Below the pieces are notes generated by a model, which was given only the letters and a program-made list of their open reading frames with translations, ran no database searches and had not been told where the DNA came from. This document shows positions 1-64,000 of a stretch of 64,000 nucleotides of DNA, piece by piece. Both the position numbers and the translations under genes were made by a program. The DNA is from Gemmatimonadota bacterium. GTDB lineage: Bacteria; Gemmatimonadota; Gemmatimonadetes; Gemmatimonadales; GWC2-71-9. The stretch lies in contig JADJOM010000002.1 of the NCBI GenBank assembly GCA_016713785.1, positions 132,404 to 196,403 on the forward strand, read 5' to 3'. Positions within the stretch are counted from its first letter, which is position 1. Every line of letters starts with the position of its first letter.

Positions 1-2
1 CG

Positions 3-1226
3 GTCGGGGCCTACTACCACATCGGGTTCCGGAATGAACCGCGGGACCGCACCGGCTTCGCCCACCTGTTCGAGCACCTCATGTTCCAGGGCTCGACCAA
101 CCTCGGCAAGCTCGAGTTCATCAAGCTGGTGGAGTCGAACGGGGGCCTGCTCAACGGCTCCACCCGGTTCGACTTCACCAACTACTTCGAGGTGGTGCCC
201 GCGCACACCCTGGAGACCATCCTCTGGGCCGAGGCCGACCGGATGAAGGGGCTGGCCATCGACAGCGCCAACCTCAAGAACCAGCAGGAAGTGGTGAAGA
301 ACGAGGTGCGGGTGAACGTGCTCAACCAGCCCTACGGCTCGTTCCCGTGGATCGACCTGCCGATGACGGCCAACGAGAACTGGTACAACGCCCACAACTT
401 CTACGGTGACCTCGCCGACCTCGACGCCGCCACCCTCACCGACGCCGCCGCGTTCTTCCAGAAGTACTACGCGCCCAACAACGCGGTGCTCGCGGTGGTG
501 GGCGACTTCGAGCCGGGGCAGGCCCGGGCCTGGATCCAGAAGTACTTCGGCGGCATCCCCGCCGTGGAGCTGCCCGCCCCGCCCGACCTCACCGAGCCGC
601 GGCAGGTCACCGAGAAGCGCGCCAGCCGGGTCGACTCGCTCGCCACCCGGCCGGCGCTCGGCCTCGCGTACCACGTGCCGCCGCGCGGGACCCCGGAATG
701 GTTCGCCTTCGGGCTGATCGACCAGATCCTGGGCCAGGGCCGCGACGCCCGGCTGTTCGAGGCGCTGGTGCAGGAGAAGGGCTACACCGGCGACGTGAGC
801 GCCGGCATCAACTGGGGGCTGGGGCACCAGTTCAACTACCAGGGCCCGATGCTCTGGATGGTCTCCCTCTACCACGACGCGAACGTCAGCCCCGATGCGA
901 TCGTGGCCGCGGTGGACCGCGAGGTCCAGGCCCTGATGGACCGGCCGGTCGACGCCGCCACGCTGGCGCGGGCCCGCACCAAGATGCGCGCCGCGCTGTA
1001 CGACATCATGGAGAGCTTCTCCGGTTTCGGCACCCTCGACCTGCTGGCGTCCTTCGCGCTGTTCGACGACGACCCGGCGCTGGCCAACCGGCTCGAGGCG
1101 GGGTTCGCCCGGGTCACCCCGGCGCTCATCCAGCGCACCGCGCGCGAATACCTGCGGTCCGGCAACCGGACCGTGTACACCATCGTCCCCGGCGCCCGTG
1201 ACCAGGCCGCCGGCGGCGCCCAGTGA
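3..1226 (+). CDS. M16 (pitrilysin) family zinc metallopeptidase, 5' end outside window
   Basis: Frame 3 is open from the window edge. FAHLFEHLMFQGS carries the HxxEH zinc motif (HLFEH, nt 63-77). Track ORF 81..1226 is the ATG-truncated version. Confidence 0.9.
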   Translation, partial: VGAYYHIGFRNEPRDRTGFAHLFEHLMFQGSTNLGKLEFIKLVESNGGLLNGSTRFDFTNYFEVVPAHTLETILWAEADRMKGLAIDSANLKNQQEVVKNEVRVNVLNQPYGSFPWIDLPMTANENWYNAHNFYGDLADLDAATLTDAAAFFQKYYAPNNAVLAVVGDFEPGQARAWIQKYFGGIPAVELPAPPDLTEPRQVTEKRASRVDSLATRPALGLAYHVPPRGTPEWFAFGLIDQILGQGRDARLFEALVQEKGYTGDVSAGINWGLGHQFNYQGPMLWMVSLYHDANVSPDAIVAAVDREVQALMDRPVDAATLARARTKMRAALYDIMESFSGFGTLDLLASFALFDDDPALANRLEAGFARVTPALIQRTAREYLRSGNRTVYTIVPGARDQAAGGAQ

Positions 1227-1237
1227 GGAGCGGACCG

Positions 1238-2614
1238 ATGCGAACCACGCTGCTGGCCACGGCCCTCCTGCTGGGCGCGCTGCCGCTCGCCGCGCAGCAG
1301 GAGGCCCCCCCCGCGCCGGGCACGCCGAAGGACTTCCGGGTGCCGCCGCGGCGGAGCTTTACGCTGCCCAACGGGATGAAGGTGAGCTTCGTGCGCTACG
1401 GCACGGTGCCCAAGGTGGCGGTCCAGCTCGACCTCGCCACCGGCGGCATCGACGAGGCGGCCGACGAGGTGCAGCTGGCGGGCCTCACCGCCCAGATGCT
1501 GCTCGAGGGCTCCACCAGCCGGAGCGCGGGCCAGATCTCCCGCGAGGCGGCGGAGATGGGCGGCAGCCTCCGCGCCGGCGCCGGCGATGACGACCTCACC
1601 GTGGGCGGCGAGGTCCTGAGCGAATTCGGCGACCGCTTCATCGCCCTGCTCGCCGACGTGGTGCTCCGTCCCCGCTTCGCCGAGTCGGACCTGGCGCGGC
1701 TCCGCGCCAACCTGCAGCGGGACAACGCCATCGCCCAGAGCCAGCCGGGCCAGATCAGCCGCGCCCGCTTCCGCCAGATGCTCTTCGGCGACCACCCCTA
1801 CGGCCGGGTCTACGCCAGCGACTCGATGATCGCCGGCTACACCGCCGCGCGCATCGCCGCGTTCTACGACCACAACGTCGGCGGCCGCCGCGCCCACCTG
1901 TACGTGAGCGGCGTCTTCGACCAGCCGAAGCTGGAGCGCGCCATCCGCGCCGCCTTCAGCCGCTGGAAGGCCGGGAGCGCCGCCACGGTCCGCCCGCCGA
2001 CGCCGGTGGCCCACCGCCAGCTCGACCTCATCGACCGCCCCGACGCCGTGCAGAGTTCGCTCCGCGTGGGCCTTCCCGTGGCCGACCCCACCAGCCCCGA
2101 CTGGGTCCGCCTCACGGTCACCGACGCCCTGCTCGGCGGCGCCTTCGGCTCGCGGATCACCAGCAACATCCGCGAGGACAAGGGCTACACCTACAGCCCT
2201 TTCTCGTTCGTGGGCAGCTGGCCGAAGACCGGCCTGTGGGTGGAGGTGGCCGACGTGACCACCGCGGTCACCGGGCCGTCGCTCAAGGAGATCTTCGGCG
2301 AGGTGGACCGGCTCCGGCGCGAGGCGCCGCCCGAGGCGGAACTCACCGGCATCAAGAACAACCTGGCCGGCGTCTTCACGCTGCAGAACAGCTCGCGCTA
2401 CGGGCTCATCGGCCAGATGCAGTTCGTGGACCAGCACGGCCTGGGCGACGGCTACATCAGCGGCTACGTCAAGAACGTGCACGGGGTGAGCCCCGAGGAC
2501 GTGCGCCGCACCGCCGAGAAGTACCTCGACCCGGCGCGGATGACGATCACCGTGGTGGGAGACAGGAAGACCATCGAGCCCCAGCTCGAGCCGTACCGGG
2601 CCGGGGTGCCCTGA
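1238..2614 (+). CDS. M16 family peptidase, probably the non-catalytic partner subunit
   Basis: ATG 1238 follows GAGGAG (1225-1230). Signal peptide MRTTLLATALLLGALPLAAQQ. M16-like throughout, but the zinc-motif region reads AQMLLEG with no HxxEH. The gene abuts the upstream stop. Confidence 0.85.
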   Translation: MRTTLLATALLLGALPLAAQQEAPPAPGTPKDFRVPPRRSFTLPNGMKVSFVRYGTVPKVAVQLDLATGGIDEAADEVQLAGLTAQMLLEGSTSRSAGQISREAAEMGGSLRAGAGDDDLTVGGEVLSEFGDRFIALLADVVLRPRFAESDLARLRANLQRDNAIAQSQPGQISRARFRQMLFGDHPYGRVYASDSMIAGYTAARIAAFYDHNVGGRRAHLYVSGVFDQPKLERAIRAAFSRWKAGSAATVRPPTPVAHRQLDLIDRPDAVQSSLRVGLPVADPTSPDWVRLTVTDALLGGAFGSRITSNIREDKGYTYSPFSFVGSWPKTGLWVEVADVTTAVTGPSLKEIFGEVDRLRREAPPEAELTGIKNNLAGVFTLQNSSRYGLIGQMQFVDQHGLGDGYISGYVKNVHGVSPEDVRRTAEKYLDPARMTITVVGDRKTIEPQLEPYRAGVP

Positions 2615-2648
2615 CGCCGGACGCCACGCAGGCCGGCGGGCGGTAGGC

Positions 2649-2683
2649 GGGTGACGGTCCCGGGCAGCCCGGGGCCGTCACCC
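2649..2683. terminator. GC-rich hairpin between convergent genes
   Basis: gggtgacgg-t-cccggg-cag-cccggg-g-ccgtcaccc gives about 16 paired positions. It lies between the stop at 2614 (+) and the stop at 2692 (-). No U-tract. Confidence 0.5.
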
Positions 2684-2691
2684 GCGTCGCG

Positions 2692-2961
2692 TCAGGGTCC
2701 CGTCACCTCGAGGATCCGCCCCGTCCGCGCCACCTCCGCGGCCATGGCGTGTGCCACGAGGAGGGCGTCGGCCCGGGTCGCGGCCGCCACCCGGACGTCG
2801 TCCCCGCCGCTGCCCTCGAGGATCGCGGTGGCCACCCAGTTGTCGAGGTCACGCTCGGCGACATGGATCCGGCGGACCCGCGCCGCCTGGTACGGCGAGA
2901 GCCAGCGTCGGGGCCCGCGCGGAGTCCCGAGGAGATCGGAGAGGAAGTCGCGGAATCGCAT
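2692..2961 (-). CDS. hypothetical small protein (89 aa)
   Basis: ATG-initiated ORF in an otherwise empty 495-bp gap. Nearly every codon ends in G or C, matching the GC3 bias of real genes here. I recognise no family. Confidence 0.55.
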   Translation of the reverse strand: MRFRDFLSDLLGTPRGPRRWLSPYQAARVRRIHVAERDLDNWVATAILEGSGGDDVRVAAATRADALLVAHAMAAEVARTGRILEVTGP

Positions 2962-3109
2962 GGGTCGCGTGGAACATGCGCGGGCGCCACGGCCATGGCC
3001 AGCCGGGCGGTGCCCCCCGGGCGGCGCGGGCGCCCGCCGCCCTTACTGGGGCACCCCCCGGGGCCGTAGATTACGGGTTCCTCTCCCATGCACCAGGAGC
3101 AGTGACCAG

Positions 3110-4228
3110 ATGGCGAACCCGATGACCTGCGATGCCCCGGCCGCCGGGGCGCCGACGCCCGAAAGCCCGGACTGGATGGCGATGCTCGCGCCGTACCGCG
3201 TGCCGTCCAACCTCCGCAGCGCCTGGCAGCTGGCCAGCACCGCCACCCTGCTGGTGATCTTCTGGATCGCCGCGCTGTGGAGCCTCGAGATCGGCTACGG
3301 GCTCACCCTGATCGTCGCGGTGCCGGCGGCCATGATGGTGGTCCGGATGTTCATGCTGCAGCACGACTGCGGCCACGGGAGCTTCTTCCGCTCCCAGAAG
3401 GTCAACGACCTCATCGGCTCGGTGATCGGCGTGATCACGCTGGTCCCCTACACCTACTGGCGGAAGACCCACGCCATCCACCACGCCAGCTCCGGCAACC
3501 TCGACGGCCGGGACTTCGGCGACATCGACACCCTCACCGTCCGCGAGTACCTGAGCCGGCCCCGCCACAAGCGGATCCTGTACCGCCTCTACCGGCACCC
3601 CCTGGTGCTGCTGCTGGTGGGCCCGGCGTGGCAGTTCATCCTCAAGCACCGCCTGCCGCTCGACATCCCGCGCAGCTGGAAGCGCGAGTGGACCAGCGTG
3701 CACCTGACCAACCTGGGTCTCGGGCTCGCGGTGGCGCTGCTGTGGTGGACGGTGGGGCTGCGGGAGTTCCTGCTGGTGCAGGTGCCCATCACGCTCATCG
3801 CGGGCGCCATGGGCGTGTACCTCTTCTACGTGCAGCACCAGTACGAGGACACCTACTGGCGCTACCGCGAGGCGTGGAACTACTTCGCCTCCGGCCTCGA
3901 TGGGGCCAGCCACCTGGTCATGCCCCGGCTGCTGCAGTGGTGCACCGCCAGCATCGGCCTGCACCACATCCACCACGTCTCCGCCCGGATCCCGAACTAC
4001 CGGCTGCAGGAGGCGTTCGACCAGAACCCGGCGCTGCACCAGGTCACCCGGCTCACGCTCCCCCAGAGCGTGAAGACGCTGTGGCTCACCCTCTGGGACG
4101 AGGACGAGAAGCGGCTGGTGAGCTTCCGCGAGCTGCGGGCCATCCGGGACCGCATTGCCCGGGAAATCGGCGCCGGCGCCGCCATCCTCGCCACCAAGCC
4201 CGAGGCCGTGCCGCGCACCTGGCAGTAG
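3110..4228 (+). CDS. membrane fatty acid desaturase
   Basis: Three histidine boxes: HDCGH, HAIHH and HHIHH. Several hydrophobic segments. ATG 3110 (MANPMT) is in frame with track ORF 2651..4228. Confidence 0.9.
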   Translation: MANPMTCDAPAAGAPTPESPDWMAMLAPYRVPSNLRSAWQLASTATLLVIFWIAALWSLEIGYGLTLIVAVPAAMMVVRMFMLQHDCGHGSFFRSQKVNDLIGSVIGVITLVPYTYWRKTHAIHHASSGNLDGRDFGDIDTLTVREYLSRPRHKRILYRLYRHPLVLLLVGPAWQFILKHRLPLDIPRSWKREWTSVHLTNLGLGLAVALLWWTVGLREFLLVQVPITLIAGAMGVYLFYVQHQYEDTYWRYREAWNYFASGLDGASHLVMPRLLQWCTASIGLHHIHHVSARIPNYRLQEAFDQNPALHQVTRLTLPQSVKTLWLTLWDEDEKRLVSFRELRAIRDRIAREIGAGAAILATKPEAVPRTWQ

Positions 4229-4247
4229 GCCGCGCCGCCCGGATACG

Positions 4248-4281
4248 AACGGGAGCCGTGGCGATCGCCACGGCTCCCGTT
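4248..4281. terminator. bidirectional intrinsic-terminator-like hairpin
   Basis: Perfect 34-nt palindrome aacgggagccgtggcga/tcgccacggctcccgtt followed by TTTG. It lies between convergent stops at 4228 and 4325. Confidence 0.65.
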
Positions 4282-4324
4282 TGCGCGTGCGGACCCAGGC
4301 CGCCCGCGTGCCCGCGGTGGTCCC

Positions 4325-6418
4325 CTACCGCGGGAACGCCTCCGGCAGGCCGCCGTCCACGGTGAGGATGTCGCCGGTGGTGTAGCGGAAGCGGCTGCTG
4401 GCCAGCAGCACCGCCAGGTCGGCCACCACCTCCGCGGGGATGAGCGCCGCCCCCATCAGGTTCCGCTTGCGATAGACCTCGAGCTGCTCCTCGACGGTGA
4501 TGCCGCGGCTGGCCGCGCGCTCCTTCACGAACTGCAGGAACAGCGGCGTCTCGATCTGGTCGGCGTTAATGGCGTTGACCCGGATGCCGTCCCCGCCCAG
4601 CTCCACCGCGGCCACCCGGAGCGCCTGCAGCATGGCCGCCTTGCTCCCGCCGTAGGCCACCGCCTCCTTGCCCGGCACCACCGCCGCCTTCGAGACCGAC
4701 GCCACGATCGACCCGCCGAGCCCCTGGCGCCGCATGATGCGCGCGGCGCGGCCGATGGCCTGCACCGCGCCGATGTAGTGCACCTCGAGCTGCCGCTGCA
4801 GGTCCTCCCGGGTGATCTCGGTGATCGGCGCGAAGCGGGGCGGGGCGCCCGCGGTGTAGAACAGGCAGTCGAGCCCGCCGAACTCCAGCACCGCGCGGCG
4901 GAACAGCGCGTCGAGGCTGGCGTCGTCCCGCACGTCCACCGGGCCGCCGATCACCCGCCCCGGCGCCGCGGCCGCGATCTCGCAGGCCACCTTGCCCGCC
5001 ACGGCGCCGTCGAGGTCGGCCACCACCACGTGGGCCCCCTCCGCCGCGAACTTCTCCGCCGCCGCCTTGCCGATCCCGCTCCCGCCGCCGATCACCACCA
5101 CCACGTGCCGCGGCAGCAGCTTGGTGGCCCGCTCCTTCGCGAGCGCCTCCTCGGTCTTCCGGCGCTCCAGCGGCCAGTGCTCGAACGCGAAGACGTCGGC
5201 CTCAGGGAGGAACTCGAACCGCTCCACCGCCTCCGCATTCACCAGGCTCTCGAGCCCGGCGCGGTAGCAGAGGTTGGCGGTCACCGCGTTCTTCTTGTCG
5301 CTGAACGCCGTGATCATCCCGATCCCCGGCACCAGGACCACCTTGGCCCAGTCGTCGAGCGGCGGCTGGTCGGCCGCGGCGTGGCGCCGATGATACGCCT
5401 CGTATTCGGCCCGCTGCACCGCGATCTGCGCCGTGACCTGCGCGGCCAGCGCGTCGGGCGCGAGCGCCGGGTCGAGGTCGAGCCACAGCGGCAGCCGCCC
5501 CGCCCGCAGCAGGTGCTCCGGCGTGGTCATGCCGCGGCGCACCAGCTCCGGGGTGCGCTCCTGCGCCAGGGTCTCGAGCACGTCCTCGCCATCGTCGAAG
5601 TGCAGGATCACCCGCTCCGCCGCGCCCAGCGCGCCCCGCACCGCCGGGAGCACCGTGGCGGCCAGCTGCTGCCGCTCCGCCGCGGGCCGCGCCGGCCGGA
5701 CGGTGCCGCCGAGCACCCGCTTGCCCTTGCGGCAGGCGGCGAGATAGGCCTCGATCTTTGCCACCGCCGCAGTCATGCGCTGGTGGCACTGCCGCGGGTC
5801 GTCGCCGAAGATCACCAGCCCATGGTGCGCCAGCGTCATGCCGATGGCGCCCGCCGGGATGCTCCCGGCCATCGCGCTCACGGCGCGCGCCAGCGGGAAG
5901 CCGGGCCGGCTGTAGGGGACGTACACCACCTGCCCGTCGAAGATCTCGCGCACCAGCCGCTCCGCCGTGCCATCCGGCACGTTGGTCAGGCTCATGGTGG
6001 CGATGTCATGGGTGTGCGCGATGACCCGGTGCGGCAGCAGCGAGTGCAGCGGCGTCTCGACGCTCGGCGCGGGGCCCTCGGCCAGCATGCAGCCCGCCAT
6101 GAAGCGCATCATCTCGGCGTCGGTCATCTGGTCGATGACCCCAAGCGGCGCCAGCCGCGGCAGCGACAGCCGCGTGAAGCCACCACGCGTGATGCTGCGC
6201 AGGTCGGTGCCGCTCCCCTTCACCAGCAGCGCCTCGACGTCGGCGCCGTCGGGGCCCGGGACCTTCATCTTGATGGAGGTGTTGCCGCCCCCCGGCTGGA
6301 CCAGCCGGGTCTCCCGGCCCAGCAGGTTGGAGAGGTGCACCAGCCCGTCGAGCGGGTCGGTACCGGCGGGCAGGCTGGCCCAGGGATCGGCGGCGGACGT
6401 CTGGTCTGAAGGGGTCAT
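4325..6418 (-). CDS. bifunctional class II aldolase / short-chain dehydrogenase (rhamnulose-1-phosphate aldolase/alcohol dehydrogenase type)
   Basis: N-terminal aldolase/adducin-like half. C-terminal SDR with Rossmann GGGSGIGKAAA and catalytic YGGSKAA. ATG at 6418 (MTPSDQ) chosen over the longer upstream extension. Confidence 0.9.
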   Translation of the reverse strand: MTPSDQTSAADPWASLPAGTDPLDGLVHLSNLLGRETRLVQPGGGNTSIKMKVPGPDGADVEALLVKGSGTDLRSITRGGFTRLSLPRLAPLGVIDQMTDAEMMRFMAGCMLAEGPAPSVETPLHSLLPHRVIAHTHDIATMSLTNVPDGTAERLVREIFDGQVVYVPYSRPGFPLARAVSAMAGSIPAGAIGMTLAHHGLVIFGDDPRQCHQRMTAAVAKIEAYLAACRKGKRVLGGTVRPARPAAERQQLAATVLPAVRGALGAAERVILHFDDGEDVLETLAQERTPELVRRGMTTPEHLLRAGRLPLWLDLDPALAPDALAAQVTAQIAVQRAEYEAYHRRHAAADQPPLDDWAKVVLVPGIGMITAFSDKKNAVTANLCYRAGLESLVNAEAVERFEFLPEADVFAFEHWPLERRKTEEALAKERATKLLPRHVVVVIGGGSGIGKAAAEKFAAEGAHVVVADLDGAVAGKVACEIAAAAPGRVIGGPVDVRDDASLDALFRRAVLEFGGLDCLFYTAGAPPRFAPITEITREDLQRQLEVHYIGAVQAIGRAARIMRRQGLGGSIVASVSKAAVVPGKEAVAYGGSKAAMLQALRVAAVELGGDGIRVNAINADQIETPLFLQFVKERAASRGITVEEQLEVYRKRNLMGAALIPAEVVADLAVLLASSRFRYTTGDILTVDGGLPEAFPR

Positions 6419-6594
6419 GGGCTGGAATCTCGCCCGGAGACGCCCCGGACGGGAGCGGGACGTCTGGCCCCCTGCTCCTGCCGCCGGTAGTTTTCTGCTT
6501 CCCTCGGCCCGGACCACCCATCTCCCTCGCGCCCCTCCTGCAGGCCGCCCTCGGCGACACCTACCAGCTCGTCCGGGAACTGGGCGGCGGGGGC

Positions 6595-9500
6595 ATGAGC
6601 CGGGTGTACCTCGCCACCGAGGCGCGCCTCGGACGCCAGGTCGTCATCAAGGTGCTGCCGCCCGAGATGAGCGCCGCGGTGAACGTCGAGCGCTTCGAGC
6701 GCGAGATCAAGCTCGCGGCGCGGCTGCAGCACCCGCACATTGTCCCGCTGCTCACCGCCGCCGCCGCCGGCGACCTGCTCTACTACATCATGCCCTTCAT
6801 CGAGGGGGAGTCGCTCCGGGCCAAGCTGGCCCGCGAGGGCGAGCTGCCCGTCGCCGAAGCGGCCAAGATCATGCGCGAGGTGGTGGACGCCCTCTCGTAC
6901 GCGCACCGGAGCGGCGTGGTCCATCGCGACATCAAGCCGGACAACGTCCTCCTCTCAGACGGCCACGCGGTGGTCACCGACTTCGGCGTGGCCAAGGCGG
7001 TCACCGCCTCCAGCGGGAAGTCCTCGCTCACCTCCCTCGGCGTGGCGCTCGGCACCCCGGCCTACATGGCGCCGGAGCAGGCCGCCGCCGATCCCCACGT
7101 GGACCACCGCGCCGACATCTATGCCACGGGCATCCTGGCCTACGAGATGCTCACCGGCCAGCCCCCCTTCACGGCGCCCACCGCGCAGGGGCTGCTCGCG
7201 GCCCACATCACGCAAGTGCCGGAGCCCGTGAGTGCCCGCCGGCCGGCGGTGCCGGCGGTGCTCAACGGCCTCCTCATGCGCTGCCTGGAGAAGCGTCCCG
7301 CCGACCGGTGGCAGAGCGCCGCCGAGCTGCTGGGCCAGCTGGAGGCCGCGGCGACCCCATCCACCGGCGGGCTGACCCCCACCGGCACCACGCCGGCCAT
7401 CTCCAGCGGCACGGAGCAGGCCATCCGCCAGAGCCACCCGGTGCGGGTGGCGGTGCTGTTCGGGGTGGCGGCGGTGCTGGTGATCGGCCTGGCGTTTGTC
7501 CTGGTGCGCGCCCTGGGCCTCCCCGACTGGGTGCTCTACGGCGCCGTCGGACTGATGGCGGCTGGCCTCCCGATCATCGCGCTGACCGGCCACTTCGAGC
7601 GCCGCCGGGCGGAGGCCCGGGCCACCGGCCGCATCCTTCCGCCGTCGGCGGGAGGGATGCAGCACTGGTTCACGTGGCGGAAGGCCATCCGGGGCGGGCT
7701 GATCGCCTTCGGGGTGCTGGCCCTGGTGGCGGGTGGGTACACCGCCATGCGGCTGGCCGGCATCGGGCCCGCCGGCACGCTGGTCGCGTCGGGGCGGCTC
7801 AAGGCGAAGGACCGGATGATCGTCGCCGACTTCGAGAACCGCACCAGCGACCCCGGCCTGGCGGGCTCGATCACGGAGGCGTTCCGCATCGACCTGGGCC
7901 AGTCGCCGGTGGTGCGGCTCCTCAGCACGGCGGAACTCGCCGCCGCCCTGGGCCGCATGCAGCGCGACCCAGCCACCCCGCTCACCGCGGCGCTGGCCCG
8001 CGAGATCGCGGCCCGCGAGGGCGCCAAGGCGGTGGTGAGCGGCGAGATCAGTCCCATCGGGAAGGGCTTCGTCCTCTCCGCCCGCCTGGTCGATGTCGCC
8101 GACGGCAGCGAACTCGTGGCGCTGCGCGAGACCGCCGACGACGACGCCGGCATTGTGAGCGCCCTCGACCGGCTCTCCGGCCGCCTGCGGGAACGGATCG
8201 GCGAGTCGCTTAAGACCATTCGCGGCGGCGAGCCGCTGGACCAGGTCACCACCGGCTCCCTCGAGGCGCTGCGCCTCTACACCGAGGCCGCGCGGCGGAG
8301 CGACGCGGGCGACAGCCCCGGCGCCGTTCCGCTGCTGGAGCAGGCCCTGGCCCTCGACAGCGGCTTTGCCATGGCGTGGCGCAAGCTCGCGGTGGCGCTC
8401 TCCAACGCGGCGGCGAGCGAGGATCGCATCATCGACGCCACCACCCGTGCCTACCAGCACCGCGACCGGCTCCCCGAGATCGAGCGGCTGTTCACCATCG
8501 CCTTCTACCACAACAAGGTCGACGCGGACCCCGCGCGCGAGGAGGCGGCCTATCGCCGCGTGCTGCTGCTCCGCCCCGACGATGCCGTGGCCGTCAACAA
8601 TCTCGCCCTCCTGATGCTGAACCGGCTGCGCCCCGCCGTGGCCGAGTCGCTGGTCCGGCCCCTGGCCGCCTCCCGCGACTACCCCAACAACGCCGACCTG
8701 CAGCTCCTGGCCGCCGTGGGGGGGCAGGGACACTTCGACGAGGTCGACCGGATCCTCGGCGCCCGGCTCAAGGCCTTCCCCGATCACCCGCTGTACCTCT
8801 GGGCCCGGGGATTCACCAGCGGGGGAGCGCAGCGCTACCCCGAAGCCGAGCGTGCGTGGCTCGCCCTGGGCCTCAAGACGCGTGACAACGAGTGGCGCTT
8901 CCGGTCCGCGGTGGGCCTGGGCATGACGCTCCAGGTCCAGGGCAAGCTCGCCGATGCCGAGCGGCAGGCCCGCCAGGCCGCGACGACCGCGATGGCGCGG
9001 AGGCTCCCCGGAGCGGCACTGGAAGTCCAGGCGGGACTGGCCCGGGCGTACCTGCTGTTCCGCCAGGATACGGCCGGCGCCCTGCGCCTGCTCGAGGAGG
9101 GGCTGCGGGCCTACCCTCTTGATTCCATCCCGCGCTACGACCGCCCGCTCGCGGCCCTCTCCGTGGCCCACGCCGTCGCCGGCCAGACCGCGCGGGCCCG
9201 GGCGGCGCTGGAGCGGTACGAGGCCGAGGTGCCCATCGGCGTGCGTCGCGGGCGCTGGTCGTGGTACGAGGCGCGAGGCTGGCTGGCGCTGGCGGAGGGG
9301 CGGGCCCAGGATGCCGTCGCGGCCTTCACGGCCGGACGCCTGGTGGACGGCTGCCCCGATTGCGGCAACTGGGAGGAGGGGCTGGCCTTCGAGCGCGCCA
9401 ACCAGCCGGACTCCGCCCTCGCCGCCTACCAGCGGGCGGTGGCCATCGGCTCCACCTGGAAGCCCAACGGCGATATCTGGGGCCTCGGCCCGAGCCTCCA

Positions 9501-9660
9501 GCGCCTCGGCGAGCTGTACGAGAGCCGCGGCGACACGGCCCGTGCCCTCGAGGCCTACTCCCGGCTGCTGGAGCTCTGGAAGGACGCGGATCCGGTGCTG
9601 CAGCCCGCGGTGACCGCGGTGCGCGCCCGGATGGCACACCTGACCGGAGAAGCGAAGTGA
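6595..9660 (+). CDS. Ser/Thr protein kinase with transmembrane segments and C-terminal TPR repeats
   Basis: Motifs HRDIKPDN, DFG and TPAYMAPE, followed by hydrophobic helices and a TPR-like C-terminus. The first ATG lies inside the G-loop (see finding), so the true start is probably upstream. Confidence 0.85.
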   Translation: MSRVYLATEARLGRQVVIKVLPPEMSAAVNVERFEREIKLAARLQHPHIVPLLTAAAAGDLLYYIMPFIEGESLRAKLAREGELPVAEAAKIMREVVDALSYAHRSGVVHRDIKPDNVLLSDGHAVVTDFGVAKAVTASSGKSSLTSLGVALGTPAYMAPEQAAADPHVDHRADIYATGILAYEMLTGQPPFTAPTAQGLLAAHITQVPEPVSARRPAVPAVLNGLLMRCLEKRPADRWQSAAELLGQLEAAATPSTGGLTPTGTTPAISSGTEQAIRQSHPVRVAVLFGVAAVLVIGLAFVLVRALGLPDWVLYGAVGLMAAGLPIIALTGHFERRRAEARATGRILPPSAGGMQHWFTWRKAIRGGLIAFGVLALVAGGYTAMRLAGIGPAGTLVASGRLKAKDRMIVADFENRTSDPGLAGSITEAFRIDLGQSPVVRLLSTAELAAALGRMQRDPATPLTAALAREIAAREGAKAVVSGEISPIGKGFVLSARLVDVADGSELVALRETADDDAGIVSALDRLSGRLRERIGESLKTIRGGEPLDQVTTGSLEALRLYTEAARRSDAGDSPGAVPLLEQALALDSGFAMAWRKLAVALSNAAASEDRIIDATTRAYQHRDRLPEIERLFTIAFYHNKVDADPAREEAAYRRVLLLRPDDAVAVNNLALLMLNRLRPAVAESLVRPLAASRDYPNNADLQLLAAVGGQGHFDEVDRILGARLKAFPDHPLYLWARGFTSGGAQRYPEAERAWLALGLKTRDNEWRFRSAVGLGMTLQVQGKLADAERQARQAATTAMARRLPGAALEVQAGLARAYLLFRQDTAGALRLLEEGLRAYPLDSIPRYDRPLAALSVAHAVAGQTARARAALERYEAEVPIGVRRGRWSWYEARGWLALAEGRAQDAVAAFTAGRLVDGCPDCGNWEEGLAFERANQPDSALAAYQRAVAIGSTWKPNGDIWGLGPSLQRLGELYESRGDTARALEAYSRLLELWKDADPVLQPAVTAVRARMAHLTGEAK

Positions 9661-11021
9661 CCCTGCCCCGTCGCGACTTCCTCGCCACCGGCGCCGCCGG
9701 GCTCGGCGCCCTGGGGCTTGGCCGCGGGTGGCCCGCCCTCGAGGGAATGGTCCGCGTCCTGCCAAGCGCTCCAGGTGACATGCGCTGGTGGCGCGAGGCG
9801 CGCTTCGGGATGTTCGTCCACTGGGGGCTCTACGCCATCCTCGGCGGCGAGTACGGCGGCCGCACCGACTACGGCGAGTGGATCCGCAACAACGCGCACA
9901 TCCCCCTCGCCGAGTACGACCGGCTGGTGGCCCGGTTCAACCCGTCGGGCTTCGACGCCAACCAGTGGGCGGCGCTCGCGCACGAGGCGGGGATGGGCTA
10001 CCTCACCATCACCACCAAGCACCACGACGGCTTTGCCCTCTTCGACTCCGCCCTCACCGATTTCTGCGTGCGCTCCACCCCGTTCAAGCGCGACATCATG
10101 CACGAGGTGGCCGCCGCCTGCCGCCGCCACGGCGTCCGTCCCTGCTGGTACCACTCCATCATGGACTGGCACCACCCCGACTACCTCCCGCGCCGCGACT
10201 GGGAGGCCGAGACCCGCTCGGCGGAGGGGGCGCGGTACGCCCGCTACGAGGCGTACCTGCACGGGCAGGTCAGCGAGCTGCTCACCCGCTACGGCGACAT
10301 CGGCGTGATGTGGTTCGACGGCCAGTGGGAGGGCACCTGGACCCAGGCGATGGGCCGGCGGCTCTACGACAAGTGCCGCGCGCTGCAGCCGGCGGTCATC
10401 GTGAACAACCGGGTCAACGGCTGGTCGGCCACCCCGGTGCCGCCCGAGGCGCAACTGGGTGACTTCCGCACCCCGGAGCAGGAGATCCCGGCCACCGGCT
10501 GGCCGGGCGTGGACTGGGAGTCGTGCATCACGATGAACCGTAACTGGGGCTACAACAGCCACGACCACGACTTCAAGTCCGTGGAGCAGCTGGTCGGGAT
10601 GCTGGTGGAGACGGCGTCGAAGGGCGGCAACCTGCTGCTCAACGTGGGGCCGAAGCCGGACGGGAGCTTCCCGGAGGAGAGCGTGGAGCGGCTCCGCGCC
10701 ATGGGCCGCTGGATGGCGGTGAACGGCGAGGCGATCCGCGGCACCAGCGCCTCGCCGTTTGCCCGGGCGCCGTTCCGCGCCACCAGCAAGCCCAGCCGCC
10801 TCTACCTCTTCCTCGGTGAGTGGCCGGGGGCGGAGCTGCGGGTGCCGGGCCTGCGCACCCCCATCCACCGCGCCACGCTGCTCGGCGATCCGGCGCGCGG
10901 CCCGCTGGCCTGGACCGCGGGGCCGGAGGGGATGACCGTGCAGCTGCCGGGCGCGCCGCCCGATGGCCCCTGGCCGGTGGTCCGGCTGGAGTTCGACCGG
11001 ACCCCCGAGGTGACCGGCTAG
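9657..11021 (+). CDS. alpha-L-fucosidase (GH29), TAT-exported
   Basis: GTG 9657 overlaps the kinase stop (GTGA). Twin-arginine signal LPRRDFLATGAAGLGALG. FGMFVHWGLYA and the following sequence are typical of GH29. Confidence 0.8.
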   Translation: MTLPRRDFLATGAAGLGALGLGRGWPALEGMVRVLPSAPGDMRWWREARFGMFVHWGLYAILGGEYGGRTDYGEWIRNNAHIPLAEYDRLVARFNPSGFDANQWAALAHEAGMGYLTITTKHHDGFALFDSALTDFCVRSTPFKRDIMHEVAAACRRHGVRPCWYHSIMDWHHPDYLPRRDWEAETRSAEGARYARYEAYLHGQVSELLTRYGDIGVMWFDGQWEGTWTQAMGRRLYDKCRALQPAVIVNNRVNGWSATPVPPEAQLGDFRTPEQEIPATGWPGVDWESCITMNRNWGYNSHDHDFKSVEQLVGMLVETASKGGNLLLNVGPKPDGSFPEESVERLRAMGRWMAVNGEAIRGTSASPFARAPFRATSKPSRLYLFLGEWPGAELRVPGLRTPIHRATLLGDPARGPLAWTAGPEGMTVQLPGAPPDGPWPVVRLEFDRTPEVTG

Positions 11022-11025
11022 GCCG

Positions 11026-12015
11026 CTAGGCGTCCATCACGTCGGGGAAGAGCCGGGCCGCACAGACCGGGCAGAGCGAGTGGGAGCATTCGATCCCCGC
11101 CGTGTGCCAGAGGTACTCCTCGATCGGCCGCCACTCGCCCACCGCCGTGCGGGTCTTCTTGCACTGGGCGCAGATGGGCACCAGTCCCTGCAGCACACCG
11201 CCGGCCCCGGCGCGCTCCATGGCCTTCCGCCGCACCGCCGTCACGTCGCTGAACGACACCACCACCTGGGTGGCGCGCCCGTCGCCGCCGACCGCGGGGA
11301 TCGCGTTGACCACCAGCCAGGTGATGCCGCCGGCCGCGGAGGTCACCCCCACCACCCGGTCCCACACCGGGCGCGCGGTCTGCAGCGCCACCATGGCGGG
11401 GTGATCCGAGGGCGGCACCGGGCGTTCATCCTCGCCCAGCAGCAGCCAGTATGGATTGAAGGAGGTGAGCCCCTGGAGTTGCCCCTCGCTCGCGCCGAGC
11501 AGCTCGCGCGCCGCCCGGTTGGCGAGCACGATGCCGGCATCCGCCGCATGCACCACCACGCCCACGGCCAGGCCGTCGAGTACCGCGCGGTAGCGGGCCT
11601 CGCTCTCGCGCAGCCGCTCCTCCGCCAGCCGGCGCCGGGTCACGTCGCGGGTCACCGAGTGGATCTCCTGCACCTCGCCGGTGCCCGGGTCGCGGATGGC
11701 CCGCACCGAACACTCGAACCAGAGGTATGTGCCGTCCTTGGCCCGCAGCCGATGGGTGATGACGGTGGAGACGCCCGACTGGCGCAGCGCCTCGTGGGCC
11801 TGCTGCGCGAGCCCCAGCTCGTCGGGGTGGAACAGGTCGAAGACGGGCCGTCCCACCAGCTCAGCGGGTTCGTAGCCGAGCAGGCGCGCCGCGGCGGGAG
11901 AGGCGTACCGGTACACCCCGTCCGGCGCGTGGCAGGAGAGCAGGTCCCCGGCCGACTCGGCCAGGCTGCGCAGGCCGGCGTCGTCCGGAGTGTGGGCTGA
12001 CAATGCGGTCGTCAT
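11026..12015 (-). CDS. tandem PAS-domain sensor protein with C-terminal four-Cys module
   Basis: Two PAS-like repeats. C-terminus reads CAQCKK...W..IEEY...CSHSLCPVC. No kinase, GGDEF or HTH output domain. Confidence 0.85.
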   Translation of the reverse strand: MTTALSAHTPDDAGLRSLAESAGDLLSCHAPDGVYRYASPAAARLLGYEPAELVGRPVFDLFHPDELGLAQQAHEALRQSGVSTVITHRLRAKDGTYLWFECSVRAIRDPGTGEVQEIHSVTRDVTRRRLAEERLRESEARYRAVLDGLAVGVVVHAADAGIVLANRAARELLGASEGQLQGLTSFNPYWLLLGEDERPVPPSDHPAMVALQTARPVWDRVVGVTSAAGGITWLVVNAIPAVGGDGRATQVVVSFSDVTAVRRKAMERAGAGGVLQGLVPICAQCKKTRTAVGEWRPIEEYLWHTAGIECSHSLCPVCAARLFPDVMDA

Positions 12016-12199
12016 GGCGGGCGCCCTCAGGGGGAGAGGCCAGTCCGTGGTGGGAGAACCTACCGGACCAACGTAGGACCGCCTGACAGGCAGCGCAATA
12101 CGGCCCGCGACAGCGAGGGATCACCGTGAAGGGATCTTCGCCGACCGGGCCGATTCGATGAAGGCTCCTTGCCTGCGCTCGCGCTCGAACCCGCACGAC

Positions 12200-12440
12200 G
12201 GCCCCGGACACCCGCCCCGGCGTGCCGGTGCTGATGGGCACCACGGCTTGCCATCCGGGTCGTATGGGCTGACCTACGCCGCGTCGTGCCGCCGATGACG
12301 CTGCCGTTCTGGATCATGTCCACTTCGATCGAGAGGTCCTGCCCCGTGCCACCCTGCAGAAAGCCCACCGGGGGCGGATTCCAGATCCACGCACGGCGCA
12401 AGACGACATCAGGATGCTCCAGGCCGCAATAGGGGATGCG
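12200..12440 (-). pseudogene. possible relic of a phage-tail-collar (MdpB-like) domain gene
   Basis: One frame reads IPYCG..PPVGFLQGGTGQDLSI..VIGGTT..SAHTT..SRGA..HAGAGV. This parallels the remembered collar pattern PYIGEI..AP.GW..C.GQ.LSI..LlGTtYGGdG.TTF.LPDLRGR..H.GqGPG. Key residues are lost and there is no nearby start codon. Confidence 0.25.
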
Positions 12441-12637
12441 GTGGTGCGCTGACCCTGATGTTGGCACACAGCATGACGAATGAAGCACTGTCTCATAAAG
12501 CACTGCACAACAGTAAGTTAGCGAGCGCGCCAGAGCAGGCGGGAAACCTGAATTTCCGCGCCGGGCCCGGCACTTCTCCTGTTGGGCTGGCCCGGTCACC
12601 GGGCGGCGGTAGATTCGCTGCACCCCGAGGAGAGCCC

Positions 12638-14380
12638 ATGTCCCGATCCACCGCCCGCTGGCTGCTCGCGCTGCTCCTGCTTCCGACCATCCCGGCCGCG
12701 GGGCAGGCCCGCCTGGCGCCCGCCGGACCCCGCTTCGAGGTGACCTTTCCCGCCGCCCGCAGCGTCACGGCGCTCGACGGCCGCCTGCTCCTCATGCTGA
12801 GCACCGACAGCAGCACCGAGCCCCGCTTCCAGGTGGGCGACCAGGAAGACACCCAGCTGATCTTCGGCATCGACGTGGAGAGCTGGCTTCCGGGGAAGCC
12901 GCGCACCGTGGACGCGCGCGCGCCCGGCTACCCCGTGGCGCGGCTCACCGACCTCCCCGCCGGGCGGTACCGGGTGCAGGCGCTCCTCAACCGCTACGAG
13001 ACCTTCCGTCGCGCCGATGGCCACGTGGTGAAGCTCCCCCCCGATCGCGGCGAGGGGCAGCAGTGGAACAGCAAGCCCGGGAACCTCTACAGCGCGCCGC
13101 GCTGGATCACCCTCGATCCGCGCCGGCCCGAGACCTTCCGCGTGGCGCTGGCGGAGGAGATCCCGCCCGTCGCCCCGCCGGCCGACACGAAGTACGTACG
13201 CCACGAGCGCATCCAGTCGAAGCTGCTCTCCGACTTCTGGGGCAAGCCGATGTACCTCGGCGCCCACGTGCTGCTCCCCGCCGGGTTCGACGAGCACCCC
13301 GACGCCCGCTACCCGCTGTTCATCGATCACGGGCACTTCCCCGCCGACTTCGAGCCGTGGCGCGAGACCCCGCCCGACCCGAACCTCGCCCCCGACTACA
13401 GCGCGCGCTTCGACCTGCACGGCTACAACCGGATCCAGCAGGAGTACGCGCACCAGTTCTACAAGGACTGGACCGGCCCAGGCTTCCCCCGCGTGCTGCT
13501 GATCCAGATCCAGCACCCCACGCCGTACTACGACGACTCCTACGCCGTGAACTCCGCCGCCAACGGTCCCTACGGCGACGCGATCATGCGCGAGCTGGTG
13601 CCCTACCTGGAGCGGAAGTACCGCGGCCTCGGGCAGGGGTGGGCCCGCTTTGCCTACGGCGGTTCCACCGGCGGGTGGGAGGCGATGGCGGTGCAGATGT
13701 TCTATCCCGACGAGTTCAACGGGGCCTGGGCCGCCTGCCCCGACCCCATCGACTTCCGGCAGTACATGACGATCAACATCTACGCCGACAGCAACGCCTA
13801 CCGGAGCGGCGGGCCGTGGAAGTGGGTGGAGCGGCCCGGGCACCGGAACTACCTGGGGCACGTCCAGACCACCGTGCGGCAGATGAACCAGCTGGAACAC
13901 GTGCTGGCCAGCCGCGGGCGCTCCGGCGGGCAGTGGGACATCTGGCAGGCCGTCTACTCCCCCCTCGACGCCGCCGGCTACCCGGCGCCCATCTGGGACA
14001 AGGTCACCGGCCGCATCAACCCGTCGGTCGCGGACTACTGGCGCGAGCACTTCGACCTGGGCCACATCCTGGCCCGGGACTGGTCCACCCTGGGGCCGAA
14101 GATCAACGGCAAGCTCCACATCTATGTGGGCGAGGGCGACAACTACTTCCTCAACAACGCCGTCTACCTGGTGGAACGGCGGCTCCGCGACCTGGGCAGC
14201 CCGGCGCCCGACATCGAGGTGGACTACGAGCCGCGCGCCGAGCACTGCTGGAACGGCGACCATACCCGCCCCAACGCCTACAGCCGCCTGCGCTACGCCC
14301 AGATGTTCATCCCGCGGGCCATGGACCAGATCCGCAAGCGCCACCCGGCGTGGGCGGACACCCTGAGCTGGCGGTACTAG
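12638..14380 (+). CDS. secreted alpha/beta hydrolase, putative-esterase family
   Basis: ATG 12638 gives signal peptide MSRSTARWLLALLLLPTIPAAGQA. The segment GDAIMRELVPYLERKY..FAYGGSTGGWEAMAVQMFYPDEF matches the esterase pattern around the nucleophile elbow. Confidence 0.7.
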   Translation: MSRSTARWLLALLLLPTIPAAGQARLAPAGPRFEVTFPAARSVTALDGRLLLMLSTDSSTEPRFQVGDQEDTQLIFGIDVESWLPGKPRTVDARAPGYPVARLTDLPAGRYRVQALLNRYETFRRADGHVVKLPPDRGEGQQWNSKPGNLYSAPRWITLDPRRPETFRVALAEEIPPVAPPADTKYVRHERIQSKLLSDFWGKPMYLGAHVLLPAGFDEHPDARYPLFIDHGHFPADFEPWRETPPDPNLAPDYSARFDLHGYNRIQQEYAHQFYKDWTGPGFPRVLLIQIQHPTPYYDDSYAVNSAANGPYGDAIMRELVPYLERKYRGLGQGWARFAYGGSTGGWEAMAVQMFYPDEFNGAWAACPDPIDFRQYMTINIYADSNAYRSGGPWKWVERPGHRNYLGHVQTTVRQMNQLEHVLASRGRSGGQWDIWQAVYSPLDAAGYPAPIWDKVTGRINPSVADYWREHFDLGHILARDWSTLGPKINGKLHIYVGEGDNYFLNNAVYLVERRLRDLGSPAPDIEVDYEPRAEHCWNGDHTRPNAYSRLRYAQMFIPRAMDQIRKRHPAWADTLSWRY

Positions 14381-14382
14381 GC

Positions 14383-15270
14383 ATGTCCCTGGACGCGGAA
14401 TCCCTGATCCGGCAGCTCGAGGCCACCGGCGACTACCGGGTGCTGCGCCGCTTCGCGCCGCGCGAGCGCTACGGTGAGGCGGGGCCGGGCGGCGTGCGGC
14501 AGGGGCTGGTGGTCGATGTGGAGACCACCGGCCTCGACCCGGTGGCCGATGCGATCATCGAGCTCGCCGCGGTGCCGTTCACCTTCAGCCCCGCCGATGG
14601 CGTGGTGATCGCCGTGGAGCCGCCGGCCACCTGGCTCGAGGACCCGGGTCGCCCCATCCCCCGCGAGGTGGTGGAGCTGACGGGCATCACCCAGGAGATG
14701 GTGACGGGGCAGCGGATCGATGACGCCGCCGCCACCGCGCTGGTGGAGCGCGCCGACCTGGTCATCGCCCACAATGCCGCCTTCGACCGCAGGTTCCTCA
14801 ACCGGCGGCTGCCGGCGTGCGCCCAGAAGCCCTGGGCCTGCTCCCAGCGCGAGATCCCCTGGAAGCGGGAGGTCGGCGCGTCGGCGGCGCTCGAGTTCCT
14901 GCTGGTCAAGCACGCCGGGATGTTCTTCCAGGGCCACCGCGCCGCGGTGGACTGCCAGGCGCTGGTCCACCTGCTGGCCACCCCCCTCGCCTCGGGGGGC
15001 ACCCCGCTCCGCTGGCTGCTCGAGAGCGCCCGCCGCACCACCGCGCGCATCTGGGCGGTGGACGCGCCCTACGACGCCAAGGACGCCCTCAAGACCCGTG
15101 GCTACAGCTGGAACGGCGGTGGCGACGGCCGGCCCAAGGCCTGGTTCCGTGAGGTGCCCAAGGAGGATCTCGAGGCCGAGAAGGCCTGGCTGGCCGCCAA
15201 CGCCTACGGCGGCCGCCCCGGGAATCCCCGGGTGGACCCGCTCACCGCGAAGACCCGCTACTCCGAGTGA
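14383..15270 (+). CDS. DEDDh 3'-5' exonuclease (DnaQ-like) with extra C-terminal domain
   Basis: Exo motifs VVDVETTGLD, IAHNAAFDRRFL and HRAAVDCQAL. C-terminal segment AKDALKTRGYSWNGG..KAWFREV. Confidence 0.85.
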   Translation: MSLDAESLIRQLEATGDYRVLRRFAPRERYGEAGPGGVRQGLVVDVETTGLDPVADAIIELAAVPFTFSPADGVVIAVEPPATWLEDPGRPIPREVVELTGITQEMVTGQRIDDAAATALVERADLVIAHNAAFDRRFLNRRLPACAQKPWACSQREIPWKREVGASAALEFLLVKHAGMFFQGHRAAVDCQALVHLLATPLASGGTPLRWLLESARRTTARIWAVDAPYDAKDALKTRGYSWNGGGDGRPKAWFREVPKEDLEAEKAWLAANAYGGRPGNPRVDPLTAKTRYSE

Positions 15271-16532
15271 CCGCCGATCCCCTGGAGCAGGTCTTCGACC
15301 TGCTGGCCGACGGCCGCGAGGCCGAGGCGCACGCGCAGCTCGACCTCCTGATCCGGGAGGAGCCGTGGAACGGGCCGCTGCACGCCATCCGCGCCCTGCT
15401 GCGGGTGGACCAGGGCCGCCTGGACGACGCGGCGCGCGATGCCGCCACCGGCGTGGAGCTGGCGGAGGACAACGGCTTCAGCCACTACGCCGTGGCGGCG
15501 GTGGCGCTGGCCCGGGAGGAGTATCCCGCCGCCATCACCGCGGCGCGGGAAGCCCAGCGGCTCGCCGCGGGCTACCTCGAGGCCGCGCTCCTCGAGGCGC
15601 GCGCCCAGGCGGCGGCCGGGCGCTGGCCGGAGGCGGTGGAGCTCACCCGCCAGGTCCTCGAGCAGGAGCCGGACAACGACGAGGCGGCGCTGCTGCACAC
15701 GCTCGCCGCCGGCGCGGTGCGGGGCGGGGGCCTCGACCGCGAGGCCTGGCGCGCGCTCGCCGACCGGTTCCCGCTCAACCCGGTGGCGCGCGCCGGCGCC
15801 GGCTGGACCCGGCTCAGTGCGGGGCACTACAAGGACGCGCGGGTGGAGTTCGAGCAGGCCCTCGCCATCGACCCGTCGCTGCCGTGGGCGCGCGAGGGGC
15901 TGCTCGTCGCCCTCAAGGCCCGCAACCCCGTCTACGCCCTCCTGCTCCGCGCCTTCACCTGGCTGGGCCGCTTCCCGGTGCGCACCCGCCGGCTGCTGCT
16001 CCTCGCCGGCTTCCTCGGGTACAACCTGCTGCGCCGCGTGGTCGGCGATCACCCCGCCCTGGGCTGGGTCATCTGGCCGCTCCTTGCGGTGTACATCGCC
16101 TTCGTGGTGCTCAGCTGGCTGGCCGACCCGCTGCTCAACCTCGTCCTCCTCGCCGGGCGCGAGGGGCGGCAGCTGCTCGGCCGCGACGAGCGCCACGCCG
16201 CACTCCTCGTGGGCGGCTGCCTCGGCCTGGGTGTGGCACTCGGGATCGCGGCGGCGATCACCGGCTGGGACGGCGGCTACCTGAGCGCGCTGGGCGTCGG
16301 GTTCACCAGCTTTGCCGTGGCCGCCGCGTGGAACCGCGCCGGCCGCCGTCGCGCCTTCCTCCAGGGCGTCACCGCCGTGGCCTTCCTGGCGGCCATCGGC
16401 AGCGGCCTCGTCGCCTCACCATGGGCGGAGGGGCTCTTCCTGCTCACCATCCTCGGCATCGCCATCACCACCTGGACCAGCAGCCTCGCTGGTGAGGGCC
16501 CCGCCGAGGCCCACGAGCGTGCGGCACCCTGA
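15267..16532 (+). CDS. TPR-repeat protein with C-terminal multi-pass membrane domain
   Basis: GTG 15267 overlaps the exonuclease stop (GTGA). The N-terminal half is helical and TPR-like. The C-terminal half has about five hydrophobic helices. Confidence 0.7.
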   Translation: MTADPLEQVFDLLADGREAEAHAQLDLLIREEPWNGPLHAIRALLRVDQGRLDDAARDAATGVELAEDNGFSHYAVAAVALAREEYPAAITAAREAQRLAAGYLEAALLEARAQAAAGRWPEAVELTRQVLEQEPDNDEAALLHTLAAGAVRGGGLDREAWRALADRFPLNPVARAGAGWTRLSAGHYKDARVEFEQALAIDPSLPWAREGLLVALKARNPVYALLLRAFTWLGRFPVRTRRLLLLAGFLGYNLLRRVVGDHPALGWVIWPLLAVYIAFVVLSWLADPLLNLVLLAGREGRQLLGRDERHAALLVGGCLGLGVALGIAAAITGWDGGYLSALGVGFTSFAVAAAWNRAGRRRAFLQGVTAVAFLAAIGSGLVASPWAEGLFLLTILGIAITTWTSSLAGEGPAEAHERAAP

Positions 16533-16578
16533 GGCCCCACCCGTGCCGGCCGGCATCCCCAATCAGCTATCATTCGCC

Positions 16579-17676
16579 ATGCATCCCGATACCCGCATCC
16601 TCCACGCCGGGTACCCGTCCAACCGGACGCCCGGCCCGTACCTCCCCGGCCCCGCCTTCGCGGGTACCTACGTGGCGCCGGGCGATCCCGCCCAGCACCC
16701 GCTCACCTACGGCCGGTTCCACAACCCCACCTGGCTCGCGTGGGAAGCCGCACTGGCGGAGCTCGATGGCGGCGAGGCGATCGCCTTTGCCTCCGGGATG
16801 GCGGCGGTCTCCGCGGTGTTCGGCGTGGTGCTCCAGCCCGGTGACACGCTGGTGCTCCCCACCGACTGCTACTACACCACCCGCATCCTCGCCCGGGACT
16901 GGCTGCCGAAGCTCGGCATCACCGTGCGCACCGCCTCTACCCGCGCCGACGCCCTCGGCGCGCACCTGGCGGGCGCGCGGCTCCTCTGGCTCGAGACGCC
17001 CTCCAACCCCGAGCTCGAGGTCTGCGACATCGCGGCGCTGGCCACGGCCGCGCGGCGCGAGGGGTGCCTCGTGGCGGTGGACAACACCACCGCGACCGCC
17101 TTCCTGCAGGACCCGCTCGCGCTGGGCGCCGACATCACCATGGCCTCCGACACCAAGGCGCTCACCGGCCACGCCGACGTCACGCTGGGCCACCTGAGCA
17201 CCCGCGACGCCGAACTCGCGACGAGGCTCCGCACCTGGCGCACCCAGCACGGCGCCACCCCGGGACCGATGGAGGTGTGGCTGGCGCATCGCTCGCTGGC
17301 CACCCTGCCGCTCCGTCAGGCGCGCCAGTGCGCCACCGCGCTCGCGCTCGCGGAGCGGCTCGCGACGCGGCGGGACGTGGCGCGGGTCTGCTACCCCGGG
17401 CTGGCCTCGCACCCGGGGCACGAAGTGGCCAAGCGGCAGATGCGCGCCTACGGCTCGGTGCTGAGCTTCGACCTGGTCACCCAGGAGCGGGCCGAGCGGT
17501 TCCTCGGGAGCCTGACGCTGGTGCGGGAAGCCACCAGCTTCGGGAGCGTCCACTCGAGCGCCGAGCGCCGCGCCCGCTGGGGCGGCGACGCGGTGAGCGA
17601 GGGGTTCATCCGGTTCTCCTGCGGCACCGAGTACCCGGACGACCTGATCGCCGACGTCGAGCAGGCGCTGGGGTAG
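16579..17676 (+). CDS. Cys/Met-metabolism PLP-dependent enzyme (cystathionine gamma-synthase/lyase family)
   Basis: MHPDTRILHAG start. PLP-lysine motif SDTKALTGHAD. Family-typical C-terminus IRFSCGTE. Confidence 0.9.
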   Translation: MHPDTRILHAGYPSNRTPGPYLPGPAFAGTYVAPGDPAQHPLTYGRFHNPTWLAWEAALAELDGGEAIAFASGMAAVSAVFGVVLQPGDTLVLPTDCYYTTRILARDWLPKLGITVRTASTRADALGAHLAGARLLWLETPSNPELEVCDIAALATAARREGCLVAVDNTTATAFLQDPLALGADITMASDTKALTGHADVTLGHLSTRDAELATRLRTWRTQHGATPGPMEVWLAHRSLATLPLRQARQCATALALAERLATRRDVARVCYPGLASHPGHEVAKRQMRAYGSVLSFDLVTQERAERFLGSLTLVREATSFGSVHSSAERRARWGGDAVSEGFIRFSCGTEYPDDLIADVEQALG

Positions 17677-17785
17677 GGCGGTAGGGCGGTAGGGCGGTAG
17701 GGCGGTAGGGCGGTAGGGCGGTAGGGCGGTAGGGCGGTAGGGCGGTAGGGCGGTAGGGCGGTAGGGCGGTAGGGCGGTAGGGCGG
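17669..17785 (+). repeat. 8-bp microsatellite (GGCGGTAG)n, 13 perfect copies plus degenerate ends
   Basis: Read directly. The TAG at 17674-17676 that stops the PLP enzyme belongs to the first (degenerate) unit. Confidence 0.95.
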
Positions 17786-17980
17786 AACGAGCGACCTCCC
17801 CCGGCTCCCAGAAGTTCCCGCTTCCCGCCGCTCGCGGCTGAAGCCGCGGCTCGGCATCCATCGCTGAAGCGAGGCATGACGGGCCCCTGCCAGCGCCGGA
17901 ACCGCGAAGATCAGGCGCTTCAGCGCCTGCCGCCGAGCCGCGAGTTTACTCGCGAGCCCGCGGCACCGCACTCCCCTCGC

Positions 17981-18036
17981 CTTCCCTTTTCCCCCTTCCC
18001 GCTTCCCGCTTCCCGCTTCCCGCTTCCCGCTTCCCG
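17981..18036 (-). repeat. 7-bp microsatellite, (GCGGGAA)6 on the minus strand, plus degenerate copies
   Basis: Plus strand shows cttcccg x6 at 17995-18036. The array starts 5 nt after the stop of the minus-strand gene ending at 18042, in that gene's sense orientation. Confidence 0.9.
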
Positions 18037-18041
18037 CAACG

Positions 18042-18515
18042 CTAGTCACAGTCGAAGCACCGCTCCACCCGCGCCATGAAGCACCCCGCCTCCGCATTCC
18101 GCAGGTGCACGAACGCCGCGGTCGTCTCGCGGAACACCCCCTCGATCACCGCCTCGGCCGCACTCTCACCCACCCACTCCTGCGCCACGAGGCGCCCGCC
18201 GTCGGCGTATCCCTCGACCACCAGGGGCAGGCCGCGGAAGTCGGGCGGGAAGTCGAGCGCGTCGTAGCGCGCGCAGCCATCGGCGTGGATGAAGACCGGC
18301 CCGGGCGCGGGCAGGCTGCCCGGCGCGAACGGCTGGTAGGTGAACAGCAGCCGGTCTTCCTGCCCCACGTGGAAGGTGCGCAGGCAGTGACGGCAGGGGC
18401 CGTAGCCCCGCGCCGGCTCACGATGCGCGGGGTGGCCGTACTGGGGGGATCGGAGGGTGGCGCGGACGTCGTCCGCGATCTGGCTGGCGAGTCCTGCGTA
18501 CCGGAAGGCCGGCAT
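18042..18515 (-). CDS. DUF1203-like protein
   Basis: MPAFRYAGL...GYGPCRHCL...PGPVFIH matches my memory of DUF1203. ATG 18515 has GGGAG 5-6 nt upstream. Alternative ATG at 18548. Confidence 0.7.
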   Translation of the reverse strand: MPAFRYAGLASQIADDVRATLRSPQYGHPAHREPARGYGPCRHCLRTFHVGQEDRLLFTYQPFAPGSLPAPGPVFIHADGCARYDALDFPPDFRGLPLVVEGYADGGRLVAQEWVGESAAEAVIEGVFRETTAAFVHLRNAEAGCFMARVERCFDCD

Positions 18516-18604
18516 GTTTGCTCCCATCGAGGTGATGGGAGCGAACATAGGACCGTGACGTCGGGACGACTATCCGCCGCGTGCGGTCAAACTGGACCGC
18601 CGGG

Positions 18605-19507
18605 CTACCGCTGCCACACGATCAGGTTGTCCATGATCCCCACGCCCTCGAACGCCACGAACCGGGGCGTCGTGATCCGGGCCGTGAACGGACCGAAGGT
18701 CAGGTCGTTGAGCCGGGCGCTCACCTGCTGGGTCACCGGGTCGTAGCGCAGCGCCATCTCGTTCCAGGTCATGTCGTCGGTGTCGCCGCTGGCCAGCAGG
18801 GTGCCCGTGCTGCCGTTGAGCCGCACCTCGTAGTGCAGCGGCCCGCCGGTGGGGGTGGAGCGGAGCGCCATCCACAGGGCGCCCTTGTTCTCCAGGCCGC
18901 TGATCGTGTCGGGCGCCGCGGTGAACCCGATGGCGATGTAGTTGGGCCACACCACCGCCGGGTAGCCGTTCATCGTCAGCTCGTACGCCGTGGCCGGCGG
19001 CGAGAACGGCAGCCGCGCCGTGGGCGAGTACGGCACCGGGTCGAACCACTCCGAGGCCACGCACCCGTTGCCCTGGGACGCCTGCAGCGGCGACGGCATC
19101 TCGTTCCAGTTGTCGGTCGCCGAGCAGAACTTCCAGGTCTGGTCGCCGTTGGGGACGAGCCACTGGTTGTTCTTGGTGCCCGGCCACTCCACCCAGAACC
19201 CGCCGATCGAGGTGTGGATGAAAGAGGAGCGGAGCGCCCCCTTGCCGCCGTGCGGCCGGAGGATGCTGTCGCCGAGGCCGAACGACTCGCGGATCAGCAC
19301 CCCGGGCGCGGGGGCCGTGGTCGGGAGCACCGGGAAGCTCGGCACCGGAGTTCCCCCACCCCCCCCCCCGCCCCCACCACCACCGCCGCCGCCACCCTTG
19401 GCCCCGGAGACCGGGGTGGTTGATTCGCCGATCGGCGACGCCGTGCAGGCCAGGGACAGGGCCGCGACCAGCGCGACACCGGTCCCACGCAGGGTGGTGA
19501 GTTTCAT
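18605..19507 (-). CDS. lipoprotein with 15-residue poly-Gly linker, function unknown
   Basis: MKLTTLRGTGVALVAALSLAC contains a lipobox. The Gly15 linker is encoded by a C-rich tract. The remainder is beta-rich and ends FEGVGIMDNLIVWQR. Confidence 0.8.
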   Translation of the reverse strand: MKLTTLRGTGVALVAALSLACTASPIGESTTPVSGAKGGGGGGGGGGGGGGGTPVPSFPVLPTTAPAPGVLIRESFGLGDSILRPHGGKGALRSSFIHTSIGGFWVEWPGTKNNQWLVPNGDQTWKFCSATDNWNEMPSPLQASQGNGCVASEWFDPVPYSPTARLPFSPPATAYELTMNGYPAVVWPNYIAIGFTAAPDTISGLENKGALWMALRSTPTGGPLHYEVRLNGSTGTLLASGDTDDMTWNEMALRYDPVTQQVSARLNDLTFGPFTARITTPRFVAFEGVGIMDNLIVWQR

Positions 19508-19868
19508 CTGGGGAGTTCTCCGAGGGGATGATGCAGGGTGGCCACCAGGTGCGGCCGTGAACACCCCTCCGGAAGGCAAGTCAGGTTCCACCGGGCACCG
19601 CGAGCCAAGTCGGCGCTGTCCAATGATTTGTAAATTGTTGACTAGTCGACCACCTGCCCCGTTTTGGGACACCCTGTCCCGATCCGTGGCGCATGGCGCC
19701 ACTACCATTCCGAACACCGCTACCGAGATTGCAACCGCATCGCGGGCATCGCATCACGACGGACCCGGATTCCCTGACAGTTCATGCCCGCTTCATCGAC
19801 CACGGGCCAGTTTGGGCCCCCTCCCCGGCGGAGCGGCCGCCGGGCCCACCTTTCGCGCCGGACACGCC

Positions 19869-20480
19869 ATGCCCCAGCTCCTGCACCTCGACTGCAGCGC
19901 CCGCGAGGCGGGCTCGCTCACCCGCGGACTCTCCCGGCAGTTCGTGGAGCGCTGGGTGGCGGCACACCCCGGGACCACCGTGCGCTACCGCGACCTGGCC
20001 GCGCACCCGGTGCCCCAGGTGGACACGGCGTGGATCGCCGCCGCCTTCGATCGTACCAGCCCGCCCGGCACTCGGCACGCCGCGCTCGCGGTCTCGGATG
20101 AGCTGGTGGACGAGCTGCTGGCGTCGGAGGTGATCGTGGTGGGGAGCCCGGTCTACAACTTCACCGTGCCGGCGGTGCTCAAGGCGTGGATCGACCAGGT
20201 CATCCGGGTGGGGCGCACCTTCCTCCCGGGAGCCTTTCCCTCGCGCGGGCTGGCGGGCGGCCGCAAGGTGGTGGTGCTCTCCTCGAGCATGAACGACTAC
20301 CTCCCACCCTCGCCCCACGTGGCGCTCGATCACTTCGAGCCCTACCTGCGCACCGCCTTCGGGTTCATGGGCGTGGACGACCTGACCGTCATCCGGTGCT
20401 CGGGTGGCACCGAGGCGGACATCGCCGCCTCACTGGCGCGGGCGGAGGAACGGATGCAGCAGGTGATCGGCGGGCGGTAG
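19869..20480 (+). CDS. azoR: FMN-dependent NADH-azoreductase
   Basis: 203 aa. MPQLLHLDCSARE...SPVYNFTVPAVLKAWIDQV is typical of AzoR-type flavodoxin-like reductases. The stop TAG lies in the repeat array. Confidence 0.8.
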   Translation: MPQLLHLDCSAREAGSLTRGLSRQFVERWVAAHPGTTVRYRDLAAHPVPQVDTAWIAAAFDRTSPPGTRHAALAVSDELVDELLASEVIVVGSPVYNFTVPAVLKAWIDQVIRVGRTFLPGAFPSRGLAGGRKVVVLSSSMNDYLPPSPHVALDHFEPYLRTAFGFMGVDDLTVIRCSGGTEADIAASLARAEERMQQVIGGR

Positions 20481-20592
20481 GGCGGTAGGGCGGTAGGGCG
20501 GTAGGGCGGTAGGGCGGTAGGGCGGTAGGGCGGTAAGGCGGTAAGGCGGTAGGGCGGTAGGGCGGTAAGGCGGTAGGGCGGTAAGGCGGTAG
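20473..20592 (+). repeat. 8-bp microsatellite (GGCGGTAG/GGCGGTAA)n, 15 copies
   Basis: Read directly. The azoR stop TAG (20478-20480) is in the first unit. Five units carry TAA instead of TAG. Confidence 0.95.
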
Positions 20593-20640
20593 CGAGAGGC
20601 GAGCCTGGATGGGGTGCGGGCAGCCCGCCTCACGTTGAGT

Positions 20641-20673
20641 TTACCGCCCTACCGCCCTACCGCCTTACCGCTA
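20641..20673 (-). repeat. inverted short array of the same 8-mer (about 4 copies)
   Basis: Plus strand ttaccgcc ctaccgcc ctaccgcc ttaccgc. On the minus strand it follows the TAG stop (20673-20671) of the membrane-protein gene. Confidence 0.85.
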
Positions 20674-21039
20674 CGGTTTGTAGATCGCCGTCAGCGCCGC
20701 GGCGAGGCCCAGCACCGGATAGAGCAGGAACAGCGGCTTGGCCAGCGCGGGCTTCCGGTAGGGCAGCAGGACCGCGAAGGAGAGCACGATCCAGATCCCG
20801 AGCTTGATGAACACCCAGCTCGGGAAGGGCCACTGCACCTTGAGGCGGGCCAGCAGCCCGAAGCCGCCCAGCAGGACGAGGAACGCGGCGGTGCCGTGCA
20901 GGGCGGAGAGGAGCTTCCGGTGGGGATTGCTCTCCCGGGTGCCCCCCGCCGCGACGACCATCGCGACACCACCAAAGGACACAAACAGCAGCATGATCGC
21001 GGCCAGGTGAATGGCGCGGTAGAGTTCGGCGGGTATCAT
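20671..21039 (-). CDS. small integral membrane protein (4 predicted helices)
   Basis: 122 aa with four hydrophobic stretches. Good GC3 bias. Confidence 0.75.
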   Translation of the reverse strand: MIPAELYRAIHLAAIMLLFVSFGGVAMVVAAGGTRESNPHRKLLSALHGTAAFLVLLGGFGLLARLKVQWPFPSWVFIKLGIWIVLSFAVLLPYRKPALAKPLFLLYPVLGLAAALTAIYKP

Positions 21040-21184
21040 GGCCGGAGAAGCTAATCACGACTTCCGCTGCCGGGAATATCCCCACGCCGAACCTTCGACA
21101 GCCTCCCCACCGTAAAGAATCGACCCCGAAACGGGGAACAGTTGGGCAGGCCCCTCCCTCGCTACCCCACCCAGGAGACATTCG

Positions 21185-21757
21185 ATGGCGGATGCCATGG
21201 ATGCCGCGACCGCGTCGATGGTCCGGAACCTCGCAGAGAAGACTGGCAAGACGCTCGACCAGTGGGTCGCGGTCGTGCGGAAACTCGGCGACCGGAAGCA
21301 CGGCGAGCTGGTCGCCCACCTCAAGGAGCACCACGACCTGGGCCACGGCTACGCCAACCTGGTGGTCCACGCCGCCAAGGGTGGACTGGCCAAGCCCGCC
21401 GGCGAGGCCGCGGACGACCTCGTGGCGGCGCAGTTCGCCGGTGACAAGGCCGCGCTCCGGCCGATCTACGACCGGCTGGTCGCGGAGCTCCAGAGGTTCG
21501 GCGGTGACGTGGAGCTGGCGCCCAAGAAGGCATACGTCTCGGTCCGGCGCGCGAAGCAGTTCGCCATCCTGCAGCCGAGCACCAAGTCGCGGTTCGATGT
21601 GGGCATCAACCTGAAGGGCGTGGCACCCAAGGGCCGGCTCGAGGCCTCCGGCTCCTTCAACAGCATGTGCACGCACCGGGTGCGAGTGGAGCAACTGGCG
21701 CAGGTGGACAAGGAACTGGTGGGCTGGCTGCGGCAGGCGTATGATGCGGCGGGGTGA
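21185..21757 (+). CDS. DUF4287/DUF5655-like protein
   Basis: AGGAG lies 8 nt upstream of the ATG. N-terminus NLAEKTGKTLDQW..HGELVAHLKEHHDLGHGYAN. C-terminal half VELAPKKAYVSVRR. Confidence 0.7.
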   Translation: MADAMDAATASMVRNLAEKTGKTLDQWVAVVRKLGDRKHGELVAHLKEHHDLGHGYANLVVHAAKGGLAKPAGEAADDLVAAQFAGDKAALRPIYDRLVAELQRFGGDVELAPKKAYVSVRRAKQFAILQPSTKSRFDVGINLKGVAPKGRLEASGSFNSMCTHRVRVEQLAQVDKELVGWLRQAYDAAG

Positions 21758-21793
21758 GTTGCCCACCTTCCATGCTGGAGCCCGGAGGCACCC

Positions 21794-22084
21794 ATGCGCA
21801 GAGCCGCGCGGCGCCGCCCCACCGACGACCTCGAGACCCTCCCCTCGATCGGGCCGAGCCTCGCGCAGGACCTGCGCGACCTGGGCGTGACCTCCGTGGC
21901 CGCCCTGCGCCGCCGCAACCCCGAGCGGCTCTACACGGCCCTCATCGCGCTGCGGGGCCAGCACCAGGATCGCTGCGTCCTGTACAGCTTCCGCTGCGCC
22001 ACCTACGCGGCCCGCACCGCGCGACCGCGCCCCGAGTTGCTCCTGTGGTGGAACTGGAAGGGCCGCACCCTGGCCGGACGGTAG
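21794..22084 (+). CDS. small helix-hairpin-helix protein (pathogenicity-locus / Cdd1-like)
   Basis: 96 aa. LETLPSIGPSLAQDLRDLGVTSVAALR is an HhH motif. Confidence 0.6.
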   Translation: MRRAARRRPTDDLETLPSIGPSLAQDLRDLGVTSVAALRRRNPERLYTALIALRGQHQDRCVLYSFRCATYAARTARPRPELLLWWNWKGRTLAGR

Positions 22085-22102
22085 CGCCGCTTCGGCCGCC
22101 GC

Positions 22103-23732
22103 TCAGCGCAGCACCGTGGCGAGGATCGCCCGCGCCTCCGCGACGATCCGCCCCAGGTGCCCGGCGTCCACCAGGCTCTCCGCGTACAGCTTGTAGACGT
22201 TCTCGGTCCCGCTGGGCCGCGCCGCGAACCAGCCGTTGGCCGTGGCCACCTTGAGCCCGCCGATGGGCGCGTCGTTCCCCGGCGCGCGGGTGAGCCGCGC
22301 GGTGATCGGGTCGCCGGCGAGCGTCGCGGCGGTGACCGCCTCCGCGGTGAGTCGCTTGAACCCCGCCTTCTCCGCCGCGGTGCACGGGGTGTCGATCCGG
22401 GTGTAGACCGGGGCGCCGTAGTGCCCGGTGATCTCGCGATAGTGCTCCCCCGGATCGCGGCCGGTGACCGCGGTGATCTCCGCCGCCAGCAGGCCGAGCA
22501 GGATGCCGTCCTTGTCGGTGGTCCAGACCGTGCCGTCGCGGCGCAGGAAGCTGGCGCCCGCGCTCTCCTCCCCGCCGAAGCAGACCGTGCCGTCGAACAG
22601 CCCCGGCGTGAACCACTTGAAGCCGACGGGCACCTCCAGCAGCCGCCGCCCCATCCCTTCCACCACCCGGTCGATGATCATGCTCGACACCAGCGTCTTC
22701 CCCACCGCCGCGCTCCGCGGCCAGCCCGGGCGGTTGGCCAGCAGGTAGCGGATGGCCACCGCCAGGAAGTGGTTGGGGTTGAGCAGGCCGGCGGAGCGCG
22801 TCACGATGCCGTGCCGGTCGGCGTCGGGGTCATTGCCGCAGGCCACGTCGAAGCGGTCCTTGAGCCCGACCAGCCCCGCCATCGCGGCGGTGCTGGAGCA
22901 GTCCATGCGGATCTTGCCGTCGTGGTCCACGGTCATGAAGCCGAATCGGGGGTCGACCACCCGGTTGACGATGGTCAGGTCGAGGCCGTACCGCTCGCCG
23001 ATCAGCTCCCCACGCCGCGAGCGCGCTGCCGCCCATCGGGTCCACGCCGATCCGGAGCCTCGCCGCGCGGATGGCGTCGAGGTCGATCACGGCGGCGAGG
23101 TCCGCGACGTACGCCGCCACCAGGTCGGTGGGCCGCGCGTCGGGCCGCCCGCCCCGCAGCACGTCCGGCTCCGCCTTGGCGCCGGCGAGGATGGCGTTGG
23201 CGCGGTTCTGCACCCACCCCGTCACGTCGGTGTCGGCCGGGCCGCCGTTGGGCGGGTTGTACTTGAAGCCGCCATCCTCCGGGGGATTGTGCGAGGGGGT
23301 GATGACGATCCCGTCCGCCTCCGGTTCGCCGGGCCGGCGCCGCGCGTTGTGGCCCAGGATGGCGTGCGAGATCACCGGCGTCGGGGCGTAGCCATCGGCC
23401 GGCTGCACCACCACGTCCACCCCGTGCGCCAGCAGCACCTCGAGCGCGGTGCGTTCCGCCGCGCGCGACAGCGCGTGGGTGTCCTTCCCGAGGAACAGCG
23501 GGCCGGTGGTCCCCTGGGCCGCGCGATACTCGGCGATGGCTTGGCTGATGGCCCGGATGTGCGCCGCGGTGAAGGTGCCGTTGCCCGGCGTCCCGCGGTG
23601 CCCGCTGGTGCCGAAGCTCACGCGTTGCGCCGGGTCGGCGAGGTCGGGGAGGCGCTCCTGATAGTCGCGCTCCAGCTGCGCGACGTCGATCAGCAGCGCC
23701 TCGGGGGCGGGCTGGCCTGCGAGTGGGTGCAC
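22103..23732 (-). pseudogene. pgm: phosphoglucomutase (alpha-D-glucose phosphate-specific), interrupted by a +1 frameshift
   Basis: The N-terminal frame carries FGTSGHRGT. The C-terminal frame carries [10 protein letters not shown] and GGEESAG. The frames join at gcg tgg G gag ctg, a G4 where G3 is needed (plus-strand C-run 23008-23011). Start GTG 23732 (MHPLAGQPA) has GGAGAGGG upstream. Length is 1630 nt, which is 3n+1. Confidence 0.9.
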
Positions 23733-25070
23733 TACAGCGCCCACCCTCTCCGGGGAACCGGCCGCAGCCACTCCTCCGCCAGCTTCACGTTGGTCACGTT
23801 CCCGCTCTCCGGATCCACCGCCAGCGGCTGGCCGGCGCGCACCGCCAGGCAGCCGAAGAGCACCATCTCGGTGAGCGGACCCGCGTGGCCCGCGAACGTG
23901 GAGAGGTTGGGCGCGCCGCCCTTCATGGCGCGGATCCACTCCGCGTACACCCCGGGCGACCGCTCGTACTTCACCGCCGGCGGGTTGGCCTTGAGCTCGG
24001 CGTCCTTCGCCGGGTCGAGCAGCCGCGGGTTGTCGCCGTACATGCCGGCCAGGATCGCGCCGCTCGTGCCCACCCACATCTGGCCGCCGATCTCCTCGGG
24101 GGCCAGCTCAGGGTGTCGGGGAGTCCGGCGGGGCGGGGGGGCCAGAGCCCGCCGTCGCGCCAGTACACCGTCACCGGGCCGCGATCGCCGCGGGCGGGGA
24201 AGCTGTAGGTCACCCGCGAGGACTTGGGCGCGGTCTCCTCGTACAGCTTGGTGGTCTCCGGCTCCACGCGGGTCGGGTAGCGCAGGTCGAGGGCCCAGAA
24301 GGCGGCGTCCATCCCGTGGCAGGCCATGTCGCCCAGGGCGCCGGTGCCGAAGTCCCACCAGCCGCGCCAGTTGAAGGGCGCGTACGCCGGGCTGTAGGGC
24401 CGCTCCGGCGCGGGGCCGAGCCAGAGGTTCCAGTCCATCGTCGGGGGGACGTTGTGCGCCTGCGTGGGGCGGTCGATGCCCTGGGGCCAGATGGGGCGGT
24501 TGGTCCAGTAGTGGATCTCGCGCACCGGGCCGATCACGCCGGCCTCCACCCACTCGCGCAGCTGGCGGGTGCCCTCGTTGGTGTGGCCCTGGTTCCCCAT
24601 CTGGGTGCACTGCTTCGGGCGGCGCGCCGCCTCCGCCATCACCGCGCGCACCTCGCCCATGGTGCGGGCCAGCGGCTTCTGGCAGTAGACGTGCTTCCCG
24701 GCGCGCAGCGCCAGCAGCGTGGCGGCGGCGTGGCTGTGGTCGGGGGTGGAGACCGTCACCGCGTCGATGCTGCGGGCTTCCTTGTCGAGCATCTCGCGGT
24801 AGTCGCGGTAGCGGCGCGCCTTGGGGTAGCTCTTGAAGGCGTCGGCGGCGGCGTTCCAGTCCACGTCGCAGAGCGCCACCAGGTTCTCCCCTCCATGCCG
24901 CGCACGTCGTTGCGGCCCATGACGCCCACGCCGATGCAGGCCACGTTGAGCGTGTCGCTCGGCGCGCGGTAGCCGCGGCCCAGCACGTGGCGCGGGACGA
25001 TATGGAACAGGCCGGCGGCGCCGGCGGCGCTGTGGACGAACTCGCGGCGTGAGGGCTTCGCGCGACCCAT
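23732..25070 (-). pseudogene. TAT-signal Gfo/Idh/MocA family oxidoreductase, two -1 frameshifts
   Basis: MGRAKPSRREFVHSAAGAAGLF (TAT signal), Rossmann VACIGVGVMGRN and CQKPLA. Three frames must be spliced, at plus-strand C4 24888-24891 and G7 24135-24141. The stop TAG overlaps the pgm GTG by 1 nt. Confidence 0.85.
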
Positions 25071-25167
25071 GCAGGGGCTCCAGGGACGGGGCGGGGAGTG
25101 ACGGCGGACGTGGCAGGGGAAGATGCAGCGGAAACGGGCCCGGGGCGAGGGCCTGGGCCCCCCACCC

Positions 25168-26485
25168 GGGAGTGTCAGTTTCTCTGTGTATGAGCCTGGT
25201 TCACTGCCATGCCGGGACCCGGTCCCCGAAGAGGAGCCGGATGTGCCGCAGCGCCTCCACCCAGTGCTGCGGCGTGCCGAGCTTCGCCTGCGCGTTCCGC
25301 AGCGCCAGGTACAGCAGTTTGCTCGCCGCCTCCGCGGAGGGGAAGTGCCCCCGCACCTTGAGGCTCTTCCGCAGCGTCCGGTGCAGGCTCTCGATCGCGT
25401 TGGTCGAGTAGAGCAGCCGCCGGACCGGCACCGGGTACGCCAGCGCCGGGGCCAGCCGCTCCCAGTGCCGCTGCCACAGCGCCGTGATCTCCGAATGTGC
25501 CTGGCCCAAGGGACTCGCGGCCCAGGCGGCGAGGGCCTGCTGCGCGGCCGCCTCGCCTGGCGCCTGGTAGATCCCCGCAGGGCGCTCGCCACCGCCTTCC
25601 GCTCCCGCCAGTTCACCTGCGCCAGGCTCTGCCGCACCAGGTGCACCACGCACTGGTGCACCACCGTCTGGGGAAAGACCGCGTGGATGGCGTCCGGAAA
25701 GCCGGGCAGCCCATCCACCAGCGCGATCAGGATGTCCTGCACCCCGCGCCCCTGCAGGTCGCTCAGCACCCGCTGCCAGAAGGCCGCCCCCTCCGCCGCC
25801 GCGAGCCAGAAACCCAGCACCTCCTTCTCGCCGCTCGGCCGGATGCCCAGCGCCAGGTAGATCACCTGCTGCTGCACCAGCCCCTCGGTCCGGATCTTCA
25901 CGCGGAGCCCGTCGAGCACGACGGCGATGTACACCGGCTCCAGCGGCCGCTGCTGCCACGCCGCCGCCTCGGCCAGCACCGCGTCGGTCACCGCCGTGAT
26001 CACCGCCGGCGACACCTCCACCTGGTAGCACTCCTCCAGGTGCGCCTGCAGCTCCCGCACCGTCAGGCCCCGGGCGTAGAGCGACAGGACCTTCTGGTCG
26101 AAGCCCGGCAGCCGGCGCACCCCTTGGGCACGAAGGCCGGGGTGAAGCTCCCCTCCCGGTCCCGCGGGATCGCCAGCGGCAGCGCCCCCTCGTCGGTCAG
26201 CACCGTCTTGGGCGTGGTCCCGTTCCGGGCATTGCCGTCGGGCCCGCGGCCGGCCCCCGGGGCGTACCCCAGGTGCTCGGTCAGCTCCGCCTGCAGCACC
26301 CGCTCGACCATCCGCTGTTTCAGCCGCCGGAACACCGCCTCGAGCTGCTCCGGCGTCTGCACCTGGGCCAGCAGGGTCTCCAGGGCCGCCGCCTCCTGCG
26401 GGTCCGCGGCCGGGCGCTTCTTCCGTGCCATATCCCCTCCTCCCTCCCTAGGATATGGCTCATACACAAACTTTCAAACACTCCC
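25168..26485 (-). mobile_element. IS256-family insertion sequence
   Basis: Imperfect terminal inverted repeats: gggagtgtcagtttctctgtgtatgagcc on the left and ggctcatacacaaactttcaaacactccc on the right. Flanking direct repeat is CCCCACCC (8 bp), or CCACCC depending on where the ends are drawn. Confidence 0.85.
25201..26431 (-). pseudogene. IS256-family transposase, two -1 frameshifts
   Basis: MARKKRP...ELTEHLGY...RDREGSFTPAFVPKG | RRLPGFDQKVLSLYARG...VDGLPGFPDAI...ASALRG | IYQAP...YSTNAIESLH. Breaks lie at plus-strand C4 26120-26123 and C4 25573-25576. Confidence 0.85.
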
Positions 26486-26959
26486 CCACCCGGCCTGCCG
26501 GCGGCCTCCCGCCGCCGTTTCCCGGCACGCGGACGCGTATCACGGACCGCGGGCTCCGCTCCACTGCATGACGCAGGCGTTCAACGCACCCCCGTCTCCT
26601 TCCACGGGCCCTCCGGCGACATTTCCTGTCCGCTTTTATCGCACAACCCGGCACCTGGTACCCATCACGCACTTCCGCGGAAATTTTTTTGCATTGCGCG
26701 TGGCATACATTCACCGCACGGTTCCCTTCACGGGCCTCCCCGTGACCTTCACCGCACCGCGAAGGAGCAAAACACCGACGCTCGTGACATTCACTGGCCG
26801 GAGAATTCGTCCAACTCATCGCCTGTCCGCATTCACGCCCTGCAGCAGACGTTTTATGCACGACACCTTCCATTTATTCATTGCGAAAGCCCTCCCACGC
26901 CCTGCAGCCGCCATCCCTCGTACTTCTCACTGCCCACCTCCCCCTTCTGTTCACTCTCC

Positions 26960-27137
26960 TCCCTCTTCTCTCTTCCCTCTTCCCGCTTCCCTCGTCCCTC
27001 TTCCTTCTTCCCTCTTCCCTCTTCCCTCTTCCCTCTTCCCTCTTCCCTCTTCCCTCTTCCCTCTTCCCTCTTCCCTCTTCCCTCTTCCCTCTTCCCTCTT
27101 CCCTCTTCCCTCTTCCCTCTTCCCTCTTCCCTCTTCC
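26960..27137 (+). repeat. 7-bp polypyrimidine microsatellite (CTCTTCC)n, about 18 perfect plus about 7 degenerate copies
   Basis: Read directly. The plus strand is only C/T for about 180 nt. The array ends about 130 bp upstream of the peroxidase start codon. Confidence 0.95.
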
Positions 27138-27265
27138 CGCCCCCCACCCGGCCGTGCGCCCAAGGTTCCTTCACGATCTTCTCCCCGTCTCCTTCACCGC
27201 CCGCCGGTACGTTCGGTGGACAATCCCGACAATCCGTCCGGCGCCATCCCATGAAGGAGATCGCC

Positions 27266-28300
27266 ATGTCATTCCGTTCCCTGACCCTGGGCCTGTTCGC
27301 CGGCGTGGTGCTGGGCGGCGCGGGCCTGGCCGCGCAGGCCACCCCCGCCGCTCCCGCCCGAACCGCCCGGCCGGCCGAGCCGATCCAGCCCATCGTGGCG
27401 CCGCGGATCACCCACCCGGCCAAGGTGGAGCTGGGCAAGAAGCTCTTCTTCGACCCGCGGCTGTCGCGCTCCGGCTTCATCTCCTGCAACAGCTGCCACA
27501 ACCTCAGCATGGGCGGCAGCGACAACCTCGAGACCTCGATCGGCGACCACTGGCAGCGCGGCCCGATCAACGCCCCGACGGTGCTCAACTCGAGCATGAA
27601 CCTGGCGCAGTTCTGGGATGGCCGGGCGGCGAGCCTGCAGGAGCAGGCCGGCGGCCCGATCGCCAACCCGGGCGAGATGGCGCTGTCGCACGGGCTGGCG
27701 CTCGACGTGCTGCGCTCGATCCCGCAGTACGTGGTGGAGTTCAACGGGGTGTTCGGCAACCCGGACATCACCATCGCCCAGGTCACCGAGGCGATCGCGG
27801 CGTTCGAGGCCACCCTGGTGACGCCCGACAGCCGCTTCGACCAGTACCTGCGCGGCAACCGCCGGGCCATCAACCCGCAGGAGCGGGCGGGGTACGAGCT
27901 GTTCAAGTCGAGCGGCTGCGTGGCCTGCCACCATGGGCCGGCGGTGGGCGGGGCGTCGTTCCAGAAGATGGGGCTGTTCGGCACCTACGAGACCCAGAGC
28001 ACCGCCATCGGCCGTGCGGCGGTGACCGGCAAGGACGCCGACCGGATGACCTTCAAGGTGCCGACGCTCCGCAACGTGGAACTCACCTATCCGTACTTCC
28101 ATGACGGCGCCGCGCACACCATGGAAGACGCGGTGATGGTGATGGGGCGGCTGCAGGTGGGGCGGGAGTTCACGCCGCTCGAGGTGGCGCAGATCGTGGC
28201 GTTCCTGCGGACGCTGACGGGCAAGCAGCCGGCGATCACCATCCCGATCCTGCCGCCGTCGTCGAGCATCACCCCGCGGCCGACGCCGTTCGGGAACTAG
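27266..28300 (+). CDS. di-haem cytochrome c peroxidase (CcpA/MauG family)
   Basis: Two CxxCH motifs (CNSCH, CVACH). Signal peptide present. AAGGAGA lies 5 nt before ATG 27266. Alternative ATG at 27251. Confidence 0.9.
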   Translation: MSFRSLTLGLFAGVVLGGAGLAAQATPAAPARTARPAEPIQPIVAPRITHPAKVELGKKLFFDPRLSRSGFISCNSCHNLSMGGSDNLETSIGDHWQRGPINAPTVLNSSMNLAQFWDGRAASLQEQAGGPIANPGEMALSHGLALDVLRSIPQYVVEFNGVFGNPDITIAQVTEAIAAFEATLVTPDSRFDQYLRGNRRAINPQERAGYELFKSSGCVACHHGPAVGGASFQKMGLFGTYETQSTAIGRAAVTGKDADRMTFKVPTLRNVELTYPYFHDGAAHTMEDAVMVMGRLQVGREFTPLEVAQIVAFLRTLTGKQPAITIPILPPSSSITPRPTPFGN

Positions 28301-28392
28301 GCGGCTCGGCGGTCGGAGCACGGCTGATGGCGTGGCGGCCCGGGCCCACGTGCCCCCGCCGCGGCCTGCCAGTCATCAGCTTTGGCATGCCG

Positions 28393-28516
28393 CTCTGGGG
28401 GCACGTGGTCCCAGCCCTGGCACTGACGGCGGCGCTGCACTTGCCGCCGACCCTCTCTGGGGGCACGCGGTCCCGGGCCCGGCAGGGACGGCGGCGCTGC
28501 ATTGACCGCCGACCCT
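28393..28516 (+). repeat. two tandem copies of a 62-bp unit (about 85% identical)
   Basis: ctctgggggcacg(t/c)ggtccc...gacggcggcgctgca...ccgccgaccct starts at both 28393 and 28455. A partial inverted copy lies at 28342-28356. Confidence 0.8.
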
Positions 28517-28616
28517 CGGGTAGCCCCGTCGCCGCGTGCCAAAGCCGACGACTGGCACGCGCCAGAGGGGGTACCCGGGGGGAGGCCCCGGTCCCGCAGC
28601 GGCACGGCGGGACAGC

Positions 28617-28651
28617 GAACGGGGCGGGCCACTGGGTGGCCCGCCCCGTTC
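28617..28651. terminator. bidirectional terminator-like hairpin
   Basis: gaacggggcgggcca-ctggg-tggcccgccccgttc gives a 15-bp perfect stem and 5-nt loop. It lies between the convergent peroxidase and barrel-protein genes. Confidence 0.65.
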
Positions 28652-28676
28652 TGTCCTGCCGTCCAGCGCCTGGCGC

Positions 28677-29207
28677 TTACTTGCCGAGCGGGATCGCGAA
28701 CACCGCGGTGATCGGGATCAGGTTGGTCGAGGACGGATCGCTCTGGATCGAGATGTAGCGCGCCTCGATGGCGATCTTGAGCTTGCCACCGGTGCTGATC
28801 AGGATGCCGGCGCCGCCGCCGAAGCCCAGGTCGGCTTCGGAATCGAAGTCCGCGACCTTGAGGCTGAAGTAGCCCACCGAGCCGATGACGTACGGGGTGA
28901 TGCTCTTGCTGCCCTTGAACATGTAGGTCACGTTGCCCACGCCGCTGAACAGCTTGACCTTCTCGCTCGCGCCCTCGATGGGCAGCTGGGCGTAGATCAC
29001 GTCACCCCGGAAACCCAGGTTCGACGGGAGGATGTACCACAGCACGCCGGCGCCGTGCCAGCCGGTGTTCGTGATGTCCGCAGCATCCCCGGTGGGGAGG
29101 ACCGCGCCGCCGCCGGCGCCCACGACCAGGGTCTGCGCCTGCGCCGAGCTGGCGCCAACGACCAGCGCGAGGGCGGCCGCCGCGAGAACGGAAGTCACAC
29201 GCTTCAT
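28677..29207 (-). CDS. small outer-membrane beta-barrel protein (OmpW/OmpA-barrel-like)
   Basis: Signal peptide MKRVTSVLAAAALALVVGASSAQA. Alternating beta-strand pattern. AGGAG upstream of ATG 29207. Confidence 0.8.
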   Translation of the reverse strand: MKRVTSVLAAAALALVVGASSAQAQTLVVGAGGGAVLPTGDAADITNTGWHGAGVLWYILPSNLGFRGDVIYAQLPIEGASEKVKLFSGVGNVTYMFKGSKSITPYVIGSVGYFSLKVADFDSEADLGFGGGAGILISTGGKLKIAIEARYISIQSDPSSTNLIPITAVFAIPLGK

Positions 29208-29325
29208 AACCACTCCTGTTGGGAGAGCTCCGGAGGGTGACCGGACGGGGCGTCCGGACCCGGATTGCGCATAAGACTGGGCAGGAGGGTCTGAAGCGTT
29301 CAGGAAGGTGGTTTCCAGATGTGAT

Positions 29326-29360
29326 AAAGGAGTACCGGAGTCGGAATCCGGTACTCCTTT
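29326..29360. terminator. strong AT-containing hairpin
   Basis: aaaggagtaccgga-gtcggaa-tccggtactccttt gives a 14-bp perfect stem. T-rich on both sides (TTT / TTTAT on the complement). Confidence 0.45.
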
Positions 29361-30005
29361 CGGCGTCCGCCGGGGGGGGGGGCGGGAAGGCGATTCGGCG
29401 GTTCGTGATTCGTGGGGTGCGTGGGTCGCTCCCTAGGCACCTGCTCTGCCGCGGGCCAGTCGGCGGCGTTGGCACGAAGCGATGGGGGCATCCGGGGGGT
29501 CGGTCCCTGTGTATCACGGCGAGGGCTCCGACCTCCGCCCGAACCGGCGGCCTGTCGGCGTCTCCTGATAGTCCTACTTCGGGAGGTCCGCCACCGCTTG
29601 CCGGTCTGCGCTTCCTAGTGGTCCTACTTCGGGGAGGTCCGCCCTCAACCCTGATCCTCCGATCCTGAGCGGCCCTGAAACGGGGGAAGGGTCACGGTAG
29701 CCGCGAGGTGAGCCAGCGCCAACGCACAGAGGCCACCTGCCAGCCGCATGGAGTGGCCTGACATCCTTCCGGAAGCGGCCTGACATCTAGGGCACCTTGC
29801 CAACTACGGGCCTCGGGCCGCCTATCTGCGGATCCTGTAGCTCACCGGCCGTTGCCCTGCCGCATACGCATACGCATACGCATTCCATGGCAGCCGCCAT
29901 AGTGCGCGCATGCCGCAAGGGCGAGCGCCGTGGACGCCATGGTGCGGCCGGCCTCGACACCGCGACCGCGCGGGCATGGCCACTCCTGCGAGCTGGCATG
30001 CCGAG

Positions 30006-30407
30006 CTAGTAGTGCTCTACTCCATCCTGCCGGACGATCGCTCTCGTAGCTGGATCAAAGTAGAGCTGATACCGGAACATGCCACGGGAATCATAGATGT
30101 TGAGGTAGACCACATCCGTTTCCCTTAGCGCCTGCCCATCGAGGAAGAACAGCGTGAAGAGGTGCCGGGCTAGAGGCTCATCGATCTCATCTTCCCCCAC
30201 GCTGCGTGCGGACAGATACAGCTGATCATCGATGGCCACCTCGACACGCGATCCCCACTGCGCGCGGATTGCATCGAGGCGCATCTCATCTCCTGGTGCA
30301 GCACTGCTGCAGCCCGCCAGGACCAGCAACAAGTGGGCGCCACCCAGCCAGCTCCGCCCACGACTCACCCACTGGCTCCGCCTCATCCTCCGGTCTCCTC
30401 GTGACAA
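30006..30407 (-). CDS. lipoprotein, candidate immunity protein for orphan toxin 2
   Basis: The gene starts 30 nt downstream of the toxin stop. Lipobox LLLVLAGCSS. Lower GC than the background. Confidence 0.6.
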   Translation of the reverse strand: MSRGDRRMRRSQWVSRGRSWLGGAHLLLVLAGCSSAAPGDEMRLDAIRAQWGSRVEVAIDDQLYLSARSVGEDEIDEPLARHLFTLFFLDGQALRETDVVYLNIYDSRGMFRYQLYFDPATRAIVRQDGVEHY

Positions 30408-30437
30408 CGCAAGTGTGCGTGGTGCGACACCACGATC

Positions 30438-31433
30438 CTACCTGCATGACCTTCCTGTGATGGCCGCAGCGATCCCCCGTGCGTTGTTGAACACATCCCT
30501 GGCACTGAACGCCCAGGCAGTCTTCCCGGTGAGGCGGCTGCCCAAGTTCGGCAGGTCATGCCTCACTAAACCTTCCAGTTCATTCAGCAGCCCGAACTGC
30601 CACGCGAGGAATGGCCCGAACTGTCGGGTCGCCTCGTACGAGCCATGGAAATGCCTCTCGGACGACAGTGCCTCTCCCCGAAAGAGGTGGTGCATCACTG
30701 GCCTCATGCTATGAAACCACTCGTAGGTGTCAACGGGGTTGAACACAGCTACTACTAAAGGGGTGGGCGCAAGAGGTTCGGCGGGGCACCCAGTGTGCGA
30801 CCGACTCTTTGTCGGAGAACCTCCAGCGGGGCTCCTACGCCGACTCCGTGTCGTGTCCCCTGGCGCGAGTGGGTTCCAGTATGGTTGCTCGGGAGCGGAG
30901 AACGTTCCCTCTTTGTCTTCTTCCGATCGACAAGTCCAATTCTCGTCGTAGCCCTCCAGATGGACGTCGGTGCAACGAGGCTCCAGCCCGGAGGGGTCGG
31001 TCAGGTTCACCGGATCATTCCCTGCATACGCGTACACATTCAGGCCGCCCGCGATCCCGATCGGGTCCTCGCTGATCCACCGCCCCAGGGCGGGGTCGTA
31101 GTAGCGCGCCCGCATGTAGTAGAGCCCGCTCTCGCCGTCATACTCCCGCCCGGCAAAGTGATAGCGGACCACGATGCCGGTATCGGCCACGGCGTCGCCC
31201 CAGGGCGCCTCGGCAAATTCCTTGACCTTGGCCCCGGTGCGGAACCGGGCCAGGCCGCGCACGGTGCCGTTGATCGGGTCGAGGATCGCCGCAAGGGTGT
31301 CGACGACCGGGGTCGTGGCCCGGAGGGCCAGGAGCCGGTCCACCCCGCCGGGGTACCAGTTGAATTGGTGGTGGTGCAAGCCAAGGTCAAGGCCGCTGCG
31401 GAGTACTCGACTGTGCCCAGCAGGGGTGGTCAA
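30438..31433 (-). CDS. orphan RHS core-end plus C-terminal toxin cassette 2 (has its own ATG)
   Basis: YPGGVDRLLALR...YAYAGNDPVNLTDPSGLEP repeats the RHS core end. A unique ~190-aa tail follows, with ERHFHGSYEATRQFG...DVFNNARG. Confidence 0.8.
   Translation of the reverse strand: MTTPAGHSRVLRSGLDLGLHHHQFNWYPGGVDRLLALRATTPVVDTLAAILDPINGTVRGLARFRTGAKVKEFAEAPWGDAVADTGIVVRYHFAGREYDGESGLYYMRARYYDPALGRWISEDPIGIAGGLNVYAYAGNDPVNLTDPSGLEPRCTDVHLEGYDENWTCRSEEDKEGTFSAPEQPYWNPLAPGDTTRSRRRSPAGGSPTKSRSHTGCPAEPLAPTPLVVAVFNPVDTYEWFHSMRPVMHHLFRGEALSSERHFHGSYEATRQFGPFLAWQFGLLNELEGLVRHDLPNLGSRLTGKTAWAFSARDVFNNARGIAAAITGRSCR
31010..31358 (-). repeat. ~350-bp direct repeat, copy 3 (RHS core end)
   Basis: Near-identical at nucleotide level to 32978-33320 and 34542-34888. 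Confidence 0.9.
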
Positions 31434-31436
31434 CAG

Positions 31437-31667
31437 CTAGCGGACGTCCGGGGGCGCAGACTTGACCGACTCCGGCTCCCCGCGCGATCGATGCTCGAAC
31501 CACATGGCCAAGCCGAAGCACGCCAGAAAGTAGATGACCATTCCCACCGCGGCTCGAGTCCAGGCCAACCGCTGCCAGCCAGCGATCATTCCCAGCGCCC
31601 CGGAGAGCAGGCCTACGAGCAGTGCGGGCCACCTTGCTCTGACCGTCGCAGCGATCAGTGTTCTCAC
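31437..31667 (-). CDS. small two-helix membrane protein (possible stray immunity gene)
   Basis: GTG start, 76 aa with two hydrophobic helices. Acceptable GC3 bias. Weak RBS. Confidence 0.4.
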   Translation of the reverse strand: MRTLIAATVRARWPALLVGLLSGALGMIAGWQRLAWTRAAVGMVIYFLACFGLAMWFEHRSRGEPESVKSAPPDVR

Positions 31668-31794
31668 TGCGAGGGTCCTTCAGGGCGCGAGTGCGTGTCG
31701 CTGAGATTGGTGGAATGCCGCCACCAGGTTGGAAAACAGGCAACCCGTCTACGACAGCCCTGGCCGACCTGAACCCGTGAGGCGCAGTGATGCC

Positions 31795-32397
31795 CTATTC
31801 CAGGATGACCACCAAGGTGGCCACGGCGAACTCCGATGGGTCGCTTGGCCGCCGCCCACTGATGCTTATCCCGGTTGGGAGTACATAGTTCAGGAGCCAT
31901 TCATGCAGTGCGGGTACAGGCACCACGCGGGCCCATTCTCTGGCGTTGAGGAGTACGGCCTGCTCAGAATGTTCCCGCGCGGGTTCAGCAATGAGGGCCC
32001 CGATCGTTGAGCCTGGGCCGAGGAGGGCCCTCGCCTCCCCAAGGTGGCGAGCGATGGCACCTTGCTCTGTAAGTGACTCACACTCTAGGGTTAGAAGAAG
32101 TGCGTGACCTGTTGCAGTGCAACGCACTGGCTTAGCGGCACTCACGAGGGCATGCAGTGCTGCGCCGAAGCCAGGTGCTACGCTGTTGTTGACCCGAATC
32201 TCTGCCGCCTGCGTGTCAATGGAGCTACCTGCCGCAAGTGCGGCCGCTACCAAAGCCACCTCAGCGGCAAGTTCGCGATGACTGTTCTGGTCCGCTCCGG
32301 GCGAGAATGGCATGCTAGGCGTCCCGGCAGGAATGAGCGCGATCCAGAAAAGGAAGTTGGAAATCTGGAGCATGGGCGCTGTGGCGTTTCTGGACAT
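31795..32397 (-). CDS. candidate immunity protein for orphan toxin 1
   Basis: ATG 32397 lies 8 nt after the toxin stop (32406). 200 aa, mainly helical, with no signal peptide. GC falls to roughly 50-65% by eye. Confidence 0.55.
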   Translation of the reverse strand: MSRNATAPMLQISNFLFWIALIPAGTPSMPFSPGADQNSHRELAAEVALVAAALAAGSSIDTQAAEIRVNNSVAPGFGAALHALVSAAKPVRCTATGHALLLTLECESLTEQGAIARHLGEARALLGPGSTIGALIAEPAREHSEQAVLLNAREWARVVPVPALHEWLLNYVLPTGISISGRRPSDPSEFAVATLVVILE

Positions 32398-32405
32398 TCT
32401 GGCCC

Positions 32406-33330
32406 TCAGGGTGTAGGGGCGTATCCCTCGAAGACGGCATGCCCACTTGCACAATGGACAAAAGCCTGTGCCCTGAGGCTCATGAGCAGCGCCTGAGGAC
32501 CGACCGGACCAAAGTACGTTCCTCGATATACCCCAACCCCGCCGAGCACCTTCACTCGAAGAGGACCGATCTTGAAATAGTCGTTGATCGCAACCCGCTG
32601 GACCGAGAACACCCCCCGCTGGGAAGGCGGGGGGACATCGATCACTGCCACATACTCGATGCTTCCAACCGCACATCCCTTCCAGGCATTCTTCCGCCCG
32701 GTCGCAATAACGATCGGTGGTGCGCCGCCCGCGCCCGTGCTGCGATATGGGTTCCACGGTGGATTGTCCTTCCACGCATCCGGGATTTCCCCGCCACATC
32801 GCAGTCGGTACCAAGGATCTGTGGACAGGATCCAACCGCTGTCGCAAGCCCCCTTGTTCTGGCCGGTATCCCCGAACACCTCAAGAGTGTCCATGGGCAA
32901 CGGGCAGCCACCCGGTGTGCCCGGAGGCTTTCTCAGGTCGCACCGTGGATCCAGTCCTGAAGGGTCCCTCCCATTGACCGGATCATTCCCCGCATACGCG
33001 TACACATTGAGCCCGCCCGCGATCCCGATCGGGTCCTCGCTGATCCACCGCCCCAGGGCGGGTTCGTAGTACCGCGCCCGCATGTAGTAGAGCCCGCTCT
33101 CGCTGTCGTACTCCCGCCCGGCGAAGTGATACCGGACCACGAGGCCGGTATCGGCCACCGCGTCGCCCCAGGGCGCCTCGGCAAATTCCTTGACCTTGGC
33201 CCCGGTGCGGAACCGGGCCAGGCCGCGCACGGTGCCGTTGATCGGGTCGAGGATCGCCGCCAGGGTGTCGACGACCGGGGTGGTGGCCCGGAGGGCCAGG
33301 AGCCGGTCCACGCCGCCGGGATGACGGGCG
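32406..33330 (-). CDS. orphan RHS core-end plus C-terminal toxin cassette 1 (no credible own start)
   Basis: HPGGVDRLLALR...NDPVNGRDPSGLDP followed by a unique ~190-aa tail. The track ORF extension up to 33743 runs antisense-frame through the immunity gene and is not credible. Confidence 0.75.
32978..33320 (-). repeat. ~350-bp direct repeat, copy 2 (RHS core end)
   Basis: See copies at 31010 and 34542. Confidence 0.9.
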
Positions 33331-33445
33331 CATTCGGGGCGGCGCAGGCCAAGCTCAAGGCCGCTGCGGGATGTTCGTGCGGCTGGGGGAATGGTCCTGA
33401 GGCGGGCGGCGCTGCCTGCGACGGCTCCTATCAGCGGCTTGCTAG

Positions 33446-33916
33446 TCACGGTTCCGGGCGATACTGCTCCAGAAACTCCCGCGACAGGCGCTGGTACGCT
33501 GGGTAGAGCGCCAACGCCATAAAGGATCCCGTGACGATGGCACAGAACGCTGCCGCGAGCAACTGGGCCTTCACGGGCTCTTCCGGATACAACAACACGC
33601 TCAAGACCACGGCAAGCGGGCTGGCAATGGCGACGCCTACCGGCACAAGGCGGCGGCGCGATAATGTGTGCGGATCCAGGAAGCCGACCACCGCCCCGGT
33701 GAATCCCGAGAAGGCGTAGTACAGCAGCATCGCCGCCCACCATGTGAGCCCGAGGCGCCGGAGATTCTCGCCTCCCGTGAACACGGCGAGTGCGGCGACG
33801 TAGACGACGACGATGCTGGCATACCGGAGGCTCTTCCCCACGAAGAACCGCACTCGGGGCCGAGTCAGGTCCTTCGCTGCCTCCCGAGCTAGTTCAACAG
33901 GGGTTTGATGATGCAT
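33446..33916 (-). CDS. four-helix membrane protein, candidate immunity for the main RHS toxin
   Basis: ATG 33916 overlaps the RHS 3' end by 28 nt. 156 aa with four hydrophobic helices. Confidence 0.65.
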   Translation of the reverse strand: MHHQTPVELAREAAKDLTRPRVRFFVGKSLRYASIVVVYVAALAVFTGGENLRRLGLTWWAAMLLYYAFSGFTGAVVGFLDPHTLSRRRLVPVGVAIASPLAVVLSVLLYPEEPVKAQLLAAAFCAIVTGSFMALALYPAYQRLSREFLEQYRPEP

Positions 33917-36900
33917 TCCATCCCCGTCTGCAAGGACGATACAGCGGTCCCTCCCCAGGGAACCCAACTTGCCGCCGCCCCTCCAACCGCCCAGAGGAAA
34001 TCGCTTGTCGACTGATCGGCCGACAACGCAGCTGTTGCCGCCCCACGTGCCCTCCAAATCCCAGCTCGGAGTGCGCGCTCCGCCGCAGCCGCCCTGCCCG
34101 CTCGCGCCCCTGCAAATGTCGACTTGCCGAACAGCCTCCAGTCGGCATGTGCCATTGCCCCGGCGAACTCGGTCTGGCTGCGTGCCCAGCTACCCAGCAC
34201 CTTTGCACGTTCGAGCCACCTGGCCTGGGTGAAGTCCAATGTGCCATTGATGACCAAGTTTGAGAATGCCGCGGCGCATCTCTGCCCCTGTGTCGGCTCG
34301 CCAGGACCCTCGCTTTCCTCCCCACCACCCGGGAGGTTCCGCCAGCGGTCGGGAATCTGGCCGCCAGAGCGCAGACGGACCCACTCGTCGGTGGACGAGG
34401 TCCAGCCGCTGTTGCATGGCTCCCCATTCGTGCCGTACCACGTCGGTATCCACTCCGGCTCATCATGCCTCTCCAGCGGTGGCAGGCACACCACGCCTGG
34501 ATCGCAGTCCGGATCCAGCCCAGAAGGATCCCGCCCATTGACCGGATCATTCCCCGCGTACGCGTAGACGTTCAGCCCGCCCGCGATCCCGATCGGGTCC
34601 TCGCTGATCCACCGCCCCAGGGCGGGGTCGTAGTACCGCGCCCGCATGTAGTAGAGCCCGGTCTCGCTGTCGTACTCCCGCCCCGCGAAGCGGTACCGCA
34701 CCACGATCCCCGTGTCGGCAACCGCGTCGCCCCAGGGCGCCTCGGTGAATTCCTTGACCTTGGCCCCGGTGCGGAACCGGGCCAGGCCGCGCACGGTGCC
34801 GTTGATCGGGTCGAGGATCGCCGCCAGGGTGTCGACTACCGGGGTGGTGGCCCGGAGGGCCAGGAGCCGGTCCACGCCCCCCGGATACCAAGCGTATTCC
34901 CGCAGCACGGTCCCCGCGGCGTTGAGGTCGAAGATGACCTGGTCGCCCTCGTATACGTAGTACTCGTCCGCGGCGGCCATCTGCTTCCGCACCCGGCGCC
35001 CGAGGGCATCATAGAACATGCTGTCCACGAGGGCGCCTGTCGAGCCGTTCCGGATGCCCCGGAGCCGGCCAAGAGCATCCCAGGAGTACTTGTACCCGGA
35101 GCCCGTCCCGCCCGGGCAGGCTCCCACCAGCCGGCAGACGATGCTCCCGATCGCATCGTAGGAGAGGTTGGTGGTGCCGAACGCGGCCAGCCGGTTCCCC
35201 GCCCCGTAGGTCGTCGTGGTACCAAGCTGGCCGCGGTTGCCGGTCGAATCGTAGGTCCAGGCGGAGTCGGTCGTGCCATTGATCACGTTCTGGCACTGGC
35301 TCCCGGTGGAGTCGCAGGCGTTGGTAAGCCGGCCCAGCCGGTCATAGCGGAATAGCCGCCGGGTGAAGGCGCCCCCCTTGGGCGACGTGCGGGTCTTGTT
35401 GCGCCCCACGGAGTCGTAGGTCATGATCGGCAATTCGAGCGCGGCAAGGTTGGTCCCGCCGGTGAAGGTCTGGCTGGTGATTCGGTGGTTGGCATCGAAC
35501 CCCTGGAGCAGGCGCCAGGCATTGGCGGTGCCGCGATTGAACACCAGCGTGTCCGCGACCCAGTCGGCCGTGGTCTTGAACGTCAGGCAGCGCTTGGGAT
35601 TGGCGAAGACGCAGAGGGAATCCCGGAGGCCGTTGCCCGTGGTGTACGCGAACTGGAGCAGGGAAGAGTCGGCCGCAGGGGTACTCGGTCGAAGAACGCG
35701 CCTCGTGACCCGGTCATAGGTGTCGTAGCTCAGGCTGCCGCTGTAAGTGCGGCCGTTCATGGTCTGTCGCCATGCGTCGAGGCGCCCCCGGGTATCGAGG
35801 TGGAAGCTGTCGCGGGCTACGCTGTTGTAGGCCACGTTCCACCGGCCCGCGAGGGTGTCGTACAGGAAGTAGTCGGTCGGGAAGCCCGGTCCCGCGCGCG
35901 ACAGCAGCCGACCAACCTTGTCGTAGCTGAGGTCGATCACGTCACCCCGGCGGGTCCGGAACTTCCGAAGGTTGCCGCCAAGGTCGTACTTGAGGGTGTC
36001 GGCCTTGGTGGTGTCCGTGGCATCGTAGCGGGCCACGAGGGCCCCGAGGGCGTTGTAGCCGAACTTGTAGACCACCGGCGCCGCCGCCCCGCCCGGCCGG
36101 GGTGTCTCCACCCGGATCAGCGCCAGGGTCGCCGGATCGTAGGTATTGGTGACCCGATACCCCGGCGCCGCCCAGGTTGTGGTCAGGACCTGGTTCATGA
36201 CGCCGTAGGCGGTGCGCGACGTCGCCGCGAGTGGCGTGATCGAACTGTCGGGCCGTCCAACCGAGTCGAGCGTGACGCGGGTTTCGATGCCTGAGGGATC
36301 CCTGACCTTGACCAGGTTGCCCCAGGAGGCGTGATAGGTGTAGCGGGTCTTGTGATTGAGGGGATCGACGACGGCGGTGTCCCGGCCGAGCGGGTCGGCG
36401 ATGTGCCGCTCCACGAGCTGCCCGGTGGTGGTGTCCGGCCACGCCCCGGTCACGCCCACGTAGATGTCCTTGAGCGCCCCCTTCGGCCCACCCGCCTGTC
36501 CGGTGCCGTAGTAGTGGAAGTCGGTCCGCACCCGGTCGCCCTCGATCCAGGTGAGGTCGCTGGTCAGGGTATCGAGGTAGTGATAGTAGGTGTTCCGGCC
36601 GCCCGGACCGTCGCCGGCATAGGTCAGCTGCCCATGCCCGTTGTAGGTGAACACGGCGTAGGCCCCATTGGCCTCATCGACCCGGGTGACCCGGCCGTCA
36701 CCATCCCGGGTGATCAGGGAGCGGACCCCGAACGGATCGACCACGACCGTCGGAGTGCCGTACGCGTCCTGGCTGTAGCGGACGATGGCACCCAGCGGGT
36801 CGGTCACCGATGACTTGAGCGAGGTGTCCGCCTTCACCCCGGCCTTGGGTGCGTTCAGCGCATTGCCCGGCGTCGTAGGCTGCCAGACCGTGCGCTCGGC

Positions 36901-38469
36901 GGGCTGAAAGGTCACCCGGGGCCGGCCGGTCGAGCCATCGAACAGGGTGACGCTCGGCGCTCGAAGGCTGTCCAGGCGATTGAGGCCGTCGTAGTACAAC
37001 TCACTCACGTTGCCCCCGCGATCGGTCACGCTTGCGAGCAGGCTATTGGCCCCGTACGCCAGGCTTTCCCCGTAACCATCCGGATCCTGGATCTGGGTGA
37101 TCTTGCCGCCGACGGTGGTGTACGTCACGGTCCGGAGGGCACTCGAGCCGTACTGGACTTCCACGTGATGGAGTTTGCCTGCCGTGGCGGAGCAACTCGC
37201 ATTGTAGCACAGCCGCAGCACGCGGCTGGTGGGGTCGGTGATGGTGCTCAGCAGCGAGTCGTAGGGCGCCGCCAGGTAGGCGAAGAGCGTCGCGTTGCCG
37301 AAGCGATCCGACGCCCTGGTCATGAATCCGTTGGCGTTGAACTCCACCGACGATCCGTCGAGGTAGGTGCGGGTGTACTTGCCCGACTGGTACGCCAGCC
37401 GCACGCCCGGCGCACCGGCGGGCCGGGCGTAACCCGCGGCCACGCTGTCGTAGAACGCGATCGAGCCGTCACCCTCGGTGATCACGACGTCACCCGTGGC
37501 ACTCCCCCGCTTGTAGAGCCGTTGATACCCCGCCAGGTCGAAGCCGGCCCCGAACGCGCTTCGGCTCTGGGCAGCGATGAGCACCTGGGTAGATACCGTA
37601 TCTCCCAGGGTCACATTGCCGGGATAGTACGCCATGATCGACAGTTCCAGGGGGAAAGCCCCGGTCGAGTCGAGACTGTTCGTCGCGGCGTCGAATGCAG
37701 CGGCGATGCGGGTCTGGCCCGAGGCATGGGCCGCGAAGTACGCGATGGTGGCGCCGTTGAGCAGCGTGAACCAGCTTCCCACCCCGCTGCGCCGGACCTG
37801 GATCGAATAGGCGGTGGGAAGGGTGGCGCCAGCGGACAGGGTCAGGTCAATCGGAATGACGGGCGTGGGCTTGTGCGTCTGGCTGTTGTAGGCCAGGGTC
37901 AGCGCCCGCGGGGCACCGAGGGAGAAGTACGCGGGGGTGGCGTGCGCGTACACGGCATCGAAGCAGCTCGCCACGCACTTCGCCACATCGCGGTAAGTCG
38001 CGTTGTGCGGCGTCAGCGCGATGACCGGAGGCGCCGGGCCCGTCGAGAGCACCGTGTACCATCCGTCGTCGCTGGCCGTCCCGGTGGCGCTCAGGGTCAG
38101 GGTGCCGCTGCCCACCGCGCCGGTGCTGTAGGTGGCCGTGACGGTGATCTCCTCGAGATCATCGAAGGAGTAGGAGGGAATGCTCAGGCCGGTGCAGGTC
38201 AAGGGCCCGGTCGTTGCGCAGGAAAAGGTGACTGCCCTGGAGCCCGGAGCGGTGTTGGCCACGGTAAAGGCAAGCGTCTGGCCGCTGCTCCCCGAGGGGG
38301 CAGAGGCGCTGCCGTTGTCCGGCGTCACCACGATGGCTCCGCCACCACCGCCCCCGCCCGCGAGCGGCGCCTCGATCTGGGCGCGGAGTGGGGCGGCGCT
38401 GGCGCCGACGAGGACCAGGGCGGCCGCGAGGGTCCAACAGGAGAACGCGACGTTCGCGGGACGATGCAC
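33889..38469 (-). CDS. RHS/YD-repeat polymorphic toxin with Sec signal peptide
   Basis: Many YD repeats. RHS core end is ...YAYAGNDPVNGRDPSGLDP, followed by a ~200-aa unique tail. Preferred start GTG 38469 has GGAG 8 nt upstream and gives MHRPANVAFSCWTLAAALVLVGASAAPLRAQ. The longest ORF starts at GTG 38556. Confidence 0.9.
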   Translation of the reverse strand: MHRPANVAFSCWTLAAALVLVGASAAPLRAQIEAPLAGGGGGGGAIVVTPDNGSASAPSGSSGQTLAFTVANTAPGSRAVTFSCATTGPLTCTGLSIPSYSFDDLEEITVTATYSTGAVGSGTLTLSATGTASDDGWYTVLSTGPAPPVIALTPHNATYRDVAKCVASCFDAVYAHATPAYFSLGAPRALTLAYNSQTHKPTPVIPIDLTLSAGATLPTAYSIQVRRSGVGSWFTLLNGATIAYFAAHASGQTRIAAAFDAATNSLDSTGAFPLELSIMAYYPGNVTLGDTVSTQVLIAAQSRSAFGAGFDLAGYQRLYKRGSATGDVVITEGDGSIAFYDSVAAGYARPAGAPGVRLAYQSGKYTRTYLDGSSVEFNANGFMTRASDRFGNATLFAYLAAPYDSLLSTITDPTSRVLRLCYNASCSATAGKLHHVEVQYGSSALRTVTYTTVGGKITQIQDPDGYGESLAYGANSLLASVTDRGGNVSELYYDGLNRLDSLRAPSVTLFDGSTGRPRVTFQPAERTVWQPTTPGNALNAPKAGVKADTSLKSSVTDPLGAIVRYSQDAYGTPTVVVDPFGVRSLITRDGDGRVTRVDEANGAYAVFTYNGHGQLTYAGDGPGGRNTYYHYLDTLTSDLTWIEGDRVRTDFHYYGTGQAGGPKGALKDIYVGVTGAWPDTTTGQLVERHIADPLGRDTAVVDPLNHKTRYTYHASWGNLVKVRDPSGIETRVTLDSVGRPDSSITPLAATSRTAYGVMNQVLTTTWAAPGYRVTNTYDPATLALIRVETPRPGGAAAPVVYKFGYNALGALVARYDATDTTKADTLKYDLGGNLRKFRTRRGDVIDLSYDKVGRLLSRAGPGFPTDYFLYDTLAGRWNVAYNSVARDSFHLDTRGRLDAWRQTMNGRTYSGSLSYDTYDRVTRRVLRPSTPAADSSLLQFAYTTGNGLRDSLCVFANPKRCLTFKTTADWVADTLVFNRGTANAWRLLQGFDANHRITSQTFTGGTNLAALELPIMTYDSVGRNKTRTSPKGGAFTRRLFRYDRLGRLTNACDSTGSQCQNVINGTTDSAWTYDSTGNRGQLGTTTTYGAGNRLAAFGTTNLSYDAIGSIVCRLVGACPGGTGSGYKYSWDALGRLRGIRNGSTGALVDSMFYDALGRRVRKQMAAADEYYVYEGDQVIFDLNAAGTVLREYAWYPGGVDRLLALRATTPVVDTLAAILDPINGTVRGLARFRTGAKVKEFTEAPWGDAVADTGIVVRYRFAGREYDSETGLYYMRARYYDPALGRWISEDPIGIAGGLNVYAYAGNDPVNGRDPSGLDPDCDPGVVCLPPLERHDEPEWIPTWYGTNGEPCNSGWTSSTDEWVRLRSGGQIPDRWRNLPGGGEESEGPGEPTQGQRCAAAFSNLVINGTLDFTQARWLERAKVLGSWARSQTEFAGAMAHADWRLFGKSTFAGARAGRAAAAERALRAGIWRARGAATAALSADQSTSDFLWAVGGAAASWVPWGGTAVSSLQTGMECIIKPLLN
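34542..34888 (-). repeat. ~350-bp direct repeat, copy 1 (inside the main RHS gene)
   Basis: See copies at 31010 and 32978. Confidence 0.9.
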
Positions 38470-38505
38470 CGGGAAGCTCCGGAGTGGGGATGCCTCCCTG
38501 ACAAG

Positions 38506-38520
38506 ACAAGCAACGTGCCA
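38506..38520 (-). promoter_or_regulatory. sigma-54 -24/-12-like element upstream of the RHS gene
   Basis: Minus strand reads TGGCACgttgcTTGTc, with GG-N10-GT (consensus TGGCAC-N5-TTGC). A second candidate cGGCGGcgcgaTTGCc lies at 38574-38559. Confidence 0.4.
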
Positions 38521-38575
38521 CCGTCGTGCGGCCCCAAGTCGTTTCCGTGGCGGCACTTGGCAATCGCGCCGCCGG

Positions 38576-38630
38576 TTTGTCGCAGCGACAGCGGCCCGCC
38601 GTGCGACAAACGGTGCGACACCGTGCGACT
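38576..38630. promoter_or_regulatory. cluster of TGTCGCA/TGCGACA heptamers (enhancer-like sites)
   Basis: TTTGTCGCA-N17-TGCGACAAA inverted pair. Palindrome TGTCGC-A-GCGACA. Three direct GTGCGAC(A/T) copies at 38601, 38613 and 38623. Confidence 0.35.
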
Positions 38631-39645
38631 AGTTCAGTCCTGTACCACCCGCGGGGCTCACCGGCGGCTGGATGCCCAGGCGCTTGAGGCGGCGGTACAA
38701 TGTGGCCCGGTGCACCCCGAGCAGCACCGCGACCCGGTCCACGTTCCAATCCTGCTCCTCGCAACAGGCCACCAGTTCCGCCCGCTGGTACTGCAGCCCG
38801 GGATCCTCGGGGCAACGCATGCGGTCCTGGCGGGCCCCCTCATCCGCCATATCGAGCGCTTCGCACAACGTGGCCGGCGTGAGGGGGCCCACCGGCTGCA
38901 GGGTGGCGGCCCGGGCCACCACATGGCGAAGCTCCCGGACATTCCCGGGCCAGGGGTAGCGCTCGAGCACGGTCCGGGTGCCAGGCTCCAGCACGGCGCC
39001 AAGCCGGCGCGCAAAGTGCTCGGCCAGCGGCCACACATCCTCGGGCCGCTCCCGTAGCGCCTGCAGCCGGATCACCACCCCGCCCAGCCGGTGCACGAGG
39101 TCAGCCCGGATGGGCAGGCCACCGGAGGCGCCCTCCAGGTCCTGGACCGCGGCGAGCAGCCGCACCGACACCCGGTGCACGGCGGTCTCCCCGACGCGCG
39201 AGAACTGGCCGGTCTCCGCCACGCGCAGCAGGGCCCGCTGGCCGGCGATCGGCAGGCTGGCGAGTTCGTCGAGAAACAGGGTCCCGCGATCGGCGGCCTC
39301 GAAGTACCCAGGGACGGTGTCGACCGCGCTCGTGAAGGCGCCGCGCCGATGGCCGAACAGCTCGCGGATCACCATGTCGGCCGGCAGCGCCCCACAATTG
39401 ACCTCGACCATCCGCCCGTCCCGGGCACTCCAGGCGTGAATCGCCTGCGCCAGCACCTCCTTGCCGGTGCCGGTGGGACCGACGAGCAGAATCGGGAGGC
39501 TGGTGCCCGCGAAGGCCCGTGCCCGCTCCACCGCCCGGCGCATGGAGGGCGACACGGCGATGATAGGTGAGTCCTCGGGAACGGAAGGGCGGAGGGCCGG
39601 CGCCCTGCCTTCCGTCGGTCCCCCGGGCTTTCCGACGACGGTCAT
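38629..39645 (-). CDS. sigma-54-dependent transcriptional activator (AAA+ plus Fis-type HTH) without a sensory domain
   Basis: Walker A GPTGTGKE, GAFTSA loop, Walker [17 protein letters not shown] and a C-terminal HTH. Only about 35 aa precede the AAA+ core. ATG 39645. Confidence 0.85.
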   Translation of the reverse strand: MTVVGKPGGPTEGRAPALRPSVPEDSPIIAVSPSMRRAVERARAFAGTSLPILLVGPTGTGKEVLAQAIHAWSARDGRMVEVNCGALPADMVIRELFGHRRGAFTSAVDTVPGYFEAADRGTLFLDELASLPIAGQRALLRVAETGQFSRVGETAVHRVSVRLLAAVQDLEGASGGLPIRADLVHRLGGVVIRLQALRERPEDVWPLAEHFARRLGAVLEPGTRTVLERYPWPGNVRELRHVVARAATLQPVGPLTPATLCEALDMADEGARQDRMRCPEDPGLQYQRAELVACCEEQDWNVDRVAVLLGVHRATLYRRLKRLGIQPPVSPAGGTGLN

Positions 39646-39931
39646 GGCGCGCCTACCGCCGGCAGAGTGAGCGCCATCAGGCGGCTTGCTCCTGCGTTCC
39701 CGGAGTCGAGGAGGGATGGACGGGGGCGTGCGGCGGGGCGGAACGACGGATGGGCGGACGGCGGGAGGGGCGGGCAAAGAGACATCAGGAGGACGGACCA
39801 CCAACGCAGGCAGAGGCGCACCGGGGCTCCGGATTCGGGATGCCCATTCCTTATGTCAGGAGATGTGCCGCGCGCGTCAAACCACGGAGTTGTTGTGGCG
39901 GAATGACTTGGGCGCCGACCCGGGCCGGGGC

Positions 39932-39974
39932 AACTGTCTCAGTGAGACAGTTCACCGCCCAGATGAGACAGTTC
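39932..39974. promoter_or_regulatory. operator-like palindrome plus a phased third half-site
   Basis: AACTGTCTCA-G-TGAGACAGTT (39932-39952). TGAGACAGTTC is repeated exactly 21 bp later (39964-39974). Confidence 0.35.
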
Positions 39975-40001
39975 GGGCGTCCGGCCGCCGAGCCGCCTAT
40001 C

Positions 40002-41195
40002 CTACGCCGTCTTTCCCTCACCCTCCCCGCGGAACACCAGTGCAAAGATGATGAGGATCACGGCCGCGCCCACGGCGGGCCGGAGCCAGATGGCGTGCCA
40101 GTCGTGGCCCGTTCCCGCCGAGTTGACGAACTGCTGCACCACCAGCCCCGAGGCGAAGCTGCCGATCAGGTAGCCCACGCCCTGGGTAATGAAGGTGAGG
40201 AACCCCTGCGCCGCGGCCCGGACCTTGAGCCCCGCCTGCTGGTCCACGTAGATCTGCCCGGTGACGAAGAAGAAGTCGTAGCAGACCCCGTGCAGCAGGA
40301 TGCCGAGGTACAGCATCCACGCCCCGCCGCCGGTGTCGCCGTTGGCGAACAGCAGGTAGCGCGCGCCCCACGCCGCCATGCCCACCAGCAGGATGACCTT
40401 GGTGCCGAACCGCGCCAGCACCACCGGCAGCAGCACCATGAACAGGATCTCCGACACCTGGCCCAGCGTCATCTTGCTGGCCGGCGCCACCATGCCGATC
40501 TCGTTCAGGAAGAGGTTGGTGAAGGCGTAGTAGAACTGCAGCGGGATGCACAGCAGGAAGCTCCCCAGCACGAACGCCGCGAACGACCGGTTCTTCATGA
40601 GCGCCAGGGCGTCGAGCCCGAGCACGTCGCGCACGCCGAGGGGCTTGCCGGCGGCGTGCGGCGGGGTGTCCGGCAGCGCCAGCGAGAACAGCCCCAGCAA
40701 CACCGACGCGCCGGCCGCCAGCTGCATGGGCACCGCGCTGGCCTCGAGCCCCAGCTGCCCCACCACCTGCCCCGCCACGATCCACCCGATGGTGCCGAGC
40801 ACCCGCACCAGGGGGAACTCCTTGGCCGGGTCCTGCATGTTGTCGAAGGCGAGGCTGTTGGTGAGCGCCAGCGTCGGCGCGTAGCACAGCGCGTAGCCGA
40901 TCAAGAGCGGGTAGAACCGCCCGAAGCTCGGCTCCTGCGAGGCCCAGAAGATGATCCCCGCGCCCGCCAGGTGCAGGATGGCCAGGATCTTCTGGGTGGC
41001 GAAGAAGCGGTCGGCGATCATCCCCACGAAGAACGGGGCGATGATCGCCCCGATGGCCATGGTGCCGTACGCCGCGCCGATCTGCGGCCCGTCGAAGTTG
41101 AGGGTCTGGCCCAGGTAGGTGCCCAGCGTGACGAACCACGCCCCCCAGATGAAGTACTGGAGGAACATCATGAGGGAAAGCTTGGCTCGGATCAT
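40002..41195 (-). CDS. MFS transporter, NupG/XapB nucleoside-permease-like family
   Basis: [36 protein letters not shown] closely parallels the E. coli NupG N-terminus. 12 helices. ATGA overlap with the upstream gene. Confidence 0.85.
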
Positions 41196-41902
41196 GGGAG
41201 CTCGCGGAGGCGGATGTGCCGGAACGCCACGCGGTCGCCGTGGTCCTGCAGCGCGATGTGGCCCCGCGCCGCCCGGCCGTAGCCGGGCCACTGGGCGAAC
41301 TTGCTCGCCGCCACCTTGGCGGTCCAGTCGGCGCTGCCCAGCTCGTAGCTCACCACCCGCTGGCCGTTCAACCAGTGCTCCACCTGGCTGCCGCGCACCA
41401 CGATCCGCGCGGTGTTCCACTCGCCCGCCGGCTTCACCACCCCCGCCGGCCCGGCGTAGAGGCCGTAGCAGGCGCCGGCGGCGGTGAGGCGGTTGAGGCC
41501 ATCGGCGTGGGCCGCGTCGTCGAGGATCTGCATCTCGGGCCCGGTGTGGTAGCTGTACTCCCCCTCCTCGGTGACCCGGTACATCACGCCGCTGTTGCCC
41601 CCGGGCGCCACCTGCCACTCGAGCTCCAGCTCGAAGCTGCCGTACTCCCCGACCGTGATGATGTCCCCGCCCTCGCCGGTGCGGGTGAGCGCGCCGTCGA
41701 CGACGGTCCACCCCGCGGGCACGGTGGCCTGGTGATAGCCGCGCCAGCCGGCGGTGCTCCGGCCATCGAACAGGCTGGTCCAGCCCCCGGCGCGCAGGGC
41801 AATGGAGGCCTCGCCACCCATGGCGGGGGTGCCGGCGCCGGCACAGGAGCAGAGGAGGAACAGCGGGACGACACACAACCAGGGTGCGCGCGGAAGGCGC
41901 AT
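41192..41902 (-). CDS. DUF1080 (3-keto-disaccharide hydrolase family) secreted protein
   Basis: Signal/lipobox LFLLCSC. Motifs [46 protein letters not shown]. Confidence 0.85.
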
Positions 41903-41930
41903 GCAGGGCTCGGCGGGGTGGAGACGGTCG

Positions 41931-43832
<1,902 letters not shown>

Positions 43833-43922
43833 CCAGCCCAGTATCGGCGGCGGGCCCCGCCCGGCTGAGGCGCCGGCGCCATCCTACTGGCGCTGCCCCC
43901 GCGCGGGGGGTAACCTCCGCCC

Positions 43923-44456
43923 ATGGACCGGCGCGAACTCCTCCAGCTCCTTTCCGCGACCAGCGCGCTCGCCTTTCTCCCGCCGGACCTCCTCCCGGCG
44001 GCCCGGAGGCTCCACGCCGCCGCGGGCCCGCGGCGGGCGCTCGACGCCGAGCAGGCCGCCCTGGTGACCCTGATCGGCGACATGATCCTCCCCCGCACCG
44101 ACACCCCGTCGGCCTCCGACGTGGACTGCACCGGCTTCGTGGACCGGCTGCTCGACGCCTGGTACCCGGATGACGAGCGGGCCCGCTTCCTGGCGGGCCT
44201 GGCCCACCTCGAGGCGCGGGCGACGGACCTGCACGGCGGCCGCTTCGTGACCCTGCCGGAGCCGGCGCGGGTGGAGCTGCTCACCGCCCTCGACACCGGC
44301 GGCGGCGAGCTCGACACCGCGCCCGGGGCCTTCCGCCGGCTCAAGGGGCTGGTGATCTACGGCTGGTTCACCTCCGAGGCGGTGATGACCGCCGACATGG
44401 CGCACCCGATGATCCCCGGCCGCTTCGACGGCTGCATCCCCCTCCGGCCGCACTGA
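43923..44456 (+). CDS. gluconate 2-dehydrogenase subunit 3-like small subunit (TAT signal)
   Basis: MDRRELLQLLSATSALAFL twin-arginine signal. The gene lies immediately upstream of the GMC flavoprotein. Confidence 0.75.
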   Translation: MDRRELLQLLSATSALAFLPPDLLPAARRLHAAAGPRRALDAEQAALVTLIGDMILPRTDTPSASDVDCTGFVDRLLDAWYPDDERARFLAGLAHLEARATDLHGGRFVTLPEPARVELLTALDTGGGELDTAPGAFRRLKGLVIYGWFTSEAVMTADMAHPMIPGRFDGCIPLRPH

Positions 44457-44466
44457 GCCGCCCCGC

Positions 44467-46179
44467 ATGACGTCCACTCCCCGCCAGTACGACGCGATCG
44501 TGGTCGGCTCCGGCATCACCGGGGGCTGGGCCGCCAAGGAGCTGTGCGAGCGTGGCCTCCGGGTGCTGGTGCTGGAGGCGGGCCGCGAGATCGTGCCGGA
44601 GCGGGACTACGCCGAGCACATCCAGGCGTGGGAGCTGCCGTTCCGCGGCTGGGGCGACCGCCGCACCCTGGAGCGCGAACAGCCGATCCAGAAGAACTGC
44701 TACGCCTGCGACGAGTGGGGCGCGAAGTTCTTCGTGAACGACCTCGAGAATCCCTACACCTTCGACCCCGCGCAGCCCTTCCACTGGATCCGCGGCCGCC
44801 ACCTCGGCGGGCGCTCGATCATGTGGGGCCGCCAGGTGTACCGCTGGAGCGACCTCGACTTCGAGGCCAACGCCCGCGAGGGCATCGGCGCCGACTGGCC
44901 CATCCGCTACCGCGACATCGCGCCCTGGTACAGCCACGTGGAGCGGTTCATCGGCGTCTCGGGGATGGCGGAGGGGCTGGACCAGCTCCCCGACGGCGAG
45001 TTCCTCCCGCCGATGGCGTTCCGCTGCGCCGAGACGGCACTGCGCGAGGCCACCGAGCGCACCTGGGGCCGCGACCGGGTGGTGACCATGGGCCGCTGCG
45101 CCATCCTCACGGTGCCGCACCAGGGGCGGAAGGCCTGCCACTACTGCGGCCCCTGTGAACGTGGCTGCATCACCCACTCCTACTTCAGCAGCCTCGGCTC
45201 CACGCTGCCGGCGGCGCGGCAGACCGGCCGGCTCACCATCCGCCCCGACAGCGTGGTGGAGCGGGTGCTGTACGAGCCGTCGCAGCGCCGCACCGCGACC
45301 ACCGGCGCCATGCGCGCGACGGGGGTGCGGGTGATCGACGGCAACACCTTCGAGGTGCTCGAGTTCCGCGCCCGGCTGGTGTTCGTCTGCGCCGGCGCGC
45401 TCGAGTCCACCCGGCTGCTGCTCAACTCCACCAGCCGGGATTATCCCGGCGGCCTGGGCAGCAGCAGCGGCGAGCTGGGCCACAACCTGATGGACCATCC
45501 CTTCGGCGCGGGCGCCGGCGGGGTGCTGCCGGGGTTCGAGGACCGGACCTCCTTCGGCAACCGGCCCAATGGGATCTACGTGCCGCGCTTCCGCAACGTG
45601 AAGGACCGGCAGCCGGACTTCGTGCGGGGCTACGGCTTCCAGGGGGGCGGGTGGCGAGGCGGGTTCGACCGCTCGAGCCCCGGCTTCGGCGCCGAGTTCA
45701 AGCACAAGCTGGTCGCGGCGAAGGGGCCGTGGCGGCTGGGCCTCGGCGGCTGGGGCGAGTGCCTGCCGCGGCACGACAACCTCGTGGCGATCGATCCCGA
45801 GGTGAAGGACAAGTGGGGCATCCCCGCGCTGCGGGTGCAGTGCACCTGGGGCCCCAACGAGCTGGCCATCCTCAAGGACATCCAGGTCACCGCGGCCGAG
45901 ATGCTCGAGGCCGCCGGCGCCACCGACATCACCACCCACGACGACAAGCTCCCCCCAGGCCTCTGCATCCACGAGATGGGCACCGCCCGCATGGGCCGCG
46001 ACCCGAAGACCTCGGTGCTCAACGGCTGGAACCAGGTCTGGGACGCGCCCAACGTCTTCGTGACCGATGGCGCCTGCATGGCCAGCTCGGCCAACCAGAA
46101 TCCGTCGATCACCTACATGGCCCTGACGGCCCGTGCCGCGCATCACGCGGTGGAGCTGATGAAGAGGAATGAACTATGA
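44467..46179 (+). CDS. GMC family FAD-dependent oxidoreductase
   Basis: YDAIVVGSGITGGWAAKEL FAD fold. GMC-typical C-terminus. No signal peptide of its own. Confidence 0.9.
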   Translation: MTSTPRQYDAIVVGSGITGGWAAKELCERGLRVLVLEAGREIVPERDYAEHIQAWELPFRGWGDRRTLEREQPIQKNCYACDEWGAKFFVNDLENPYTFDPAQPFHWIRGRHLGGRSIMWGRQVYRWSDLDFEANAREGIGADWPIRYRDIAPWYSHVERFIGVSGMAEGLDQLPDGEFLPPMAFRCAETALREATERTWGRDRVVTMGRCAILTVPHQGRKACHYCGPCERGCITHSYFSSLGSTLPAARQTGRLTIRPDSVVERVLYEPSQRRTATTGAMRATGVRVIDGNTFEVLEFRARLVFVCAGALESTRLLLNSTSRDYPGGLGSSSGELGHNLMDHPFGAGAGGVLPGFEDRTSFGNRPNGIYVPRFRNVKDRQPDFVRGYGFQGGGWRGGFDRSSPGFGAEFKHKLVAAKGPWRLGLGGWGECLPRHDNLVAIDPEVKDKWGIPALRVQCTWGPNELAILKDIQVTAAEMLEAAGATDITTHDDKLPPGLCIHEMGTARMGRDPKTSVLNGWNQVWDAPNVFVTDGACMASSANQNPSITYMALTARAAHHAVELMKRNEL

Positions 46180-47072
46180 GCGACGGCTCGGCGGCTCGGC
46201 GGCTTGGCGGCGCGTGTGATCGTCGGGACTTCCTCGGCACCCTGGCCGCAGGCCTCCTGCTGCCCGGACTCACCCCCGCGGCCGAGCCGCCGAACCGCCG
46301 AGCCGCCGAACCGCCGAGCCGCCCCTTCGGCCTTCAGCTCTACGCCGTGCGCGACGCCGCCCAGCGGGACCTCGCCGGCACCCTGAAGGCACTGGCGGCG
46401 ATGGGCTACCACGAGGTGGAGCTGGCGGGGCTGTACGGGAAGACGGCGGCGGAGTTCCGCGCGGCGCTCGACACCGCCGGTCTCCAGGCCCCGGCGGGCC
46501 ACGTGGGCATCCCGGCGCTCACCGACCAGCTGGAGCAGACCATCGCCGACGCGAAGGTCCTGGGCCACCGCTACCTGATCCTGCCGTGGGTGGGGGAGGA
46601 GTACCGGACCGCCGACGGCTGGCAGCGCGCCGCCGACCTGCTCAATCATGCGGGTGAACGCTGCCGCCAGGCCGGGCTCACGGTGGGGTACCACAACCAC
46701 GGCTTCGAGTTTGCCCCCCTGCCGGAGGGCGCCGACGCACCGTTCACCTCCGGCTACACCGCGCTGCTCCGGCTCACCGACCCGGCGCTGGTGGTGTTCG
46801 AGCTGGACCTCTTCTGGGCCCGGCAGGGCGGCGCCGACGCGCTGGCCTTCTTCAGCGGCTTCCCCGGCCGCTTCCGCGCGGTGCACGTGAAGGACATGGC
46901 CGCCGACGGGACGATGGTGGACGTGGGTGCCGGGGTGATGGACTGGCCGGTGCTGCTGGGCGCGGCCCGGAGCGCCGGCGTCACCCACTTCTTCGCCGAG
47001 CACGACGAGGCGAAGGACCAGCTGGCCTTTGCCCGGGCGAGCGCGGCCTACATGCAGACGCTTCGGTACTGA
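46176..47072 (+). CDS. xylose-isomerase-like TIM-barrel protein (sugar phosphate isomerase/epimerase family), TAT signal
   Basis: ATGA overlap with the GMC gene. TAT signal DRRDFLGTLAAGLLLPG. LQLYAVRD...GYHNHGFEF is typical of the family. Confidence 0.85.
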   Translation: MSDGSAARRLGGACDRRDFLGTLAAGLLLPGLTPAAEPPNRRAAEPPSRPFGLQLYAVRDAAQRDLAGTLKALAAMGYHEVELAGLYGKTAAEFRAALDTAGLQAPAGHVGIPALTDQLEQTIADAKVLGHRYLILPWVGEEYRTADGWQRAADLLNHAGERCRQAGLTVGYHNHGFEFAPLPEGADAPFTSGYTALLRLTDPALVVFELDLFWARQGGADALAFFSGFPGRFRAVHVKDMAADGTMVDVGAGVMDWPVLLGAARSAGVTHFFAEHDEAKDQLAFARASAAYMQTLRY

Positions 47073-47076
47073 GGAT

Positions 47077-47108
47077 CGGTTCGGCGGTTCGTCCGAGCCG
47101 CCGAGCCG
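47077..47108 (+). terminator. hairpin built from inverted GGCGG-type 8-mers
   Basis: cggttcggcggttcg-tc-cgagccgccgagccg gives 13-15 pairs including two G-T wobbles. It starts 5 nt after the stop at 47072. Confidence 0.5.
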
Positions 47109-47121
47109 CCAAGCCACGACC

Positions 47122-48360
47122 ATGCCCCGCTTCAATCCCACGCGGTTCCCCCCCGGGTTCTTCGACCTCCCGCCCGATGCCGGCCAGCGGCTGCCGCTGG
47201 ACGTCATCGCCGCGTGGACCCGCAGCGAGCAGACCCACGCGCGCGCCTGCGCGCTGCTGGCGCCGTGCACGCTGCGCGGGCTGGTGGTCTGCACCGACAC
47301 CGCGGGGCTCACCCGGCTCTCGGCGGAGCGGTCGCTCATCGAGATCCTGGCGATGGTGAGCCGGCCCAAGGAGCTGGTGCACGCCTATGGGCGGGCCATC
47401 GGCGGGCAGCCCATCGGCGTCTGGGCGGCGGACAACACCCAGATGTTCTTCCCTGAGGGCGTGGCGCCGGACCACGTGGTGGGCATGCTGCTGACCTTGA
47501 TGGACCGGATCCGCGCCGAGTGCGAGGTGGGGATCGGCGTCTGTGTGCACGAGGGGGTGTTCTACGAGCTGGGCCAGAGCCTCTACGGCCCCGACGCCGA
47601 CCGGGTGGAGGCGATCGCGGAGGACTTCACCGCGGCCCACGAGCTGGTGGTCACCGGCGAGGCGGCCCGCCGGCTGGGCGAGACGGCGCACTTCCTTTAC
47701 GAGCCACGCGCGGACCTGGCGGAGCGCTTCGGCGAGGTGCGGCGGGTGGTGGATGGGCCGCGGCTCGGCGGGATCGCCGCGAGCGACTTCCGCTACCCGC
47801 TCCCCTTCACGGAGGAGTTCTTCGGCGGGCTCGGGGAGTTCCAGCGCACCCGGCGGACCTCCGTGGTGCCGCGCCCGGCCTACCGCGACCTGGCGGTGGT
47901 GGTCATCGACGTGGAGCGGGAGGACCGCGAGGTGCCGGAGCTGGCCGCGCTCAACGACCTGGCGCTCGCCGCGGCGGTGACGCGGCTGGGCAACTCGCTG
48001 GTCGAGGACCTGGCCGGGGCGGAGGTCAAGTCCACCACCGGCACCAGCATCTATCACTTTGACGGGGCGCGGCAGGCGCTGGCCTTTGCGCGGAAGCTGC
48101 GCGATACCCTCGCCGCGCAGGGGGTGCAGCTGCGGGTGGGGATCGACGTGGGCCGGGTGCTGCTGTTCGAGCTCGGCCCCGGCCTGCGCGACGTGGCCGG
48201 CTCCCCGGTCAACGTGGCCGCCAAGCTGGCGCAGGACGCCGGCGTCTTCGGCGTGATCCACCTCACCGCCGCCGCCGCGCGGCAGGCCGGCCTCCCCGAC
48301 GTGACCGCGGCGCGCGCGGTGCGGGTCGGGGGCGTGACGATCGAGGCGGTGGCCGTCTAG
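47122..48360 (+). CDS. protein with two class III nucleotidyl-cyclase-like domains (tentative)
   Basis: Two halves each show the cyclase-homology pattern: VVCTDTAGLT..WAADN..GVCVHEGVFYE..GPDADRVEAIAED and VVIDVE..KSTTGTS..RVGIDVGRVLL..GSPVNVAAKLAQDAG. Confidence 0.55.
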   Translation: MPRFNPTRFPPGFFDLPPDAGQRLPLDVIAAWTRSEQTHARACALLAPCTLRGLVVCTDTAGLTRLSAERSLIEILAMVSRPKELVHAYGRAIGGQPIGVWAADNTQMFFPEGVAPDHVVGMLLTLMDRIRAECEVGIGVCVHEGVFYELGQSLYGPDADRVEAIAEDFTAAHELVVTGEAARRLGETAHFLYEPRADLAERFGEVRRVVDGPRLGGIAASDFRYPLPFTEEFFGGLGEFQRTRRTSVVPRPAYRDLAVVVIDVEREDREVPELAALNDLALAAAVTRLGNSLVEDLAGAEVKSTTGTSIYHFDGARQALAFARKLRDTLAAQGVQLRVGIDVGRVLLFELGPGLRDVAGSPVNVAAKLAQDAGVFGVIHLTAAAARQAGLPDVTAARAVRVGGVTIEAVAV

Positions 48361-48398
48361 CCCCCGGCACGGGCGCGCTCCGGTTACCATTCCACCCC

Positions 48399-49823
48399 AT
48401 GCGTACCCGATCGCTCCTCGCCCTGCTGGCGCTGCTGCTCGCGCCCCGCGCCCTGGCAGCCCAGCAGCCGGCCTTCGACTGGCCCGCCCTGCGGGATGAG
48501 GCCAGCCGGCTCCTCTCCGAGTACCTCCGGATCAACTCCACCAATCCACCGGGCAACGAGCTGGCCACCGCCCGCTGGCTCCAGGAGGTGCTGGCGCGCG
48601 AGGGGATCGAGGGGCAGATCCTCGATACCGCCGAGCTCGGGCCCGGCCGCGCCAACTTCTACGCGCGGCTGCGGGGCAGCGGCGGAGGGCGGGCCATCGC
48701 GCTGGTGCATCACATGGACGTGGTGCCGGTGACTCCCTCGCAGTGGACCCGCGACGCTTTCGGCGGGGAGATCGTGAACGGCGAGGTCTGGGGCCGGGGC
48801 GCCATCGACATGAAGGGCCACGGCATCATCCAGCTCATGGCGCTGATCGCCCTCAAGCGCGCCGGGGTGACGCTCGATCGCGACCTCGTCTACATCGCCA
48901 ACGCGGACGAGGAGACCGACGGCCGCGGGGCGATCGTGTTCGTCGAACGGCACCGCGACCTGCTGGCCGGGGTGGAGTACCTGCTCACCGAGGGCGCCGA
49001 CACCCGCGTCGAGGGTGGCGCGGTGCGCTGGTTCGGAATCGACGTGGGTGAGAAGCGGCCGCTGTGGACCCGGCTGGTGGTGCGGGGCACCACCAGCCAC
49101 GGCTCGGTGCCCATCGGCGACCAGAACCCGGTGCCGGTGCTGGCGCGGGCGGTGGCCCGGGTGGCGGCGTGGCAGACCCCGCTGACCCTCTCCCCGGCTG
49201 TGGAACGCTTCCTCAAGGCGCAGGCGGCGGTGGAGACGGGGCCGGGCCGGCGCTGGCTCGCCGAGCCCGCCGCGGCGTTGCGCTCGCCGGCGGGCCGCGC
49301 CTGGCTCACCAGCGAGCCGGAGCGGAACGCGCTGCTCCGCAATACCATTTCGCCCACGGTGCTGGTCGGCTCCAACAAGACCAACACCATTCCCCAGGTG
49401 GCCACCGCCGACCTCGACATCCGCCTGCTCCCCGACCAGGACCCGGCGGCCTTCCTCGCGGAGCTCCGCCGCGTCATCGCCGACCCGCGCGTGACGCTGG
49501 AGGAGATCGCGCCCCTCCCGCCCCGCTACAGCGCGCCGCTCGGCACCGAGCTGTTCCGTGCCATCGAGGCCACCGCCGCGGAGCTGCTGCCCGGCGTGCC
49601 CGTGGCCACGCCCATCAGCCCCGGCGCCTCCGACCGGCCCAGCTATGCCGCCGCGGGCATCGTCACCTACGGCCTCGATCCCTACCTGATCCCCATCGAC
49701 GAGAACCGCTACCAGGTGCATGGCAACGACGAGCGAATCTCGGTCGAGAATGTTGGCTTTGGTGTCCGATTCTACGTCCTGCTGCTGCAGCGGTTTGCGC
49801 GGGCGCCGGCGAAAGCGTCGTGA
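48399..49823 (+). CDS. M20/M25/M40 family metallo-hydrolase (secreted)
   Basis: Signal peptide present. Motifs LVHHMDVVP, GRGAIDMKG, ADEETDG. Confidence 0.9.
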   Translation: MRTRSLLALLALLLAPRALAAQQPAFDWPALRDEASRLLSEYLRINSTNPPGNELATARWLQEVLAREGIEGQILDTAELGPGRANFYARLRGSGGGRAIALVHHMDVVPVTPSQWTRDAFGGEIVNGEVWGRGAIDMKGHGIIQLMALIALKRAGVTLDRDLVYIANADEETDGRGAIVFVERHRDLLAGVEYLLTEGADTRVEGGAVRWFGIDVGEKRPLWTRLVVRGTTSHGSVPIGDQNPVPVLARAVARVAAWQTPLTLSPAVERFLKAQAAVETGPGRRWLAEPAAALRSPAGRAWLTSEPERNALLRNTISPTVLVGSNKTNTIPQVATADLDIRLLPDQDPAAFLAELRRVIADPRVTLEEIAPLPPRYSAPLGTELFRAIEATAAELLPGVPVATPISPGASDRPSYAAAGIVTYGLDPYLIPIDENRYQVHGNDERISVENVGFGVRFYVLLLQRFARAPAKAS

Positions 49824-49945
49824 AATCACCGTACGCCGGAGTATGAAGATGCGGGATGCTCTTCCATTCGGTGCCATGAATCGCCATTTTAGCACTCCCG
49901 TCAGATTCACCCGCCCCGACCGAGGGCGACACGGAGACCCCATAC

Positions 49946-50263
49946 ATGGCAAAGAAGCAGCCCGCGATGCGCCGCGCGGCCTCACGGACCTCGAAGCCCG
50001 CCCCGAAGGTGACGCTGCCGGCCGCCCGGGCGCGCCGGGTCAACTCCAAGCTGCCGCCCGGCATCTGTCGCGTGGACCAGGCCAGCACCCGCACCTTCGG
50101 GTTCGTGGTCCGGGTCGGTCACCGGCGCTCGGCGAAGGGCTGGCGCCCCAAGTTCACCGCCTACTTCGGCGACTTCTCCAACGGTGGCAAGAAGCAGGCG
50201 CTCGCCGCGGCGGTGAAGTGGCTCAAGACGCTCGAGCGCACCGGCAAGGCGCCCGCGAAGTAA
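49946..50263 (+). CDS. small basic protein, AP2-like DNA-binding fold (tentative)
   Basis: 105 aa, Lys/Arg-rich. GICRVDQ..FGFVVRV...FTAYFGDFSNGGKKQALAAAVKWL resembles the AP2 strand-strand-strand-helix layout. The upstream region has lower GC. Confidence 0.55.
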   Translation: MAKKQPAMRRAASRTSKPAPKVTLPAARARRVNSKLPPGICRVDQASTRTFGFVVRVGHRRSAKGWRPKFTAYFGDFSNGGKKQALAAAVKWLKTLERTGKAPAK

Positions 50264-50676
50264 CCGCCGGCCGGGCGGCCCGCCTGGCCGTCCTCCTGCT
50301 CGCCGGTACGGCGGTGGCGTCTCCGCCACCGCTCCACGCCCAGACGTCCACGCTCGTCCATCCCGGGGCCCGGGTGCAGGTCACGGCCCCGGTGCTGGGC
50401 GCCGGCTGGCTTCGCGGCGCCTTCGCCAGCGCCCGGGTGCGCGACCGGCTCTGCCTCGGCGTGGCGGTCGAGCCGAAGGACGCCAGCACCGGCCCGCTCT
50501 TCGTCCTGCTGCGCGGCATCACCGCCCTCAAGGTGGACCGCCGGACCAACGCCGACGTCCGGATCGCGATCGCACTCCCGGAGGCCGCGGACAGCGACTG
50601 GGAGGTGATCAGCCTCGACCGGCTGGCCGCGCAGGACACGGCCTGCCGCACGCCCGCTCCCGCCACGCCCCGATAA
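50218..50676 (+). CDS. secreted hypothetical protein (start uncertain)
   Basis: Hydrophobic LAVLLLAGTAVASPPPLHAQ followed by a ~110-aa domain. The only in-frame canonical start is GTG 50218, inside the upstream gene. Confidence 0.4.
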   Translation: MAQDARAHRQGAREVTAGRAARLAVLLLAGTAVASPPPLHAQTSTLVHPGARVQVTAPVLGAGWLRGAFASARVRDRLCLGVAVEPKDASTGPLFVLLRGITALKVDRRTNADVRIAIALPEAADSDWEVISLDRLAAQDTACRTPAPATPR

Positions 50677-50781
50677 TCCCCCGCCCCGGCCCCCGGCGCC
50701 GGCCGGGGGCCGCTCTTGCGCCGCCCCCGCCCCGCCCGCATCATGTCGTCATCTCCTCCCCCTCCCTTCTCTGGAGTATCC

Positions 50782-51267
50782 ATGCGCATGATGTCCCGCC
50801 TGCTGAACGGCCTCGCCCTCGGCGCCGTGCTCGCCTGCAGCCCAGCTCCCACGCACGACGTCGCGGCCGATGCCCAGGCCATCCGGGATATCGATGCCAG
50901 GTGGAACGAATACATCGTGGCGAAGAACGACTCGGCCATCGCCGCGATCTACGACAGCAACGCGGTCCTGATGCCGCCGAACATGCCGGCCCTGAACGGC
51001 GCGGGCCCGATCCGCGCCTTCTGGGCCGGGCTGTGGGGGATCAACGTCAGCCTGACGCTCGCGGTGGACGAGGTGATCGTGGATGGCGACCTGGCGCTGG
51101 ACCGGGGCCGGTACACCTTCAGCGTCCCCCAGCCCGATGGCAGCCAGGCCAGCGAGACCGGCAAGTACCTCGTGGGGTGGCGCCGCATCGGCGGCCAGTG
51201 GAAGGCCGTGAGCGACATCTACAACAGCGACACCCCGCCGGCGCCCGCCCCAGCGCCCGCCAAGTAG
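50782..51267 (+). CDS. SnoaL/DUF4440-like (NTF2 fold) lipoprotein
   Basis: GGAG lies before ATG 50782. Lipobox GAVLAC. AIRDIDARWNEY...GKYLVGWRRIGGQWKAVSDIYN. Confidence 0.75.
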   Translation: MRMMSRLLNGLALGAVLACSPAPTHDVAADAQAIRDIDARWNEYIVAKNDSAIAAIYDSNAVLMPPNMPALNGAGPIRAFWAGLWGINVSLTLAVDEVIVDGDLALDRGRYTFSVPQPDGSQASETGKYLVGWRRIGGQWKAVSDIYNSDTPPAPAPAPAK

Positions 51268-51293
51268 GGCCACCGGGGGACAGCGGGAGCGCC

Positions 51294-51809
51294 ATGACGG
51301 TGCCGGAGTTCCTCCGGAGCGAGCCGGACCTCTCGGGGTCGCTGCACGCCTTCCGCGAACGCCTCGCGGAGACCGTCTCGTGGTGTGGCCGCAAGGCGGG
51401 GCAGCCGGACCTCGGGGGGGTGCTGCGCACCGCGGACCTCTCGCCGCCCCCCGCCACCCCGTGGCCCGAGACCGTCCGCGCGGTGGCAGACCAGCGCCTG
51501 CTGCTGCTGGGGCGGAGCTGGCGGCGGTCCCTCGATCCGCTGGGTGGCGGGATGCTGCTGGTGTATTTCCCGACGCCGCCGCATTCGGGGGGAGCAGCGC
51601 GGGCGGCCAGCCATGGCTACTTTGATGACCGGGACGCGCCACCCTGGGACACCTGGGTGGCGTACCTGGAGGAACCTGGGCGCAGCTACGTGGTAGCATG
51701 GGTACCGCCCCAGGGGCTCGAGTCGGCCACCGCCGGCATCGAGGCCGCCCGTTCCTTGGCCTGGCTCGAAACCTCCGGTGTGGGCTTCCGGCTCCCACCG
51801 CGCGTCTGA
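51294..51809 (+). CDS. hypothetical protein
   Basis: 171-aa ORF with good GC3 bias. I recognise no family. Confidence 0.55.
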   Translation: MTVPEFLRSEPDLSGSLHAFRERLAETVSWCGRKAGQPDLGGVLRTADLSPPPATPWPETVRAVADQRLLLLGRSWRRSLDPLGGGMLLVYFPTPPHSGGAARAASHGYFDDRDAPPWDTWVAYLEEPGRSYVVAWVPPQGLESATAGIEAARSLAWLETSGVGFRLPPRV

Positions 51810-51829
51810 GCAGGAGGAAAGCAGATTCC

Positions 51830-52087
51830 ATGACCACCGACCGCACCCTCCGTCGGCACGAGATCGCCGTCCGGGCCCGGGCCTACCTCCAGGGGCTGGT
51901 GCCCCGGAGCACCGTGCTCGAAGGGCTCGAGGCCAGCGACTGGGAGGACCCCGTCCTCCGCCCGCTGCTCGAGACCATCCAGAACGCGCCCAAGAAGTCC
52001 CGCTTTTCCGGCCTCTGGGGCCGGGCCTACGACGCGTTCGTGGCCCAGACCGAGGCCCTCATCGACGCCGCCGACCGCACGCCGTAG
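51830..52087 (+). CDS. hypothetical small protein
   Basis: AGGAGG lies 12 nt upstream of the ATG. 85 aa. Confidence 0.5.
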   Translation: MTTDRTLRRHEIAVRARAYLQGLVPRSTVLEGLEASDWEDPVLRPLLETIQNAPKKSRFSGLWGRAYDAFVAQTEALIDAADRTP

Positions 52088-52132
52088 CGCGGCGGTCCGC
52101 TCCCCGTTCACCCCGGTTCCCGAGGACCTTCC

Positions 52133-52543
52133 ATGCGTCGTGCCGTCCTGCTCCTGATCGCCGGTGCCGTCGCCGCCTGCGGTGGCGGGACCGACTCCAA
52201 CGGCCCGCCGGCCTCCCCGTACACCGTCACGGTGGTCTCCCAGTCGCAGAGCGGGGGCAACGGCGCCGTCTGGAGCGACGTCATCACCTTCGAGGTGAAG
52301 GACAAGTCCAGCAGCGCGCCCATCCAGGGCGCCACGGTGGTGACCCAGACCACGGCCGGCACCGTCACCACGCTCCCGCTGGTGACCGCCGCCAACGGCC
52401 GGGTCACCGGCACCTGGACCATCGACATCGTGGACCAGACCTCCGGCATCATCCACGCCCTCGCCATGTGCGCGCCCGAGGTGGGCAGCAGCATCTGCAA
52501 GACCAAGTTCGGCGACGACAACACCATCAAGATCACGTTCTAG
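52133..52543 (+). CDS. lipoprotein with Ig-like beta domain
   Basis: Lipobox LIAGAVAAC. The remainder is beta-rich. Confidence 0.7.
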   Translation: MRRAVLLLIAGAVAACGGGTDSNGPPASPYTVTVVSQSQSGGNGAVWSDVITFEVKDKSSSAPIQGATVVTQTTAGTVTTLPLVTAANGRVTGTWTIDIVDQTSGIIHALAMCAPEVGSSICKTKFGDDNTIKITF

Positions 52544-52890
52544 TGCCGCTGGCCCCGCTCGACACGGCAAGCGCCGCCCAGTGGCTGGCGGCGCTTCCCG
52601 AGACCTCGCTCACCCTCCTCTACAAGCACAGCACCCGCTGCGGCGTCTCCCTGGACGCCAGCATGGAGCTGGGCGGGTTCGTGGCCGCCCATCCGGAGGT
52701 GATGGCGTGGCAGGTGGACGTCCTCCGGCAGCGGGCGCTGTCGCAGGACTTCGCCCGGCTGCTCGACATCCCCCACCAGTCGCCGCAGGTCATCCTGCTG
52801 CGCGGCGGCCGGCCCATCTGGCACACCTCCCACCAGCGCATCACCAGCGGCGCGCTGGCCGAACGGCTCGCGGCCGCCCGCGCGGGCTGA
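52543..52890 (+). CDS. ytxJ: YtxJ-like monothiol thioredoxin-fold protein (bacillithiol system)
   Basis: LLYKHSTRCGVS motif. 115 aa. The GTG overlaps the upstream TAG. Confidence 0.65.
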   Translation: MPLAPLDTASAAQWLAALPETSLTLLYKHSTRCGVSLDASMELGGFVAAHPEVMAWQVDVLRQRALSQDFARLLDIPHQSPQVILLRGGRPIWHTSHQRITSGALAERLAAARAG

Positions 52891-53298
52891 TCACCCCGCG
52901 CCCTCCGCGGCGCGGGCCTCCCGTTCAAACCGGTTGTCACGATAGAGATCGCCGCCCCCGCACCGGGCGGCCACGCTGGCGCCCAGGTAGAGCAGCGGGA
53001 AGAGCGGCCCGTAGCGCTCGAACTGCCGCACGTGGACGCGCTCGTGTGCGCGGGTGCGCTCGAGGTCGTCCTGGCCCTGCGCCAGCACCACGTGACCCAG
53101 CGTGATCGCGGCGATCGCCATCGGGGGATAGCCGCGCCGGAGCAGCGGGGCCAGCGGGCCGCCAGCCGCCTCGAGGACCCCATCGCGCCACGAAAGCCGG
53201 GCGCCGCCCAGGCGCCCGACGAGCGCCGCGAGCACGCCGACCAGCGTCACCGGCAGGGCCCAGAGATACGCCACGGCGCGCGCCGCGGGAGCGGGCAT
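52891..53298 (-). CDS. membrane protein with HExxH motif
   Basis: Two or three hydrophobic helices followed by RAHERVHVRQFERYG. Confidence 0.55.
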   Translation of the reverse strand: MPAPAARAVAYLWALPVTLVGVLAALVGRLGGARLSWRDGVLEAAGGPLAPLLRRGYPPMAIAAITLGHVVLAQGQDDLERTRAHERVHVRQFERYGPLFPLLYLGASVAARCGGGDLYRDNRFEREARAAEGAG

Positions 53299-53309
53299 GC
53301 GGCGGGATC

Positions 53310-53696
53310 CTAGCGCCGGCGCTCGCACATCAGCGCGAGCGTGTTCCCCTCGCTGTCGGCGAGGAAGGCCATCCACAGGTCGTGCTCAGGCATCCGGACC
53401 ACCAGGTGCGGCTCGGCGGCGAAGGCGGCGCCCGCCGCGGCCAGCCGGTCGGCGGCGGCGTGGATGTCGGTCACCCGGTAGTACAGGATGGACGCGGGAT
53501 GGTCGTACGTCGGGTCGGTGGGGACCGCGAGCATCAGCCGCACGCCGCCGGCGTCGAAGAACGCCATGCCCGGGACCTCGAAGAGCAGCGGCAGGCCCAG
53601 CACGTCGCGGTAGAAGGCGGTGGCGCGCGCCACGTCGTGCACCGTCACCGCGATCTGGCCGATGGCCGTCAGCGCCGTCCCGTCGGCGGGCGTCAC
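53310..53696 (-). CDS. VOC (glyoxalase/bleomycin-resistance) family protein
   Basis: IGQIAVTVHDVARATAFYRDVLGL...FLADSEGNTLALM. GTGA overlap with the upstream gene. Confidence 0.8.
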   Translation of the reverse strand: MTPADGTALTAIGQIAVTVHDVARATAFYRDVLGLPLLFEVPGMAFFDAGGVRLMLAVPTDPTYDHPASILYYRVTDIHAAADRLAAAGAAFAAEPHLVVRMPEHDLWMAFLADSEGNTLALMCERRR

Positions 53697-54070
53697 GGCA
53701 GCCGGCGCAGCGCCAGGAGCGAGAGCGCCACCCCCGCCAGCTCGATCAGCAGGAAGGGCACCAGGCGCGGGCTCACGCTCCGTTCCGCCGCGAAGCCGAG
53801 CAGGCGCCCCGCGGCGAAGCCGCCGAGCGCGAGCGCGTTGGCCACCAGGCCGGGGGCCACCCAGTCGGCCCGCCGGGCGGCCAGCAGCAGGAAGATCCCG
53901 AACGCCAGGTCGAAGCCGCCGTAGGTGGCGCGCAGGTCGGTCCGCGCCATGGCCGTGGGCAGCGCGATCTCGAGCCACGCGGCCCAGCTCACCGGCCGGA
54001 ACAGGAACCCCACCCCGATGGCCACGAAGGTCACGCCGATCACGCCGAGGATCCAGCGCGCCAGGGTCAT
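53693..54070 (-). CDS. DUF4345-like membrane protein
   Basis: 125 aa with four helices. RATYGGFDLAFG motif. Confidence 0.6.
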   Translation of the reverse strand: MTLARWILGVIGVTFVAIGVGFLFRPVSWAAWLEIALPTAMARTDLRATYGGFDLAFGIFLLLAARRADWVAPGLVANALALGGFAAGRLLGFAAERSVSPRLVPFLLIELAGVALSLLALRRLP

Positions 54071-54080
54071 CGCGCCGGCC

Positions 54081-55790
54081 TCACCGCAGGGTGGGCGCGA
54101 AGGTGGAGTCGCGCCACACCGGCCGCCCCTCGAGCAGTGTGAGGAGCACCCGGGCCGTGTGCAGCTCGGTGGCCGGCAGCGCAAAGAGGTCGCGGTCGAG
54201 CACGATCAGGTCGGCCAGCTTGCCGGCCACCAGGCTGCCGGTCTCGCGCTCGGCGTGCTGGGCCCAGGCGGCGTTGATGGTGTAGGCGGCGAGCATCCGC
54301 GGCAGGTCGGCGCGCTCCTCGGGGAGCCACGCCGCGCCGTCGGGCCGGTTGAGCTCGTGCCGGGTGACGGCCACCTCGATCGCGTCGAGCGGATTGAGGG
54401 TCGAGACGGTCCAGTCGCTGCCGCCCGCTACCACCGCCCCGCTCGCGAGCATGCTGCCGATCGGGTAGAGCCAGCGCGAGCGGGCCGGCCCGAGCGCCGG
54501 CTCGGTGAGGTCGGCGATGTACTCGTCACGCTGGGCCCAGAAGGGCTGGAAGCTGGCCACCACGCCCAGGGCGCGGAAGCGGGGCAGGTCGGCGGGATCG
54601 AACAGCTCGATGTGCGCCAGCACCGGCCGCGCGTCGCGCGAGGGATGCGCCTCGCGGGCCCGGGCCAGCGCGTCGAGGGTCACCCGGATGGCGCGGTCGC
54701 CGATCGCGTGGACGTGGACCTGGAACCCCTCGCGATCGAAGCGGAGGATCCGTTCCTCCAGGGCCTCCGGCGCATACACCAGTGGGCCGGCGTCGCCGGG
54801 CCGGTCGAGGTACGGCGCCAGCAGCGCCGCGGTGCGCGCCTCGAGGACGCCGTCGGCGTAGAGCTTCACCGTGCCGGCCCGCACCCGCGAGGCGAACCGC
54901 GCACGGTCACGCAGGGCGCGCAGCCTGGGCACCATGCTGTCGAGCGGGACGTCCTCGTGGTCCCGGAGCGCGGCGGTGACCCGCGCGGTGAGCTCGTTGC
55001 GCTCGTCCACCGCGAGGTAGGCATCGAGGTAGTCCTCGCCCACGTCGGCGTCGGTGATGCTGGTGATCCCGAACCGGTTGGCCTCCGCCAGGGCCCGGCG
55101 CACCGCGCCGATCCGTTCCTCCCGCGAGTACGGGGGGAGCAGGCGGCTCACCAGCCCGATCGCCGACTCGCGCAGGGTGCCGCTCGGCTCGCGGGTGCGC
55201 GGATCGCGCTCGATCCGGCCGCCCGGCGGGTCCGGCGTCTCCCGGGTGACGCCGGCGAGCGCCAGCGCGCGGGAGTTGACCCACGCGGAGTGCCCGTCCG
55301 CGGCATAGAAGAAAGCCGGGCGGTCGGGCACCACGCGGTCGAGGAGAGCGCGGCCGGGATTCGCGCCCGGGAAGACCGGCAGCTGCCAGCCGTTGCCGCG
55401 CACCCACGGCAGGTCGGGATGGGCGTCAGCGTAGGCGTGGATCACGCCCTCGATCTCCGCCGCGGTCCGCGCCTCGTACAGGTTGCACTCGCGCAGCTCG
55501 AGCCCGCCGGACAGCGGGTGGGCGTGGGTGTCGCCGAAGCCCGGCAGCACCATCTTCCCCTCCAGCTCGATCACCTGCGTCCCGCCACCCACGAAGCGCT
55601 CGGCGCCGGCCACGTCGCCCACGTACACCAGGCGCCCCTCGCGGATGGCCACCGCCTCGGCCCAGGGGCGCTCCGGCTCCGCCGTCCACACCACGCCGTC
55701 ACGCAGCACCAGGTCGGCCGGCGTGGCCGGCGGCCGACGCTCCAGGTGGCAGCTGGTGAGGAGGGCAAGGAAGAGCAGGGATCCGGCCAT
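54081..55790 (-). CDS. amidohydrolase-3 family metal-dependent hydrolase (lipoprotein)
   Basis: Lipobox LALLTSC. Metal site PGFGDTHAHP. Family-typical length. Confidence 0.85.
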   Translation of the reverse strand: MAGSLLFLALLTSCHLERRPPATPADLVLRDGVVWTAEPERPWAEAVAIREGRLVYVGDVAGAERFVGGGTQVIELEGKMVLPGFGDTHAHPLSGGLELRECNLYEARTAAEIEGVIHAYADAHPDLPWVRGNGWQLPVFPGANPGRALLDRVVPDRPAFFYAADGHSAWVNSRALALAGVTRETPDPPGGRIERDPRTREPSGTLRESAIGLVSRLLPPYSREERIGAVRRALAEANRFGITSITDADVGEDYLDAYLAVDERNELTARVTAALRDHEDVPLDSMVPRLRALRDRARFASRVRAGTVKLYADGVLEARTAALLAPYLDRPGDAGPLVYAPEALEERILRFDREGFQVHVHAIGDRAIRVTLDALARAREAHPSRDARPVLAHIELFDPADLPRFRALGVVASFQPFWAQRDEYIADLTEPALGPARSRWLYPIGSMLASGAVVAGGSDWTVSTLNPLDAIEVAVTRHELNRPDGAAWLPEERADLPRMLAAYTINAAWAQHAERETGSLVAGKLADLIVLDRDLFALPATELHTARVLLTLLEGRPVWRDSTFAPTLR

Positions 55791-55914
55791 CGACCCTGGC
55801 CGGCGGGGCCGCGTCGCGCAGGCACGACCGCAGGGGTGCGGGGAGGGGAGGCATCGGTGCTGCCGGAGCGACGCGGCCCCGCGGCCGCGGAAGCCGTTGA
55901 GGCCGCTGAGGCCG

Positions 55915-57525
55915 CTACTCACGCGGCCCCGCCGTCACCGTGCCGATGCCGCTCAGCCAGCTGTAGGGGTCGATCGTGAATCCCTCCACCCGCCGCGACA
56001 CCGCGGCCACGTTCACCGGGGCGTACAGGAAGAGCGCGGGCGCGTCGGCGTTGAGGGTGTCGAGGGCGGCGCGCCACGCGCGGCGTGCGGCCAGGAGGTC
56101 GGCGGCACCGAGCGCCTCGTGGAACAGCCGGTCGAAGGCCGGATTGGCGTAGCGGCCGTAATTGAGGATGCCGATCCCGGCCGCGGTCCACTGGTCGGCC
56201 AGGCCGCGCGGGCTCGGTTCGTCGAGCCACGCCCCGATGTAGCTGTCGAACTCGCCCTTCCCCAGCCGCTCCTGGAAGACCGGGAAGTCCACCGCGGTGA
56301 CCGTCACCTCCGCGCCGACCAGCCGCCACCGTTCCTGCAGCAGCTCCGCCAGCCGGCGGCGGCCCAGGCTGGTGGCGGGCACCAGGATGTCGAAGCCGAG
56401 CCGCGTCCCGGCGCGGGCGCGCACCCCGCCGGCGCCGCGGGGCCAGCCGGCGGCATCGAGGGCCTGCGCCGCGGCGGCGGTGTCGGAGGGGAGCGTGGCC
56501 ACGCTGTCGTCCCACACCCAGAGCAGCTGCGACATGGGGCCGGGTGGCGCCTTGGCGCCCTCGCCGAAGACCGTGCGGGCGATCGCCGGCCGGTCCACCG
56601 CCATGGTGAGCGCGCGCCGCACGGCGCGGTCGGCGAGGGGGCCGCCGCCGGGCCGCCGCATGGCCGCACCGCCCAGGTTGAAGCCGAGGAACCCGTAGGC
56701 CGCGGCGGGATAGGAAACGGTGCGGAGCCCGGAGTCGGCCGCGACGCGGGCCACCCGCTCCGGCGCGCCCACCGCCTCCAGGAGGTCCGCCTCGTGCGAC
56801 AGCACCAGGTTGAGCGCCGCGTCGGGGTCGGCGGCAAAGCGCCAGGTGAGCGTCCCCACGCCGGCGCGCCGCCCGCCCGCGGTGTCGGCCACCAGCGTGA
56901 GCGACTGCCCCCGCGCCCACGCCCCCATCCGGTAGGGCCCGCTGCCGATCACGTGCGCCACCGCGGTATCGCTGCCCCAGGTGCTGCGTTCCTGCCAGCG
57001 CCAGACATGCGCCGGGATCACCCGCACGTGCCAGGTGGCGTCGTACAGCTGCTCGGGATAGGCGCGCGCAAACTGCACCAGCACCGTGCTCGAGTCCTCC
57101 GCGCTGGCCGAGAGCTGGCCGGCGAGGGAGCCGCGGGCGGGGGTGTCGAGCACCGAGTCGGCGTACGACTCGAACGAGAAGACCACGTCGCCGGCGGTGA
57201 CCGGCTCGCCGTCGTGCCACCGGGCGCCGGGCCGGAGGTGGAACCGCAGGGTGAGGCTGTCCACCCGCTCCCATCGCGCGGCCAGCGCCGGCCGGTAGGC
57301 GCCGGTGTCGATCGGCGCGCCACCCGGGACCAGGTCGGCCAGCCGCTCGTACACCCGGTCGCCGATGTCGCGGCCCACCGTCTCGTAGACCAGCGGCGGC
57401 AGCAGCGCCTCCGGCTCGCCGGTGGCCGCGATCACCAGCTGGTCGCAGGTGGGGCAGGGACGGGCGTCGCGGCAGGCGAGCAGGGCGGCGAGGCCCAGGA
57501 GGACGAGACGGGAACGCGGGGGCAC
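55915..57525 (-). CDS. ABC transporter substrate-binding protein, family 5 (peptide/nickel type)
   Basis: Signal/lipobox LAALLAC. Family 5 pattern throughout. Confidence 0.8.
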   Translation of the reverse strand: MPPRSRLVLLGLAALLACRDARPCPTCDQLVIAATGEPEALLPPLVYETVGRDIGDRVYERLADLVPGGAPIDTGAYRPALAARWERVDSLTLRFHLRPGARWHDGEPVTAGDVVFSFESYADSVLDTPARGSLAGQLSASAEDSSTVLVQFARAYPEQLYDATWHVRVIPAHVWRWQERSTWGSDTAVAHVIGSGPYRMGAWARGQSLTLVADTAGGRRAGVGTLTWRFAADPDAALNLVLSHEADLLEAVGAPERVARVAADSGLRTVSYPAAAYGFLGFNLGGAAMRRPGGGPLADRAVRRALTMAVDRPAIARTVFGEGAKAPPGPMSQLLWVWDDSVATLPSDTAAAAQALDAAGWPRGAGGVRARAGTRLGFDILVPATSLGRRRLAELLQERWRLVGAEVTVTAVDFPVFQERLGKGEFDSYIGAWLDEPSPRGLADQWTAAGIGILNYGRYANPAFDRLFHEALGAADLLAARRAWRAALDTLNADAPALFLYAPVNVAAVSRRVEGFTIDPYSWLSGIGTVTAGPRE

Positions 57526-57565
57526 GCGGGCTCCTGGGAGCTGGGCGGGTTGGCGGATCGCGCGG

Positions 57566-58483
57566 CTACTGTGCCACGTACCGGATGGTGTCCGTGGCCA
57601 GCAGCGGGAATGAAGGCGCGATGGAGTACGGTCCGGCGGAGAAGGACGGCACCCAGGTGGTATCCCCGACCGTCACCGGCGCCCACGATGCGTAGACGGT
57701 GCCGCTCTCGTAGAACGCCAGGTCGTAGGGACCGGCGGGGATCCGCGGATCCTCCCGCCACAGGCCGTTCGCCTCCACGAAGCTCCCCTGGGCATGTATC
57801 GAGGGTGGTAGCCCCTCGATCACCAGCCGGACGAACCCCTCATAGGGGAGCAGAAGCACCGTGTCACGCGCCAGCACCGGACTGGCGACGGCCTCGATGA
57901 CCAGCGTGTCGAGCGAATAGACCTGCCGGATGAAGCCATCGACCACGGAGGTGCCGCGGAAGAAGGTGAGGGTGTACTGGCCCGGCCGGAGATTGGAGAA
58001 ACGGGCCGGCTGGCCCACCACGGCCACGCCGTGCAGCACCGTGTCGCTGCCGAGCCGGCTGCCGGTGAACCCCACCGCGGCGCCGGCTGGACCGCCGATG
58101 GCGATCACGAGAAAGCCCGCCGATGTCACCGCGTACTCCCCGGTGACCAGATACGGTGGATCGGCCGCGGCCACCACCGTGGTGTCGGCCGCGGCGGCAT
58201 AGGTGAAGCGGTCACCGCTGTCGGAGACGGTGCGTGGGTCCCACCGCACCACGTAGTCGCCGTAGGGGAGGCCGGGATGGCTTCGGGTCTCGGCGGCGGT
58301 CAGCGCCCCGGACAGCACCGGGGCGCCGTCACGCAGCACCGTGTACGGCGCGGTGTAGCCCGCCGGGATCCCGCTGGCAGCCACCGTAAGGACGCCGGTC
58401 TGGGCCCCACCGGATTCGCCCGTCCCTCCCCCGCCGCAGGCCGCGAGGAGCGCGGCCCCCGCGAGGCTCAGGCGCTTGGACAT
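57566..58483 (-). CDS. lipoprotein, function unknown
   Basis: Lipobox ALLAAC followed by a Gly-rich linker and repeated beta-rich modules. Confidence 0.7.
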   Translation of the reverse strand: MSKRLSLAGAALLAACGGGGTGESGGAQTGVLTVAASGIPAGYTAPYTVLRDGAPVLSGALTAAETRSHPGLPYGDYVVRWDPRTVSDSGDRFTYAAAADTTVVAAADPPYLVTGEYAVTSAGFLVIAIGGPAGAAVGFTGSRLGSDTVLHGVAVVGQPARFSNLRPGQYTLTFFRGTSVVDGFIRQVYSLDTLVIEAVASPVLARDTVLLLPYEGFVRLVIEGLPPSIHAQGSFVEANGLWREDPRIPAGPYDLAFYESGTVYASWAPVTVGDTTWVPSFSAGPYSIAPSFPLLATDTIRYVAQ

Positions 58484-58499
58484 GCGTCCTCCCAGGTGG

Positions 58500-59018
58500 T
58501 CAGGTGAGATACCGCTCGCGGATCACGGCCAGGTGGTGGATCTCGTGCCCCGCGATGATCCAGGCCAGCGCCCGGGCGCTCACCGGCTTCTGGCTGGCCG
58601 TGCCCATGCGCGCCAGCGCCTCGGCGTCCATGCCGTGGACGAGCGAAAGGGTGGCGTCGCGCACCGTGGCGAACTCCGCCGCCATGTCGGCGAGGCTGCG
58701 GCGCTCGAACTGGCCGTTGGGCACGTAGAGGTTCTCGTCGAAGCTCGCCAGCGGCGTGGCGTCCCCCCGCGCGATCCGCAGCAGCCGGTAGGCGAAGATC
58801 CGCTCGGCATCGGCCAGGTGACCGATCACCTCGCGCACGCTCCACTTCCCCGCGGCATAGCGGAACCCCGCCTTCGCCTCCGGAATCGCCGCGAGGAAGG
58901 CGGCGGTGCCGTGCCGCTGGGCCACGAGGACCGGCCGCGCGTCCTCGCCCGGGACCTTGCCGACATAGGTGCCGTAGTAGGGCGCAAACTCGTCGGCGGT
59001 GGGGCGGGCGATGGTCAT
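58500..59018 (-). CDS. DinB-family protein
   Basis: EVIGHLADAERIF and IAGHEIHH histidine motifs. ATG 59018. Confidence 0.8.
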   Translation of the reverse strand: MTIARPTADEFAPYYGTYVGKVPGEDARPVLVAQRHGTAAFLAAIPEAKAGFRYAAGKWSVREVIGHLADAERIFAYRLLRIARGDATPLASFDENLYVPNGQFERRSLADMAAEFATVRDATLSLVHGMDAEALARMGTASQKPVSARALAWIIAGHEIHHLAVIRERYLT

Positions 59019-59290
59019 GGCGACGATCCGCGTGAGGGGGTCAGCGGCCGGGTCCTGAGGGGTCGCCAGAGAGGATAGTCCACAGGAACGAAATGGCAAC
59101 TCTCCGGCGGCCAGGTACGATACCAGCCCAGGGCGTCCGGCCCAGGAACGGCCGCCCTGGCCTCCGGGTCACCCGGCGCGCAACGAATCATTACACCTGC
59201 CTCGTTCTATAGTGTTTCTTGAGCAGTGTGCTGGCTCACACCGCGTCCATAATTCAATTGTTTGCAAGAGTTTGGCTTACATGCCTGAAA

Positions 59291-59306
59291 TGGCCTGTCC
59301 ATTGCT
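59291..59306 (+). promoter_or_regulatory. sigma-54 -24/-12 promoter
   Basis: TGGCCTgtccaTTGCT with exact GG-N10-GC spacing. It lies 53 nt upstream of ATG 59359. Confidence 0.55.
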
Positions 59307-59358
59307 TTGTCAGGGGCCAGGAAGCAGAAGACACCGGACCACTCACAGGAGCCTGACA

Positions 59359-60129
59359 ATGACCCCGATCAAGTTCGGCCCGGCCGCCCTCGCCGCCGTG
59401 GCCCTCCTCACCGCCTGCGGCAGCGATGCCAGCGGGCCCGCCGTCTCCGGCCGGAAGGTGGCCTTCCAGCTGGCCACCAAGCCCGCCGGCGCCGCCCCGG
59501 CCCAGGCCGCCCTGGCGGGCCAGGAAGTGATTGCGGTCGGCAGCGACACGATCGTCCTGACCAGCGTGCAGCTGGTGCTGCGGGAGATCGAGCTCGACCG
59601 CGTCAGCGGCGCCGTCTGCGACAGCGGCGCGGCCGACGATGACTGCGAGGAGCTCGAGCTCGGCCCCGTCCTGCTCGACCTGCCCCTCGGCGCCGGCGCC
59701 GAGCGCCAGTTCTCCGTGGCCATCGACACCGGGTCGTACGACAAGATCGAGTTCGAGGTCCACAAGCCCTCCGGCGATGACGACTCGGCCTTCGTGGCCC
59801 AGCACCCCGGCTTCGACGGCGTGAGCGTCATGGTGACCGGCACCTGGAACGGCGTCGCGTTCACCTACACCTCCGACCTGGACGTGGAGCAGGAGTACAG
59901 CTTCAACCCGCCGCTGCTCGTCACCGAGACCACCGGCGCCAACGTGACCCTGTTCGTGGACCTGACCAGCTGGTTCATGAACCAGGCGGCCGACGGCCTC
60001 CTCGACCCCGCCCAGGCCAACAAGGGCGGCACCTACGAGGGCGAGGTCAAGAGCAACATCGAATCGTCGCTCAACGCCTTCGAGGACGACGACCGCGACG
60101 GCGAGGATGATCACGGCAGCGACAGCTGA
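59359..60129 (+). CDS. acidic lipoprotein A (possibly DUF4382-like), C-terminal DxDxDG calcium-loop motif
   Basis: AGGAG lies 8 nt upstream of the ATG. Lipobox LLTAC. Paralogue of 61256..62104. Ends FEDDDRDGEDDHGSDS. Confidence 0.8.
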   Translation: MTPIKFGPAALAAVALLTACGSDASGPAVSGRKVAFQLATKPAGAAPAQAALAGQEVIAVGSDTIVLTSVQLVLREIELDRVSGAVCDSGAADDDCEELELGPVLLDLPLGAGAERQFSVAIDTGSYDKIEFEVHKPSGDDDSAFVAQHPGFDGVSVMVTGTWNGVAFTYTSDLDVEQEYSFNPPLLVTETTGANVTLFVDLTSWFMNQAADGLLDPAQANKGGTYEGEVKSNIESSLNAFEDDDRDGEDDHGSDS

Positions 60130-60153
60130 CCGCGCGGGAGGGGGAAACCGGAG

Positions 60154-60185
60154 ACGGGAAGCGGGAGATCACCCCCGCTTCCCGT
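60154..60185 (+). terminator. intrinsic-terminator-like hairpin
   Basis: acgggaagcggg-(8 nt)-cccgcttcccgt followed by ttcccttttcccgttt. Confidence 0.6.
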
Positions 60186-60218
60186 TTCCCTTTTCCCGTT
60201 TCCCGGTAGCTTCCGGGC

Positions 60219-61094
60219 ATGCCCACCCGCGCCGCCCGCGGCATCCGCAGCGCCCAGCTCGGCCTCGTGGTGAACACGCTCCTCGCGATCACCAAGCTGG
60301 TCGCGGGCATCCTCGGCAACGCCTACGCGCTGGTGGCCGACGCCGTCGAGTCCACCGCGGACATCTTCTCCTCGCTGATCGTCTGGGGCGGGCTGCAGAT
60401 CGCCACCCGCCAGGCCGACGACGAATACCCCTTCGGCTACGGCAAGGCCGAGCCACTCGCGGCCACCGTCGTGTCGCTCCTGCTCATCGGGGCGGCGGCG
60501 GGCATCTCCGTCGAGGCGCTGCGCGAGATCCGCACCCCCCATCACACGCCGGCGCCGTTCACGCTCATCGTGCTGGTGGCGGTCATCGTGGTGAAGGAGG
60601 TGCTGTTCCGCCGGGTGCTCAAGGTGAGCGACGAGGTGAGCAGCACCGCGGTCAAGGCCGACGCCTGGCATCACCGCAGCGACGCCATCACTTCGGCCGC
60701 GGCCTTCCTCGGCATCAGCGTCGCGCTGCTGGGTGGGCCGGGGTGGGAATCGGCCGACGACTGGGCGGCCCTCGCCGCCGCGGGCGTGATCGTGGTCAAC
60801 GCCATCCGGCTGCTGCGACCCGCCATCGGTGACCTCATGGACAAGAGCCCCGGCGCGCACCTGCTGGAGCGCATCGGCGAGGCCGCGCGCGCCACGACCG
60901 ACGTCCGCCACATCGAGAAACTCAAGGTCCGCAAGGCCGGGCTGCAGTACTACGTGGACCTCCACGTGCAGGCCGACCCCGCCCTCTCCCTCCACGACGC
61001 CCACATTCTGAGTGGCCGGGTGAAGACCGCCATCCGGGCCGCCGTGCCCGAGGTGGCCGGGGTCCTGATTCACATGGAGCCCCATGAGGTGTAA
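60219..61094 (+). CDS. cation diffusion facilitator (CDF) family metal efflux transporter
   Basis: Six helices. ADAVESTAD in TM2, HHRSD (HxxxD) in TM5, and a C-terminal cytoplasmic domain ending LIHMEPHEV. Confidence 0.9.
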   Translation: MPTRAARGIRSAQLGLVVNTLLAITKLVAGILGNAYALVADAVESTADIFSSLIVWGGLQIATRQADDEYPFGYGKAEPLAATVVSLLLIGAAAGISVEALREIRTPHHTPAPFTLIVLVAVIVVKEVLFRRVLKVSDEVSSTAVKADAWHHRSDAITSAAAFLGISVALLGGPGWESADDWAALAAAGVIVVNAIRLLRPAIGDLMDKSPGAHLLERIGEAARATTDVRHIEKLKVRKAGLQYYVDLHVQADPALSLHDAHILSGRVKTAIRAAVPEVAGVLIHMEPHEV

Positions 61095-61188
61095 CATTCT
61101 GTTCCAGCTTGATCGTTTCGATCGGCGGGACGGACGCCACAACACGGCGCAAGTCATTGCAGGGTGATGCTTTATCGGTGCAGCCTCA

Positions 61189-61205
61189 GGGGCACTTGAG
61201 TTGCT
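61189..61205 (+). promoter_or_regulatory. sigma-54 -24/-12 promoter
   Basis: gGGCACttgagTTGCT with exact GG-N10-GC spacing. It lies 51 nt upstream of ATG 61256. Confidence 0.6.
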
Positions 61206-61255
61206 CCTTTCTCCGGCAGATGCGGTCCCCCTCACTCTGCCCGGAGACAGTTCCC

Positions 61256-62104
61256 ATGCCGAAGTCACTTCCGCGCCTGGCGGCGCTCTGCGGGATGGCC
61301 GGTGTGCTGACGGCCTGCAGCGGCGATGGCGCTGGTCCGACCACCGGTGCCCAGGTCACGTTCAACCTTGCGGTCGGCTCGACCGGTCCCGCGGTGCGCG
61401 GGTTGGTGAGCGACACCCTGACCGACGCCACCAACACGCTGGTGCTCGACAGCGTGCAGCTGGTGCTGCGGGACATCCGGTTCAAGCGGGTCGAGGACAG
61501 CGCGTGCGATGGCGATGACGACGAATCGGGGTCGCTCTTCGCGCTGGGCCAGCACGACGACAGCACGGACGACGATGATGGCGACGGCCACGACGGGCAC
61601 GCCGATGGCTGCGAGGCCTTCAACGCCGGGCCGTACCTGCTCGACCTGCCGCTCGACTCCACCGTGGAGAAGGCCTTCGCGGTGGCGGTGGACACCGGCA
61701 CCTACGACCAGGTGCGGATCAAGGTCCACAAGCCGTCCCACAGTGGGGGCGACCCGAAGGACGCGCAGTTCCTGGCCGACCATCCCGCGTTCGACGGCGT
61801 GAGCGTCCGGGTGGTGGGGAGCTTCAACGGCACGCCGTTCGTGTTCACCCAGGACATCGAGGCCGAGCAGCGGATGGACTTCGTGCCGGCGCTGGTGGTG
61901 GCCGATACGGTGTCGAACATCAATGTGACGCTGAAGGTGGACCTGGCGGGCTGGTTCAGCGACGGCGCCGGATCGCTGGTCGACCCGGCGACCGCCAGCA
62001 AGGGCGGGGCGAACGACCACCTTGTCCGGGACAACATCAAGGACTCCTTCCGCGCCTTCCGCGACGACGATCGCGACGGCGAGGACGAGTCCGGCGACGA
62101 TTAA
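61256..62104 (+). CDS. acidic lipoprotein B, paralogue of A with an expanded Asp/His-rich loop
   Basis: Lipobox VLTAC. Shares SVQLVLR.I, LLDLPL, VHKPS, HP.FDGVSV, NVTL.VDL..WF and F.DDDRDGED with protein A. Confidence 0.8.
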   Translation: MPKSLPRLAALCGMAGVLTACSGDGAGPTTGAQVTFNLAVGSTGPAVRGLVSDTLTDATNTLVLDSVQLVLRDIRFKRVEDSACDGDDDESGSLFALGQHDDSTDDDDGDGHDGHADGCEAFNAGPYLLDLPLDSTVEKAFAVAVDTGTYDQVRIKVHKPSHSGGDPKDAQFLADHPAFDGVSVRVVGSFNGTPFVFTQDIEAEQRMDFVPALVVADTVSNINVTLKVDLAGWFSDGAGSLVDPATASKGGANDHLVRDNIKDSFRAFRDDDRDGEDESGDD

Positions 62105-62109
62105 CCGGT

Positions 62110-62151
62110 CCCCCGGGGCCGGCCGGCGTGGGCGCCGGCCGGTTCCGGGGG
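62110..62151 (+). terminator. long GC hairpin after lipoprotein B
   Basis: 19-bp stem (two G-T wobbles) with a 4-nt loop. It starts 6 nt after the stop. No U-tract. Confidence 0.5.
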
Positions 62152-62197
62152 CCGCAGGAGAGAGCCGCTGCCCACAACGACCTGGACCCTCGCCGCG

Positions 62198-63511
62198 GTG
62201 CGGCTCTCCGACAGCTTCCGGACCACCCTCATCGACCTCGCGGCCGATGTGGGCGCGGCGCTGACCGAGTGGACGCCGGGCACCGGCGAGGCGCTGCCGG
62301 CGGGGAGCACCTGCCTCCTGGTGCTCGCGGGCGGGGCCGAGGGACCGGCCGCGGACCTGCTGCCCAGTCTCCCCGCGACGCTGCCCCGCTACGTGGTGGG
62401 GGCGGCGCCGGACCACCGGCTGGCGGCGGCGATGTTCCAGGGGGGCGCGCGGGACTATTTCGCCTTGCCCGAAGACCTGGGGCTGCTCCGCCGGACGCTG
62501 GAGCGGGAGCGGGGAGCGGCAACGGGCCGGGCCGACGCGGCGCAGTTCGCCGCCGGCGAACGCCGGCTCTCGGGGTTCGACGCGATCGTGGGCCGGAGCG
62601 CCACGCTCGCCCGGACGCTGGACCAGGCCCGGCGGGTGGCGCGGCACCGCGACGTGACGGTGCTGATCGGGGGCGAGACCGGCACGGGCAAGGAGCTGCT
62701 GGCCCGCGCCCTGCACTACGACAGCCCGCGGGCCGAGGCGCCGTTCGTCGAGATCAACTGCGCGGCGATCCCGGCCAACCTGCTCGAGAGTGAGCTGTTC
62801 GGGCACGAGAAGGGCGCCTTCACCGGCGCGGTGGGCGCCAAGCCGGGGCTGATGGAGCAGGCGCACGGCGGGACGGTCTTCCTCGACGAGATCGGGAACC
62901 TCCCGCTCGACCTGCAGCCCAAGCTGCTGCGGGCACTGGAGAGCCGGGAGATCCGGCGCGTGGGCGGGCAGCAGACCCGCAAGGTGGATGTGCGGGTGAT
63001 CGGCGCGAGCCACATCGACCTGGCGGCCGCCGTCGCCCGGGGGGAGTTCCGCGAGGACCTCTTCTACCGGCTCAACGTGGTGGCGCTGGTGCTGCCGCCG
63101 CTGCGCGACCGGGGCGAGGACGTCCTGGTGCTGGCGGAGGCGTTCGCGGCGCGGCTGGCCGCCCAGTACGGCCTGCCGGTGCCGGCCCTCGGTCCGGAGG
63201 CGCGCGAGGCGATCCGGGCCCACCCGTGGCCCGGCAACGTGCGCGAGTTGCGCAACGCCATCGAACGGGCGCTGGTGCTCTCGACCCCGGGCACCCTGGA
63301 GCTGGGCGAGCTCACGGCGCAGCGGGGCGCGGCGCCGGCACGGGACGGGGCGCTGCCCTTCCCCGCCACCCTGCGGCAGATCACCCAGGCGGCGGTACAG
63401 GGCATGCTGGAGCTGGTCAGTGGCAACAAGAGTGAGGCGGCGCGGCGGCTCGGGATCTCCCGCCCCCGCCTGCAGCGGATTCTCGATGGGCAGGGCGACG
63501 ACGACACCTAG
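62198..63511 (+). CDS. sigma-54-dependent Fis-family activator with degenerate receiver-like N-terminus
   Basis: [30 protein letters not shown] and a C-terminal HTH ([13 protein letters not shown]). GTG start. Confidence 0.9.
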
Positions 63512-63554
63512 CGGGAGGGGCGCGGATGCCCGTCCCATGGCAGAGGAGCACCCA

Positions 63555-64000
63555 ATGCGATATCCCCTCCGTTCCCTCACCCTGGCCACGGCGCTGCTCG
63601 CCGCGGCCGGCGCCTGCGCCGACTCCACCGGCGGCGGCGGCGGCACGCCGCCCGACCAGCTCACCTACCTCACGCTGCCGGACACCGCGCCGGCACTCTG
63701 CGCCGACAGCACCGGCGGGTGGGCGGTGAAGGATCCCAATGCCCAGGACTTCGAGATCGCGCTCGAGTTCCCCGAGTCCGGGGACCCGGCCGACTGCCTC
63801 GGCGGCCAGACCGAGGACTTCATCCGCCTCAAGATCGAGAAGCTGGCCCTGCTGCGCCGGCCCGACGGCACGCTGATCTCCAACGGCGACTCGGTCTTCA
63901 TCAGCGTGAAGTGGGTGGGCAGCGACTCGATCCTCTTCGACCTCGAGCCCTCCGGCCTGACCTTTGACCCGGCCAAGCCCGCGGACCTCAAGATCGAATA
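63555..64000 (+). CDS. lipoprotein, 3' end outside window
   Basis: GAGGAG lies 6 nt before ATG 63555. MRYPLRSLTLATALLAAAGAC lipobox. Frame 3 is open to the window end. The ORF is absent from the track because no stop falls in the window. Confidence 0.65.
   Translation, partial: MRYPLRSLTLATALLAAAGACADSTGGGGGTPPDQLTYLTLPDTAPALCADSTGGWAVKDPNAQDFEIALEFPESGDPADCLGGQTEDFIRLKIEKLALLRRPDGTLISNGDSVFISVKWVGSDSILFDLEPSGLTFDPAKPADLKIE

Follow-up and report, generated by a model that had tools for sequence, protein, structure and literature searches.

We consider it fairly probable that the locus described here represents a sigma-54 regulon cassette specific to the Gemmatimonadales lineage, in which an orphan enhancer-binding protein (EBP) is combined with acidic envelope lipoproteins that likely bind or buffer cations. 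The locus lies at the end of the window, i.e. the whole stretch of 64,000 nucleotides that was analysed, with all features on the forward strand. An earlier note on this DNA had listed two paralogous lipoprotein genes (lipA and lipB) behind sigma-54 promoter sequences, a CDF-family metal efflux gene between them, and genes for an activator and a third lipoprotein (lip3) downstream; all of its listed sequence features are indeed present. The comparison covered 80 Gemmatimonadales species, with 119 lipoprotein-family genes for the promoter counts and 66 complete loci for synteny. At the sequence level, these genomes document how promoters, enhancers and terminators are arranged and conserved, which domains the proteins contain and how far the synteny extends; what we infer is the kind of signal, the binding of cations and what lip3 and a neighbouring TPR protein do.

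Sigma-54 promoters, enhancers and terminators

The lipA promoter TGGCCTGTCCATTGCT (TGGCCT-N5-TTGCT; 59291..59306) is located 53 nt upstream of the lipA ATG and the lipB promoter GGGCACTTGAGTTGCT (GGGCAC-N5-TTGCT; 61190..61205) 51 nt upstream of the lipB ATG, both with the exact GG-N10-GC spacing. The lipB element has one mismatch to the consensus and is kept in all lipB orthologues. The lipA element, which keeps its position in orthologues, is a weak match with two mismatches (TGGCCT versus TGGCAC), and the subclade of the study genome deviates at its positions -22/-21 (TGGTCC, TGGCCC, CGGTAT). Within the window, the sigma-54 consensus is matched no more often than by chance (15 observed versus 22 expected), hence the significance of the promoters derives solely from their conservation in relatives. 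There, nGGCAC-N5-TTGC was found about 50 nt upstream of the start codon in 71 of the 119 family genes from the 80 species, counted as GG-N10-GC sites scoring at least 9/11 at 20-110 nt upstream, while about 0.8 would be expected by chance given 119 other sites of the same score in 1.62 Mb. In tightly spaced tandem lipoprotein pairs the second gene lacks a -24/-12 site, which fits operons. The notion that the two genes are read from sigma-54 promoters is thus borne out by the conservation of the element across Gemmatimonadales relatives, and on this comparative evidence lipA and lipB are genuine sigma-54 transcription units. That the lineage uses sigma-54 is indicated by Gemmatimonas aurantiaca, for which the Francke 2011 supplement gives rpoN along with 12 EBPs, and by a second EBP gene encoded within the same window; an rpoN gene of the study genome itself was not observed.

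A palindromic enhancer with the consensus TGYAACG-N3-CGTTRCA is common to lipA and lipB. The lipA dyad CGCAACGAATCATTACA (59179..59195; 12/14 match) precedes the -24 T by 112 nt, and orthologues keep this distance at 112-114 nt. The first lipB dyad TGTAACATTCTGTTCCA (61090..61106) overlaps the stop codon of the CDF gene and precedes the -24 position by 100 nt; across 20 lipB promoters this distance stays within 99-102 nt. Dyads matching at least 11/14 positions occur 70-130 nt upstream in 85% of 72 orthologous promoters versus 0.8% of control windows, an enrichment measured on the same loci from which the consensus was derived; their positions at 113, 101 and 91 nt upstream are separated by steps of about one helical turn. 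A second lipB dyad GATCGTTTCGATC (61111..61123), 21 bp 3' of the first, recurs at d=79 in many loci of the CDF clade and presumably serves as an additional activator site, and the dyads are presumably bound by the EBP of the cassette itself. Between enhancer and promoter an AT-rich element is found at both genes, ATAATTCAATTGTTTGCAAGAGTTTGG for lipA (59249..59275), where anchored alignments show the columns TAAC...GCAACG..T conserved from -42 to -20 as counted from the -24 T, and CAAGTCATTGCAGGGTGATGCTTTATC for lipB (61150..61176), with the conserved columns AAGT..TT and TTA; the lipA element may represent an IHF-like DNA-bending site.

The strong hairpins noted at the end of each lipoprotein gene were confirmed. 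The lipA gene is followed by a terminator-like GC hairpin (60150..60189; dG -56.4 kcal/mol, z = -4.6) and a pyrimidine-rich tail GTTTCCCTTTTCCCGTTTCCC, and lipB by a GC hairpin with a 19-bp stem (62106..62154). Long perfect hairpins of unrelated sequence stand after lipA in practically all of the 20 loci compared from the CDF clade, and a hairpin comparable to that of lipB is present in most, not all, orthologous loci, i.e. the structure is conserved and the sequence is not.

The missing enrichment within the window and the two mismatches of the lipA site could also suggest that the GG-N10-GC matches are due to chance or are remnants, the genes being read from ordinary promoters. This explanation is highly improbable, because both the position and the sequence of the element are kept in about 70 promoters although the proteins are only 42-75% identical and the flanking DNA cannot be aligned, a phased enhancer is present, and an EBP with GAFTGA loop adjoins in 66 loci. 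A chance origin of the -24/-12 matches is effectively refuted by these comparative data.

The conserved gene order and the place of the CDF gene

The EBP gene (62168..63511) encodes a pseudo-receiver, an AAA+ domain (Sigma54_activat, 3e-69; GAFTGA; Walker A GETGTGKE) and a Fis-type HTH; translation likely begins at a conserved CTG (62168), ahead of the first GTG (62198). The N-terminal profile matches receiver domains exclusively in the PDB, with 'LAGG' in place of the phospho-Asp and 'DYFALP' for DYLxKP in all 62 orthologues, so that the lack of the phospho-acceptor Asp and the Lys is itself a conserved property. An adjacent activator with intact GAFTGA and a degenerate receiver-like N-terminus, as described in the earlier note, was accordingly confirmed, and lipoprotein gene and EBP stand together in 66 loci. 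Evident metal ligands were not found in the N-terminal domain, nor a sensor kinase or metal sensor in the neighbourhood of the EBP, and nothing links its signal to metals. The gene lip3 (63555..64000, truncated by the window end; lipobox LLAAAGAC) follows the EBP in 54/66 loci and is itself followed by the gene of a cytoplasmic TPR protein. Its orthologues of about 205-215 aa belong to a different uncharacterised family, not to the lipA/lipB paralogues; Lip3, too, carries a DxDxDG motif, which weakly resembles dockerin loops. Given that a sensor kinase is missing, the most promising candidate sources of signal input or anti-activation are lip3 and the TPR protein. Judged by gene content, the conserved core is the lipoprotein gene or genes, the EBP, lip3 and the TPR protein, and the gene order holds across the Gemmatimonadales loci, which the earlier note had made a test of its proposal.

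The CDF gene (60219..61094) codes for a FieF/YiiP/MamB-like divalent-metal exporter. Like FieF/YiiP and MamB/MamM, the protein has Cation_efflux (5.5e-45) and ZT_dimer (4e-18) domains and aligned transport-site residues; its best NCBIfam matches, MamB, MamM and FieF, are below every equivalog cut-off, and its best solved relatives are YiiP/FieF (2.7e-25 for Shewanella YiiP). Site A aligns as E-D-H-D, starting with Glu instead of the Asp of FieF/YiiP. The gene is restricted to one clade, which comprises 26 of the 66 complete loci, 23 of them with the order lipA-CDF-lipB-EBP and three with lipA-CDF-EBP without lipB, and it is absent from the other 40. A -24/-12 element was not found upstream of it. 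A hexamer TAGCTT (60207..60212) lies 6 nt 5' of its ATG and is conserved as TA[TG]CTT or TAC[AT]TT at 5-8 nt in 26/29 loci; a Shine-Dalgarno sequence before the ATG was not found in the CDF loci compared. TAGCTT is likely the -10-like element of a promoter of sigma-70 type, and the closeness of the conserved TAnCTT hexamer to the ATG, at 6-7 nt, suggests that the CDF mRNA is leaderless. A conserved terminator-like hairpin separates the gene from lipA, and a search of the locus for a riboswitch or metal-sensor element revealed none.

The CDF gene was probably inserted once in the ancestor of this clade, and its persistence may hence reflect inheritance rather than selection. Its membership in the module, which the earlier note had assumed, was not borne out in view of the 40/66 loci without it, its own likely promoter and the insulating hairpin; with the gene clade-restricted, insulated and probably separately promoted, the arrangement of a sigma-54 module flanking a CDF gene is a derived state. 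The position of the gene between the lipoprotein units fits a metal link without proving one.

The lipoprotein family and its possible function

LipA (59359..60129; 256 aa, lipobox LLTAC|GSD) and LipB (61256..62104; 282 aa, lipobox VLTAC|SGD) are 42% identical (E=2e-59), which confirms their supposed paralogy. LipA contains two conserved Cys as well as an HKP motif, and its C-terminus carries the tail FEDDDRDGEDDH (DxDxDG). In LipB, an Asp/His-rich stretch of 29 residues is inserted between the conserved Cys, and DxDxDG occurs a second time. The former description of both proteins as Asp/His-rich holds for Asp, with 26 Asp and 17 Glu in mature LipA, 43 Asp in mature LipB and a pI of about 4.1, but not for His, of which there are 3 and 7, respectively. 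The DxDxDG tail occurs in 35/38 and 104/139 family members, and His is enriched in the tail of the close clade (about 2 per last 15 aa).

Both AF2 models (pLDDT 82 for the all-beta LipA, 81 for LipB) have MbnP as top PDB fold match; for LipB, these are all six MbnP chains of 7l6g (Foldseek probability 0.92-0.99, TM 0.37-0.41). A profile of the 139 members found nothing among PDB sequences, and the window's LipA and LipB have no match to Pfam models. Within the family, MbnP matches in 22/139 members are sub-threshold and cover the N-terminal sandwich, and DUF4382 (PF14321) weakly matches residues 65-205, approximately, in 21/139, with a best E-value of 1e-4 and all scores below the gathering score. 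One member of the family reaches 26.4 bits in these searches, the cut-off being 27. The proteins would form a new, uncharacterised family of remote, sub-threshold relatives of MbnP and DUF4382. For the DUF4382 lipoprotein domain, the literature searched contained a passing mention and no described function.

Two other readings of the locus accept sigma-54 control. The locus could be an integrated metal-efflux module with the CDF protein as its core, exporting a transition metal (Zn, Cd, Fe, Mn, Co) to the periplasm, where sigma-54-induced lipoproteins capture or chaperone it while the EBP senses metal stress. The gene order of the CDF clade, the overlap of the lipB enhancer with the CDF stop codon, the almost intact transport site of the YiiP/FieF-like protein and the MbnP-like fold signal of the acidic lipoproteins point in this direction; we nevertheless regard it as unlikely, because the lipoprotein-EBP-lip3 cassette mostly occurs without CDF, the CDF gene has its own -10-like element without a sigma-54 promoter, the hairpin insulates it from lipA, metal-responsive elements were not found, and the CDF clade resembles one ancestral event. 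Slightly less likely still, LipA and LipB might be calcium-stabilised structural, adhesive or surface lipoproteins without a role in metal homeostasis, with CDF as neutral passenger and their sigma-54 control reflecting its general governance of cell-exterior components. DxDxDG is a classical Ca2+ loop and recurs in the unrelated Lip3, weak fold matches include pilin-like beta-sandwiches and Bacteroides 'cell adhesion' ones, the strong terminators hint at structural products made in large amounts, and sigma-54 has been linked to lipoproteins and the cell exterior (Francke et al. 2011). Against this stand a Foldseek probability of at most 0.3 for adhesins versus the values for MbnP, Pfam matches to MbnP and DUF4382 and not to adhesin families, and the His enrichment of the tail.

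In favour of a cation-binding cassette, the remote MbnP relationship and the conserved DxDxDG tail lend some independent support to metal buffering, and it is plausible, though not proven, that LipA and LipB bind divalent cations or act in envelope stress. From the envelope metal-stress or metal-buffering module proposed in the earlier note, the sigma-54 lipoproteins and the activator hence remain and the CDF gene drops out, while the metal role itself is still what we infer.

Related systems and a possible mode of action

The closest analogue is ZraP/ZraSR of the zinc and envelope-stress response in E. coli and Salmonella, where the sigma-54-controlled, periplasm-exposed accessory protein ZraP binds zinc (PMC4987338); it is a described analogue for a locus for which the earlier note could name no system combining CDF efflux with such lipoproteins. 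Both have a sigma-54 promoter, an adjacent NtrC-family EBP acting from an enhancer and an envelope accessory protein in a small self-contained unit. They differ in that ZraS phosphorylates ZraR, a genuine response regulator, whereas the cassette EBP has a receiver without Asp and Lys and no kinase. Moreover, ZraP is a soluble helical protein of the CpxP/Spy type; LipA and LipB are predicted lipid-anchored beta-sandwiches without sequence relation to it, and a metal response is known for ZraP only. MbnP (PF20243; PDB 7L6G), which binds copper in the periplasm and is encoded in methanobactin/MbnPH operons, is the only confident PDB fold match of both models, at low TM-scores of 0.29-0.41, and like LipA and LipB it is an envelope protein of about 250-290 residues. 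However, the WxW motif, whose Trp becomes a kynurenine copper ligand in MbnP (PMC11951088), is absent from all 139 members, genes for the di-haem peroxidase MbnH or a TonB transporter were not found in the neighbourhoods, and LipA and LipB, unlike MbnP, are lipoproteins with DxDxDG tails under sigma-54 control. In lacking a working phospho-receiver, the EBP resembles the kinase-independent EBPs PspF, NifA and HrpS, whose control lies with the partner proteins PspA, NifL and HrpV. By analogy and from gene order, the co-transcribed Lip3 and TPR protein could control it by protein-protein contact; homologues of PspA, NifL or HrpV were not found at the cassette, and a TPR anti-activator is speculation.

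In the proposed cassette, the orphan EBP would switch on one or two monocistronic lipoprotein genes, whose envelope products would be abundant and strongly acidic, with Lip3 and/or the TPR protein supplying signal input or anti-activation. It would bind the palindromic enhancer about 100-112 nt upstream of -24/-12, in many cases together with a second dyad at a distance of 21 bp, the AT-rich segment would allow DNA looping, ATP hydrolysis by the GAFTGA-loop protein would open the sigma-54 closed complex, and each transcript would terminate at its strong hairpin. The products would be lipid-anchored, two-part beta-sandwiches whose acidic loop, bounded by a disulfide, varies in length and whose C-terminus forms a DxDxDG/Asp-His tail. 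Under envelope or metal stress they most likely would act at the envelope by binding or buffering divalent cations, be it Ca2+ or a transition metal, analogous to ZraP.

Lipoprotein genes with sigma-54-type promoters and a phased enhancer

Between 59.1 and 64.0 kb the plus strand of the window carries five genes: lipA (59359-60129), the CDF gene (60219-61094, with Cation_efflux and ZT_dimer domains), lipB (61256-62104), the gene of the sigma-54 enhancer-binding protein EBP (62198-63511 from the first GTG, with a probable start at 62168; Sigma54_activat domain with GAFTGA), and lip3, which begins at 63555 and extends beyond the window end. LipA, LipB and Lip3 are predicted lipoproteins according to their lipoboxes (LLTAC, VLTAC and AAGAC, respectively), of which the Cys is invariant in alignments. 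The paralogy of LipA and LipB is borne out by 42% identity (E=2e-59). Two -24/-12 motifs (59291-59306 and 61190-61205) precede the start codons of lipA and lipB by 53 and 51 nt, respectively, and both genes are followed by strong hairpins. Since the genes, motifs and hairpins were all found where the earlier note had placed them, its basic observation is confirmed.

In both elements the GG and GC dinucleotides are spaced by exactly 10 nt, with two mismatches to the consensus TGGCAC-N5-TTGCW ahead of lipA and one ahead of lipB. The claim that these sites exceed chance is supported by the related genomes and not by the window alone, in which the consensus is not enriched (15 matches with at most two mismatches versus 22 expected). 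In a set of 80 loci at species level, which derive throughout from Gemmatimonadales or Gemmatimonadota MAGs, 71 of the 119 family genes possess a GG-N10-GC site scoring at least 9/11 at 20-110 nt upstream, while approximately 0.8 would be expected by chance, an estimate derived from the only 119 other such sites in 1.62 Mb on both strands. Anchored alignments of 72 orthologous promoters revealed a nearly invariant GGCAC-N5-TTGC in otherwise unalignable DNA. The lipB promoter of the window is near the consensus; its lipA promoter, with TGGCCT, is that of a subclade in which the -24 half is degraded. When two family genes are tightly adjacent, the element is found ahead of the first gene only, as expected for an operon. 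A recurrent TGGCACGGGCGCTGCA within the EBP genes was rejected as a sigma-54 promoter, because it is coding sequence (LLARALH). Three loci (L076, L082 and L065) harbor extra family lipoprotein genes away from any EBP and without a recognizable -24/-12 element, so that not all paralogues belong to the regulon. An RpoN box was found neither in the window nor in the fetched loci; for Gemmatimonas aurantiaca, rpoN and 12 EBPs have been listed (Francke et al. 2011, supplement).

Upstream of both promoters lies a palindromic dyad, TGYAACG-N3-CGTTRCA, on the plus strand at 59179-59195 for lipA (112 nt from the -24 T) and at 61090-61106 for lipB (100 nt away), where it overlaps the CDF stop codon. A dyad matching at least 11/14 positions occurs between -130 and -70 in 85% of the 72 promoters versus 0.8% of random windows of the same loci; the dyad consensus was derived from the very loci used to measure this enrichment, which explains neither the effect size nor the positional phasing. 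The preferred distances of 112-114, 99-102 and 90-92 nt differ by about one helical turn, i.e. steps of approximately 11 bp, so that the dyad is kept on the same helix face. In the individual related loci (L005-L084), about 113, 101 or 91 nt separate the dyad from the -24 element, and lipA-type and lipB-type promoters use different steps. A second dyad often follows 21 bp downstream of the first, in the window as GATCGTTTCGATC at 61111-61123. Furthermore, AT-rich columns are kept between enhancer and promoter in the anchored alignments, which fits a DNA-bending (IHF-like) site. The dyad is a candidate enhancer of both promoters and the putative binding site of the cassette EBP.

The scan for intrinsic terminators was negative, as a canonical U-run is missing from the hairpins; these were instead revealed by folding. 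A long perfect GC hairpin follows lipA in essentially every genome of the CDF clade, the relatives closest to the window that carry the CDF gene, and a hairpin after lipB is present in most of them. The hairpin sequences are unrelated, which points to selection on structure, i.e. on terminators or stabilizers. The tails of the post-lipA hairpins are made up of short pyrimidine repeats (CCGTTTC / CCCTTTTC at 60190-60206 of the window and in the loci L008 and L021, CACCTTT in L033) in up to about 10 copies; in this lineage, they may stand in for the U-tract of an intrinsic terminator.

The arrangement of promoter, enhancer and hairpin thus marks lipA and lipB as separate, presumably monocistronic sigma-54 units with one common enhancer type. 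Following this logic, the EBP would bind the phased dyad, the DNA would loop, the sigma-54 promoter would open, and a short transcript would end at the hairpin. This regulatory scheme is canonical and well supported, and we regard the existence of a sigma-54/EBP regulon as highly probable.

A kinase-less activator with a pseudo-receiver domain

The claimed sigma-54 activator next to lipB is clearly present: the EBP matches PF00158 (3.4e-69), and its Walker A motif GETGTGKE and the GAFTGA loop are intact in the direct reading of the translation. The C-terminal Fis-type HTH is borderline (HTH_8, 21.7 bits versus a cut-off of 22). An N-terminal domain of about 125 residues is common to all 62 full-length EBP orthologues, and its profile matches only receiver domains in the PDB, such as those of NtrC, DctD and SenB, weakly and in the beta4-alpha5 region (E 0.03-1). 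In all 62 proteins the phospho-acceptor Asp and the conserved Lys are absent, with LAGG at the Asp position and DYFALP in place of DYLxKP. The degenerate receiver-like N-terminus described before is, judged from these residues, a conserved pseudo-receiver. An adjacent histidine kinase (HisKA/HATPase_c) was not found in the cassette of the window or of the annotated loci, and the hybrid kinase at 41931-43832 is 18 kb away. Lacking the phospho-accepting Asp, the Lys and a neighboring kinase, the EBP does not qualify as an NtrC/ZraR-type two-component response regulator. Obvious candidates for the signal input to the EBP are the probably co-transcribed lip3 and the gene after it, which encodes a cytoplasmic TPR protein (about 330 aa).

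The EBP coding region probably starts at an in-frame CTG (62168), 10 codons before the annotated GTG (62198) and with AGGAG 8 nt upstream. This position is occupied by CTG in 23, GTG in 8 and ATG in 1 of 42 orthologues, GTG or ATG being found in more distant relatives, and the 10-codon extension is kept at the protein level. In the closest relative (L005, MAG JBGAPX010000102) an inverted segment at 5331-6612 interrupts the EBP gene (EBP+, EBP-, EBP+), owing either to a rearrangement or to faulty assembly.

A second sigma-54 EBP without receiver (391 aa) is encoded on the minus strand of the window at 38629-39804, directly upstream of a gene for a 1,555-aa RHS-repeat protein; together, the two occupy 33889-39804. 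Between the two, TGGCAC-N5-TTGT was detected at 38520-38505 together with three TGTCGCAC repeats and a TGTCGC/GCGACA inverted repeat at 38640-38565. Another sigma-54 unit, equipped with an enhancer of its own, may therefore be present here.

Conservation of the cassette and the place of the CDF gene

A family lipoprotein gene together with the EBP gene was found in 66 of the 80 loci, most of the remainder being truncated contigs. In these 66 loci, lip3 follows the EBP directly in 54, two lipoprotein genes occur in 36, and the CDF gene is present in only 26, all of them in the clade closest to the window, which gained a DinB-family gene as well. The most frequent arrangement, with SBP5 on the minus strand followed by lipoprotein, EBP and lip3 genes, was registered in 26 loci. 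Comparing the gene order with relatives, as the earlier note had suggested, therefore confirms the core of lipoprotein, EBP and lip3, while the CDF gene is absent from most loci.

The CDF protein itself belongs to the cation diffusion facilitators, with Cation_efflux (5.5e-45) and ZT_dimer (4.2e-18) domains and 208 bits against TIGR01297 (cut-off 82), and is closest to MamB, MamM and FieF. Transport site A of YiiP is formed by DxxxD in TM2 and HxxxD in TM5. The alignment with Shewanella YiiP (2.7e-25) shows ExxxD/HxxxD at this site, so the first site A ligand of the CDF protein is Glu. No sigma-54 promoter was found ahead of the CDF, SBP5 or DinB genes. Instead of a -24/-12 element, 26 of 29 loci show a hexamer of the type TA[TG]CTT that precedes the CDF ATG by 5-8 nt (TAGCTT at 60207-60212 in the window), and a Shine-Dalgarno sequence is missing, which is the signature of a leaderless mRNA; its transcript hence appears to be leaderless and to originate from an ordinary promoter. 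Rfam searches detected no riboswitch ahead of the gene, e.g. of the NiCo or Mn2+ classes, and gave only spurious miRNA-like matches on the hairpin, and the literature search found no paper linking sigma-54 with CDF. The view that the CDF exporter is part of the sigma-54-driven module could thus not be upheld. Its occurrence in one clade and its own -10-like promoter signature identify the CDF gene as a probably independently transcribed, clade-specific insertion and not as an ancestral component of the module; one event in an ancestor may account for its persistence.

Divergently upstream of the cassette, the minus strand carries genes for an SBP_bac_5 lipoprotein (55915-57525) and an Amidohydro_3 protein (54081-55922). 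The two genes keep this place in 57 of the 66 loci across the order, and no sigma-54 element faces them; their placement may represent a functional link or plain synteny. A further gene between the DinB-family and SBP_bac_5 genes (57566-58483, minus strand) encodes a 305-aa lipoprotein without a Pfam match. A counterpart is missing from all 80 related loci, even from L005, where the neighboring genes are about 90% identical, and the gene looks like a recent insertion.

Relationship and possible role of the lipoproteins

The lipoprotein family is large (530 matches in a 90%-clustered database; 1,133 representatives at 50% identity), and every named member is from Gemmatimonadota. LipA, LipB and Lip3 have no match in Pfam or NCBIfam. 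Mature LipA and LipB are very acidic (pI 4.05 and 4.15, with 26 and 43 Asp), and a Cys pair encloses an acidic loop that varies in length, from 9 residues in LipA to 35 in LipB, where it is rich in Asp and His. Besides the lipobox Cys, the HKP and WF motifs and a C-terminal FEDxDxDGxDDH tail are kept. The motif D-x-[DN]-x-D-G, a putative calcium-binding loop, occurs at position 243 of LipA, 106 and 270 of LipB and 155 of a Lip3 orthologue, and is found within the last 30 residues of 35 of 38 close and 104 of 139 distant family members. Lip3 was rejected as a third paralogue, as the hhalign alignment is confined to the signal peptide. The C-terminal GF(S/T)RYA(I/L)AY of Lip3 is invariant, and many species have a separate DxDxDG loop in this protein, with a weak resemblance to the calcium loops of dockerins.

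Confident AlphaFold models of LipA and LipB are all-beta (pLDDT 82 and 81). Foldseek searches of the PDB with LipB returned all six chains of MbnP (7L6G) first, with a probability of 0.92-0.99 (E=2.5e-3, TM 0.37-0.41), followed by the next match at 0.30. MbnP was also the top match of LipA (probability 0.69, TM 0.29), and the superpositions have an RMSD of 11-13 A. Sub-threshold Pfam matches among the 139 family members were likewise directed to MbnP (PF20243, 22 members) and DUF4382 (21 members), the best MbnP match reaching 26.4 bits for a gathering score of 27; the window lipoproteins gave no match to PF20243. Because Foldseek and Pfam independently point to MbnP, a remote relationship, based on predicted structures and profile scores, is credible. 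Membership in MbnP was rejected. Its WxW motif is the source of the kynurenine copper ligand (PMC11951088). This motif is absent from all 38 close and 139 distant family members, and a gene for the di-haem peroxidase MbnH was found in none of the annotated neighborhoods; moreover, profile searches of the family against PDB sequences gave no match. No literature was found on the function of DUF4382.

The nearest functional analogue of the cassette is zraP/zraSR, where a periplasmic stress protein that binds zinc is expressed from a sigma-54 promoter controlled by the neighboring EBP (PMC4987338). The present cassette differs in each of its components. It has a predicted pseudo-receiver instead of the phosphorylated receiver, lacks the kinase, and includes the extra lip3 and TPR genes. 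The products differ as well, since ZraP is a helical, CpxP-like protein and the lipoproteins are modelled as beta-sandwiches. Membership in the CpxP/Spy/ZraP (LTXXQ) group was rejected, because lipA and lipB have no Pfam or NCBIfam match and the models are all-beta.

How the regulon might serve the cell can be outlined only tentatively. A stress would be sensed by the kinase-less EBP via partner proteins, and the induced lipoproteins would bind or buffer divalent cations at the envelope. Three independent, individually weak hints suggest such a role, namely the remote kinship with MbnP, the acidic DxDxDG/His tails and loops, and the YiiP-type exporter in one clade; we consider divalent-cation binding or buffering at the envelope possible, at slightly less than even chances. 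The sigma-54/EBP regulon and the cation role taken in combination appear rather probable. A hitherto undescribed, order-wide cation-stress response of the Gemmatimonadales envelope, in which a pseudo-receiver EBP would be checked or triggered by TPR protein and Lip3 and would direct the massive, sigma-54-dependent synthesis of MbnP-like Ca2+/metal-binding lipoproteins, with a CDF exporter recruited by one clade, seems rather unlikely; if true, it would add a novel signaling path leading to sigma-54, and the MbnP/DUF4382 superfamily would have a branch with a new function.

Gemmatimonadota abound in soil and wastewater but, to our knowledge, have hardly been studied genetically. The regulation reported here is standard; undescribed so far are the lipoprotein family that it targets, the mechanism of signal input and the lineage. 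The full cis-architecture of one Gemmatimonadota sigma-54 regulon, comprising dyad, AT-rich spacer, -24/-12 element and terminator, becomes directly testable, and the impression of a CDF exporter under sigma-54 control is corrected. Furthermore, a first functional handle is obtained on a large uncharacterized lipoprotein family (over 1,100 clusters at 50% identity), which is now remotely linked to the MbnP/DUF4382 superfamily. The EBP would provide a natural case of a receiver turned into a pseudo-receiver, which raises the question of how such activators are controlled. Finally, if cation binding is confirmed, the cassette would represent a ZraP-like envelope response assembled from unrelated parts.
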